From Mytilus edulis (lineage: Eukaryota), in assembly GCF_963676685.1 (NCBI RefSeq), contig NC_092353.1, positions 38,068,001-38,132,000 on the forward strand: a DNA stretch of 64,000 nt, in the 5' to 3' direction. The position numbers and the translations under genes were made by a program. Positions 1 through 64,000 of the stretch are shown here, piece after piece. The first letter of the stretch is position 1; every line of letters starts with the position of its first letter. Under the pieces are notes generated by a model. That model saw nothing but the letters and a program-made list of their open reading frames with translations. It did no database searches and was not told where the DNA came from.

Positions 1-437
1 ATCTCCCATGTTAAGTAATTTCTTCATTAAAGAAAATATAAGTTATCTCCCTTTTATTGTAATTTTAATTGACATAACTATTCAAATATACTTCAATGAA
101 CATTAGGCATACAATTCTAAAATTGTTTAATAAATTGTTTATACTATACATCTTATGAAACTTTGCTATACATTTCTTATAATTATCTTATAAACATGAT
201 AAAACCTTTCTATACATTTCTTATAACCATCTTATAAAACCTTGCTATTATGCTATACATTACTTATAAATTTATAATCATTTTATAAAACTCTGCAATA
301 CATTTCTTAAAATCATTTTATAAAACCCTGCATTACATTTCTTATAAAATTTTGCTATATATTTCTTATAATCATCTTAAACATGTTTTTAAATCTGACT
401 CCACTTAAAAACAAATTCATGACACAAAGTTTGATTT

Positions 438-443
438 TTTATT
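438..443 (-). promoter_or_regulatory. Candidate poly(A) signal AATAAA of ZNF copy A
   Basis: tttatt on plus, ~190 nt past the stop codon; also present in copy B. Weak evidence in AT-rich DNA. Confidence 0.35.
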
Positions 444-631
444 GTACATGTTACAATAAAATGGTATTCATCTTCCATTGCAGCAATATATAAATTTTAA
501 ATGTATGCACAATGACCATATGCATGCATATATATGTATATACAAATAAAGAACATTACTTTATAAAAAGAGCCCTTGCTTATAATATAAGGATACATTT
601 TTTAATCCACTGTTTATACATATATGTCTCT

Positions 632-2275
632 TTAATGATCTTTCCCGGTGTGTATTCTCATATGAACTTTCAGGTTCCCATTCAAAGAGAATTCCTTTTG
701 ACAAACATTACATTCATAACCTTTCTCACCAGTGTGTTTTCTCATGTGTATTTTTAATGATTGACTGTGCCTAAAACTTTCACCACACACATCACATGTA
801 AAACATTTCTCACTACTATGAATTTTCATGTGTATGTTCAAATTTCCACTTTGAATAAAACCTTTACCACACAAATCACATTTATAACAATAATCACCAG
901 TATGTATTCTTTTGTGAACTTTTAAATTGTTTGCATGTTTATAGTTCTTTCCACATATATCACATTTATGAGGTTTTTCATCACTATGTACTTGTAAATG
1001 TGATATCACATGTTTCTTCTGACCAAAATATTTATTACAAATTTCACATTTGTAAGGCTTTTCGCCTGTATGTGTTCTGACATGTGCTTTCAAGTGTGGT
1101 TTCTGCTGAAAAGCTTTTCCACACTCATCACACTTGAAAGGTTTTTCCCCATTGTGTATTCTGGTGTGTAATCGCAAATTGTCAATTCTTTTAAATTTTG
1201 CATCACATACATCACATGTATAGGGTTTATTATCAGTATGTGTTTTTAAATGTTCTTGTAAATGATGTCCGTGTCTAAAATCTGTACCACAAACTTTACA
1301 CTTGAAAGGTTTTTCACCCGTATGTATTCTCATATGTCCTACTAAGTAATCATTACGAGTAAACCTTTTACCACACATTTTACACTCATATGGTTTGTCA
1401 CCAGTATGGGTTTTCATATGAGTTTTCAAAGTTTGGCCTGCTTTAAACACTTTAAAACATATATCACATTCAAAAGTATTCCTTGTTTTATCCGAATGTA
1501 TTTTTTTATGGTGTTGAAAGATTTCTCTCCAAGCAAATGTTTTGTTGCAAACATCATATTTATAAGGCCTTTCACCAGTATGTATTCTCTTATGTGACTT
1601 TAAGTCAGAACCTTGATTAAACTTTTTACCACAAAACTCACATGAGTGATGTTCATCGCCTGAATGTAATCTCATGTGGGTTTTTACATCCGCTTTGCGA
1701 GAAAAACCCTTATTGCAGACATCACATTCAAAGGGTTTCTTGCTTGAATGTATAATCATATGAGCCTTTAAAGAATTATTTTGTGCAAAGTCTTTATTGC
1801 ATATATCACATTTATATGATTTGTCACCTGTGTGCATTTGCATGTGTTTTCGTAAATAAGCTCTCTGTTTTAATTGTTTACCACACACTTCACATGTGTA
1901 TAAAGGTCTTTCCTCACCAGCATGCGTTCTCTTGTGTCTAGATAATGTACCACTATCACTAAACTCTTTACCACATACATCACATTTATATGGTTTCTCA
2001 CCAAAATGGACTCTCATATGCACCTTAAAAACATTTCCATAATTAAAATCTTTTCCACATATGTCACAGTTATACGGTCGTTCCCCATTGTGTATTCTCA
2101 TGTGTGGTGGTAAACTAATTTTGCTTCTGAACTCTTTATTACAAATTTCACATTTGTATGTTTTTTTCTTTTGAGTATGAGTTTTCAAGTGTGTTTGAAA
2201 GTGGTCCTTTCGACGATACTGTTTGTCACATGAAATGCATTTGTAATTTTTTTTTTCACTGTTTTGTGCCATCAT
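632..2275 (-). CDS. C2H2 zinc-finger array protein, 19 fingers, 547 aa, copy A
   Basis: 19 C-x2-C-x12-H-x3-H units with TGEKPY-like linkers. The first ATG is at 2275 (the ORF track starts 18 nt earlier at a non-ATG codon). The whole CDS lies in one exon, with a splice acceptor (tcttttacag|G) at 2537. No effector domain visible. Finger 9 has lost its first Cys (PYKYDVC). Confidence 0.93.
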   Translation of the reverse strand: MMAQNSEKKNYKCISCDKQYRRKDHFQTHLKTHTQKKKTYKCEICNKEFRSKISLPPHMRIHNGERPYNCDICGKDFNYGNVFKVHMRVHFGEKPYKCDVCGKEFSDSGTLSRHKRTHAGEERPLYTCEVCGKQLKQRAYLRKHMQMHTGDKSYKCDICNKDFAQNNSLKAHMIIHSSKKPFECDVCNKGFSRKADVKTHMRLHSGDEHHSCEFCGKKFNQGSDLKSHKRIHTGERPYKYDVCNKTFAWREIFQHHKKIHSDKTRNTFECDICFKVFKAGQTLKTHMKTHTGDKPYECKMCGKRFTRNDYLVGHMRIHTGEKPFKCKVCGTDFRHGHHLQEHLKTHTDNKPYTCDVCDAKFKRIDNLRLHTRIHNGEKPFKCDECGKAFQQKPHLKAHVRTHTGEKPYKCEICNKYFGQKKHVISHLQVHSDEKPHKCDICGKNYKHANNLKVHKRIHTGDYCYKCDLCGKGFIQSGNLNIHMKIHSSEKCFTCDVCGESFRHSQSLKIHMRKHTGEKGYECNVCQKEFSLNGNLKVHMRIHTGKDH

Positions 2276-3519
2276 ATATGTTGTTACTAACACAACTTAT
2301 CAGTCAATATAGTGTATCACTGACATTGATAATGATGTCATATACTCGACTATAACATCTGTTGTTGCCGTCATTAAAAAACTCTGTGACTATATGATGC
2401 AGTGTGTGTTGTGGACATCTTTTCTCATCTTCTTTTCATCAAAAAGTTATCATTAGAAAAATTTGTCTTCTTTTCCTGGTAGTGTCTAATCTGCAGTATC
2501 ACTTAAGCATTAACAGACTTGACAGTCAAAAGAAAACCTGTAAAAGATCAAATCAGAATCAAAAATAAAAATAAATACAAGAAGTTCAAAAGTACCATTG
2601 AAAGTTTCATTGAGTTTATCATAGGGACATTAGCTACCAGATATATAAAAAAATATGTCTGATATTTTTTATTCAATCATTTATGAAAGTAAAATGACAA
2701 TTCGTTTTGGTCAAACAAGTCTCAATAACATTGATGATCAATTATTCACTTGCAAGTGAATACTTCAATCTCATTGAATCTGTATTCATGTGACCTTCAA
2801 TTTAATCCCTTAACTAGAGATCGATTATGCATGTTAAGTAATGAAACGGAAGATAATGTCAACATTAAAACCTGAAATTAAAAAGACAATTGCACAAGGT
2901 TTCTATCTGTTTATGTTTATATCATGTTATGTGACCGTTGTCAGTTTTCAGAGGTCATCTCCATAATCAATTAGATGGCATCTAGACTTTAACACGCACA
3001 AAATTCTGTATACCATCTTGTATATGCATTGTTGACTGTTTCTTTCAGATTTTTTTATATGTGTTTTACTATATCATAAATCAAATATGAGAATTTAAGT
3101 CAAATAGGTGAACATGATTTTTACAACTAGTGCCCCATGAAAGATAAACAAATGATAAATACTTTGTATATTATAGTACATGTACTGAAAATTCCGAAGT
3201 TATTGCATGCATTTATTATTGTGATTTTGTCATATTTACTAAATTGCAATTTTAATTTTTGTGATAATGATATTCAGAAAAATTCTGTCATATCGATCTG
3301 TTTGATTCATTATTGCGATTATAACCCTGTCATGCCTGTTGTATTTTTTGCAATAATAAATTTCTGTATTTAAATTATATAAAAGCAAAAACATACTGCA
3401 GGCCTATGGTAAGATTGAACAGTTTGCAATCATTTATAACTTTTAGATGTCTTATAAATTGTTATGTGTCAAATAGAACCTGATTGTGGAATATCTGTTT
3501 GTCAGGTACAGACATTGAC

Positions 3520-3845
3520 CAGGGTTCTCGTTAAGGATTTTTGAATGCGAGCCCAGGAACTCACCATTTTTGGCCATGATGAGTCCAACAGCAAGAAGAA
3601 AATATTTTATTGCAATAAATGTAATATTTTAGTCTCTATTTCCTAACAGAGCAATGACATTAAATTCAGATCACTTTTAAACTTTAGCTATAAAATGATG
3701 ATATTTGTGTTTAACTCATACTGTGTTCAGTTTATAAAATATTTCAATCTTGATGCATCTGTGGACTCACCAGTTTTGAAAATGGTGAGTCCAGACAGAT
3801 TTTGATGAGTCCAGGACTCATGGACTCGCCTTAGTGAGAACCCTG
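3520..3845. mobile_element. Non-autonomous TIR element with CAG ends and 6-bp TSD (hAT-like); also at 28223-28548 and 44747-45080
   Basis: TIR cagggttctc.. / ..gagaaccctg. In copy C it is flanked by a perfect ATTGAC duplication (44741-44746, 45081-45086). Confidence 0.75.
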
Positions 3846-4364
3846 AAATTTGACCCTATCAGTGGAATTATCTGCAAAATATAAATGTATGAAGATCAGG
3901 ACAATAGCCTCAAATTGATCAATATTTTCCCTTAAAAAAATCATAGCTTGTTCTTTTCCTTATAAAAGGCTACTAGACATGTATCTTTTTTTGAAAAATG
4001 TACATGTATGTTCAATGACTCCAGTTTCCTTGTGTTTTTATTTTATTTTGTATTTTGTTTTTAATGTTGCTCAGTATGTATGTAAACTTTCTGAGGAGTT
4101 GCACTGACAAACTGTTACAGTAATATACTAGGGACTAGGGTCAACATTTTAAATCTCAAAGAGGCATAACTCTTAAAAAAAATATCATAATTTCTTCTTG
4201 ATCATATTGATCACAGACGACACAGAGGGACAGAAGGATCAGGGGCAAATACAGCCATTTTTCATAAGCAATATTTTTTACCTGGGGCTAGTATTAGTTA
4301 TAACACTCCTAGGTGTTATATTTTTAAGTGAGGATTTTGCTAATATACATGATGTATATACATT

Positions 4365-5402
4365 CAGGGGTTAAAAAATGTTGTTACAGATAACTAGCCC
4401 AGGACTTATTGGCAGCAGGATTTTACTAGCCCTGTTCGAAGAACTGCTAGCCCATCAAAACTGACCTGCTAGCACATGTATGCCTTACAAATCAGAGTTT
4501 GCTGCATAATACATGGTGGGTGTCATGTTTTGAAGGGGACATTATACACCGTTTTAAACTAGTTTATTTGCTGGCAGAGAAAACATGTTTATTGGTTTTA
4601 TCGTGTGAAACAAGTGGTTTAATTATTATATTAGTTGTCCACACATACAAGGGAGACCTTTTATTGGGATGCTCGGGAAAACACTGGCAATATTCGCAGA
4701 ACATGGTCTTGGAAATTTCATCCTGGCGCCACAGCCGACCTTGCCCAGGGGAATCTTTCTGTCCATGTCACTAGATATGTTCTTTTCCGCTTTTCCCGAT
4801 TGTATTTTACATTTTTTCTAGATGAATTTTCAGCCTCAATAGTACCCCCTTCATCTACCGATTAATTGAAAATCTCGACAGAAGCAATGTACAATACCCC
4901 CTGTACTGAGAAATCGATATTAAAAGTGTGAGATATTGCAATCAATAGATGATATCTGGCCACCCTGAGTTATTTGTTCTATTTTTAAAACATGTAACTG
5001 TACAACAGAGTTGCGTTCAATATCGTAGGGTTACGTAGTGCTACATAGATTTTTGTCTACTGAACGAGTAGCTAGCCTAGCTGCTATCAATATCTATGTA
5101 GCAGCTAGGCTAGCTACTCGTTCAATAGTCATAAATCTGCATAGCCCTAAGTAGACGCTACGATATTGAATGCAACCCTAGACCTGTACAAACCAGTTCA
5201 AATGCATTGAATCCCGGATGACGTAATTGAATCTGATTGACTAAGATAGAATAGGGATGAAGGGATTTTCCAGTTATCTATTTTGGAAACGCCAATAATG
5301 TTTTGTTACTAGTCCGTCGGGCATATTGGGTTAAAGTTTTGATTGCCCGAGGCGCAAATGATCTAGTCCCGGGCGTCGGGCTAGTGGATTTTTTAACCCC
5401 TG
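4365..5402. mobile_element. Non-autonomous TIR element with 5-bp TSD ACATT (hAT-like); also at 29068-30105
   Basis: 14-bp TIR caggggttaaaaaa / ttttttaacccctg; acatt on both sides; internal ctagccc/gggctag motifs; nested foldback. Confidence 0.75.
5007..5179. mobile_element. Foldback (palindromic) MITE nested in 4365-5402; also at ~29710-29882
   Basis: Outer arms agagttgcgttcaatatcgtag / ctacgatattgaatgcaaccct; perfect inner arms tgaacgagtagctagcctagctgcta / tagcagctaggctagctactcgttca around a 12-nt loop. Confidence 0.75.
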
Positions 5403-6698
5403 ACATTTAAGAGATTCCTTTGCTAATCAATTTTCATTATACTTTTAATAGACATATTTACACATTTGGTAGCATATGGCAAAATCAAGGGTACTTTATT
5501 CAAATGATTTGAACCACATGACTTTGTCCCTTTTGATCAAATTACCTCCCTTAGCTTAAGATTGAAAACATCATTTATTTTAGATTTGCGGATAATCCAG
5601 TCATTTTCCGTAATGTATCTAAAACTAATGTATCTTTAAAAACTTCCTTTGGCAGTATTTACAAAAAATGCTGTTTAATTCTAAGGGAAAATGCTTAAAA
5701 TTTGACCTTTTACAAAATGGGGAGGTTTAAATCATCATGTTTTTAAAAGAATTTGGCCAAAAACTCAAGAAAGCAGGTAAGTTAAAAAGTTTTTTAACTT
5801 TAAAATTCAACCTACAAAGTGTTTCCCTGTATGCAAACAAATCATGAACAATATCTTCTTCCATATATGTATAAATTTCTGTTTTGAATCTTGCTATTTT
5901 AAGATTTTCTTTCATTTTATATGATCTTATATATACAATGTACATAGCAATTATACTATGATTACGCTTCCGATTTTTAAACTAAAAAGGCCGAAAGATT
6001 TCAGAGTAGACAATGTCTATTTGTACACGGACAGAAGCCTTAAAACGTGTACAATTCACCCATATATGCGAACAAATTGTTCATTCGACATAGGTATTGG
6101 CATACTAACATTTTTATTTAAGGGGACTTATACATGTATAATCCTATTGTAATGGCTGCCGTCATGATAAGGCAAAATGGCCGCTATGCAAATTAGCAAA
6201 TTACCCTAAATTTTGCAATAAGAGTCAGCTTAATTTTGTCTCAAAATGACCCATCTGCGATCAGGTGATTGTCCCATGCATGGATAGAAACATTTTTAAG
6301 AAGTGCCTTTGCTTTTGAACTGTTTTATTCTTGTTGTTTTTCATTTGTTGATTTATTTACAGCGCAAGCATGAACTTTGCAACTTTTTTTTTCAAACATA
6401 AACATGCCACCATTTGTGACCAAATACTTTTTGCACTTCTACGTATGTTCAATTTTAGCAACAGCGGTCATGTTTGTGGTTAGAATAAATTTCTGGATAA
6501 ATACATCATACAATATTAAAATGTTAATGTTTTAATTTATCAGTTGGTACTAAAAAAAAAAATACAGGGACCCAACGTGCCTGCGTAGACAAACAGATCG
6601 TTCATTATTTTAAAATTTAGTGTGTACTATATTGAAACAACATGAAATTAAGAAGGGCTAAAAATGAGGAATCGGCGCCAAAAGTGAAGGACAAATAC

Positions 6699-6882
6699 CT
6701 GAAATATTAAATATGTATTTCTCGCTGAAATACTTATATCCTTTTGATATTTCTTTGTCTCCCTGACTCCTACTTCCTGATTTTACAACAGACTCGACAA
6801 AGCTAAAATTGATGGCCGGTAAACAAGTCAAATCCTTCGTAGAAGTATGCTCTGTTAGTTTTTCGATGTCATTTGCCGCCAT
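6699..6882 (-). pseudogene. Orphan first coding exon (MAANDIEK...KYIFNISG), possibly the N-terminus of a SWIM/YqaJ-exonuclease-type transposon accessory protein
   Basis: ATG in aacaatATGGCGGC context, 61 open codons, then donor CAG|GTATTT. The LP..F...KGYKYF..KYI pattern recalls such proteins from memory only. No following coding exon found. Confidence 0.45.
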
Positions 6883-6922
6883 ATTGTTTACTTTAGTGAC
6901 CGAATATAGCCTCGTTCTGAAC

Positions 6923-7926
6923 CTGTAACAATGTATTAGATTTTAGCGAGAGAAATTTATGTATTACTGAAAAATTATTACACCAGGGTTTTCGATATCA
7001 CAAACTGGTCAAAACATTTACTAAATTTTATCACCGGTATAAGGAAATAATTCGTAAATATAACTCAACATGCAGACATCTTATACGTTCAGGTATTTCA
7101 CATCCAAAATTTTATGGAAATATTCTTTATAAAGCACAAAAATGTCAGTATTCTCCTCAGAAACTAACAAAACCTTTAAATAGACTTATTAAAAGGGGAT
7201 ATAGTTACGATACTGTGGTCAGGTCATTAAAGATTGCATATTTTGGCTTTAACATTGATTCACTGATAGGGTCTTTGCATCGGAACTAAACACATTTATT
7301 TCTAAAAAAAACAGTTGTTGGCATGACACGGGTTATGTTCTTCTCATATATTTTATGATAGTATGATACTAAACCCCTAACGGGAGGGATTGTACCTGAT
7401 ATTCATATGATGAAGACATAATCTTTCAATCAGTTTAATTGAGGTCTGGAGCTGGCATGTCAGTTAACTGCTAGTAGTCTATTGTTATTTATGTATTATT
7501 GTCATTTTATTTATTTTCTTTTGTTACATCTTTTGACATCAGACTCGGACTTCTCTTGAACTGAATTTTAATGTGCGTATTGTTATTCTTTTACTTTTCT
7601 ACATTGGCTAGAGGTATAGGGGGAGGGTTGAGATCTCATAAACATGTTTAACCCCGCCGCAATTTTGCGCCTGTCCCAAGTCAGGAGCCTCTGGCCTTTG
7701 TTAGTCTTGTATGATTTTAAATTTTAGTTTCTTGTGTATAATTCGGAGTTTAGTATGACGTCCATTATCACTGTACTATTATGCATATTTTAGGGGCCAG
7801 CTGAAGGACACCTACGGGTGCGGGAATTCTCGCTACATTGAAGACCCATTGGTTGCCTTCGGCTGTTGTTTTCTCTATGGTCGGGTGGTTGTCGCTTTGA
7901 CATATTCACCATTTCCTTTCTCAATT
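6923..7926 (+). mobile_element. 5'-truncated Penelope-like retroelement (RT C-terminus plus 3' UTR)
   Basis: Absent from copy B (empty site gttctgaac-atg-ttatgaat at ~31611-31630). The ATG-less open frame 6924-7289 reads CNNVLDFSERNLCITEKLLHQGFRYHKLVKTFTKFYHRYKEIIRKY...GSLHRN*, matching the DF..R...T.KLL.QG....L...F.KFY.RY pattern of Penelope-like RT thumbs. Ends ...ctcaatttt. Confidence 0.8.
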
Positions 7927-9087
7927 TTATGAATATTTATGAGCATCTCATCAAGAACGGAGTATGGTCATAGATCTATGGAAAGCCAACGGGGTCAAAA
8001 TTCTTAATTCGTAAGTTGTCAATTCGTTACTTGTAACTGTGTAATTTCTAAATTGTTAATTCGTAAATTGTTAATTTGTAACTTGTTACTGTGAAATTCA
8101 TAATGCTATCAATTTGTAACTTGAACCTTTGTAGTTTTCTTAATCGGTAAATTGTCAGTATGTTACTTGTAACTGTGCAATTTCATTCGTAAATTGTCGA
8201 TTTGTAACTTGTACCTTTGTATTAAAATTCCACATTCTTCATTTGTTAATTGTCAATTTGTATAACTTGTAGATTTCAAAATTCCTTATTAGTAAATTGT
8301 CTTTTTGTATATTGATGGTTTGTAACTTGTAACATGTGACTTGTCGATTCGTGAATTGTCGAAGTGTGAAATGTCGAAGTGTAAAATGTCATCGTTGTAT
8401 TATGCTAACGATCATTATGACGACAGATGGCGCTCGGGTTCTTCTTCTGTGTATAAGCCTCCTGTAAGTAGGAGCACCACCATATGGAATATATACCAAA
8501 GGAGTTTAAATCAATTATGTACAGCGCATACATATAAAAGATAACAAATAGATAAATACATTCATTTTGTTTGTTTTATATGGCATGTATAAAAGGGACT
8601 CGGTTTTATATTGAGGTAACTTCGTATAAACATGTTAGTTTACTGTACTGGTCACCAAACCTGCAATGAGGTGTGTCACTTCCTTAATAAGGTATATAGA
8701 TGTGTCGCTGGAACGGGCTCCCTTATCAACTTCGCAAATATATTACTGTCACTTTGCAAGAAATTTCTACTTAATATTTCACCGGGTCAAAACGAGACTA
8801 AAAACGAGACTAAAAACATGAAATATAAGACGGTGCTGGAAAAATACTAATATTGTCCTGGGCCCGCAAATTTTTTGACAACCATCATTCATTAATATTA
8901 TAATCTCAATATTAAAATTTCAGAAAAGAATGTAATTATCTAATGATATGTTTTAATACAAGAAACAAATGGACGAACATTCTTTATTTAGTTGGCTCCT
9001 GAGTAATGAAAATAAATCAGGAATCTGATGTACGTACAGTAGTTTGTTTATGTAATTTATACGTGTTTTCGTTTCTTGTTTTTTTTA

Positions 9088-9287
9088 TATAGATCAGACT
9101 GTTGGTTTTCTCGTTTGAATGGTTGTATACTAGTAATTTTGGGGCCCTTTATAGCTTGTTACTCGGTGTGAGCCAAGGCTCCGCGTTGAAGGCCGTATCT
9201 TGACCTATAATGGGTTACTTTTATAAATTGTTATTTGGATGGAGAGTTGTCTCATTGGCGCTCATACCACATCTTCCTATACCTATA
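9088..9287 (+). repeat. Interspersed repeat ending ...ctcataccacatcttcctata; opposite-orientation copies at ~23759-23950 and ~46919-47045, duplicate at ~32800-33000
   Basis: A shared terminus (atagatata[a/g]gaagat[g/a]tggtatgagt) with variable truncation at the other end suggests retroelement 3' ends; class not determined. Confidence 0.65.
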
Positions 9288-9466
9288 AAAAATGTTTAAT
9301 GATATCATATAAGTACTTTGCAAAACGAACTGAATGAAAAATTATTTTAAATGAGTCACTTAGTTGATGTATACTTTATATCAAAACTGTGTTGAATATG
9401 CACTTTTTTGTAATAAAATCTAAAGGAACCAGAAAACTAATCGAGGCCCTAAAATTTGAGATATTG

Positions 9467-10686
9467 CTGGGCCGTATAACTACATTGAGGCAAATGAGGC
9501 AAATGCCTCATGTTAGAAATTCCCCCCTGCCCCCCCCCCCCCCTAAAAAAAATTGAAACAAAAGATTGTCTTCATATCAAATTGTTTTTTCACGGAAAGT
9601 GTCTTTCAAGACGCAAGTTCTCTTCACTCTTTGGTGTCGCCCCTGCATGTTTTTTTGTTTTTCCATGTTTCTATTTTCCTTTTAGTTTTCAGAGTTGATG
9701 GTCAATTGTTTGTACTTCTGTGTCCCAGGTTTGTCTTTTGTTCATTTATTGTCCTACTTTATGACTATAGTCTGAGCGTTGATTTTCATTTGTAAACGTG
9801 GTTTTGCAATGTTGCATGTCCACCGATGTCCAGACATTGTGCGAGAAAATATTTTAAGAATATACGATGCTACTGGACACAAAAAAAATGGTCCTTTCTG
9901 CATGGATAATTGATATCAAAGAATACAAAACAGTTTTTTTGTAAATAAAACTAGATAGCTGACATGGTTTGAATTAAAGTAAGGTCACCTATTACCCGGT
10001 ATCAAATAATTTGAAAAAAACAACCACAAGGTAGTGCCATATATGACCTTTCACATTGAAGGGTTAAACTTGCATTAAGTCGTGTTAAGAAAATCACCTT
10101 CAGAGGAACTTATCGACACAAAGTCATTGCATAAAAAAATACAAATGATCAATAGTCAAAGTTTTTGTTCCTGTTTTTCATCTTGATAATTGCTGGAGGG
10201 TCTTCAACAATACTTTGAGAGAATCATTAATACCGTAACACAAGGTGAAGAAGTGTCCCTAGTGTGAACTAGTACTTAAAGTATAATACTGCACTGTCAC
10301 TATATTTAAATCTAGTTTAAAAAAAAAGTCTAAGCACAATCCAAGACAAGAACAGATAGACAGATCCGGTATTAATAATTATGAGAATTACAATTTTTGC
10401 TTTATCCTACATATCGGTCTTTTAATGTTGTATCTAGAACCTTAAAGTCTTAAATTACAGTGAATCTATGTTTTTGCTTTGGGACCAGAATATTGTCGAA
10501 AAAAAATAGCAAAAAAAAAAACCCAAAAATTAATTAAGCCGTTTCAATGCAAGGAGAGTCTGGGAAACGTTCAGAATGCACGACTTTGCGTTATTTTTCT
10601 CAGAGCTTCTCCCAAAAAATATTCGCCTCGCTACGCTCGGCAAATGTATTTTGCCTCACTATCAAAAGAGGCTAGTTACAGCCCTG
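9467..10686. mobile_element. Non-autonomous TIR element with 5-bp TSD TATTG
   Basis: Imperfect TIR ctgggccgtataactac / gctagttacagccctg; tattg at 9462-9466 and 10687-10691; tgaggcaaa / tttgcctca subterminal motifs in inverted orientation. Confidence 0.6.
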
Positions 10687-10749
10687 TATTGTCAACCAGA
10701 ATGCTAGAAAACCGCATATATTTTAATGGTCAGGTCAATAATGGGATAT

Positions 10750-11952
10750 CATATGGTCAATAGTATGGGACAAGAACACATCTACAAACATCAATAAGTT
10801 TGAAAGAATACAGCGACAACCTGTGAGATTTATAACAGGAGAGTACAAATCCAGAGAAGTTGGTTGCGTCTCAAACATGCTCACAAAACATAAACTATAC
10901 AAGACACACAGACAAGACGCTCAAGCCAGAAGCTAATATTTCTGTACGAGGTGGTCGCAGTGCTATAGAACCAGACAATCTTCCTATATCAATTTAAAAA
11001 AAAACTCGTCCAAAAAGAACACTAAATAGCTGTCAAGGGCCCGATTTAACAATGATCAGTCAAGAAATGTTGTGAACAAACATGCAGATAAAAAACTACA
11101 CGAGATATTTTGAAATCTCAACGAGTAAAATACAACAATATTCTAAATCATTTTTCGTAAAAATAGTATTCGAATAGAACCATATTGAAGAAGCGTAGTG
11201 CGTACACCGAGCGTTGACAGCCGTTCAGAAACTACTCTCGTGCATCGTCAATACATCGACGGCGCTCTCTCTACCGTTGTATTAAGGGCATACGATACAG
11301 TTTTGAACCTGTATTTACAAGTTGATAAAAATTTGCATATAGGCTATTTTTTACCTGATTAAATCAAATATGTCATAAAAAATATACCTTCATGTGCTAC
11401 TTTTTGAGTAAAATGAGGTCGAAATTTTTGTATATTTGCTCAAAATTCAGATTTGTGTCCGTATTTTCTTTTTCGAAAGAACGACGTAACTTTTTTTCTT
11501 TAAAAGATAAACACAAATTGTTTTTTGTTAAATAATCGGTAATTTCTGTATTTTATAAGTATCATTAAAGATTATGCAATTTTTATTCCGAAATAACTCT
11601 GTATTTATCAAATGTACATGAATAGAGGAAAAAACGTCATTTTTTGCTGCATGTTTATTAAAATTAAAAAAATTACGCTATTTACAGTTTTATAAAATTT
11701 GGGTCACATAATCTCCTTGCAAAATGAAACAAATTGCTGTTTTAAAAAATAGTGGTCCATGAACTCGTTTTCAAATTAAATCAGTTTGAATGATAAAAAT
11801 CAGTCGAAAAATGCATCTTTTCCCGATATGTCATAGTTTGACGTCGCGAAAATAACAGTTTACGTTAGCAACGTCATTACCTTCCCTGTAACTGTATCGT
11901 ATGCCCTTAAAGCCGGTATTTGTATCCACAACGTTCTCCTACAGATACAGAT
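10750..11952 (+). mobile_element. Degraded 3' end of a CR1/L2-like LINE, interrupted by the 11286-11906 MITE (uninterrupted in copy B, ~34457-35033)
   Basis: Frame from 10757 reads SIVWDKNTSTNINKFERIQRQPVRFITGEYKSREVGCVSNML, typical of the CR1 ORF2 post-RT region (VWDP...I.KLE.VQR.AARF). Ends in a tacagatacagat tail. Confidence 0.7.
11286..11906. mobile_element. 621-bp MITE with TTAA TSD and GGG...CCC ends (Kolobok-like), copy A only
   Basis: Perfect 17-bp TIR gggcatacgatacagtt / aactgtatcgtatgccc; TTAA on both sides; single-TTAA empty site in copy B (gttgtattaaagccgg, ~34988). Confidence 0.92.
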
Positions 11953-12072
11953 CTAAAATGATCATGGTACAAAATCGAAATATACTAGGAGGTGTCCCCT
12001 CTACATATTTTTAACGACCATGATCGTTAAACTATGAAACTGTTTATTTTTTACTACACGCGTCACCTATAC

Positions 12073-12323
12073 ATAAATTTGAGAATGAAGATGGGGAATG
12101 TATCAAAGAGACAACAACCCGACCATAGAGCAGACAACAACCGAAGGCCACCAATGGGTCTTCAATGCAACGAGAAACTCCCGCACCCGTAGGAGTTCTT
12201 CAGCTGGCCCCTAAACAAATATGTATACATACTAGTTCAGTGATATACCGGACGTCATACTGAACTCCGAATTATACACAAGAAACAAAAAATTAAAAAT
12301 CATACAAGACTAACAAAGGCCAG
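12073..12323 (-). mobile_element. Short 3'-end copy of the same Penelope-like family (also ~35153-35404; shorter ones at ~13406-13472 and ~36473-36540)
   Basis: Reverse complement of ~7691-7930 (gagacaacaacccgaccatagagcagacaacaaccgaagg...catacaagactaacaaaggccag). Confidence 0.85.
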
Positions 12324-12471
12324 TGTTTTTTTCGAAATCTCAAACCCCCCTTCCTAATACTCCCACTTTTAAACAAATTGACGCCCTCTCCCTCTGACTT
12401 GTCAGAGAAAAGATCTTGCCATATCGCCATTTGCATGAAGGAGGCAATTATCTCTTATATATGCTTACACT

Positions 12472-12930
12472 AATCATACCCCACGCAACGAAGTTGCGGA
12501 GGGTGTAATGTTTTGACCCGTCCATCCGTACGTCAGCCCATAGGTCATGTTTCTTGTCATCGCAACTCCTCTCAAACCACACAACAGAATTTCATGATAA
12601 TAAGGACATACTAAGTAGATTTGCATATCGACAAGAAATTGCAATTCAATTTTTTTTCTAGAAGTTACGCCCCTTTTAACTTATGTGCTTCGATATACCT
12701 CTGCAACAGTTAATCGTCGCAACTCCTCTGAAACCACACCACAGAATTTCATGAAACCTTGTAGATAATAAGGACATACTATGTAGATGTACATATCGAC
12801 AGGAAATTATGATTCATTTTTTTTCTTATACAACTTTTTTTTTCTTACAGTACAGTTATTTTATTTCTCCAGTGACAATGTGGGGACGTGGGGCCATGAT
12901 GTGTGCGCGCTCACTAAGGTTCTTAAATTT
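12472..12930 (+). mobile_element. Helentron-associated non-autonomous element (HINE / pearl-like); duplicate at ~35553-36000
   Basis: 5' atacccc.cgcaacgaagttgcg hairpin, (GTCC)-like microsatellite, two internal core repeats (tcgcaactcctct.aaaccacac.acagaatttcatg) and 3' gtgggg inverted repeat. Confidence 0.6.
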
Positions 12931-15746
12931 TATTTCTCCACGAAAATATTTGCACATTATTTGGGGTTTGTCCAAAGAAGTATGTATTTGGTCATTTTTT
13001 AGAGTAAATGATAGCCTGGGATCCTGGCTGACTGCTCGACAGAAGAGCCAGGCGGAATACAACCTGCAATAGGTTATTTAGGATTATATTGTTACGAATT
13101 CATTGCAAATGATTTTTTATTTTATATTTGACATGCAAATTTAAAAAAAAAAAGTATATTCATTAACATCGCGAATCATTTCAGTTAATGAACGATTGAC
13201 AACATGTGAGATTTAGTACGGTTGCCGGGCTATAAGGAGGTGTTGCACCAGGTGGGGTTCATATCGGGAGTACGGGGCTTTTGAGATCGAGGGACCCGTG
13301 AATATTTTGGTCTTTTTGGTGGTACATTTTTATTGTAGGAAATCTGGTAGCGGCAATTTTTAAGCTTCTTGACCCGAAAAATTCAGTAGGCATATATATT
13401 TATACATAAAATTGAGAATGGAAATGAGGAATGTGTTAAAGAGACAACAACCCGACCATATAACCGACAACAGTTTGACATTTCTGCTAATATTGTTTAA
13501 AGACATTAGTTGTCATAATTGAAAACTTCTCACATTTAGGTAGGTTAAACAGACAATTTTTTATGTGGCTGTATTGTTTTTAAGTCCAATAAAATCAGAA
13601 AACAGAAATCCTGTCGAAACATTTATATGACAAAAAGTCCAACAATAATATCAAACCTTTACAAAGACGAGAGAGAGTCGAGGATATCAAAGGGACATTC
13701 AAACTCACAAGTTGAAAATAAGTGAACAACGCCGTTACTAAAAAGGGGGGAAAAAAACCAGATAGATATACTAAAGATTATATTTAAACAACCTTAACAA
13801 CATAAACCAACCAAAAAAATGGGGTTAAAGTAAGATGCTCAGAAAAGGTAAGCAGTTTCTGCTCCACAAGTGACATGGCAAACATAACAAAACAATTGTC
13901 CAAATAGTTATTATAGAATTTCTACCACTTTAACTCTTTATTTCCAAGACACTGTTACTTTCACATTGATAGAGATGTTTACAATTACTAGTTTTTAATG
14001 CAATTGCTTTTATGCCATCCCATATAGCCATCTTTGTGACGTATTTCAGAGACTCACAGTTGACTTGAACTAAGTATTGTATTCAAATGCATAATGAATA
14101 CAAAATTCGTTTCTTTTTCTAGAATAAACAGGATTGAAAAAATGTTGGAAAGCAGTAAGCAGAGGAATTGCAAACTAGAATATTTATTCTGGAAAATTGA
14201 AAAAGCCAGTTTTTTCTTTGATGTTGACAGAAATGAACTTGTAGCAAAGTATCTTTTTGAGATAGAAAGTACCTGTGATGTTGTTACAGCCATAGGTACT
14301 GCTTTGGCCCCTGTTTTTGGAATTTATTTCCTCCTCAAAGGAAAATTTTACATGCGAAGAAAGCAGCTGGAAAATGCAGTAAAAGATCTTACAATGGCCC
14401 AGAAATTGTTCAACGAACATAAATTTGTACGACATCGTTATATGTATCATATTACAAATATTTATGAAAAAATAGGTCAAACTTATCTTATGCTTGATCC
14501 ACCTGCAGTAGAAGAAGCCAGAGAAAATCTGTATGCTGCTTTTAAGAAAGCTGAAGAAAAAGTTGAAAATTTTTATAATTTGGACATCCCTTCATTTATT
14601 GCAAGCATTGGTCGATTGTGGTATGTGATAGGACTAAAAGAAAACGAATTGAAAAATACAAAAGAGGCGAAAGAAAATTTTGAAAAATCCGTTAGATATT
14701 ACACAAAAGCTATGGCTTTGGACACGCAAATGAATCTACACAAGTATGACAATTACGCTGATAAATTAGTGAAACGAGCTGAATCCTACGATGAGCTTGG
14801 ATTGTTGAAAGTTTCTGGTGCATTTTAAAAAGTGATGCTGTAAAAGATATCAAAGAAGCAGATAATATTAGAAGGAAAATCCTGCAGCCTCCTCACTATA
14901 AATGTACACATACACCACATCTAGTGGGCAAAATCCTCTTGCACAAGGCAAAACAGGAGTATGACAAGAAACAAAAAGGTATGGCTGTTTTTATAGCTGT
15001 ATGTTATGGGTTTTTCCCATACCCTTGACAAATGGTGGTGTAGGGGGTATGTAAAATCCTGATCTCCTTATTTGATCTTACCTGGCAGAGAGACTTGAAA
15101 ATTGTAATAAATAGATAGAAACTTTGAATAACGCAAATGAACAGCAAGATATGATCTACAAATAAGCCATAATACTTGAAATCCTCCATCCCATCGATAT
15201 TGGAGTTATTGCCCTTTAATGATAATTTTTGAATTTAAAAAAAAAAAATGTATAGATGATTCAAAACTTAAAAAAGGAAAATAATTAGAAGGATAAGAAA
15301 AAAAGGGGGTCATTGTTGAAGATGCAGGTGAGTAACACAGACTCTTTAGTGCCTCTTGTTACATGTTAAAAGCATATTTTGTCTTTGACTGCTTTTCATT
15401 GTATGATCTTCTATCATTGATTGCTCATAAAAGGTTTTAATACGATTACCATATCTCAATTTGGGAACTTGTTAACAGTAATTTCTTTTTTTTTTTATTT
15501 ATATCTTAATGTTGTAGGGAAATAGATGTTAATGGTAGATATTAGAAAGTCTCTATTAAATATACAAGCCCCCCCCCCCCCAATACAACTTTGCTCTCAC
15601 AGGATGTGAAGAAGTTTAGATCATTACATATTTTGGGGGTATTTGTTTACTGATGAAAACTGTATGTCAACTTCTAAATTGTTTTTTTTTTATTATGGGA
15701 ATATTTTAGGATGCAATTTTATTGACCTCACCACCCTAAAACTATA

Positions 15747-16073
15747 TTATAGTCCGCTACTGGCCCCTACGGGTCCATAGAGGGTTAGTAAAATCCATAG
15801 GGGGTGAGGCCGGTGGCCGAATATTATTCATCCTCTATGGAACCGTAGGGGGTCAGTAGTTAACCGTATAACGAATTTATCGGACGCTGGTAATTTTCTG
15901 CTGCGTTTTGTTGAAAAATAAACAATGAAACACAACAACATTAATAGATGACGTCACCATTAACGCGTCATGAACCCCCTATGAAACTTACTAACCCCTA
16001 CGGTCTCATAGGGGGTCACCACGTGACGGCGTTTAACCAATCACAACATGATAATTTATCTGTGGTCCGATAA
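15747..16073. mobile_element. Non-autonomous element with a long terminal palindrome and a second short inverted repeat (Crypton-like architecture)
   Basis: Imperfect palindrome 15747-15871, then ttatcggac ... accaatca ... gtccgataa. Confidence 0.5.
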
Positions 16074-16343
16074 TACATATTAAAAGGCTTATAGCTTTTT
16101 TGTAATAAATTCATATAAAGATGTTGATACATTCTTCTATGAAATGCTTTTAAAATAAAACTTTATATTTTGAAATAGGAAATGCTATTAACCATCTTTG
16201 GGAAGGAATAATGTTTTACGAGATTACCAGAGATATGACTAAATGTGGTGGTCTACATCCAGTACATATACATAGGCAGGAATATGAGGAAATAAAAGCA
16301 GAACATCTCTTGGCTTTACAGCAGGCAAGAGAAACACAGAAAA

Positions 16344-16738
16344 TTGAACCAGCTATCAAGTTTTACAATGTAGAATTTATTTCTTATTACTTATGATTGA
16401 TTTCATGTCAATAGCACCATTCAAAATACTATTCTATTTAATTATACCCCCACTTTAAAAAAAAAAAGGGTGGTATACTTTTTTACCTCCGTCTGTCCAT
16501 CACCTTCCGTCAGTCCGTCCGTCCCATGAATATTTTTTGAATATTGAACCAGCTATCAAGTTTTACAATGTAGAATTTATTTCTTATTACTTATGATTGA
16601 TTTCATGTCAATAGCACCATTCAAAATACTATTCTATTTAATTATACCCCCACTTTAAAAAAAAAAGGGTGGTATACTTTTTTACCTCCGTCTGTCCATC
16701 ACCTTCCGTCAGTCCGTCCGTCCCATGAATATTTTTTG
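16344..16738. repeat. ~200-bp tandem duplication including an exon 3' end and its splice donor
   Basis: ttgaaccagctatcaagttttacaatgtagaa...cccatgaatatttttt occurs at 16344 and again at 16544. Confidence 0.92.
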
Positions 16739-17113
16739 TTGCATTTTTCTCAGGAACTACAATAAGAGGATTTCTGAAATTTGGTTTCAGGGTTTATATA
16801 AGTCAGCTATGCCGTGTGATGCGTTTTTAGAGTCATCACTCGACAGCTTCCTGTTTACCAAAAACTTGTATGATTTTACACATGACAGCTAAGTTGAAAA
16901 TTTTTGTCACATTTTTCTCAGGAACTACAAATCACAGATTTCTGAAATTTGGTTTCAAAGTTTATATAAATCAGCTATACTGTATGCTGTGTTTTCAGAG
17001 TCATCACTTGACAACTTCCTGTTTACCGAACACTTGCATATTTTTACACTATTGATATTATCCACTTGCGGCGGGGGTATCATCAATGAGCAGTAGCTCG
17101 CAGTTTCACTTGT
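16640..17113 (+). mobile_element. Helentron-associated non-autonomous element (HINE / pearl-like)
   Basis: ttataccccc 5' subTIR, (GTCC)n microsatellite, two ~170-bp core repeats (catttttctcaggaactacaa), 3' gggggtatc, short hairpin and cttgtt end in a T-rich site. Confidence 0.7.
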
Positions 17114-20100
17114 TTTATTTATTTTACCATTTTCAACTCTTACACCTCTCTTGTCTATATCACTGAAACTATCTCCTAATCATTAGTAATTATAAAGCTA
17201 TTATATTTTCATATTTTAATAGAATAAAAATTCTACACTTTATTTTAACTTCTCTTTTTAATCGAAGTTCTATATGTGTATTCTACCAATATGTTGATCT
17301 GTAAATTTTAAATTACTTTTATAGCAAATCTTTAGGGGATGACCAGTAGATTTTGATGTGGGCACTTTTTGTGTCACTTTTATGAGAAGTCAAAAATAAA
17401 TATTGTTGTCCAGCTCTGATTGAAAGATATAATCTGGCAGCCATTAAGATAGAAATAAAAAGTATGACCTCATCAAATTTGCCAGGCAACTCTCTCACCC
17501 CAACCCCTCAGAATTAAGTGGTTGTTCCTTAATGTCTCAGTATGAGTATCCAATTAAGATTATGCTGTTTAAAACATAATTTCAGGATTTTGAAAAAGGT
17601 AAATTTGAGGAAGATAGGCAAAAAGCAAGAAGTGAAAGAGAGACAATAAAACACAGTGAATATGTTCCAATAGAAGATGTCAAAGCAGAAATAATGATGA
17701 CTGGACCAGGCAATATGACCTTCACACCTGTCAGAGCAGACGACAGTGACAGTGTCTCAGAAGAAGAAAATTTCGAAATGGTTGAGTTCAAAGAAGTTGT
17801 ATTTAAAGATTATGAGTTAAAAGATGATGAGGTGATGGATTTTGATAAATTGTTTGAAAGAATGGAAAATCCTGACGATTTTTCAACATCAGAAGAAGAG
17901 GATGTTGCCATGGAAACAGAAACAAAGGTCATTGAAGGTAAAGGTTTTGAAAGTTTAATGGAAATTCAAGAAGACATTGATCAAAATTCTTCTAAATCTG
18001 CAAAGACAGATTTAACAATTGAAGAAGATGAAGTTTTTGATGAAAAAGAAGAAAGTGGGAAAAACTATTTGTCAGAAATTCGAAGAAAGTCAGTAGATAG
18101 AAGCAGTCTTTCTTCAACTTCTTCTCAAGACATGAGCTCTAAGGAAAAGAGGGAACGTTTTAAAAGAAAAAGGTCAAGAGATCCTTCAATGCAGGCGTTC
18201 CTTGACAGTGTTGAGAGAGAAACATCAGAAAAAGGCAAAGCTGTTTTAAAGTCTACTAGATCAACCTCACAGGATAAGAGTTTTGATCTAGAAATGCCAG
18301 TACTGGAATATTTAAAAATTGTAGATACTAAAGATAAAGAAGAAAAAAGAAAAATATTGGAAGACATGAAACAAAGATATCCATCTGTACAAGAGGAAGA
18401 AAAGGAAGGTAACCAAATGATTTGTTCACTGTAAAAAGAACAAGAGAAATGGAGGATTATCATTGATTCAAACATTTTGAATTATGCAAAAAAGAAGATT
18501 TAGTATGATTGCAAATGAGACAATTTTACTATCTGTTAGAAACCATGAATTAGATATATTAAACTCTAGGTCACAGCATCAATCCTTCAACAATGAGTAA
18601 ACCCCTTACTGTATAAAAGTAAACTATAATGGACCTTATAATTATAAAATGTCAAACACAAACATAAAAACTTACTAGAAGAATTGCTTGCAGTATTAGT
18701 TATCTTTTAAGTATACATGGTATACAAGTCATGTAATAACCAATCTGTGGAGTTTGTTATCACAAAATTTTGTAATTCTTACTTGACTATTAAATTTCTG
18801 ATTTATATAAATGTATTGAATTTATTGTCGTTCTCACATATTTGGCTATTGTAAAATATGAAAAATATTAAAATTTGCATCAAATTACCAATCAGTATTT
18901 GAGGTGATCATATCATTCACTTAAATGAAGTAATCTTTAAGAATATGAAAATTGTATATTAAGACCAGACACAAGTTGTTTCCTTTTTCAAAATTTGAAT
19001 ATCGAAAAAGGAAAAAGGAAAAAGGAAACAACTAGTGTCTGGTTATATTAAGTTATTAACATCTTTTATATTTACTCTTTCAAAGAGACCAGCAGAGAAT
19101 CTGAAGATACTGAACAAAAAAAAGGTTACCATGACAATTGGAAGAAAACGTCAGTTACAACTTTCAAGATCAGAAGAAGTGTCCCGTCAAAAATCCAGCA
19201 GAGATGTTAAAAAAATAAACTGCATACACTGTCTTTCAAGGTGATATGAAGAGCAGGGCTTTCTGCCAAAATGAATTTTAGCAAACAAGGAAGGAGCAGC
19301 TTTCCCGTTAAAATGAATATGGCAGGGAAAGAATCTAAGGAGCTTTTGTTTTATTATTGAGCTTTGGTTGTAGATATTATTGTTGTATGTTCATTTGATA
19401 TATGCAATATTATTTGAAGTCAGTTTAATAGTTATAGGAGAAGGGATGGAACTCTTTTTCTACTCTACATTTTTTTGTCAAGCCTGCTATATTTTTATCA
19501 AGGAACAGCATTCTCAGCAAATAAGTGAAAATATATTTTTTTAATTTTCAGTATTTTTAATGCAGATAAATGGTTTTTTTTGGGTTATTTTTTTCATTTT
19601 AGTATTTTTGATGAAGATTAATTATTTTATTTTTTTTTTTGGGGGGGGGGTAGGGAGGTTGTTCCCAGTTAATATTTAGATACAGGTATTGTTTTTCAAA
19701 CATCAATAATTTTGTCAAACCTTCATAGGATTTTATGAAAATTAGGCTGCTTATTTTATGATCAATAGGTAATGTCTGAATCAAATTTTGAGATTTCCTT
19801 GTCCCAAAGTTCTTCTACAAGAGAATTTCAGATGTAAATCAATCTATTTGTATATTAACCGTTAGTTTTCAAAAGGGGCTAAAGGGTTGGATTTTTTTTT
19901 TCTTCATATGATACATATTACCATGTGCAACTTATTGTGGTGTCCAGCACTTAACTCTGTTAAGTACAATATTTAATCAACTAAGCTTTTGATAAACACT
20001 TGTTCAAGAATACATGGTAGCAGTTCTATCATGCATGGCTCAGCAAAGTTTTTTTTCTCCATTTATCTTGAAACAAAAACTTGATGGACAATGTTAGGAA

Positions 20101-21254
20101 TTAAATAATTTTTGAGAGTGCCTTCTTCAATTTTTTATTGTGTATAAAATGTACAATACTACATTGAAAGTAGTATGACCTAGTATGGGTTTGTTTCACA
20201 CTGGACTTCCAATGATTTCCCAGATTTTTACTGCAATTAACAAATTCTGTCATAGAAATGTATTAATTTGTATGAATTTTAATGTGAATGAAGACATGCA
20301 TAATATTTTATAATTGTAGTAACCTTTTTTTTTTTACAATTTACAGCCAGTTTTTCTATTTTGATACATAGAATGTCTACTTTATTGAGTTAACTCCAAA
20401 AAAAATCTTTAAATTTTTTCATGCATAATTGTATTTCCTCGATAAAATATGGTTATTTTGCACAGTTTGTAGCTTGAAAATAATTTGATTTTCTATTAAA
20501 TATTGTAGATTAGGCAGGCAGCACTTATATTTTTGTTATGAATTTATTGATACAATAGTATGCATATTAAAATAATGGCATTGGCGATGTGTTAAGCATT
20601 TAATTTGTTATAGCTTACAAATATTATTTGTTCGTAGTGAAACAATTTTAGAAGGAAAATGTTTTTTATATAGTTTACAAATTGTTTTACAAACAAATAT
20701 ATTTTAAATTTTAATTACATGCATTAAATTTTTACAATATTTTTTTCAATTTTTAATTGATATTTTTTCAGTATAAATTTTCTGTTTATATTTACAATGT
20801 ATTTATATACATATTTCATATGTATTTCATTTACAAATGCAATGCTTGTTTGTTTTTCATGCTTTTGATATTTTCATAAGGAAAGCTATGTTTTCTTTAT
20901 TTTTTTTCAATTCTTTGGGATTATTTCCCTTAGAATAGTATTGTTTTCATTCCTCTACCACTTGAACACAAAGCAAAATACTGAAGTTTCAACTAACCAC
21001 ACCAAAATCAATACAATTTTCTTGTCATGACTTTATACTATTCCATTCATTGTACTGCTCATCTTATATGGATATGTTTTAAATATGGTGTCTAAAGATG
21101 GCAAATATCTACTGTATATTTTTTGTGTTCCATATTACAAAAGTGCCATATTTTTGTTATGAATTCATTGATATACATATATATATTAGTATTGAAATAG
21201 CAATGCAATACTTATTTGTAAAGCATTTATTTTGTTTTTCTTATATCTGACAAT

Positions 21255-22566
21255 TTTTTTGTCCAGCCTGCAACTTCTTGTGCAGAAAGCTTGACATAGA
21301 GATAGTGTTGTCGGCAGCAGCATGAACTAATTACTCAAAAGCTTTATATTTTAGAAGATGGAAGATCTGGATGCTTCCTACTTTGTATAAAGATGCCTTA
21401 TATGTCTAATGTCCTTGACCTTATTTTCATGGTTCAGTGACTACTTGAAAAAAGTTAGGATTGTTTGTAATGTTTATTTCTCTCTTAATATGAGTAATAG
21501 GATAATTCTATTTGGTTTGTGCATATCTTGCAAGCTTGAGGTCCTCATTTTTATCAAACAATTTTCATCTGACCTTGGCCTCATTTCATGCATCAGTGAA
21601 CAATATTTAGTTTTGTTGTTATATACAAGCAAATACTATAAGCAACATGTCTATTATATGAGGGTGTGGATGGGGTTAAATGATTAAAGAATAATGCCCT
21701 TAAAAAATGAAGATTAGAGAATAACGGGCAAAAAAAAATGAAGATTAGAGAAAAAAGGGGTTAATTTTTTGAAGATTAGAGAAAAAAGGGGTTAATTTTT
21801 TGAAGAATAGAGATAAAGGGGTGAAAATTAATGTTTACAGAATAACAGACCCCCATCCCCCCCCCATCCAGACCCCCTCTTATATGTGGTGTATGGAATG
21901 ATTGTAAGGTGATCTTGTCCAATTGGCAGGTGTCATCTGAGTCACTAAGGGAGACATATAATACAAGTATTGTACATATATATATTCTCAGAACATTAAT
22001 GATGACTTTTCAATACTGTAACAGTTTATTTTTTACTGAAGTATACAAATGCATTAACATGCTTTTTAAAGTAGACCAAACTATCTTAAATAATTATCAA
22101 ATAAGAATAACAAAAAGGTTCATTTATTGACCATAAACACAGTTTAAGATTTTTTTCATTGTAATCAGAATGTAATCAAAAAGTAATCAGGATTACAGGG
22201 TATTTTGAAAAGTAATTGATTAAATTAAATTACATGTAATCAGATTTTTGGCTGATTAATGATTACACTGATTACTTGAAAAATTGTAATCAATTACAGC
22301 TGATTAACGATTACAATTACAATTACCCCAAGTCTGCATCTGACCTTGACCTCATTTTCATGGTTCAGCATTTATAGTTAGTTTTTTTTGTTTTTTGGTC
22401 CCTTTTTATTCTAATATATGCAATAGGTCAACTTTATTTGGCATATAGAAGTAATTTACGATGAACAAGTCAGTCTGACAGGTTTAATATGACCTTGACC
22501 CCATTTTCAACATAATATCAATCATCAGTAAAGAAGGTGAGACATTTCAGTGTGTGCACTCTTGTT
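21255..22566 (+). mobile_element. Degenerate HINE-like element with nested insertions
   Basis: T-rich start, repeated tgaccttgacctcattttcatggttca cores and a terminal tcagtgtgtgcactcttgtt. Confidence 0.5.
21660..21879. mobile_element. MITE with GAG...CTC ends (Sola-like); related copy at ~59929-60143
   Basis: gagggtgtggatgggg / ccccatccagaccccctc; internal agaataa/agattagaga repeats; AT-rich 4-bp flanks atat/ttat. Confidence 0.55.
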
Positions 22567-22984
22567 ATTTGTTATCCGGGTGAGACAAGTTTATATATTC
22601 TTTTAACATTGACATGTTTTAAAACATGTTTAAAAAAGTATTATTTAATATTTCATTTTGTAATAAGTATTTTGTCAGTCCTTTATTGTTTCAATTTTTT
22701 ATTTTTATTTTTGAAATATGTGTTTCATTTACAAATACAATGCTTGTTTTATTTATGCTTTTAATTTTTTTATAGATCTGGCTCTAAGGTTTTTTTCAAG
22801 GTTGAATCTATTTGGGTGTATCTCACTTACCAGTATTGTACTCATTCCTGTACCACAAAGCAAATATTGATATTTCAACTAATAAAACCAAAATATAAAC
22901 TTTTTCTTAAACTGTTTGGTGAACCAACCCCTGTGTGAATTATTTCAATAGAGTCCCTGAAGTTGATACCTTATATTTTTTTAG

Positions 22985-23692
22985 TCTTGATTTATATACT
23001 ATATAGGTGTATATTTCTTGATTTATATACTATATAGGTGTATATTTCTTGATTTATATACTATATAGGTGTATATTTTGTCTTGATTTATATACTATAT
23101 AGGTGTATATTTTGTCTTGATTTATATACTATATAGGTGTATATTTTGTCTTGATTTATATACTATATAGGTGTATATTTCTTGATTTATATACTATATA
23201 GGTGTATATCTTTTGATTTATATACTATATAGGTGTATATTTTGTCTTGATTTATATACTATATAGGTGTATATTTCTTGATTTATATACTATATAGGTG
23301 TATATTTCTTGATTTATATACTATATAGGTGTATATTTTGTCTTGATTTATATACTATATAGGTGTATATTTTGTCTTGATTTATATACTATATAGGTGT
23401 ATATTTCTTGATTTATATACTATATAGGTGTATATCTTTTGATTTATATACTATATAGGTGTATATTTTGTCTTGATTTATATACTATATAGGTGTATAT
23501 TTCTTGATTTATATACTATATAGGTGTATATTTCTTGATTTATATACTATATAGGTGTATATTTCTTGATTTATATACTATATAGGTGTATATTTTGTCT
23601 TGATTTATATACTATATAGGTGTATATTTCTTGATTTATATACTATATAGGTGTATATTTCTTGATTTATATACTATATAGGTGTATATTTC
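22985..23692. repeat. Minisatellite, 22 units of 31/34 bp (gatttatatactatataggtgtatattt[c|tgtc]tt)
   Basis: Head-to-tail units with three junction variants and no spacers. Confidence 0.97.
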
Positions 23693-23953
23693 TCAAAGGA
23701 TTGTATGTATGCAAACTTTTGCAAAACCATGATAAAAGTTTCAACAAAAGTATAATGAATAGATATAAGAAGATGTGGTATGAGTTCCAATGAGAACTCT
23801 CCATCCAAGACACAATTTGTAGAAGTACAGTCTTCAACAAGGAACCTTGGCTTACACCAAACAGCAAGCTATAAAAGGCTCCCAAAAAAGACTTGGTGAA
23901 AAACCATTCAAACCGAAAACCAACAGTCTAATATGAAAACGAGAGACAAATAA

Positions 23954-24096
23954 ACTGTATAGCGAGGTGAATCATAGCTAGATCTGAAGGAGATGTTTCC
24001 TGTTCTGCCTGCTTGGTATTATTAACTGTAAAGTGAGGTGTGTCATTGCTAGATCTGAAGGAGATGTTTCCTGTTCTGCCTGCTTGGTATTATTAA
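23954..24096. repeat. ~71-bp tandem duplication
   Basis: gctagatctgaaggagatgtttcctgttctgcctgcttggtattattaa occurs twice. Confidence 0.9.
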
Positions 24097-24362
24097 TGCA
24101 AACTAATCATAATGAAATAAAATCCATAAAAGAACCTTAATCAACACAGCAAAAACATAGATCTTTATAAATTAGTTTTTTCGGCCACATCTTCATGTGT
24201 CTATCCTAAGATAGGAACTTCATCAGCTGTTGTCTTTTAAGATAGTTCAATCTTTATAATCGACACATTTGAGGAGTAGATAAGAACTACTCTGTCTGTG
24301 TCATTTTAGGTGTCAACTTTTTAATTTCTTTTTAAGATATCTATTCTCATGATTATGCTTTA

Positions 24363-24569
24363 TATAAACGTATTTACACTTTTGGTATTTAGCTGAATCT
24401 TGCCTCCGAATGACCTTAGATCTACTCCGAATCACCTTTTGACGTCAAGCAACAATCACTTTTAAATTGTGACGTCAAATAATTTAAATTATGATGTCAA
24501 AGTTTACGGGAACCTGTGTGATTTTACGTAATGGCGGACAAATTTTAATACATGTGTAAACACGTCTAT
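24363..24569. mobile_element. ~205-bp MITE absent from copy C
   Basis: TIR ataaacgtatttacac / gtgtaaacacgtctat; copy C reads tatgctttaaatgttgtcccc across the site (~39390-39410). Confidence 0.7.
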
Positions 24570-25329
24570 TGTTGTCCCCATCAGATAGTATGATGTGAAT
24601 ATCTGCAGATATCTTATTCTTCATGTATTTTTTTGTTCCTGTCACGTTGAAATATGCCACACACAAAACCTACATAGCATTTATAGTTTGGAAAAGAGTT
24701 ATCTCCCATGTTAAGTAATTTCTTCATTAAAGAAAATATAAGTTATCTCCCTTTTATTGTAATTTTAATTGACATAACTATTCAAATATACTTCAATGAA
24801 CATTAGGCATACAATTCTAAAATTGTTTAATAAATTGTTTATACTATACATCTTATGAAACTTTGCTATACATTTCTTATAATTATCTTATAAACATGAT
24901 AAAACCTTTCTATACATTTCTTACAACCATCTTATAAAACCTTGCTATTATGCTATACATTACTTATAAATTTATAATCATTTTATAAAACTCTGCAATA
25001 CATTTCTTAAAATCATTTTATAAAACCCTGCATTACATTTCTTATAAAATTTTGCTATATATTTCTTATAATCATCTTAAACATGTTTTTAAATCTGACT
25101 CCACTTAAAAACAAATTCATGACACAAGTTTGATTTTTTATTGTACATGTAACATGTTACAATAAAATGGTATTCATCTTCCATTGCAGCAATATATAAA
25201 TTTTAAATGTATGCACAATGACCATATGCATGCATATATATGTATATACAAATAAAGAACATAAAAAGAGCCCTTGCTTATAATATAAGGATACATTTTT
25301 TAATCCACTGTTTATACATATATGTCTCT

Positions 25330-26973
25330 TTAATGATCTTTCCCAGTGTGTATTCTCATATGAACTTTCAGGTTCCCATTCAAAGAGAATTCCTTTTGAC
25401 AAACATTACATTCATAACCTTTCTCACCAGTGTGTTTTCTCATGTGTATTTTTAATGATTGACTGTGCCTAAAACTTTCACCACACACATCACATGTAAA
25501 ACATTTCTCACTACTATGAATTTTCATGTGTATGTTCAAATTTCCACTTTGAATAAAACCTTTACCACACAAATCACATTTATAACAATAATCACCAGTA
25601 TGTATTCTTTTGTGAACTTTTAAATTGTTTGCATGTTTATAGTTCTTTCCACATATATCACATTTATGAGGTTTTTCATCACTATGTACTTGTAAATGTG
25701 ATATCACATGTTTCTTCTGACCAAAATATTTATTACAAATTTCACATTTGTAAGGCTTTTCGCCTGTATGTGTTCTGACATGTGCTTTCAAGTGTGGTTT
25801 CTGCTGAAAAGCTTTTCCACACTCATCACACTTGAAAGGTTTTTCCCCATTGTGTATTCTGGTGTGTAATCGCAAATTGTCAATTCTTTTAAATTTTGCA
25901 TCACATACATCACATGTATAGGGTTTATTATCAGTATGTGTTTTTAAATGTTCTTGTAAATGATGTCCGTGTCTAAAATCTGTACCACAAACTTTACACT
26001 TGAAAGGTTTTTCACCTGTATGTATTCTCATATGTCCTACTAAGTAATCATTACGAGTAAACCTTTTACCACACATTTTACACTCATATGGTTTGTCACC
26101 AGTATGGGTTTTCATATGAGTTTTCAAAGTTTGGCCTGCTTTAAACACTTTAAAACATATATCACATTCAAAAGTATTCCTTGTTTTATCCGAATGTATT
26201 TTTTTATGGTGTTGAAAGATTTCTCTCCAAGCAAATGTTTTGTTGCAAACATCATATTTATAAGGCCTTTCACCAGTATGTATTCTCTTATGTGACTTTA
26301 AGTCAGAACCTTGATTAAACTTTTTACCACAAAACTCACATGAGTGATGTTCATCACCTGAATGTAATCTCATGTGGGTTTTTACATCCGCTTTGCGAGA
26401 AAAACCCTTATTGCAGACATCACATTCAAAGGGTTTCTTGCTTGAATGTATAATCATATGAGCCTTTAAAGAATTATTTTGTGCAAAGTCTTTATTGCAT
26501 ATATCACATTTATATGATTTGTCACCTGTGTGCATTTGCATGTGTTTTCGTAAATAAGCTCTCTGTTTTAATTGTTTACCACACACTTCACATGTGTATA
26601 AAGGTCTTTCCTCACCAGCATGCGTTCTCTTGTGTCTAGATAATGTACCACTATCACTAAACTCTTTACCACATACATCACATTTATATGGTTTCTCACC
26701 AAAATGGACTCTCATATGCACCTTAAAAACATTTCCATAATTAAAATCTTTTCCACATATGTCACAGTTATACGGTCGTTCGCCATTGTGTATTCTCATG
26801 TGTGGTGGTAAACTAATTTTGCTTCTAAACTCTTTATTACAAATTTCACATTTGTATGTTTTTTTCTTTTGAGTATGAGTTTTCAAGTGTGTTTGAAAGT
26901 GGTCCTTTCGACAATACTGTTTGTCACATGAAATGCATTTGTAAATTTTTTTTTCACTATTTTGTGCCATCAT
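25330..26973 (-). CDS. C2H2 zinc-finger array protein, 19 fingers, copy B
   Basis: Same ORF as copy A with about 8 nucleotide differences, two non-synonymous (KKNY>KKIY, YRRK>YCRK). Acceptor at 27235. Shares the finger-9 Cys>Tyr change. Confidence 0.93.
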   Translation of the reverse strand: MMAQNSEKKIYKCISCDKQYCRKDHFQTHLKTHTQKKKTYKCEICNKEFRSKISLPPHMRIHNGERPYNCDICGKDFNYGNVFKVHMRVHFGEKPYKCDVCGKEFSDSGTLSRHKRTHAGEERPLYTCEVCGKQLKQRAYLRKHMQMHTGDKSYKCDICNKDFAQNNSLKAHMIIHSSKKPFECDVCNKGFSRKADVKTHMRLHSGDEHHSCEFCGKKFNQGSDLKSHKRIHTGERPYKYDVCNKTFAWREIFQHHKKIHSDKTRNTFECDICFKVFKAGQTLKTHMKTHTGDKPYECKMCGKRFTRNDYLVGHMRIHTGEKPFKCKVCGTDFRHGHHLQEHLKTHTDNKPYTCDVCDAKFKRIDNLRLHTRIHNGEKPFKCDECGKAFQQKPHLKAHVRTHTGEKPYKCEICNKYFGQKKHVISHLQVHSDEKPHKCDICGKNYKHANNLKVHKRIHTGDYCYKCDLCGKGFIQSGNLNIHMKIHSSEKCFTCDVCGESFRHSQSLKIHMRKHTGEKGYECNVCQKEFSLNGNLKVHMRIHTGKDH

Positions 26974-29900
26974 ATATGTTGTTACTAACACAACTTATCA
27001 GTCAATATAGTGTATCACTGACATTGATAATGATGTCATATACTCGACTATAACATCTGTTGTTGCCGTCATTAAAAAACTCTGTGACTATATGATGCAG
27101 TGTGTGTTGTGGACATCTTTTCTCATCTTCTTTTCATCAAAAAGTTATCATTAGAAAAATTTGTCTTCTTTTCCTGGTAGTGTCTAATCTGCAGTATCAC
27201 TTAAGCATTAACAGACTTGACAGTCAAAAGAAAACCTGTAAAAGATCAAATCAGAATCAAAAATTAAAAATAAATACAAGAAGTTCAAAAGTACCATTGA
27301 AAGTTTCATTGAGTTTATCATAGGGACATTAGCTACCAGATATATAAAAAAATATGTCTGATATTTTTTATTCAATCATTTATGAAAGTAAAATGACAAT
27401 TCGTTTTGGTCCAACAAGTCTCAATAACATTGATGATCAATTATTCACTTGCAAGTGAATACTTCAATCTCATTGAATCTGTATTCATGTGACCTTCAAT
27501 TTAATCCCTTAACTAGAGATCGATTATGCATGTTAAGTAATGAAACGGAAGATAATGTCAACATTAAAACCTGAAATTAAAAAGACAATTGCACAAGGTT
27601 TCTATCTGTTTATGTTTATATCATGTTATGTGACCGTTGTCAGTTTTCAGAGGTCATCTCCATAATCAATTAGATGGCATCTAGACTTTAACACGCACAA
27701 AATTCTGTATACCATCTTGTATATGCATTGTTGACTGTTTCTTTCAGATTTTTTTATATGTGTTTTACTATATCATAAATCAAATATGAGAATTTAAGTC
27801 AAATAGGTGAACATGATTTTTACAACTAGTGCCCCATGAAAGATAAATAAATGATAAATACATTGTATATTATAGTACATGTATTGAAAATTCCGAAGTT
27901 ATTGCATGCATTTATTATTGTGATTTTGTCATATTTACTAAATTGCAATTTTAATTTTTGTGATAATGATATTCAGAAAAATTCTGTCATATCGATCTGT
28001 TTGATTCATTATTGCGATTATAACCCTGTCATGCCTGTTGTATTTTTTGCAATAATAAATTTCTGTATTTAAATTATATAAAAGCAAAAACATACTGCAG
28101 GCCTATGGTAAGATTGAACAGTTTGCAATCATTTATAACTTTTAGATGTCTTATAAATTGTTATATATGTGTCAAATAGAACCTGATTGTGGAATATCTG
28201 TTTGTCAGGTACAGACATTGACCAGGGTTCTCGTTAAGGATTTTTGAATGCGAGCCCAGGAACTCGCCATTTTTGGCCATGATGAGTCCAACAGCAAGAA
28301 GAAAATATTTTATTGCAATAAATGTAATATTTTAGTCTCTATTTCCTAACAGAGCAATGACATTAAATTCAGATCACTTTTAAACTTTAGCTATAAAATG
28401 ATGATATTTGTGTTTAACTCATACTGTGTTCAGTTTATAAAATATTTCAATCTTGATGCATCTGTGGACTCACCAGTTTTGAAAATGGTGAGTCCAGACA
28501 GATTTTGATGAGTCCAGGACTCATGGACTCGCCTTAGTGAGAACCCTGAAATTTGACCCTATCAGTGGAATTATCTGCAAAATATAAATGTATGAAGATC
28601 AGGACAATAGCCTCAAATTGATCAATATTTTCCCTTAAAAAAATCATAGCTTGTTCTTTTCCTTATAAAAGGCTACTAGACATGTATCTTTTTTTGAAAA
28701 ATGTACATGTATGTTCAATGACTCCAGTTTCCTTGTGTTTTTATTTTATTTTGTATTTTGTTTTTAATGTTGCTCAGTATGTATGTAAACTTTCTGAGGA
28801 GTTGCACTGACAAACTGTTACAGTAATATACTAGGGACTAGGGTCAACATTTTAAATCTCAAAGAGGCATAACTCTTAAAAAAAATATCATAATTTCTTC
28901 TTGATCATATTGATCACAGACGACACAGAGGGACAGAAGGATCAGGGGCAAATACAGCCATTTTTCATAAGCAATATTTTTTACCTGGGGCTAGTATTAG
29001 TTATAACACTCCTAGGTGTTATATTTTTAAGTGAGGATTTTGCTAATATACATGATGTATATACATTCAGGGGTTAAAAAATGTTGTTACAGATAACTAG
29101 CCCAGGACTTATTGGCAGCAGGATTTTACTAGCCCTGTTCGAAGAACTGCTAGCCCATCAAAACTGACCTGCTAGCACATGTATGCCTTACAAATCAGAG
29201 TTTGCTGCATAATACATGGTGGGTGTCATGTTTTGAAGGTGACATTATACACCGTTTTAAACTAGTTTATTTGCTGGCAGAGAAAACATGTTTATTGGTT
29301 TTATCGTGTGAAACAAGTGGTTTAATTATTATATTAGTTGTCCACACATACAAGGGAGACCTTTTATTGGGATGCTCGGGAAAACACTGGCAATATTCGC
29401 AGAACATGGTCTTGGAAATTTCATCCTGGCGCCACAGCCGACCTTGCCCAGGGGAATCTTTCTGTCCATGTCACTAGATATGTTCTTTTCCGCTTTTCCC
29501 GATTGTATTTTACATTTTTTCTAGATGAATTTTCAGCCTCAATAGTACCCCATTCATCTACCGATTAATTGAAAATCTCGACAGAAGCAATGTACAATAC
29601 CCCCTGTACTGAGAAATCGATATTAAAAGTGTGAGATATTGCAATCAATAGATGATATCTGGCCACCCTGAGTTATTTGTTCTATTTTTAAAACATGTAA
29701 CTGTACAACAGAGTTGCGTTCAATATCGTAGGGTTACGTAGTGCTACATAGATTTTTGTCTACTGAACGAGTAGCTAGCCTAGCTGCTATCAATATCTAT
29801 GTAGCAGCTAGGCTAGCTACTCGTTCAATAGTCATAAATCTGCATAGCCCTAAGTAGACGCTACGATATTGAATGCAACCCTAGACCTGTACAAACCAGT

Positions 29901-31395
29901 TCAAATGCATTGAATCCCGGATGACGTAATTGAATCTGATTGACTAAGATAGAATAGGGATGAAGGGATTTTCCAGTTATCTATTTTGGAAACGCCAATA
30001 ATGTTTTGTTACTAGTCCGTCGGGCATATTGGGTTAAAGTTTTGATTGCCCGAGGCGCAAATGATCTAGTCCCGGGCGTCGGGCTAGTGGATTTTTTAAC
30101 CCCTGACATTTAAGAGATTCCTTTGCTAATCAATTTTCATTATACTTTTAATAGACATATTTACACATTTGGTAGCATATGGCAAAATCAAGGGTACTTT
30201 ATTCAAATGATTTGAACCACATGACTTTGTCCCTTTTGATCAAATTACCTCCCTTAGCTTAAGATTGAAAACATCATTTATTTTAGATTTGCGGATAATC
30301 CAGTCATTTTCCGTAATGTATCTAAAACTAATGTATCTTTAAAAACTTCCTTTGGCAGTATTTACAAAAAATGCTGTTTAATTCTAAGGGAAAATGCTTA
30401 AAATTTGACCTTTTACAAAATGGGGAGGTTTAAATCATCATGTTTTTAAAAGAATTTGGCCAAAAACTCAAGAAAGCAGGTAAGTTAAAAAGTTTTTTAA
30501 CTTTAAAATTCAACCTACAAAGTGTTTCCCTGTATGCAAACAAATCATGAACAATATCTTCTTCCATATATGTATAAATTTCTGTTTTGAATCTTGCTAT
30601 TTTAAGATTTTCTTTCATTTTATATGATCTTATATATACATAGCAATTATACTATGATTACGCTTCCGATTTTTAAACTAAAAAGGCCGAAAGATTTCAG
30701 AGTAGACAATGTCTATTTGTACACGGACAGAAGCCTTAAAACGTGTACAATTCACCCATATATGCGAACAAATTGTTCATTCGACATAGGTATTGGCATA
30801 CTAACATTTTTATTTAAGGGGACTTATACATGTATAATCCTATTGTAATGGCTGCCGTCATGATAAGGCAAAATGGTCGCTATGCAAATTAGCAAATTAC
30901 CCTAAATTTTGCCATAAGAGTCAGCTTAATTTTGTCTCAAAATGACCCATCTGCGATCAGGTGATTGTCCCATGCATGGATAGAAACATTTTTAAGAAGT
31001 GCCTTTGCTTTTGAACTGTTTTATTCTTGTTGTTTTTCATTTGTTGATTTATTTACAGCGCAAGCATGAACTTTGCAACTTTTTTTTTCAAACATAAACA
31101 TGCCACCATTTGTGACCAAATACTTTTTGCACTTCTATGTATGTTCAATTTTAGCAACAGCGGTCATGTTTGTGGTTAGAATAAATTTCTGGATAAATAC
31201 ATCATACAATATTAAAATGTTAATGTTTTAATTTATCAGTTGGTACTAAAAAAAAAAAATACAGGGACCCAACGTGCCTGCGTAGACAAACAGATCGTTC
31301 ATTATTTTAAAATTTAGTGTGTACTATATTGAAACAACATGAAATTAAGAAGGGCTAAAAATGAGGAATCGGCGCCAAAAGTGAAGGACAAATAC

Positions 31396-31579
31396 CTGAA
31401 ATATTAAATATGTATTTCTCGCTGAAATACTTATATCCTTTTGATATTTCTTTGTCTCCCTGACTCCTACTTCCTGATTTTACAACAGACTCGACAAAGC
31501 TAAAATTGATGGCCGGTAAACAAGTCAAATCCTTCGTAGAAGTATGCTCTGTTAGTTTTTCGATGTCATTTGCCGCCAT
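31396..31579 (-). pseudogene. Orphan first coding exon, copy B
   Basis: Same exon and donor as 6699-6882; its upstream region is not interrupted by the Penelope-like insertion. Confidence 0.45.
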
Positions 31580-34500
31580 ATTGTTTACTTTAGTGACCGA
31601 ATATAGCCTCGTTCTGAACATGTTATGAATATTTATGAGCATCTCATCAAGAACGGAGTATGGTCATAGATCTATGGAAAGCCAACGGGGTCAAAATTCT
31701 TAATTCGTAAGTTGTCAATTCGTTACTTGTAACTGTGTAATTTCTAAATTGTTAATTCGTAAATTGTTAATTTGTAACTTGTTACTGTGAAATTCATAAT
31801 GCTTAAAATTCGTAAATTATCAATTTGTAACTTGAACCTTTGTAGTTTTCTTAATCGGTAAATTGTCAGTATGTTACTTGTAACTGTGCAATTTCATTCG
31901 TAAATTGTCGATTTGTAACTTGTACCTTTGTATTAAAATTCCACATTCTTCATTTGTTAATTGTCAATTTGTATAACTTGTAGATTTCAAAATTCCTTAT
32001 TAGTAAATTGTCTTTTTGTATATTGATGGTTTGTAACTTGTAACATGTGACTTGTCGATTCGTGAATTGTCGAAGTGTGAAATGTCGAAGTGTAAAATGT
32101 CATCGTTGTATTATGCTAACGATCATTATGACGACAGATGGCGCTCGGGTTCTTCTTCTGTGTATAAGCCTCCTGTAAGTAGGAGCACCACCATATGGAA
32201 TATATACCAAAGGAGTTTAAATCAATTATGTACAGCGCATACATATAAAAGATAACAAATAGATAAATACATTCATTTTGTTTGTTTTATATGGCATGTA
32301 TAAAAGGGACTCGGTTTTATATTGAGGTAACTTCGTATAAACATGTTAGTTTACTGTACTGGTCACCAAACCTGCAATGAGGTGTGTCACTTCCTTAATA
32401 AGGTATATAGATGTGTCGCTGGAACGGGCTCCCTTATCAACTTCGCAAATATATTACTGTCACTTGGCAAGAAATTTCTACTTAATATTTCACCGGGTCA
32501 AAACGAGACTAAAAACGAGACTAAAAACATGAAATATAAGACGGTGCTGGAAAAATACTAATATTGTCCTGGGCCCGCAAATTTTTTGACAACCATCATT
32601 CATTAATATTATAATCTCAATATTAAAATTTCAGAAAAGAATGTAATTATCTAATGATATGTTTTAATACAAGAAACAAATGGACGAACATTCTTTATTT
32701 AGTTGGCTCCTGAGTAATGAAAATAAATCAGGAATCTGATGTACGTACAGTAGTTTGTTTATGTAATTTATACGTGTTTCTCGTTTCTTGTTTTTTTTTA
32801 TATAGATCAGACTGTTGGTTTTCTCGTTTGAATGGTTGTATACTAGTAATTTTGGGGCCCTTTATAGCTTGTTACTCGGTGTGAGCCAAGGCTCCGCGTT
32901 GAAGGCCGTATCTTGACCTATAATGGGTTACTTTTATAAATTGTTATTTGGATGGAGAGTTGTCTCATTGGCGCTCATACCACATCTTCCTATACCTATA
33001 AAAAATGTTTAATGATATCATATAAGTACTTTGCAAAACGAACTGAATGAAAAATTATTTTAAATGAGTCACTTAGTTGATGTATACTTTATATCAAAAC
33101 TGTGTTGAATATGCACTTTTTTGTAATAAAATCTAAAGGAACCAGAAAACTAATCGAGGCCCTAAAATTTGAGATATTGCTGGGCCGTATAACTACATTG
33201 AGGCAAATGAGGCAAATGCCTCATGTTAGAAATTCCCCCCTGCCCCCCCTAAAAAAATTGAAACAAAAGATTGTCTTCATATCAAATTGTTTTTTCACGG
33301 AAAGTGTCTTTCAAGACGCAAGTTCTCTTCACTCTTTGGTGTCGCCCCTGCATGTTTTTTTGTTTTTCCATGTTTCTATTTTTCTTTTAGTTTTCAGAGT
33401 TGATGGTCAATTGTTTGTACTTCTGTGTCCCAGGTTTGTCTTTTGTTCATTTATTGTCCTACTTTATGACTATAGTCTGAGCGTTGATTTTCATTTGTAA
33501 ACGTGGTTTTGCAATGTTGCATGTCCACCGATGTCCAGACATTGTGCGAGAAAATATTTTAAGAATATACGATGCTACTGGACACAAAAAAAATGGTCCT
33601 TTCTGCATGGATAATTGATATCAAAGAATACAAAACAGTTTTTTTGTAAATAAAACTAGATAGCTGACATGGTTTGAATTAAAGTAAGGTCACCTATTAC
33701 CCGGTATCAAATAATTTGAAAAAAACAACCACAAGGTAGTGCCATATATGACCTTTCACATTGAAGGGTTAAACTTGCATTAAGTCGTGTTGAGAAAATC
33801 ACCTTCAGAGGAACTTATCGACACAAAGTCATTGCATAAAAAAATACAAATGATCAATAGTCAAAGTTTTTGTTCCTGTTTTTCATCTTGATAATTGCTG
33901 GAGGGTCTTCAACAATACTTTGAGAGAATCATTAATACCGTAACACAAGGTGAAGAAGTGTCCCTAGTGTGAACTAGTACTTAAAGTATAATACTGCACT
34001 GTCACTATATTTAAATCTAGTTTAAAAAAAAAGTCTAAGCACAATCCAAGACAAGAACAGATAGACAGATCCGGTATTAATAATTATGAGAATTACAATT
34101 TTTGCTTTATCCTACATATCGGTCTTTTAATGTTGTATCTAGAACCTTAAAGTCTTAAATTACAGTGAATCTATGTTTTTGCTTTGGGACCAGAATATTG
34201 TCGAAAAAAAAATAGCAAAAAAAAAAACCCAAAAATTAATTAAGCCGTTTCAATGCAAGGAGAGTCTGGGAAACGTTCAGAATGCACGACTTTGCGTTAT
34301 TTTTCTCAGAGCTTCTCCTAAAAAATATTCGCCTCGCTACGCTCGGCAAATGTATTTTGCCTCACTATCAAAAGAGGCTAGTTACAGCCCTGTATTGTCA
34401 ACCAGAATGCTAGAAAACCGCATATATTTTAATGGTCAGGTCAATAATGGGATATCATATGGTCAATAGTATGGGACAAGAACACATCTACAAACATCAA

Positions 34501-37188
34501 TAAGTTTGAAAGAATACAGCGACAACCTGTGAGATTTATAACAGGAGAGTACAAATCCAGAGAAGTTGGTTGCGTCTCAAACATGCTCACAAAACATAAA
34601 CTATACAAGACACACAGACAAGACGCTCAAGACATAAGCTAATATTTCTGTACGAGGTGGTCGCAGTGCTATAGAACCAGACAATCTTCCTATATCAATT
34701 TAAAAAAAAACTCGTCCAAAAAGAACACTAAATAGCTGTCAAGGGCCCGATTTAACAATGATCAGTCAAGAAATGTTGTGAACAAACATGCAGATAAAAA
34801 ACTACACGAGATATTTTGAAATCTCAACGAGTAAAATACAACAATATTCTAAATCATTTTTCGTAAAAATAGTATTCGAATAGAACCATATTGAAGAAGC
34901 GTAGTGCGTACACCGAGCGTTGACAGCCGTTCAGAAACTACTCTCGTGCATCGTCAATACATCGACGGCGCTCTCTCTACCGTTGTATTAAAGCCGGTAT
35001 TTGTATCCACAACGTTCTCCTACAGATACAGATCTAAAATGATCATGGTACAAAATCGAAATATACTAGGAGGTGTCCCCTCTACATATTTTTAACGACC
35101 ATGATCGTTAAACTATGAAACTGTTTATTTTTTACTACACGCGTCACCTATACATAAATTTGAGAATGAAGATGGGGAATGTATCAAAGAGACAACAACC
35201 CGACCATAGAGCAGACAACAACCGAAGGCCACCAATGGGTCTTCAATGCAACGAGAAACTCCCGCACCCGTAGGAGTTCTTCAGCTGGCCCCTAAACAAA
35301 TATGTATACATACTAGTTCAGTGATATACCGGACGTCATACTGAACTCCGAATTATACACAAGAAACAAAAAATTAAAAATCATACAAGACTAACAAAGG
35401 CCAGTGTTTTTTTCGAAATCTCAAACCCCCCTTCCTAATACTCCCACTTTTAAACAAATTGACGCCCTCTCCCTCTGACTTGTCAGAGAAAAGATCTTGC
35501 CATATCGCCATTTGCATGAAGGAGGCAATTATCTCTTATATATGCTTACACTAATCATACCCCACGCAACGAAGTTGCGGAGGGTGTAATGTTTTGACCC
35601 GTCCATCCGTACGTCAGCCCATAGGTCATGTTTCTTGTCATCGCAACTCCTCTCAAACCACACAACAGAATTTCATGATAATAAGGACATACTAAGTAGA
35701 TTTGCATATCGACAAGAAATTGCAATTCAATTTTTTTTCTAGAAGTTACGCCCCTTTTAACTTATGTGCTTCGATATACCTCTGCAACAGTTAATCGTCG
35801 CAACTCCTCTGAAACCACACCACAGAATTTCATGAAACCTTGTAGATAATAAGGACATACTATGTAGATGTACATATCGACAGGAAATTATGATTCATTT
35901 TTTTTCTTATACAACTTTTTTTTTCTTACAGTTATTTTATTTCTCCAGTGACAATGTGGGGACGTGGGGCCATGATGTGTGCGCGCTCACTAAGGTTCTT
36001 AAATTTTATTTCTCCACGAAAATATTTGCACATTATTTGGGGTTTGTCCAAAGAAGTATGTATTTGGTCATTTTTTAGAGTAAAATGATAGCCTGGGATC
36101 CTGGCTGACTGCTCGACAGAAGAGCCAGGCGGAATACAACCTGCAATAGGTTATTTAGGATTATATTGTTACGAATTCATTTTTTATTTTATATTTGACA
36201 TGCAAATTTAAAAAAAAAAAGTATATTCATTAACATCGTGAATCATTTCAGTTAATGAACGATTGACAACATGTGAGATTTAGTACGGTTGCCGGGCTAT
36301 AAGGAGGTGTTGCACCAGGTGGGGTTCATATCGGGAGTACGGGGCTTTTGAGATCGAGGGACCCGTGAATATTTTGGTCTTTTTGGTGGTACATTTTTAT
36401 TGTAGGAAATCTGGTAGCGGCAATTTTTAAGCTTCTTGACCCGAAAAATTCAGTAGGCATATATATTTATACATAAAATTGAGAATGGAAATGAGGAATG
36501 TGTTAAAGAGACAACAACCCGACCATATAACCGACAACAGTTTGACATTTCTGCTAATATTGTTTAAAGACATTAGTTGTCATAATTGAAAACTTCTCAC
36601 ATTTAGGTAGGTTAAACAGACAATTTTTTATGTGGCTGTATTGTTTTTAAGTCCAATAAAATCAGAAAACAGAAATCCTGTCGAAACATTTATATGACAA
36701 AAAGTCCAACCATAATATCAAACCTTTACAAAGACGAGAGAGAGTCGAGGATATCAAAGGGACATTCAAACTCACAAGTTGAAAATAAGTGAACAACGCC
36801 GTTACTAAAAAGGGGGGAAAAAACCAGATAGATATACTAAAGATTATATTTAAACAACCTTAACAACATAAACCAACCAAAAAAATGGGGTTAAAGTAAG
36901 ATGCTCAGAAAAGGTAAGCAGTTTCTGCTCCACAAGTGACATGGCAAACATAACAAAACAATTGTCCAAATAGTTATTATAGAATTTCTACCACTTTAAC
37001 TCTTTATTTCCAAGACACTGTTACTTTCACATTGATAGAGATGTTTACAATTACTAGTTTTTAATGCAATTGCTTTTATGCCATCCCATATAGCCATCTT
37101 TGTGACGTATTTCAGAGACTCACAGTTGACTTGAACTAAGTATTGTATTCAAATGCATAATGAATACAAAATTCGTTTCTTTTTCTAG

Positions 37189-38039
37189 AATAAACAGGAT
37201 TGAAAAAATGTTGGAAAGCAGTAAGCAGAGGAATTGCAAACTAGAATATTTATTCTGGAAAATTGAAAAAGCCAGTTTTTTCTTTGATGTTGACAGAAAT
37301 GAACTTGTAGCAAAGTATCTTTTTGAGATAGAAAGTACCTGTGATGTTGTTACAGCCATAGGTACTGCTTTGGCCCCTGTTTTTGGAATTTATTTCCTCC
37401 TCAAAGGAAAATTTTACATGCGAAGAAAGCAGCTGGAAAATGCAGTAAAAGATCTTACAATGGCCCAGAAATTGTTCAACGAACATAAATTTGTACGACA
37501 TCGTTATATGTATCATATTACAAATATTTATGAAAAAATAGGTCAAACTTATCTTATGCTTGATCCACCTGCAGTAGAAGAAGCCAGAGAAAATCTGTAT
37601 GCTGCTTTTAAGAAAGCTGAAGAAAAAGTTGAAAATTTTTATAATTTGGACATCCCTTCATTTATTGCAAGCATTGGTCGATTGTGGTATGTAATAGGAC
37701 TAAAAGAAAACGAATTGAAAAATACAAAAGAGGCGAAAGAAAATTTTGAAAAATCCGTTAGATATTACACAAAAGCTATGGCTTTGGACACGCAAATGAA
37801 TCTACACAAGTATGACAATTACGCTGATAAATTAGTGAAACGAGCTGAATCCTACGATGAGCTTGGATTGTTGAAAGTTTCTGGTGCATTTAGTGATGCT
37901 GTAAAAGATATCAAAGAAGCAGATAATATTAGAAGGAAAATCCTGCAGCCTCCTCACTATAAATGTACACATACACCACATCTAGTGGGCAAAATCCTCT
38001 TGCACAAGGCAAAACAGGAGTATGACAAGAAACAAAAAG
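37189..38039 (+). pseudogene. Intact TPR-like exon, copy B, with downstream exons deleted
   Basis: Acceptor ttctttttctag| and donor AG|GTATGG; 851 bp with an open frame. Homology to copy A stops at 39099, before the next exon. Confidence 0.8.
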
Positions 38040-38280
38040 GTATGGCTGTTTTTATAGCTGTATGTTATGGGTTTTTCCCATACCCTTGACAAATGGTGGT
38101 GTAGGGGGTATGTAAAATCCTGATCTCCTTATTTGATCTTACCTGGCAGAGAGACTTGAAAATTGTAATAAATAGATAGAAACTTTGAATAACGCAAATG
38201 AACAGCAAGACATGATCTACAAATAAGCCATAATACTTGAAATCCTCCATCCCATCGATATTGGAGTTATTGCCCTTTAA

Positions 38281-38874
38281 GGTGGTATGGGTGTCTTCCT
38301 CCATCTTGGATTGTAAAAAACAGAGAATCAAAGGTCCAGATTTTCCATCAAGTTAGCAAAATTTGATGCAGGAATGCAGATGTTTAATGTACATTTTCAT
38401 TTAAAAGTACCAATTTATAAGAATATAACTTCTAAATATTGAAATTTTTGCAAATGTTAATTATTTTTGGTTGTTTTTTTTTTTTTTTTTAAATTGGCAT
38501 TTTAAGGGGAGGTTACTCTAAAAAAGTACATTTTCTGAAGGATTCTGTATGAAATTTTCCTATTTTGTATTTTAGCCGGAAAAAACGTACGGTGACCCTA
38601 TCTTTTCTTTTGATATTCTCAAAGCAGTGTCTGAAAGCTATCTTTTCCTGAAGTATTTAACAATTCTATCATTATGTTTAGTTTCTAATCACAAAATGGT
38701 GTTTTTTCCTGTATAATCCATACAAAATGTGTCATTTTGTCCCGTCCTGTAGCTTGAGAAAATGCGCGGTGACCTATCATTTTTATTATATTTTTCAAAA
38801 TGTATCAATAGATACAACGTTTTGGCAAAGTATGAACAAATTCTATCATTTTTATTTTAGACTCCCATACCACC
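38281..38874. mobile_element. 594-bp MITE with TTAA TSD and GG...CC ends (Kolobok-like), copy B only
   Basis: 16-bp TIR ggtggtatggg[t/a]gtct; TTAA at 38277-38280 and 38875-38878; empty site gccctttaatgata at ~15211-15224. Confidence 0.92.
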
Positions 38875-39099
38875 TTAATGATAATTTTTGAATTTAAAAA
38901 AAAAATGTATAGATGATTCAAAACTTAAAAAAGGAAAATAATTAGAAGGATTAGAAAAAAGGGGGTCATTGTTGAAGATGCAGGTGAGTAACACAGACTC
39001 TTTAGTGCCTCTTGTTACATGTTAAAAGCATATTTTGTCTTTGACTGCTTTTCATTGTATGATCTTCTATCATTGATTGCTCATAAAAGGTTTTAATAC

Positions 39100-39318
39100 C
39101 TCATTGGGGGGTTTCGATCCCGGATCCCGCTTACTGTTTTGTCAGATTCCCGTATCCTGCTAACACTATGTACGTAAGCAATTCTCACTTTTTTGTCATT
39201 TCCCGGGTCCCGCTAGACCTCATTTCCCATTTTCACGACACAATAATTGGACTTTAACATATCCTGCTTACAAAAAATCAGCAATCCCACGTCACGCTTA
39301 GACCCCAATGAGACCCAC
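39100..39318. mobile_element. MITE at the copy B / copy C junction, left TIR clipped
   Basis: ctcattgggg ... ccccaatgagaccc; internal tcccg motifs. Confidence 0.75.
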
Positions 39319-39631
39319 TATTAAGAACTACGCTGTCTGTGTCATTTTAGGTGTCAACTTTTTAATTTCTTGAAAGATATCTATTATATTATGCTTTAAA
39401 TGTTGTCCCCAATCAGATAGTATGATGTGAATATCTGCAGATATCTTATTCTTTGTGTATTTTTTTGTTTCCTGTCTCATTGAAATATGCCACATAAAAC
39501 CTACATAACATTATTGGTTTGGAAAAGAGTTATCTCCCATGATAAATAATTTCTTCATTCAAGTAAATATAAGTTATCTCCCTTTTATTGTAATTTTTAA
39601 TTGACATATGGGACGACATCAAAAGTTCAAT

Positions 39632-39975
39632 TAATGAATGGCTGTTATTTATTTTGAATTTATTGAACCATAAAATTAATTTTTGACTCTTCACATTGAA
39701 TAATCCGCGAAGCGGATTATGTTAAATGTGAAGAGTCAAAAATTAATTTTATGGTTCAATAAATTCAAAATAAATTATTGCCATTCATTATAAATAAATT
39801 TCTATCAAAAATTAGGCTCAAAGATATATATTGATACGAATAACAACGTACACAGATGTTTGCGTATGAATACACAACGTTAGAGTGGGCGTGTCTTCAT
39901 AAAAATTGATAACATTGAAAATAAAGCTAATTCTTTTAACCAATCAGAAGACAGTAAATACACCAAATTTATTTA
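39632..39975. mobile_element. Element with a 159-bp terminal palindrome (Crypton-like architecture), nested in another MITE (~39610-40170)
   Basis: taatgaatggc...gccattcatta (39632-39790) centred on tccgc-gaa-gcgga; then taaataaattt ... accaatca ... aaatttattta. Absent from copies A and B. Confidence 0.6.
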
Positions 39976-40741
39976 TTGTAGGATAAAAAACTTAATTCAT
40001 ATAGTTTTTTTCATTGACCCCCTCCCTCCCCTCCCCCTATCCCCCACCCAACCCTTTTTTAACTTAATTTGGGAAAAATTGATTAACCATTAAGGATTAT
40101 ATAAAATCGATGTCAATTAAACAAAACTTTCAGCAAGTTTGACCCCCCCACCCACCCCCTAAGTATTTAACTATTTGAATAATTATTTTTATCCTTTATT
40201 GGTTTAATAAATTGTTTATACAATACATCTGATGAAACTTTGCTATACATTTTTTATAATCATCTTATAAAACCTTTCTATACATTTCTTATAATTATTT
40301 TATAAAACCCTGCTTTACATTTCTTATAAAGCCTTGCTATACATTTCTTAAAATCATCTTTTAATATAAAACCTTTCTATACATTTCTTATATTTATCTT
40401 TTAAAACCTCATTTCTTATATTCATCTTATAAAACCTTGCTTTACATATCTTATAAATCATCTTATGATATAAATTATTGCAGATTAAACACATTTTTAA
40501 ATCTAACCTTCACTTAAAAAAGCTCCATGACACAAGTTTGATTTTATATTATACATGTAACATGTTCCAATAAAATGGTATTTATCTTCCATTGCAGCAA
40601 TATATAAATTTTAAATGCATGCACAATTAATACCATATACATGTATATACAAATAAAGAACATTACATTATAAAAAGAGCCCTATGCTTATAATATAAGG
40701 GTACACTTTTTAATCCACTGTTTATACATATATATGTCTCT

Positions 40742-42385
40742 TTAATGATCTTTCCCAGTGTGTATTCTCATATGAACTTTCAGGTTCCAATTCAAAGTGA
40801 ATTCCTTTTCACAAACATTACATTCAAAACCTTTCTCACCAGTGTGTTTTCTTATGTGTATTTTTAATGATTGACTGTGCCTAAAACTTTCACCACACAC
40901 ATCACATGTATAACATTTTTCACTACTATGAATTTTCATGTGTAATTTCAAATTTCCACTTTGAATAAAACCTTTACCACACAAATCACATTTATAACAA
41001 TAATCACCAGTATGTATTCTTTTGTGAACTTTTAAATTGTGTGCATGTTTATAGTTCTTTCCACATATATCACATTTATGAGGTTTTTCATCACTATGTA
41101 CTTGTAAATGTGATATCACATGTTTCTTCTGACCAAAATATTTACCACAAATTTCACATTTGTAAGGCTTTTCACCTGTATGTGTTCTGACATGTGCATT
41201 CAAGTGTGGTTTCTGCCGAAAAGTTTTTCCACACTCATCGCACTTGAAAGGTTTTTCCCCATTGTGTATTCTGGTGTGTAATCGCAAAGTGTCAATGCTT
41301 TTAAATTTTGCATCACATACATCACATGTATAGGGTTTATTATCAGTATGTGTTTTTAAATGTTCTTGTAAATGATGTCCGTGTCTAAAATCTGTACCAC
41401 AAACTTTACACTTGAAAGGTTTTTCACCCGTATGTATTCTCATATGTCCTACTAAGTAATCATTACGAGTAAACCTTTTACCACACTTTTTACACTCATA
41501 TGGTTTGTCACCAGTATGGGTTTTCATATGAGTTTTCAAAGTTTGGCCTGCTTTAAACACTTTAAAACATATATCACATTCAAAAGTATTCCTTGTTTTA
41601 TCCGAATGTATTTTTTTATGGTGTTGAAAGCTTTCTCTCCAAGCAAATGTTTTGTTGCAAACATCACATTTATAAGGCCTTTCACCAGTATGTATTCTCT
41701 TATGTGACTTTAAGTCAGAACCTTGATTAAACTTTTTACCACAAAACTCACATGAGTGAGGTTCATCGCCTGAATGTAATCTCATGTGGGTTTTTACACC
41801 CACTTTGCGAGAAAAGCCCTTATTGCAGACATCACATTCAAAGGGTTTCTTGCTTGAATGTATAATCATATGAGCCTTTAAATAATTATTTTGTGCAAAG
41901 TCTTTGTTGCATACATCACATTTATATGGTTTGTCACCTGTGTGTATTTGCATGTGCTTTCGTAAAAAAGCTCTCTGTTTTAACTGTTTACCACACACTT
42001 CACATGTGTATAAAGGTCTTTCCTCACCAGCATGTGTTCTCTTATGTCTAGATAATGTACCACTATCACTAAACTCTTTACCACATACATCACATTTATA
42101 TGGTTTCTCACCAGAATGGACTCTCATGTGCATCTTAAAAACATTTCCATAATTAAAATCTTTTCCACATATGTCACATTTATATGGTCGCTCGCCATTG
42201 TGTATTCTCATGTGTGGTGGTAAACTAGTTTTGCTTCTAAACTCTTTATTACAAATTTCACATTTGTATGTTTTTTTCTTTTGAGTATGAGTTTTCAAGT
42301 GTGTTTGAAAGTGGTCCTTTCGACGATACTGTTTGTCACATGAAATGCATTTGTAATTTTTTTTCTCACTATTTTGTGCCATCAT
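40742..42385 (-). CDS. C2H2 zinc-finger array protein, 19 fingers, copy C (all zinc ligands intact)
   Basis: 547 aa ORF with about 30 aa differences from copy A. Finger 9 Cys and canonical linkers are retained. Acceptor at 42641; candidate upstream donor (CG|GTAAGT) at 45778 in unique DNA. Confidence 0.95.
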   Translation of the reverse strand: MMAQNSEKKNYKCISCDKQYRRKDHFQTHLKTHTQKKKTYKCEICNKEFRSKTSLPPHMRIHNGERPYKCDICGKDFNYGNVFKMHMRVHSGEKPYKCDVCGKEFSDSGTLSRHKRTHAGEERPLYTCEVCGKQLKQRAFLRKHMQIHTGDKPYKCDVCNKDFAQNNYLKAHMIIHSSKKPFECDVCNKGFSRKVGVKTHMRLHSGDEPHSCEFCGKKFNQGSDLKSHKRIHTGERPYKCDVCNKTFAWRESFQHHKKIHSDKTRNTFECDICFKVFKAGQTLKTHMKTHTGDKPYECKKCGKRFTRNDYLVGHMRIHTGEKPFKCKVCGTDFRHGHHLQEHLKTHTDNKPYTCDVCDAKFKSIDTLRLHTRIHNGEKPFKCDECGKTFRQKPHLNAHVRTHTGEKPYKCEICGKYFGQKKHVISHLQVHSDEKPHKCDICGKNYKHAHNLKVHKRIHTGDYCYKCDLCGKGFIQSGNLKLHMKIHSSEKCYTCDVCGESFRHSQSLKIHIRKHTGEKGFECNVCEKEFTLNWNLKVHMRIHTGKDH

Positions 42386-43276
42386 TTATGTTGTTACTAA
42401 CACAACTTATCAGTCAATATGGTGTACATTATTGACATTGATAATAACATGACTATAACATCTGTTGTTGCCAATTAGTTAAAAAGTCTGTGACTATATG
42501 ATGCATTGTGTGTTGTGGACAACTTTTCTCATCTTCTTTTCATCGAAAAGTTATCATTAAATAAACTTGTCTACTTTTCCTGGTAGTATCTAATCTGCAG
42601 TATCAGTAAAGCATTTATAGAGTTGACAGTCAAAAGAAAACCTGTAAAAAGATAAAATCAGAATCAAATAAAAAAAAATACAAGAAGTTCAAAAGTACCA
42701 TTGAAAGTTTCATTGAATTTATCATATCATTAAAGGGACACTAGCTACCATATAATATATGATATTTTTTGTTCAATCATTTATGAAAGTAAAATGACAA
42801 TTTGTTTTGGTCAAACAAGGCTCAATAACATTGATGATGAATTATTCACTTGCAAGTGAATACTTCAATCTCATTGAATCTGTATTCTTGTGACCTTCAA
42901 ATTAATCCCTTAACTAGAGATCGATTATGCATGATTTATGCATGTTCAGTCATTAAAAGGAAGAGAATGTCAACATTAAAACATGAAATCAAACAGACAG
43001 AGAAAAATCCAATTGCACAAGGTTGCTATCTGTTTGTCAGTTTTCAGAGGTCATCTCCATAATCAATTAGATGGCATCTAGACTTTAACACGCACAAAAT
43101 TCTGTATACTATCTAGTATATGCATTGTTGACTGTTTCTTTCAGATTTTTATATGTGTTTTACTATATCATAAATCAAATATGAAAATTTAAGTCAAATC
43201 CGTGAACATGATTTTTACAGCTAGTGCCCCATGAAAGATAAACAAATGATAAATACTTTGTATATTATAGTACATA

Positions 43277-44392
43277 TGTAGGACTCTAAAGTGCGATGGG
43301 GACGCTAAAGTACGATGGTCACGCTAAAGTGCGATGGTATACGCTAAAGTTTGATGCCTCCATACGCTAAAGTCCGATGGTCCGCGAAAGTATAGATGTC
43401 AGAAACGTAGTTAGATTATGACGTTAATTGATACAAACTAAAAATGAACTAGCAGGAAGATGAATTACAAATATTGTTTAACAATGTCAATTACTAAATC
43501 AATTAAAACCTAACCGTGCTTTGTCGTCTGAGGCAAATGTGTTCTTTTTTATGCTGGAAAAAAGACTTGTATCCTTCAGTCGACCATTTTACTATTTAGA
43601 TATAAAATAGCATTCGCATAAATATCCTATATCTTGCTTTTATTGGAAGCGAACGAATTCATTGTGTTTGTTGCAGTTTATTTTGCGGTCCCCGTTAAAA
43701 TATTGTCGCTTTTATTGTAACGCCGGTAAAATAAAGGTACAATCATGCTTTAAGCGTAAAGCTTATAAATTGTGGACTTTAAGATCAGTTTGTGCATTGT
43801 AGGAAATTATAACATGTATTTGTACTCGCTACGAAAAAGGATAAATCAAGGCGAACACCGCCGTTTTATCGCACTTATATTAAAGCTTATACAAATAAAT
43901 GTTTATACTTATTCCGACATTGGCCGAATTTTGTATTTGCAATGACGACTGTATGGGGAGGTTTTCACATTATCAATAGACTGTTTATTGCTACACCGAT
44001 TATCCAATACGCCAAAATTGTTAAAACTCATTTACATGAAATACAGTATTTTGTGACAACTTCATTACCTTTATAGCAATTATAACGTGGTCAAACCTTT
44101 AAATTTAGATACAATTAAGCCGTAAATCATAAAGCCTATCACATCGTATGTTATACCTTAGCTTCTAGCTTTTGCAAAACGACTTGTGTTTTAACATCGA
44201 TATATCCGTGTACTTTAATGTTTTAGACTTTACCCTAGTGTTCCATCGTACTTAGCGTGTTTTACCATCGTACTTTAGCAAACAAACAACCATCGCACTT
44301 TAGCGCGACACACCATCATACTTCAGCGTAGACCATCGCACTTTAGCGTGACCATCGCACTTTAGAGTACCATCGCACTTTAGAGTCCTACA
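43277..44392. mobile_element. 1116-bp non-autonomous element with TGT...ACA ends and 4-bp TSD (Ginger-like), copy C only
   Basis: Perfect 23-bp TIR tgtaggactctaaagtgcgatgg; inverted subterminal arrays of a ~20-bp cgctaaagtgcgatgg motif; flanks cata/catg; empty site tagta-catg-tactga at ~3175. Confidence 0.82.
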
Positions 44393-46628
44393 CATGTACT
44401 GAAAATTCAGAAGTTATTGCATGCATTTATTATTGTGATTTTGTCATATTAGACTAAATTGGAATTTTAATTTTTGTGATATTCAGAAAAATTCTGTCAT
44501 ATCTGTTTGATTCATTATTGCGATTATAAACCTGTCATGCCTGTTGTATTTTTTGCAATAATAAAAACATCGCAATAAATCATTTCTCATTATATCATTT
44601 AAATTATATCTCAGCAAAAACACTGCAGGCCTATGGTAAGATTGAACTGTTTGCTATCATTTATAACTTTTAGATGTCTTATAAATTGTTATGTGTCAAA
44701 TAGAACTTGATTGTGGAATATCTGTTTGTCAGGTACAGACATTGACCAGGGTTGTAGCTAAGAATTTTTGAATGGAGCCCAGGAACTAGTTATTTTTGGC
44801 CATGATGAGTCCAACAGCAAGAAGAAAATATTTTATTGCAATAAATGTAATATTTTAGTCTCTATTTCCTAACAGAGCAATGCAATGACATTAAATTCAG
44901 ATCACTTTTAAAGTTTTGCTATAAAATGATGATATTTGTGTTTAACTCATACTGTGTTCAGATTTATATACAAAATATTTCAATCTTGATGCATCTGTGG
45001 ACTCACCAGTTTTGAAAATGGTGGGTCCAGACAGATTTGATGAGTCCAGGACTCATGGACTCGCCTTAGTGAGAACCCTGATTGACACAATCAGTGAAAT
45101 TATCTGCAAAATATAAATGTATGAAGATCAGGACAATAGCCTCAAATTGATCAATATTTTCCCTTAAAAAAATCATACCTTGTCCTTGTCCTTATAAAAG
45201 GCTACAAGACATGTATCTTTTTTAGAAGAATGTACATGTACATGTATGTTCAATGACTCCAGTTTCCTTATGTTTTTATTTTATTTTGTATTTTGTTTTT
45301 AATGTTGCTCAGTATGTATGTAACTTTCCTGAGGAGTTGCACTGACAAACTGTTACAGTAATATACTAGGGTCAACATTTTAATGGCATATTAACCTTTT
45401 TATTTAAGGGGCTTATATAATCCTATTGTAATGGCTGCCGTCATGATAAGGCAAAATGGCCGCTATGCAAATTAGCAAATTACCCCAAATTTTGCCATAT
45501 GAGTCAGCTAAAGTTTGTCTCAGAATGACCCATCTGCGGCATTTAAACTTTTCCAACTTCACAGGTAAGTCTGTACTCAGAGTAGTTTTTGACAAAAATA
45601 CAGCCATATAATGCATATTTGTCCGTTTGTTATGATGAACCTTAAGTTTTAACCTGAGTCACAATGGACGAACCCCACGGATGCCAAGTGATGGCGAAAG
45701 CTAACATGGTCATAGGTGGAATAAAAAGTGAGTTAATGCAAGACGTCAGAATAAGATATTAGCTACTTTAAACTTACCGACGCTAAAAAGCGGTTTGACC
45801 ACCTTGGGGAATGTTAGTAAGGGGGAAAGAAACCAATGTTGATATGTTGAAAACTTTACAAGCAGAAGTGATGTATTATCATAATATATGATGTATAGCT
45901 TTGAATCAACAGAGAGTCTGTGTCACTTTCTTGGATATATTGCATCTTCAATCATGCAGAGGCTCTCAAGAGCCTGAATCTCCTGTTGTTTTTTATTATC
46001 AAAAATGTTAATCAAAGTTTTTCTATTGCTTTTAAATTTTTAATGTCATGATCATTAAAAAGTGTGGATACAAACCAGTGTGGATAGTATCCAGCATTCT
46101 GAAAAAAGTAAAATCACAAAAATACCGAACTCCAAGGACTATTCAAAAAGGAAAGTCCCCAATCAAATGGCAAAATCAAAAGTTAACACATCAAACGAAT
46201 TGACAACAACTGTCATATTCCTGACTTGGTACAGGCATTTTCTTATGTAGAAAATGGTGGATTGAACCTGGTTTTATAGCTAGCGTATTGCATGGCAATT
46301 AGGAAAGGTGAGCTAAAAACAATAAACGAAACACAAATTATATGAACACAACCATAAATGACAACTACACAAATTATTTGATTTTGAGTTGTGCAAGGAG
46401 GTATAAAGTTTATGTCACGGTACATTACGTGTATCCAAACCCTGTCATAAGAACAAACATTCATTTTTTGTAAAAGGTTTTCTGTATGTATCAGTGTGTT
46501 TATTTATTCCAAATTAACTAGAGATACAAAATTTATTGATTTATATCTCACAAAACATGTTTAACTTGCTGAATTTTTGTTAATGTCCTTATTCAGGAAC
46601 ATCGAGGTAGCTTATGTTAGTCTTGTAC

Positions 46629-46662
<34 letters not shown>

Positions 46663-47178
46663 CTCGGTTCATATCTGTTTTGAAGTGTAGTTACACCGAT
46701 TTTTTTTAACTAGCATACATTAATGAATGAGGCCCTAATCTTGCTTCTGGAAGTTGGATTATTTATTGTGTTGAAGGCCCATTGTTAGTCTTAAGCTATT
46801 TTCTGTTTTGTTTTCAGATTGTAACTGTTGTCTCTTTTGACACATTCTTTGTTTATTGTATAAGTCAAAAATGGTATACTTTGCAAAATATTTTGTTTCA
46901 TGATAACCTTTGATGTACATAGATATAGGAAGATATGGTATGAGTGCCAAGCCAATGAGACAACTGTCCACCCAAGTAACAATTTATAAAAGTAAACCAT
47001 TCAGAAGCCTTCATCACGGAGCTTTGACTCACACCGAACAAATTAACAACTTTATTTTTTTTTTTCAAATTCATGTTTTTATTACTATTTTAATTAATCT
47101 CTGCATAAGAATATTTGAGGAGGGAAAAAAACATTCATCTCAAGTTGACAACCTATCAAAAACTCATATATAATAGTG

Positions 47179-50100
47179 TTACACTATTTCAAAGGAGTCT
47201 AGTCCAGTTATCTTAAAACTGACTGATCTAAACCTTGAAAAGTCTTTTGCTTTGACAGCCACTATATGATCTCTGATTGATTTCAACACTGGTGGAAATG
47301 ATTCAAAATTACCTGCAATACTAGCAAGTTCTTTGTCCCACTCCCAATGACTATTAGAGAGCCATGGACGCTTAGAATCTTTGCCAATGACTGTTATCAT
47401 CTCGTTATAAGTTGGAATACAGACAGATTCCTCTAACATCGCTTTGATAAATAAAGCCTCGTGATCTCCATATGGAAAGAAAAGTATATATAGTCTCATA
47501 AGTCCCATGAAAAAAATAGTAGAATATTGAGGTGGCAAAACATACTTGTAGAGATTACATACGACTTTATTTTGTCCAACTTCTAGTAAGCCCTCAGGAA
47601 GGAAAGATAAGTCGTATCTAAACCCTGTACAATAAATTACTGCATCAATCTGTATGACGTCATTATCATCAAGAATAATGGAAGATGATGTAAACCTTTT
47701 AAAACTGGACGTTTTTTCGATAACATTTCCTGGCAATACAGTTGTTAGCTTAGAACCTCTGTGGCATAAATATACCTTCAAAATAAAATAATTATAGAAA
47801 TATTAATAGGAAGCTGTATTGTTTTATATTTAAAATATATATATACTTAGGGTATGAATTTCAAAACTGTAAACATTAAAAAGTGAAAGTTATTACCTGT
47901 TATTTCTCGTATTATATTTTTCGGGAAAAGTCGTAGAAGTCATTTAGTCATGTAAGTTACAAAGAAACAAATCAACAGGAGAAGTTTAGTCTGATGGCCA
48001 AACCCATGACGAACAAATGATCATTGAAATAAAAAATGATAGTAGTTGTGGTATCCTCAGATAATATAAATTTTAAGGTAGATTTTAGACATTATATACA
48101 TAACCACTCCTGTTTTTACATATGCACAATTGTGCTTACCGTTTTTGCATGTTCATAAATGTCGTGACATATATCCATTCCTGAATGACTCGCTCCCAAC
48201 ATGGCTACATTAAGTCCAGCAAACAGTTCTGGGCGTCTGTATTGTATACTATGAATCACCAATCCTTCAAAGTCCTTCTCATTATCAATCATAGGATAGT
48301 TTGGAATGGAACAGTTACTTCAAACATAAAATAAGAAGTGAGCTAATATGAAGTCATTTAATTAAAAAGGAAGTAACTGATAATCGAAAATTAAGGTTTC
48401 TGCTGTTACATTAGACTGTCAAGATTGTAGTTTAAATCTCATATTCTTACTAAAGTCTTTGAAATTACACTTTTTTAGTTATGTAACTGCCTACTTCGGG
48501 CGTACAAAATTTGTGAAGTTTTATTTTAGTAGAAAGCATTTTTTGTTTGGTTTTGCCTTAAAAGATTAAGTTTAAGTGCTATGGGAAAATTGAAAATAGT
48601 TTCCCTTTACCAGTTAAAAAAAGTAGTAAGTATAATAATCTCTTTAAAAATTGAGTGTTTCTGAAGCGCGTATGTTGATTTACCATCTTCAATAAATCGG
48701 CAAAATCATAAAAGCCAATGACGTGTAAAAGGTAAAAATACTGAACTCCGAGGAAAATTCAAAACGGAAAGTCCCTTATCAAATTAATGACAACATCAAA
48801 TGATAAAACACATCAAACGAATGGACAACTATCATATTCCTGACTTGGTACAGGCATTTTCAAACAAATAAAGGCATCGCTGTTCAAAAGTCAAATCGAT
48901 TGCTTGAGAGACAACAAATCCGGGTAACAAACTAAAATCGAGGGAAACACATCAACTTCTAGAAAAAAACAACTGACCAACAGAAACACTGAACAAACGC
49001 CAACATACAAGGAACCAACTATATATTTGTGAACAATTGCCATATTCTTGACTTGATACATGACAGTTTAAGAAATCAGTGGTTGGTTGAATCAGGTTTT
49101 ATGGCTAGCCAAACCTTCTGCTTATATTCATTGGTAGATCCAGGGAGAGGGGTCCGGGGGTTGGAACCCCCTTTTTTGGACGATCAATGCATTTGAATGG
49201 GGACATATAGTTGGACCCCCCGCCCCCGCCACACACACACACACACACAACCACCTTTGTCCTGGGTTGGGAACCCCTCTTTTTAAAATTGCTGGATCCG
49301 CCCCTGAGATTGCAATGAACAAATAATGTATGCTATGGACCTGCATGACTCAATTGACTTAAAGAGAATAAATAGCCAATTGAACCATACACGTTAATTA
49401 AACTTTGTCTGATTGACTTTAAACATTAGTTTGTTGATAATTTCTAAATATACTAATGGAAAATTCAAGAAAGATTTGAAAATCAGACAACAACAAAACT
49501 CATAAGTTGAAGATGGCATGGCCGAAGTCAGAATATACAAGACAGAAAACTATGGTTTAACAATGTAAACCACTCTTAAAACCAAGGCTCAACTCTGATG
49601 GTGAGGAGTTCCTGTTCTGTTAATGTCACCATTTTGCTGAACTCATGTCACGTAGCTAGGATTCTTAGTGGTAATAAGTCGTCAGAGGTCACACCTCAAA
49701 AATTAGGACGAAGGATAAGTCATTAGTAAAATGTCACTGTTTTAAAATAAGACTGGTGCACATGGGACAACGATCTCATTAGACTTTTATCATTTCTATA
49801 TAAGGGTATACCACATTCAGTGATGTTGAAAGGAACCGTAACGTAGGGGCGATAGATACCAGAGAAACAGTCAAACACATACATCGAAAATAAACTGACA
49901 ACGCCATGGCTTAAAATGAAAAAGACAAACAGACAATAATAATACATCAGAACCAACATATAAAAAATAAAGACTGAGCAACACGAACCCTATCAACAAC
50001 TGGGGGTGATTTAGTAAAATATTGGTAAGTAAAACATTATTATATAAGCTTAAGGTACTATTAGATAAAATTTACCCATTACAAACAATAACAGCATCAA

Positions 50101-52958
50101 ATTCTTCAACATGACTGTCATTCGTTTTTCTATTGTCTCCATATGTTAACAACCATTTTGTATCCTGTGTATTTGCAGAAACGGGGTTAACTGACTGTAC
50201 TTCAGTATTGAACTACAAACATTGTCATATGCAGGAATTAAAAAAAAACAATAGTATGAAAGAGGTTGAAAAAACAGCTGTTTAGTGAATTTTAACTTAG
50301 TATTACAAACATGAGAACATAACTTGTTATTCTCTATATTGAAAAGAAGCGAAGACTAATGATCTGTAAAAAACATCTCACAGTGAAAATTGATATTCAT
50401 TATTCATTTTACTCATATGGATTTCTTTAAAATCTCGAAAGAACATTTGAAAGCAGTCTTTTTCGAGTATCACCAGCCCATTAATCAGCTATGTTGACAT
50501 GAATTATCATTGATATTGTCATAATTATAAACTGTTTACAAAACTTTGATTTTTTGAAATATTCAGGTGTTTCAACCTCAGTAATAGATTACCTTAGATG
50601 TATTTCCCAAAACATTTGAGAATTTTAATCCTTAATGCGCTTCAAATTGGTACTTTATTATGTCTTTTAAAAAAATATTCGAGCGTAACTGATGAGTTTT
50701 TTGTAGGCGTTTTGTCTGGCGCCAATACCAAATTTAATTAAGCTAGGTATCTATATGATGAGGTTGTTTACAACCACTTGGTCAATTTCACTGCTGGTAG
50801 AGTTTTTATTCCCCAGGTATCACCAGCCCCGTAGTCCGCACTTCTGTGTTGACATAAATTATCATTGATATTGTTATAATTATAAATTAACTTTGATTTT
50901 TTTATATACTCAGGCTTTTCTTCTTCATGGATAGATTATACCTTAGATGTATTTGGAAAAACTTTTCGGAATTTTTGGTACTTAATTCGTTTCAAATTCG
51001 TACTTTATTAAGCCTTTTCAAATTCTTTTGATTGGAGTGTCAAGATGAGTCTTTTGTAGACGAAACGCATGTCTAGCGCAATACAAAATTTTAATCCCGG
51101 TATCTGTGATGAGATTGTTTACAGCAACTGTCTCGATGCTACTGACCTAGTGTAGTATTTATTCCCGATAGTAATCACAAGCACCGTAGTCAGCACTAAG
51201 GTGATGACATGAATTATCATTTTCATAATTATAAATTAACTGTTTACAAAACTTTGAATTTTGGAAATACTAAGGCGTTTCTTCCTCAGGAATATACTAC
51301 CTAGCTGTTTTGGCAAACTTTTAGTAATGTTAAGTCCTTAATACTCATCATATTCGTAATTTATTTGGCCCTTTTAACTTTCTTTTATTCGAGCGTCACC
51401 GATGAGTCTTTTGAAGACGAAACGCGCGTCTGGCACAAATACAAAATTTTAAACATGGTATCTATGATGAGTTTGTTTTCATTTGAAAACTAGTATCAAT
51501 ATGCCACAGTATCCCTGATAGTGTTAATTCAATCCTACCTATGCGGTAGTCGTATTGAGTGATATTCTTAACATGGATTTTGTTCTATCTAGCTTTGATT
51601 AATATTTTGACAACCTGCAAGGACATCTGTCTACTAAAAAAGACCATGTTGGCCTTTTTGAGTCTTTTTTTGGTGTTTAATTTGTGCGATCGTCGGCTTT
51701 GCTCTCCGTCAACGAGATACGTCAGAAATGTCCTTTCATTCGGGTAAATTTGACATAATTGACTATGAGTCATTGTGGCAGCAAGCGCCTATTTCTTACC
51801 TTGATATATTTCCGAATATTACATTGGTCAGCAACTTTACGAATATAATTTAAAACATCCCGTTGGGTAGGAAAAGTTGGACAGTCCTCGTCCATGGGAA
51901 AACCTTCTAACTGCATTAATTGTTTTGGACGATTAGTCCTGTAATTTAAGATAAAAGGTAAAAATAAATATAAATGATAGATATTAATTATTATTATTAC
52001 GAATGTTTTGATTCAGAGTATTTTCCTAAACTTTCCCTTTGAATAGTGAATTCGAAGTGGAGCAAAAAAAAAAAAAAAAAAAACCCTACTGTGTAGGACG
52101 CTTAAAATTATATTGGGTTGTTTCTTCTAACAGTTCTTTGTTTTTTCGTCGTTTTTCTTCTTAACAAAGGACTTGATTGCTTCTCTTTAAAACTACTAGT
52201 ATTGGCCTTTGATTGCCTGCTTTGTATCTTTTAGCTGAAGCTTGTTTTGTAGTCGTTTTTTATTTCCAAACAAGTGAATTGTCTGTTTTTCTTCAACTAT
52301 TGGAATTTAATTGTCCACTTTGTATCTTTGAACTGATGCTTGTTTTTTCGTCGGTTTTATCCTTTACAAGTGAATTGTCTGTTTTTCTTCAACTATTGTT
52401 TTTTGAACTCCAGCTTTGTATATTCTTAATGCTGTTTGTTTTTTCGTCGTCTTTCTTGACAATGTTTTTCTTCAATTATTGGCGTTTGATTGGCCGTTTT
52501 TATCTTTTGACTGTGTTTTTCAAATTGATGTTATTATAATTTCTACTGTTAACATATAGATGAATAGAATCATGGCTTTCTGTCGCCTAGTCCAGTAAGT
52601 TTGCCGAAATCTTGATTAAAATTTGATCATGGGGGACAAGAAACATTTTCCACACCTAAAAAAAATAGGAAGAACAGAACAAACGAAATCAATTATATCC
52701 GGTTTTTTTCTAACCTAACCAAGTCAACTTATAAAATCAATTTTAAATTTAGACTTACTGAAGATTGCTATACATAGCGGAGTTAATTTTACGTCCATAA
52801 ACATCCTTATCCGTTTGATCTGTGTAAAGCCATAGACCTCCTAGGTCATAGTTCCTCTCAAAACAAGTAAGCAGAAACTTTTTGTTCTCAGATAGCCTTC
52901 TTAGGGCAGAAATACCCATTATACCTGCTCCAATAACAGCTATCCTTTTTTCGTCCAT
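47179..52958 (-). CDS. Flavin-containing monooxygenase (FMO family), 416 aa; exons 52958-52759, 51938-51800, 50212-50076, 48317-48140, 47775-47179
   Basis: Five GT-AG exons join in frame (1251 nt). FAD motif IAVIGAGIMG, GGLW, FDAVIVCNG, FMO signature FEGLVIHSIQY (FxGxxxHxxxY), NADPH motif LGASHSGMD and IYCTGF. Confidence 0.95.
49129..49306. mobile_element. Short GC-rich MITE in FMO intron 3
   Basis: cattggtagatccag / ctggatccgcccctg imperfect TIR; internal gggttgg(g)aacccc hairpins. Confidence 0.6.
50467..51478 (+). mobile_element. Non-LTR retrozyme: ~2.9 tandem units of 350-354 bp, each with a minimal type I hammerhead
   Basis: Unit starts (gta(a)tcac.agc.c) at 50467, 50817 and 51171; hammerhead motifs at 50681-50723, 51035-51079 and 51391-51436. 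Confidence 0.85.
51391..51436 (+). ncRNA. Type I hammerhead ribozyme, best-preserved copy (U4C core variant)
   Basis: gagcgtca CCGATGA gtctt-ttg-aagac GAAA cgcgcg TC| tggcac: core boxes, 5-bp stem II, palindromic minimal stem III, GUC site ending at 51430, stem I gtca/tggc. Confidence 0.8.
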
Positions 52959-55726
52959 CTTAATGACTGATATATATTGGTGTAATAGTCTTACGTGAAG
53001 TTATGACATAGGCTGTAAAGATCAAAATAAATAATACTGTTTGCATCAAAACCAAACATTACAGCTGACGGACTATAATTAACCATTTGTTATAAGTCAT
53101 GCAGTGGTAAGAATCCTGAGAAAGTATTAAATGGCACAAGGACCTTGTTGCATATTTGTTAGGAATGGCCAAAGACAAAATTTTGATAAAAACATATCAA
53201 CAAAACAAGAAAAGTTCGTTTTATTTGTGTCACAAGAAATTCTTCACTCTACTCTAGTAGTGATTATAATAAGGTTGTTTTTTTCATGTCTTTTTTCTTC
53301 AATAAAATAATTGTAAGTAAAAAAACTAAGAATCACATTTCTGCTTACCGGATCATAAATCGTAGTTTTTACAGTCAATGGTAAACATCTCTGAACAATG
53401 CATAAAATTTATTAAGTTGAAAAACAAGTAGGTCAAAAAATCTGCATGTGTCTACACATACATTTAATTTGACCTTCGAGAAGAAGTTTATAGAATAGGA
53501 TCATGGTAGAAAAGGTTATCGTATATAGAGGCATAGTGAATTCAAGTACAAAAAGGTATCGCTCTTTTTTTCATTCATGCTTAGTCTTGTAGTTTAAAAC
53601 GACATTTCAGTCACTTGTTTTGTTCAGATTGAAGTACAGGGACCCGATGTTGCATTAATTGTTTTGGACGATTAGTCCTGTAATTTAAAATAAAAGGTAA
53701 AAATAAATATAAATGATAGATATTAATTATTATTTTTACGAATGTTTTGATTCAGAGTATTTTCCTAAACTTTCCCTTTGAATAGTGAAGTGGAGCAAAA
53801 AAAAAAGCTCAACTGTGTAGGACGCTTAAAATTACATTGGATTGTTTCTTCTAACAGTTCTTTGTGTTTTCGTCGTTTTTCTTCTTAACAAAGGACTTGA
53901 TTGCTTCTCTTTAAAACTACTAGTATCGGCCTTTGATTGCCCGCTTTGTATCTTTTAACTGAAGCTTGTTTTGTAGTCGTTTTTATTTCCAAACAAGTGA
54001 ATTGTCTGTTTTTCTAGCATTTGATTGTCCACTTTGTATCTTTGAACTGATGCTTGTTTTCTCGTCGGTTTTATCCTTTACAAGTGAATTGTCTGTTTTT
54101 CTTCAACTATTGTTTTTTGAACTCCAGCTTTGTATATTCTTAATGCTGTTTGTTTTTTCGTCGTCTTTCTTCTTGACAATGTTTTTCTTCAATTATTGGC
54201 GTTTGATTGGCCGTTTTTATCTTTTGCCTGTGTTTTTCAATTTGATGTTATTATAATTTCTACTGTTAACATATAGATGAATAGAATCATGGCTTTCTGT
54301 CGCCTAGTCCAGAAAGTGTACCGAAAGTTTGATTAAAATTTGATCATGGGGGACAAGAAACATTTTCCACTCCTAAAAAAAATAGGAAGAATAGAATAAA
54401 CGAAATAAATTATATCCGATTTTTTCTAACCTAACCAAGTCAACTTATAAAATCAATCTTAAATTTAGACTTACTGAAGATTGCTATACATAGCGGAGTT
54501 AATTTTACGTCCATAAACATCCTTATCCATTTGATTTGTGTAAAGCCATAGACCTCCTAGGTCATAGTTCCTCTCAAAATAAATAAGCAGAAACTTTTTG
54601 TTCTCAGATAGCCTTCTTAGGGCATAAATACCCATTATACCTGCTCCAATAACAGCTATCCTTTTTTCGTCCATCTTAATGACTGATATATTGGTGTAAT
54701 AGTCTTACTTGAAGTTATGACATAGGCATAAATAATACTGTTTGCATCAAAACTAAAAATTACAACTGACGGACTATAATTAACCATTTGTTATAAGTCA
54801 TGCAGTGGTAAGAATCCTGAGAAAGTATTAAATGGCACAAGGACCTTGTTGCATATTTGTTAGGAATGGTCAAAGACAAAATTCTAATAAAAACATATCA
54901 ACAAAACAAGAAAAGTTTCATTTGTGTCACAAGAAATTCTTCACTCTACTCTAGTAGTGATTATAATAAGGTTGTTTTTTTCATGTCTTTTTTCTGCAAT
55001 AAAATAATTGTAAGTAAAAAAACTAAGAATCACATTTCTGCTTACCGGATCATAAATCGTAGTTTTTACAGTCAATGGTAAACATCTCTAAACAATATGA
55101 ATGTATGCATAAAATTTATTAAGTTGAAAAGCAAGTAGGTAAAAAAATCTGCATGTGTCTACACATACATTTAATTTGACCTTCGAGAAGAAGTTTATAG
55201 AATAGGATCATGGTAGAAAAGGTTATCGTATATAGAGGCATAGTGAATTCAAGTACAAAAAGGTATCGCTCTTTTTTTCATTCATGCTTAGTCTTGTAGT
55301 TTAAAACGACATTTCAGTCACTTGTTTTGTTCAGATTGAAGTACAGGGACCCGATGTTGCATTAATTGTTTTGGACGATTAGTCCTGTAATTTAAAATAA
55401 AAGGTAAAAATAAATATAAATGATAGATATTAATTATTATTTTTACGAATGTTTTGATTCAGAGTATTTTCCTAAACTTTCCCTTTGAATAGTGAAGTGG
55501 AGCAAAAAAAAAAAGCTCAACTGTGTAGGACGCTTAAAATTACATTGGATTGTTTCTTCTAACAGTTCTTTGTGTTTTCGTCGTTTTTCTTCTTAACAAA
55601 GGACTTGATTGCTTCTCTTTAAAACTACTAGTATCGGCCTTTGATTGCCAGCTTTGTATCTTTTAACTGAAGCTTGTTTTGTAGTCGTTTTTATTTCCAA
55701 ACAAGTGAATTGTCTGTTTTTCTAGT
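51912..55726. repeat. Tandem duplication (~1.7-kb unit, ~2.2 copies) of the FMO 5' region
   Basis: tgcattaattgttttggacgattagtcctg at 51912, 53651 and 55358. Confidence 0.95.
54475..54674 (-). pseudogene. Duplicated FMO first coding exon
   Basis: Copy of 52759-52958 with 5 aa changes (S>Y, T>I, C>Y, D>N, T>M). Donor kept, upstream acceptor deleted; the following exon-2 copy has only its first 27 nt. Confidence 0.85.
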
Positions 55727-56136
55727 TTTAATAAAAACATATCAACAAAACAAGAAAAGTTTCATTTGTGTCTCTGAACAATATGAATGTATGCATACAA
55801 TTTATTAAGTTGAAAAACTAATATGTCAAAAAATCTGCATGTGTCTACACATACATTTAAAAATTTTAATTTTCTGACTATATATATGCGGTATGACACT
55901 TTTCTCATTTTTAAAGGATGCATATATATATTGGTATATATATTATATAAGTTGTTGTTTTTTTTTTTAAATTAATCCTAAATACATTTTAAAAAGTTAT
56001 ATGTTGAAAGACGTGCATGTTGTCAAATTATAAAATTACAGTTTGTTTAGTTTCAGAGAAAACCAGAAAAAATTTTATTCTATTTTTTTTTTTTTTTTTT
56101 TTTTTTTTGCTTAATGGATGCAAATGAACGCATTAA

Positions 56137-56809
56137 GTTTGCGCGCATTTGGGGATTATAATATTTTACGTTTGCGCGCAGCTTTTGATAACATTTGCGC
56201 GCATTTATCTTACAGGTAAACTCGGGTAAAAAATGGAATATAATAAAATATAAATAATATCAAAATATAAATGACTATTTTATATTAGATATGATTAAAA
56301 ATCATTAACTTTGAAAATATATTTTAATTATATATTGTTTAAATTGAATTCTCAGACAAAATAGAAAGTGTTCATGATAAATTCCGTTATAACTTTGAGC
56401 GTACATGTAACTTCATTGCGAATTTGTCAGGGTGAACAAGTACCCCGAATAGTGATCTCTTTTAAATAATTTAAGTTAATTTGTAAAGTTTTGTCAATGC
56501 ACGAATAGTTGAAGGTTGTTTTTTTGGTTTTTTTTTTTGAAAATCGGGGGAAAACCATTAGTATATGATGAATATAAAACTTTTCGTATTGATAGAATAT
56601 AAAACAACTGATTTATCCTGCTTGAATCCCACTTACACCTCCTCATGGGTGAGTAGGTGACTTAGACTAACGGAAAGGGTACTTCTACTTAAAAATAATT
56701 GAATAAATTTATAAATAAATAAGTATTATTACCTGAGTTTACCTGTCAAATAAATGCGTGCAATTGTAATCAAAAGCTACGCGCAAATGTAAGGGTAATG
56801 CGCGCAAAC
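56137..56809. mobile_element. Non-autonomous element with ~90-bp inverted ends built from tttgcgcgca motifs
   Basis: 56166-56229 is the imperfect reverse complement of 56729-56792; exact termini and TSD not resolved. Confidence 0.65.
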
Positions 56810-57278
56810 GGTGCAATTTGGTTACCGTGTGACATTACATGATTGGCAGGCTTATAATTGAACTATATAATGTATAATTGATTGACACTCAGTCATCCCC
56901 TTTTATTATCGATATGCAGTGGTATATCCACGGACTTACTTAAAAATGTATATTTAAATACTTGGTATGACTAAACTTATACTTATTAGCGAAGAATTAA
57001 TAAAACAACAAATATTGAAAATGCCCGATTTTGTTTAGCTGTACAGAGGTTTTTACAGCGTATGACTAAAGTATTGCTATCGCCTAGATTTCAATTACCG
57101 ATATTCGTTTTGGGTATTTAATCGATCTTTACTTTAAACATGATGAGTACGTAGACATCATCAAGTGCAAACTAACATTCCTTATCGCTTGTTATAAATT
57201 CATTTCTTCAATGAATTCTCATCAAAATACATTTTAAAGAAAAAATCAATAATATTAAAATGCTTTGTAATATGTATA

Positions 57279-59333
57279 TTCCTGTATTAAAAAAGGACAA
57301 GGATCTTTCTGATGTCAGCAGTTAACGGGGTATCACAGTAACCCCAGTCCTAGGAAAAGTTTTCGAATCATGACTGCATTTAACCTAAACGTAATCTGCA
57401 AAATATTACGGACTTTTGGCTTCACTATAGGCCTAAACCCTCTTATCTCTAGCTTCATTATATCTGAATCAAAATATGATAAAACAAGGAAAAACAGTGA
57501 ATTTTATATGGGTTTCTTGGATGTCAAATCAGCCTTTGACGTGGTACAGCATGACATTATACTAGATAAATAACTAGACTCAAATATTCCTTCTTTCCTA
57601 TGGCTGGTAATTAAAGATCTATATTCTAATCTGACAACAAAAGTACAATGGCAAGGCGATCTTAGTGAAAAATGTTCGGTCCACCAAGGTGTACGACAAG
57701 GTGGGATTTTGTCTACTCATCTCTACAAAATATTTGTACAAGATCTACTTTTAGAACAAGAAAGAAACTCTTTAGGTTTAAATACTGGAAATATTTTTGT
57801 CGGTACTCCTACTTGCGCTGATGACATGGCTTTTATTTAAACAAATAGAGACAATTTCCAAATTATGCTCAACGTTTCGGAAAGATATTATAATCAACAT
57901 CACTACAAAATTAATCCTACAAAAACAAAAATTGTCACATGTGGAAAGGTTACAAACGCTGATCGGACTCTATACGATACTCCGGTTACAGTATCAAAAG
58001 AAGCAACTCATTTAATGTAGGTATAACTAGAAGCTGGAAAAAGGAAGGAGAAATAAATGTGGCAAATAGAATAAAGCTCGCAAGACGAACTCTGTACGCA
58101 TTACTGGGCTCTGGGGTGCATGGAACAAATGGCTTAGATCCAGTAACATCTTATAACATCTACAACACATATGTTCTAACAAGACTCCTATATTGTTTGG
58201 AAGCCATTCCTTTAAATAAGACCAATATAACGCAGCTGGAATCTTTTCATAGAAAGAGTTTAAGACATTTTCAATCTCTTCCTCAACGCACGGCTATAGC
58301 TGCAATATATCTTTTGATTGGTGGACTGCCAATAGAAGCTGAACTTCACAAAAAGCAATTGTCTTTTCTCCATAATTTACTTTCTTCAAATGTTCAAAAA
58401 GTTAATGATATCACCATCAGACAAATGTCGGTTAACTATGATAACCCGAACAGCTTTTTTCAACAATTCGAGAAATCCTATTAAAGTATGGACTGCCTCC
58501 GATTCATCTTCTTCAAGAATCTCTCCCTTCAAAATTGAAATGGAAATCTCTTGTAACGAAGCATCTGAACACATACTGGCAAAATACATTAAGGGACGAT
58601 GCCGAATCTAAATCAACTCTAAAATATATGGAAACTAAACATCTTCTTATTGGCAAAAATCACTCAGTGTGGACTGTATTTGACAAGACAAAAGCCGAAG
58701 TTCGGAAAGCTATTATTAAAGCTAGAATAGTTTCAGGAACATTTATACTGAATTCTGATCGAGCGAAATTTAATCAATCACCTTCACCAGTCTGCCAACT
58801 ATGTAATCTTTCTGAGGAAAATATCTCTCATTTTCTCCTGGAGTGTCCACTATTATCAAATACTAGAATTACATACTTTGAACCAATCTATGTTACTCAA
58901 CATACAACAGCTGAAGTCTGGGATAGTGTCTTTCAATCCAAATCAAGCATTATCAGGCTAATTATAGACTGCAGGCATTTTTCACAAACACTAAGAGACG
59001 GCAAGATAATGAACACGATAGAAGCCAAAACTAGGGAGATGTGCTATAAACTTTATATAAAACGCGTAAAGTTGCTTGAGGCAATGGATGGTTGACGGTC
59101 TACAAACAAACAGTTTTTATTCCGTATAAGTTGTGTTTTAATGTTTGTAAATGACACTCGGATTTTATGTGTATAAAGAAGAGTTTTACTGTGTATTTTA
59201 ACCGTTGGACAATAACTTTTAAAATATATCCACCATATATTTTAATATGTAAATAGTACTTTTACTTGGAGATAATTCTTGGTGTTCCTTATAAAGGAAG
59301 CTTAAATATGGAGAGAAGAATAAGAAGAAGAAG
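57279..59333 (+). mobile_element. 5'-truncated, degraded LINE (RTE-X-like): RT, C-terminal Cys-His knuckle and (AAG)n tail
   Basis: Frames give IPVLKKDKD..RGITVTPVLGKVFE, FLDVKSAFDVV, QGVRQGGILSTHLYK, TPTCADD and CQLC...ENISHFLLEC, with several stops and frameshifts. Ends agaagaataagaagaagaag. Confidence 0.9.
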
Positions 59334-62300
59334 TATACACATATAAGTAAAAAAAACATTAATATCTATGCACACGCATGCGGAAGAATATCTCAAGAAC
59401 GTTTGCAATCTCAAGGTACGATAACTCTGCATGGATGAATTTTTGCGGGAAAATACGAATGCTTACTCAAATTCATTCTATTTAAAAAAAATCGAATTAT
59501 TACAGAAGAGTGACGTGTCCACCATGCACTTGCACTTCACTATTATTAATATAGTAAAATAGAATGGTAAAAATGCATGTAAATTATATATTACCTGTAA
59601 CTGTAATATACAAGTATTAATATAATATATAACAATAAACCAGAGTATACTGATTTTTATCACTACAATATAATAGTCATTACGGCGAGAATGATTTGCC
59701 TGTCATTAATTTATCATCCACGCACGAAATTTTCCCAGAAAAAAATTACACCTGTACATTAAACTCATTTATAGGTATAAAATGTGATTTTTTTCTGTAA
59801 TAAGTGCTTATCGGATCATTCACAAGAACTTGCGGTCATCCGATGTTCAGTACTTCAGTACTTTGATTTTGTTTGTTGTGTAACTGACCGACTCTATTTT
59901 ACATTTCATATAACGGTTAAGTCTTTATGAGGGTGTGGATGAGTGCGGGTTACAGAATAGAGAATAATTGGCACAAAGAATAAAGAAAAGAGAAAAATGG
60001 AACACAAAAATAAAGAATAATAAATAAAGAGGTGCTAAAATATAAATAATAGAGAATAATGGGCATAAGTTTAAAGAATAGAGAAAAAATTGTCTAAAAA
60101 TTTAAAGAATACAGAAATGAAGGACCCGCCAACTAGAGACTTCTTTATCAGTCATATAAAACTCTTCACAAAAATTGTCATGAAGTGCACTTTTAAAGAA
60201 TGCACAATTGAAACGAATAACTAAGTACTCACTTATTTCCTTCATAGTATCCGGAATACAATCACAGAGGGAATAAGTACTTAGCACTTAATTAACTATT
60301 TCTAATTGTTTGAAGTACCGTTGTGGTATCATATTTACTTGAGGTTATTCACATGTCTCGTCTGTTGGTCAATATCTAGGGAACTCTGTCTGTAGATGCA
60401 TGTTTTCTAAAATAACTGAAATATTTTCTGATGTGAACACTTGTATTTACAAAAGCCTTCAGTTTTGGTAGTAGTAATAATTTGTTTAAGTTCGCATGAA
60501 CTTAAAGAAGATTGTCATGTTATGTCGTAAATTGTAAATGAGGGGCGAAAGATACCAGAGGGAAAGCCAAACTCACAGTAGATCGAAAACAATGTAAACT
60601 GACAACGCCATGGCTAAAAAAGAAAAAAAGACAAACAGACAAACAATAGTACACAAGACACAGTTAACATATAAAATTAAAGACTAAACAAAAATTATAC
60701 CACGTTTACAGCTCGTTTTATACATTTTGTTCGTACTTTTGCGATGAAGTTGTCTATTGATTTATGGTTGGTGTCCCTTTCCCTTTTTAGCGTACACAAA
60801 TTCGCGTCAGTTGAATGGCAATGCTTATGAAACTACAATAGGTGTGTTTCTTATCACAAATTTGTATGGTTAAACATATAAAAAGCAATAAAAAAAAATA
60901 TATCAGACACCGTGCACGCGGCCAAAAAAGCTGAAACATTTCCATGGAAAGATCTTTTGATTTTGTTTAGATTAAGTTTTTTTTTCTTGCGCTGTACTGT
61001 GGTTTTAAAAGATGTCAATATCGTATTATAATGAACACAACAGTTACGCGAACCGAAGATTTTGAAAAAGTGTCCCGAAAGGGCCCCACACTATTTGAGT
61101 GTAACAAGTAAAAAAATTGAATTAACCATAAATGTAGCTCCAGTAGGACCATAAGGCGGGTCAGGAAACCCTTGCCCCTAAATCTGCAACTGTTTTTGAA
61201 ACTCACACTGTTTACCCGTAAAAAAATATTTGTAAGAGTTAATATCTCTCCAAGCACTGGGTTTTTTTTTTTTTGTGGGCGCATTTCCTCTTTAATGTTC
61301 AAATAAATCGATCGTTTTATATCCTCAGGATATTCTGATGAATCTTGACGGATGTGATGCGAAGACACTTTATTTAAGATAAATGTTGTTTTTGTGTCAC
61401 ATGAGCCGCAAGTGAAATAGACCGATAGGGTATCTTGTTTGAGGTCCTAGGTACACCAAATAAAATGAAATACATTTATGGGTAGGGATTTTTCGAATAA
61501 ATCGAAATATGAATTAGGGGTAGTTTTTTTTAAAATCCAGACGAATGTACCCAATTTCTCCACCTAAAAAATAACACCAAAGACAAAACTGAAGCAAACT
61601 TGATGCTGGGTAGCAATTCGTATACGGTTTTAGAATGGTAAAACTTTATCCTCATGCATTTTTAATGGAAACAAACTATATTTTTTTCATGAATCAATAT
61701 TTTATCTAATAGATTTCGAATCCGATATGTTGCTTAAATTAAACCTTCCTCACCTCCCTCTACATACCCATAGGCTAGATGAGTGGTCGGTGCCGAAACT
61801 GCACGACTTAGTTTTCAATCGACTGTGTCGAGTCTTCAATACCAGTAACACAGCTCCTATATATATATCTATGATCATGCGGCCAACGCTATTCTATACG
61901 AGTCAACACAAATAGTTTCTACTTTAAGTTTTTATAGTCTAGCTATGCTCGGTTTTAAAATAATGCATATGGTATGATTGCCAATTATAAGTATATGATA
62001 ATTAAATCCACGAGACTTTTGTAAAACTGCGAAATTAAAAATCCACGATAATACGTCCGATTCTCTCTTATCCACGAAAATTGGTACCCACGAAAAAAAA
62101 TATATCTACGGTAAGCAATTAATGGTCACGTCACAGTCTTTAACAATGGGACAAACATTAATACCATATAATGTCAGCACCCGACACGAAAAATTTGAAA
62201 TCATTCAAACGAGCCAACCAACGGCCTAATTCATAACAATACAATTCAGTTGTTTGTTTCTCCAATTTTACAGAATTATGTCTGTGTGCCTCTTTTTTTC

Positions 62301-64000
62301 TTTTTTTCTTTTTTTTTTTCATTTTCTGTCATTTGACAGGCTATAAGTACCGAAATCAAATGTAATACCGTGTCAACATGTTTAAACGATTTCAACTTTT
62401 GGGAGGAATTATTGCAATTTGTACACCTACATGCCTAGTGCTTTTTGTTTGTTTGTGAAATTAAACATGCCAAGCACATGTGTTTTAAAATCTAACTGGT
62501 AAACTCCCTTAAAATTAAGGAGGAGGTCTTTCGTAAATTCGACCTTATCTTAAGGAAAACATGATTATTGCAGCAGATCCAATTATATTAAATGAGAGTT
62601 AATGTATATGTTGTCAATGATATATATTGTGGTGATATGATACATGTGAAATGCTATGTATTTGTTTCATGCAGATTCAACAGACTTTGACAGATACATA
62701 CAAGTAATAAATCAAGGTGTTATTCAAATGTTTCAATGTTTTTTTTTACTTATAATAAGCAAGGTTTTAGGGATTTATTTTAACTAATACAAAAAATTGT
62801 AGCTCTGTAACGTCCGAACTTTTAATATGGTGCATACATACTGCTGCGCTCAGCGAAGTGCTATTTTATTCTTATTTTTTTTATTGTTAGTGTATGCTTT
62901 AGCAGGTTTCAGAAAGTAATAAATGTGTATCCATAGGCGAAAGTCAATTTCGATGTCAGAAATTTCAAATATAGATTGACTGCAGAAATGGTGAAAGGAA
63001 TATAAGTGTAATAGATCTAATTGCCCCTTTACTCTCAAAAAGAGGTGGCGAAATTCGTGTTTGATGCCAACAACAACTTTTGTCAGTAACTGTGTACACG
63101 TATTCAATGAAACTTTTTTTTTACATATAAAAATCCACAAATGTGTATCGTTACATAACTCTTCCTGTTTTTCTTGTCAAAGAAGTTAATGGCACGGTGA
63201 CAAAAAATCCTTAACTTTTTTCCCACTTCCCAAATCAAGAGAATCTGGCTCCCGTCGCCACTACATGTGTATAATGTATGTACTCATAAGAGCGTTTTCC
63301 CGTTTGGATGTATTCTATAATTAACACCATAATCCATAATATTATGGTCAATGCAAATCGGTACTAAGCCATTATATTTAAATGAAATAATTTTCATTAC
63401 ATTTAATGGATCAAATGTATCTTGGCGTAAATAATGATACAAGTTACAACATAAAAACGTAGATTTTAGTTTTATAATGAAAAATCTGAGGATAATGTCA
63501 GTATAGGCCCCCACTCAAAATTTCTACAGAATCACATGCGCTTAATTGGGACATGACCCCCCCCCCCCCCCCCACTCCACCCCCCGTTTTTCTATTTTTA
63601 CTCTATTTATATATTATATCTTTTGAAGTTTAAAATCTGTTATTAACTAAAGGGAAACTAATTGGTAATATCTAATATAAAACCTATTTATTTTTGAAAA
63701 GGGGGGTCTGAATCGGACAAATAATTTGTTTTAAAAAATGTTAGAAGTGTAACTTTGTATGATGTACATTAATATTCAGTTGTATAAACCCTATACACGT
63801 TGACTTAATTCTCTATTATGAAGAAAAACAATACATTAAATATACATGTACATGTAGTAGTACACAGACTTTTCAGGTTGTAACTTTTTATATTGACAAT
63901 TAATAAAAAAGCTGAATATTTATCCTCCATAACGAAATGATCATGTGAAAGGTTCATATTGGCATCGCAGAATCATCACCACAGGATAATAGATTAGCAT

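What the first reader, a model, noticed from the sequence alone, without database searches (positions are those of the whole stretch)
50467..51478. Tandem hammerhead-ribozyme (retrozyme) array hidden antisense in an FMO intron
Seen: three diverged ~350-bp direct repeats, each with a hammerhead at the same place. Their consensus rebuilds a full minimal type I ribozyme: gcgtca-CUGAUGA-gucu(n5)agac-GAAA-cgcgcg-UC|uggcgc. Each copy has a different lesion: unit 1 keeps CUGAUGA but lost GAAA, unit 2 has a damaged first box, and unit 3 differs only by U4C. Established: tandem minimal type I hammerheads with a palindromic stem III define metazoan non-LTR retrozymes, which cleave as dimers and give small circular RNAs; they have been reported in Mytilus (work of Cervera and de la Pena), so the class is not new. 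Inference: this copy is tolerated because it is antisense to the FMO pre-mRNA, and it is decaying. No ORF marks it.
Basis: partly seen in the sequence, partly recalled or inferred. Interest (0 to 1): 0.7.

Follow-up and report, generated by a model that had tools for sequence, protein, structure and literature searches.

The report
Dead mussel retrozyme, likely Naiad-copied
This is an old, broken copy of a very common small jumping repeat that carries a self-cutting RNA motif and lies backwards in an enzyme gene's intron; the copy is ordinary, but its family stops at the same RNA hairpin as Naiad jumping genes, which likely identifies the enzyme that copies it.

Summary
A 2.8-unit array of ~357-nt repeats (50467-51481, +) lies antisense in intron 2 of an open FMO gene. 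A paralog has the empty site. It is an old copy of a family with at least 12,361 intact hammerhead cores, matching the mussel non-LTR retrozymes in anatomy.

Corrections: the ribozyme is canonical type I, not "minimal"; unit 3 has U4C plus a stem I mismatch; no unit is intact. "Tolerated because antisense" found no support: 5 sense against 4 antisense intronic cores. No RNA could be assigned to this locus.

Family level: 121 of 157 copies end 30-60 nt past the cut site, with scattered 5' ends. They stop just before a 63-nt hairpin that is 55/63 identical to one in front of Naiad retrotransposon ORFs; Naiad copies stop at the same place. Naiad reverse transcriptase is therefore the likely helper. 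This scan noted that link before, on other DNA of this genome; I took it as a lead and tested it. I found it in no paper.

The parts
50467..51481 (+). Retrozyme insertion of 2.8 units; 5' end cut inside a unit (family position ~97), 3' end at the family's fixed end (51474-51481, last bases ambiguous with the target)
   Evidence: empty site in paralog
50467..50716 (+). Unit 1, partial (250 nt), ending at the position of cut site 1
50683..50722 (+). Hammerhead remnant 1: CUGAUGA kept; GAAA and helix III lost
50717..51073 (+). Unit 2, cut site to cut site (357 nt), 82.5% identical to a young subfamily B monomer
50773..50834 (+). Decayed copy of the Naiad-type hairpin (-9.7 kcal/mol, z 0.1; young copies -27 to -28, z about -3)
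51037..51079 (+). Hammerhead remnant 2: first box broken, helix III loop changed, stem I mismatch
51074..51430 (+). Unit 3, cut site to cut site (357 nt), 84.3% identical to a young subfamily B monomer
51124..51189 (+). Decayed copy of the Naiad-type hairpin (-10.7 kcal/mol, z 0.0)
51393..51436 (+). Hammerhead 3, least damaged: U4C at 51400, C-A mismatch in stem I at 51435; predicted cut after 51430
51431..51481 (+). Tail past the cut site, ending where the next hairpin would begin; predicted start of reverse transcription
   Evidence: the role is inferred
50459..50466 (.). T-rich left junction resembling the right junction (51475-51481): possible short target duplication or microhomology, not resolved
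   Evidence: family test
52759..52958 (-). FMO-like gene, coding exon 1
51800..51938 (-). FMO-like gene, coding exon 2
50213..51799 (-). FMO intron 2 (1587 nt, GT..AG), host of the array
50076..50212 (-). FMO-like gene, coding exon 3
48140..48317 (-). FMO-like gene, coding exon 4
47179..47775 (-). FMO-like gene, coding exon 5 with stop codon

Best explanation
This is an old 2.8-unit copy of a very abundant hammerhead-bearing repeat, inserted backwards in an FMO intron with all three ribozyme motifs and both hairpins damaged, and it was likely pasted in by a Naiad retrotransposon enzyme that is predicted to bind a hairpin the two share and to copy a small RNA circle several times round. Shown: the array, its lesions, the intron position, the empty site in a paralog, the family's fixed 3' end and scattered 5' ends, the hairpin shared with three Naiad families, and Naiad ends at the same hairpin-relative place. 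From the literature, for the mussel family: self-cleavage at about 0.1 per min and abundant circles. Inferred: (1) read-through transcripts of young arrays are cut to ~355-nt monomers and ligated to circles; (2) Naiad protein binds the hairpin, nicks AT-rich DNA and starts cDNA at the few bases just 5' of the hairpin; (3) it runs round the circle and stops at random, which gives a fixed 3' end, a variable 5' end and a non-integer number of units; (4) this copy has since drifted neutrally and is most likely inactive.
For: Family size: 12,361 exact intact cores, 0 for the reversed control; U4C cores number 130, so U4C is sporadic decay. Ends: 121 of 157 family fragments end +30 to +60 after the cut site, against 9 of 156 5' ends in that interval. 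RNA reads also leave the family sequence at +41 to +43 into unrelated flanks. A cleaved linear monomer would end at the cut site, so the template ran past it. Hairpin: retrozyme A and two Naiad families give the same predicted 63-nt fold; 55 of 63 bases match one of them; 6 of 23 pairs change on both sides and 97.8% of cells pair. It lies just before the ATG in 18 of 20 long Naiad loci and 19 of 30 Naiad endonuclease loci, and in 0 of 17 loci of other Penelope-like elements. 104 of the 121 retrozyme ends lie -5 to +1 from the hairpin start; 13 of 24 Naiad ORF rows end -5 to +4 from it and 2 more run into a tandem copy. The Naiad call rests on GIY-YIG before RT and on CxC and DKA motifs. A purified Poseidon element starts reverse transcription inside its RNA (PMC11167929). 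In 8 of 11 other multi-unit arrays, units are closer to each other than to any outside unit. Decay: terminal branches 0.10-0.14; both hairpin folds lost.
Against: No biochemistry: binding, priming and circles were not tested here. 9 of 24 Naiad rows gave no usable end, including all 8 of the 1007-aa family. The hairpin of the third Naiad family has an insertion and gave no BLAST hit at E 0.1. The pair counts use 6 related sequences and a structure derived from them (16 of 500 shuffles reached 6 pairs). A multimeric linear transcript or local duplication would also give similar units, and the window's three units do not form an exclusive clade. No pile-up of read ends at the cut site was among the rows shown (2 rows not shown). 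The end map uses 80 loci from the first 12.3 Mb of one contig, chosen for an intact core, with a few duplicates. Other Penelope-like families with hammerhead-like motifs exist in the genome and were sampled only through one GIY-YIG search. U4C can keep some activity in a viroid (PMC3088659), so unit 3 may not be fully dead.
Confidence: 0.75

Rival explanations
1. Same decayed retrozyme, but mobilised by a hammerhead-bearing Penelope-like element (Neptune or Poseidon type) from whose terminal repeat it derives; the hairpin is only a shared promoter or 5' UTR relic.
For: The 2026 preprint finds Xenopus retrozymes homologous to the terminal repeats of Penelope-like elements. This genome has several intact RT-GIY-YIG families with hammerhead-like motifs downstream of the ORF.
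Against: In the 48 GIY-YIG loci compared, retrozyme matches were scattered fragments, not a terminal repeat flanking an ORF; 0 of 17 non-Naiad loci had the hairpin. A promoter role alone would not place both families' 3' ends at the hairpin's 5' foot.
Confidence: 0.12
2. One unit was inserted and then tripled on the spot by unequal crossover or slippage, as in a minisatellite, without repeated copying of an RNA circle.
For: Units within young arrays are more alike than between arrays; the preprint discusses local amplification.
Against: The array starts and ends at different unit positions exactly as single and partial copies of the family do. The three units have long independent branches, which fits one old event. 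This rival changes only the step that made the tandem, not the identity of the element.
Confidence: 0.1
3. One reading: the copy persists because it is antisense, since sense copies would cut the pre-mRNA and be purged; or it still has a role as a ribozyme or antisense regulator of FMO.
For: It is antisense. It is present in DNA runs under two organism labels (one may be the source of the assembly). Xenopus retrozymes are depleted in introns.
Against: 5 sense against 4 antisense intact intronic cores. All three ribozymes and both hairpins are damaged. 477 of 481 and 115 of 118 reads over 51400 in run X7 carry the family base, so they come from other copies. The paralog lacks the array.
Confidence: 0.08

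Closest known systems
Mytilus galloprovincialis non-LTR retrozymes (Cervera and de la Pena 2020, PMC7229834; introduction, mussel section, discussion and passages read; supplement not readable)
   Same: Type I hammerhead in tandem 350-390-bp non-coding repeats of low GC, thousands of copies, two related ribozyme families (here A 355 nt and B 360 nt, 86% identical), abundant RNA.
   Different: This copy is decayed. The fixed 3' end and the Naiad hairpin are not in the sections read. I could not compare sequences directly, so identity with that family is inferred from anatomy.
Naiad Penelope-like elements (Craig et al. 2021, PMC8557442; section 6 and passages read)
   Same: 5' truncation, partial tandems, a 63-nt hairpin, and 3' ends at its 5' foot.
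   Different: Naiads encode GIY-YIG plus RT and lack canonical hammerheads; the retrozyme encodes nothing, has a hammerhead and shares only the hairpin.
Poseidon element PAc of Anolis (Frangieh et al. 2024, PMC11167929; main text and part of methods read)
   Same: Reverse transcription starts inside the RNA, downstream of the hammerhead cut site, and genomic ends fall on those sites; AT-rich targets.
   Different: Autonomous, different clade; starts within a stem-loop inside the ORF, whereas here ends fall just 5' of a hairpin.
Vertebrate retrozymes as non-autonomous Penelope-like elements (bioRxiv 10.64898/2026.07.22.740005; parts 1-3 of 5 read; supplements not seen)
   Same: Proposes Penelope-like helpers; about 43% of Xenopus copies are intronic.
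   Different: Based on terminal-repeat homology in Xenopus; no molluscs, no hairpin, no orientation analysis (0 hits for these terms).

Membership tests
Metazoan non-LTR retrozymes | Canonical type I hammerhead (6-bp helix I, 4-bp helix II, short helix III with palindromic loop) | tested here: met
   Family core; Rfam hit on unit 3 below gathering; definition. Met for the family; damaged in all three units here.
Metazoan non-LTR retrozymes | Tandem units of about 150-400 bp with one hammerhead per unit | tested here: met
   357-nt cut-to-cut units; 16 young monomers of 336-365 nt
Metazoan non-LTR retrozymes | Non-coding, GC under 45% | tested here: met
   GC 33%; longest stop-to-stop frames over the array 47-62 aa
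Metazoan non-LTR retrozymes | Dispersed, high copy number, mobile | tested here: met
   12,361 cores; empty site in paralog
Metazoan non-LTR retrozymes | Self-cleavage in vitro | not testable with these tools
   Reported for a mussel repeat; predicted lost or weak here
Metazoan non-LTR retrozymes | Expression as circular monomer RNA | tested here: inconclusive
   Family RNA in 4 of 4 runs; circles and tandem transcripts cannot be told apart; none assignable to this locus
M. galloprovincialis retrozyme family | Sequence identity to the published elements | not testable with these tools
   Supplement too large to read
'Active retrozyme' of the 2026 preprint | [quoted passage not shown] | tested here: not met
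   0 of 3 units complete (definition)
Minimal hammerheads of Penelope-like elements | Helix III absent | tested here: not met
   2-bp helix III with palindromic tetraloop present in the family and unit 3
Naiad elements (autonomous) | ORF with N-terminal GIY-YIG, CxC, DKA and RT | tested here: not met
   Absent from the array; present in the candidate helpers
Non-autonomous partner of Naiads | Shared cis element and shared 3' end position | tested here: met
Non-autonomous partner of Naiads | Copied by Naiad protein | not testable with these tools
   Needs a purified-protein or cell assay
Penelope-type insertion | Regular target-site duplication | tested here: inconclusive
   7 of 70 young copies have a 7-nt junction match (null mean 1.3, max 4), none 8 nt or more

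The most novel reading that the evidence does not exclude
Mussel retrozymes are circular-RNA parasites of hammerhead-free Naiad retrotransposons. They captured the 63-nt hairpin that opens the Naiad transcript; the Naiad reverse transcriptase docks on it, starts cDNA directly 5' of it and rolls round the circle. Because Naiads end at the same hairpin-relative point, Naiads themselves would need a tandem read-through or circular template with the hairpin behind their 3' end.
Probability: 0.65. Interest if true: 0.65.

Novelty: new member of a known kind. Interest (0 to 1): 0.4.

Why it matters
The locus itself is a fossil among thousands and matters little. The family-level result bears on a stated gap: a 2020 review says animal retrozymes show no conserved motif that points to their helper retrotransposon (PMC7761336). 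A 63-nt hairpin shared with intact Naiad families, at the point where both kinds of copy end, names a helper and a signal, and makes the copying of a natural RNA circle into DNA testable in vitro. The sample also suggests that intact hammerhead cores can sit in either orientation in introns.

Tried and rejected
Tandem Repeats Finder did not report the array; it is too diverged.

Looking for an autonomous element with a retrozyme-like terminal repeat among 48 GIY-YIG loci gave only scattered fragments. Shared flanks between copies led to chimeras with other repeats, not to an ORF.

A Pfam accession that I recalled for a Penelope domain was not in the library. The supplement of PMC7229834 could not be read; it and the preprint's supplements may hold sequences or end maps that bear on membership and novelty.

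The run search listed no RNA holder for this stretch, which is no evidence either way. FMO exons had depth under 1 in the two RNA runs laid (6% and 18% of each read), so splicing across the intron could not be confirmed from reads. The strand skew of family reads in run X7 was not used, because the library's strandedness is not known.

Base skew as a proxy for gene strand was dropped: the four FMO introns gave mixed signs. The array with three intact cores in L068 lies downstream of a same-strand helicase-like exon, but no further exon was found in the flanks fetched, so it was left out of the orientation count, as were loci with tandem paralogs or exons on one side only (L036, L052, L058, L075, L080, second core of L038).

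A composite ribozyme built from complementary lesions of two units was considered from the sequence and rejected: each pairing leaves U4C or mismatches in stem I.

Full report
Observation. The window holds three diverged direct repeats about 355 nt apart. Rfam's type I hammerhead model hits the third at 51393-51436 on + (32.8 bits, E 6e-05, gathering score 34). The core pattern occurs once in the window and in 0 of 100 shuffles. Against a young family member the array runs from unit position ~97 through two full 357-nt units to ~50 nt past the third cut site, 2.8 units in all. Unit 1 lost GAAA and helix III. Unit 2 lost C3-U4 and has stem I and helix III changes. Unit 3 has U4C and a C-A mismatch in stem I. 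No unit is intact.

Host gene. Pfam FMO-like hits fall on the minus strand on both sides. Five exons with GT..AG introns join to an open 416-aa frame, and the array is in intron 2, antisense. A paralog on the same contig (78-90% identical protein per exon) has the same exons, no family sequence in 20 kb, and joins the array's two flanks directly. The array is therefore an insertion. A T-rich 5-7-nt match at both junctions may be a target duplication or microhomology; across 70 young copies such matches are only slightly enriched (7 of 70 at 7 nt, null mean 1.3; none at 8 nt). Contigs of two DNA runs under two organism labels carry parts of this very array; one run spans both junctions and may be the source of the assembly.

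Family. The intact core occurs 12,361 times in the 1.37-Gb genome, the reversed control 0 times. The U4C form occurs 130 times. I studied 80 loci covering the 100 listed matches, all from the first 12.3 Mb of contig C1. They hold two subfamilies, A (355 nt, consensus of 13 monomers) and B (360 nt, one monomer), 86% identical; the window's units are 82-84% identical to B. In a tree of 70 units they sit in B on branches of 0.10-0.14. Size, copy number, two subfamilies and low GC match the mussel retrozymes of Cervera and de la Pena (PMC7229834), which cleave at about 0.1 per min and accumulate as circles. The supplement was unreadable, so membership is by anatomy, and the genus is my inference. 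In that literature this is a canonical type I ribozyme; 'minimal' means lacking helix III (PMC4209133, passages), and most invertebrate motifs cleaved as monomers (PMC7761336, section 8).

Expression. On a young copy, 5,647-12,040 reads were laid in each of 4 of 4 RNA runs. On the window, reads over the array are cross-mapped family reads: 477 of 481 and 115 of 118 carry the family base at 51400 in run X7, 121 of 122 and 60 of 62 in X10. FMO exons had depth under 1 in both. Nothing shows this locus is transcribed; two partly read runs cannot show it is silent.

Ends. Of 157 family fragments with a free 3' end, 121 stop 30-60 nt past the cut site; only 9 of 156 5' ends fall there (the set includes a few duplicated loci and diverged relatives). 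RNA reads leave the family sequence into unrelated flanks at +41 to +43. The window's array ends at the same place. A cleaved linear monomer ends at the cut site, so the template must have continued past it, as a circle or a multimer does (inference). Penelope-like elements show the same polarity, and one purified element starts reverse transcription inside its RNA, downstream of its hammerhead (PMC11167929). In 8 of 11 other multi-unit arrays each unit's closest match is in its own array; 2 fail and 1 is uninformative. That fits repeated copying of one monomer but does not exclude multimeric templates or local duplication.

Helper. My own search among 48 GIY-YIG loci found no element with a retrozyme-like terminal repeat. 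Earlier notes of this scan proposed a hairpin shared with Naiads; I took that as a lead and tested it. A 63-nt hairpin starts at +45 (A) or +51 (B) after the cut. The same predicted fold lies directly before the ATG of three Naiad families with open ORFs of 1000, 1007 and 1053 aa: in 18 of 20 long loci (the other 2 are cut short at the 5' end) and 19 of 30 endonuclease loci, against 0 of 17 loci of other Penelope-like elements. Retrozyme A matches the 1000-aa family at 55 of 63 bases, and this is the only BLAST match between them. Across 6 sequences, 6 of 23 pairs change on both sides and 97.8% of cells pair; the controls are weak because the sequences are related. 104 of the 121 retrozyme ends lie -5 to +1 from the hairpin start. 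Of 24 Naiad ORF rows, 13 end -5 to +4 from it, 2 run on into a tandem copy, and 9 gave no usable end, among them all 8 of the 1007-aa family. In the window both hairpin copies have lost the fold (z 0.1 and 0.0 against about -3).

Orientation. I scored 6,389 frames in 50 ten-kb loci and scanned 106 of them against Pfam. Eight loci in 7 genes had host exons on both sides of an intact core. Sense: L067 (two cores), L047 and L048 (one gene), L049 (downstream exons found by recalled oxidase motifs). Antisense: L034, L038, L059 (different domains on the two sides, one gene assumed), L065. That is 5 against 4. Antisense orientation is thus not needed for a single intact core to persist. No sense array with several intact cores was established, so the claim stays open for those.

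Mechanism. Shown: insertion, decay, fixed end, shared hairpin, shared end position. From papers: cleavage and circles in the mussel family. Inferred: Naiad protein binds the hairpin, primes just 5' of it at a nick in AT-rich DNA and copied a circle 2.8 times here; the copy then drifted. U4C lowers but need not abolish activity (PMC3088659, passages), so 'inactive' is likely, not shown.

Novelty. The class and very likely the family are published. The helper link was not found in print: the two papers holding both 'Naiad' and 'retrozyme' do not make it in the parts I read, and searches listed nothing closer (listings only). A review states that no such motif was known. Subscription papers and unseen supplements could hold it. 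This scan had already reported it from other windows of this genome, so this locus adds a further test and an empty-site case, not a first sighting. Verdict: ordinary decayed member of a known kind, with a testable family-level mechanism.

Noticed in passing
window 51912-55725: FMO exon 1 and intron 1 are duplicated upstream (95% over 2.1 kb, second exon 1 near 54476-54682, plus a third partial copy); exon 2 is not fully duplicated.
   Followed up: no
window 46100-46284, 48734-48864, 48878-48987, 60535-60691: Short pieces matching the terminal repeats of the three Naiad families, two of them in FMO intron 3; 49845-49981 resembles the last of these.
   Followed up: partly
window 1-15443, 24701-39099, 40202-45538: Large segmental duplication (about 99%) and a third copy (about 90%) holding a long C2H2 zinc-finger exon (547-aa frame at 40742-42385).
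   Followed up: no
window 57313-59095: Frameshifted LINE-like reverse transcriptase remnant (RVT_1, zf-RVT).
   Followed up: no
L046:3761-4430, L059, L061, L063, L065, L072: A recurring chimera: a decayed hammerhead and tail fused to a repeat that resembles the Naiad terminal region, shared at about 90% between loci.
   Followed up: partly
L133-L135, L137, L138, L140, L147, downstream of the ORF: C-terminal GIY-YIG Penelope-like families carry their own hammerhead-like cores, one with C at position 4 (L138), mostly followed by (TA)n.
   Followed up: partly
L134 and L136: A second type I hammerhead family with a different helix II and a palindromic helix III.
   Followed up: no
L222-L226, before the ATG: The 1053-aa Naiad family has an extra 10-bp stem-loop inserted in the shared hairpin.
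   Followed up: partly
L026, L027, L034: Inverted family fragments next to arrays, as described for Penelope-type insertions; none beside the window's array.
   Followed up: no
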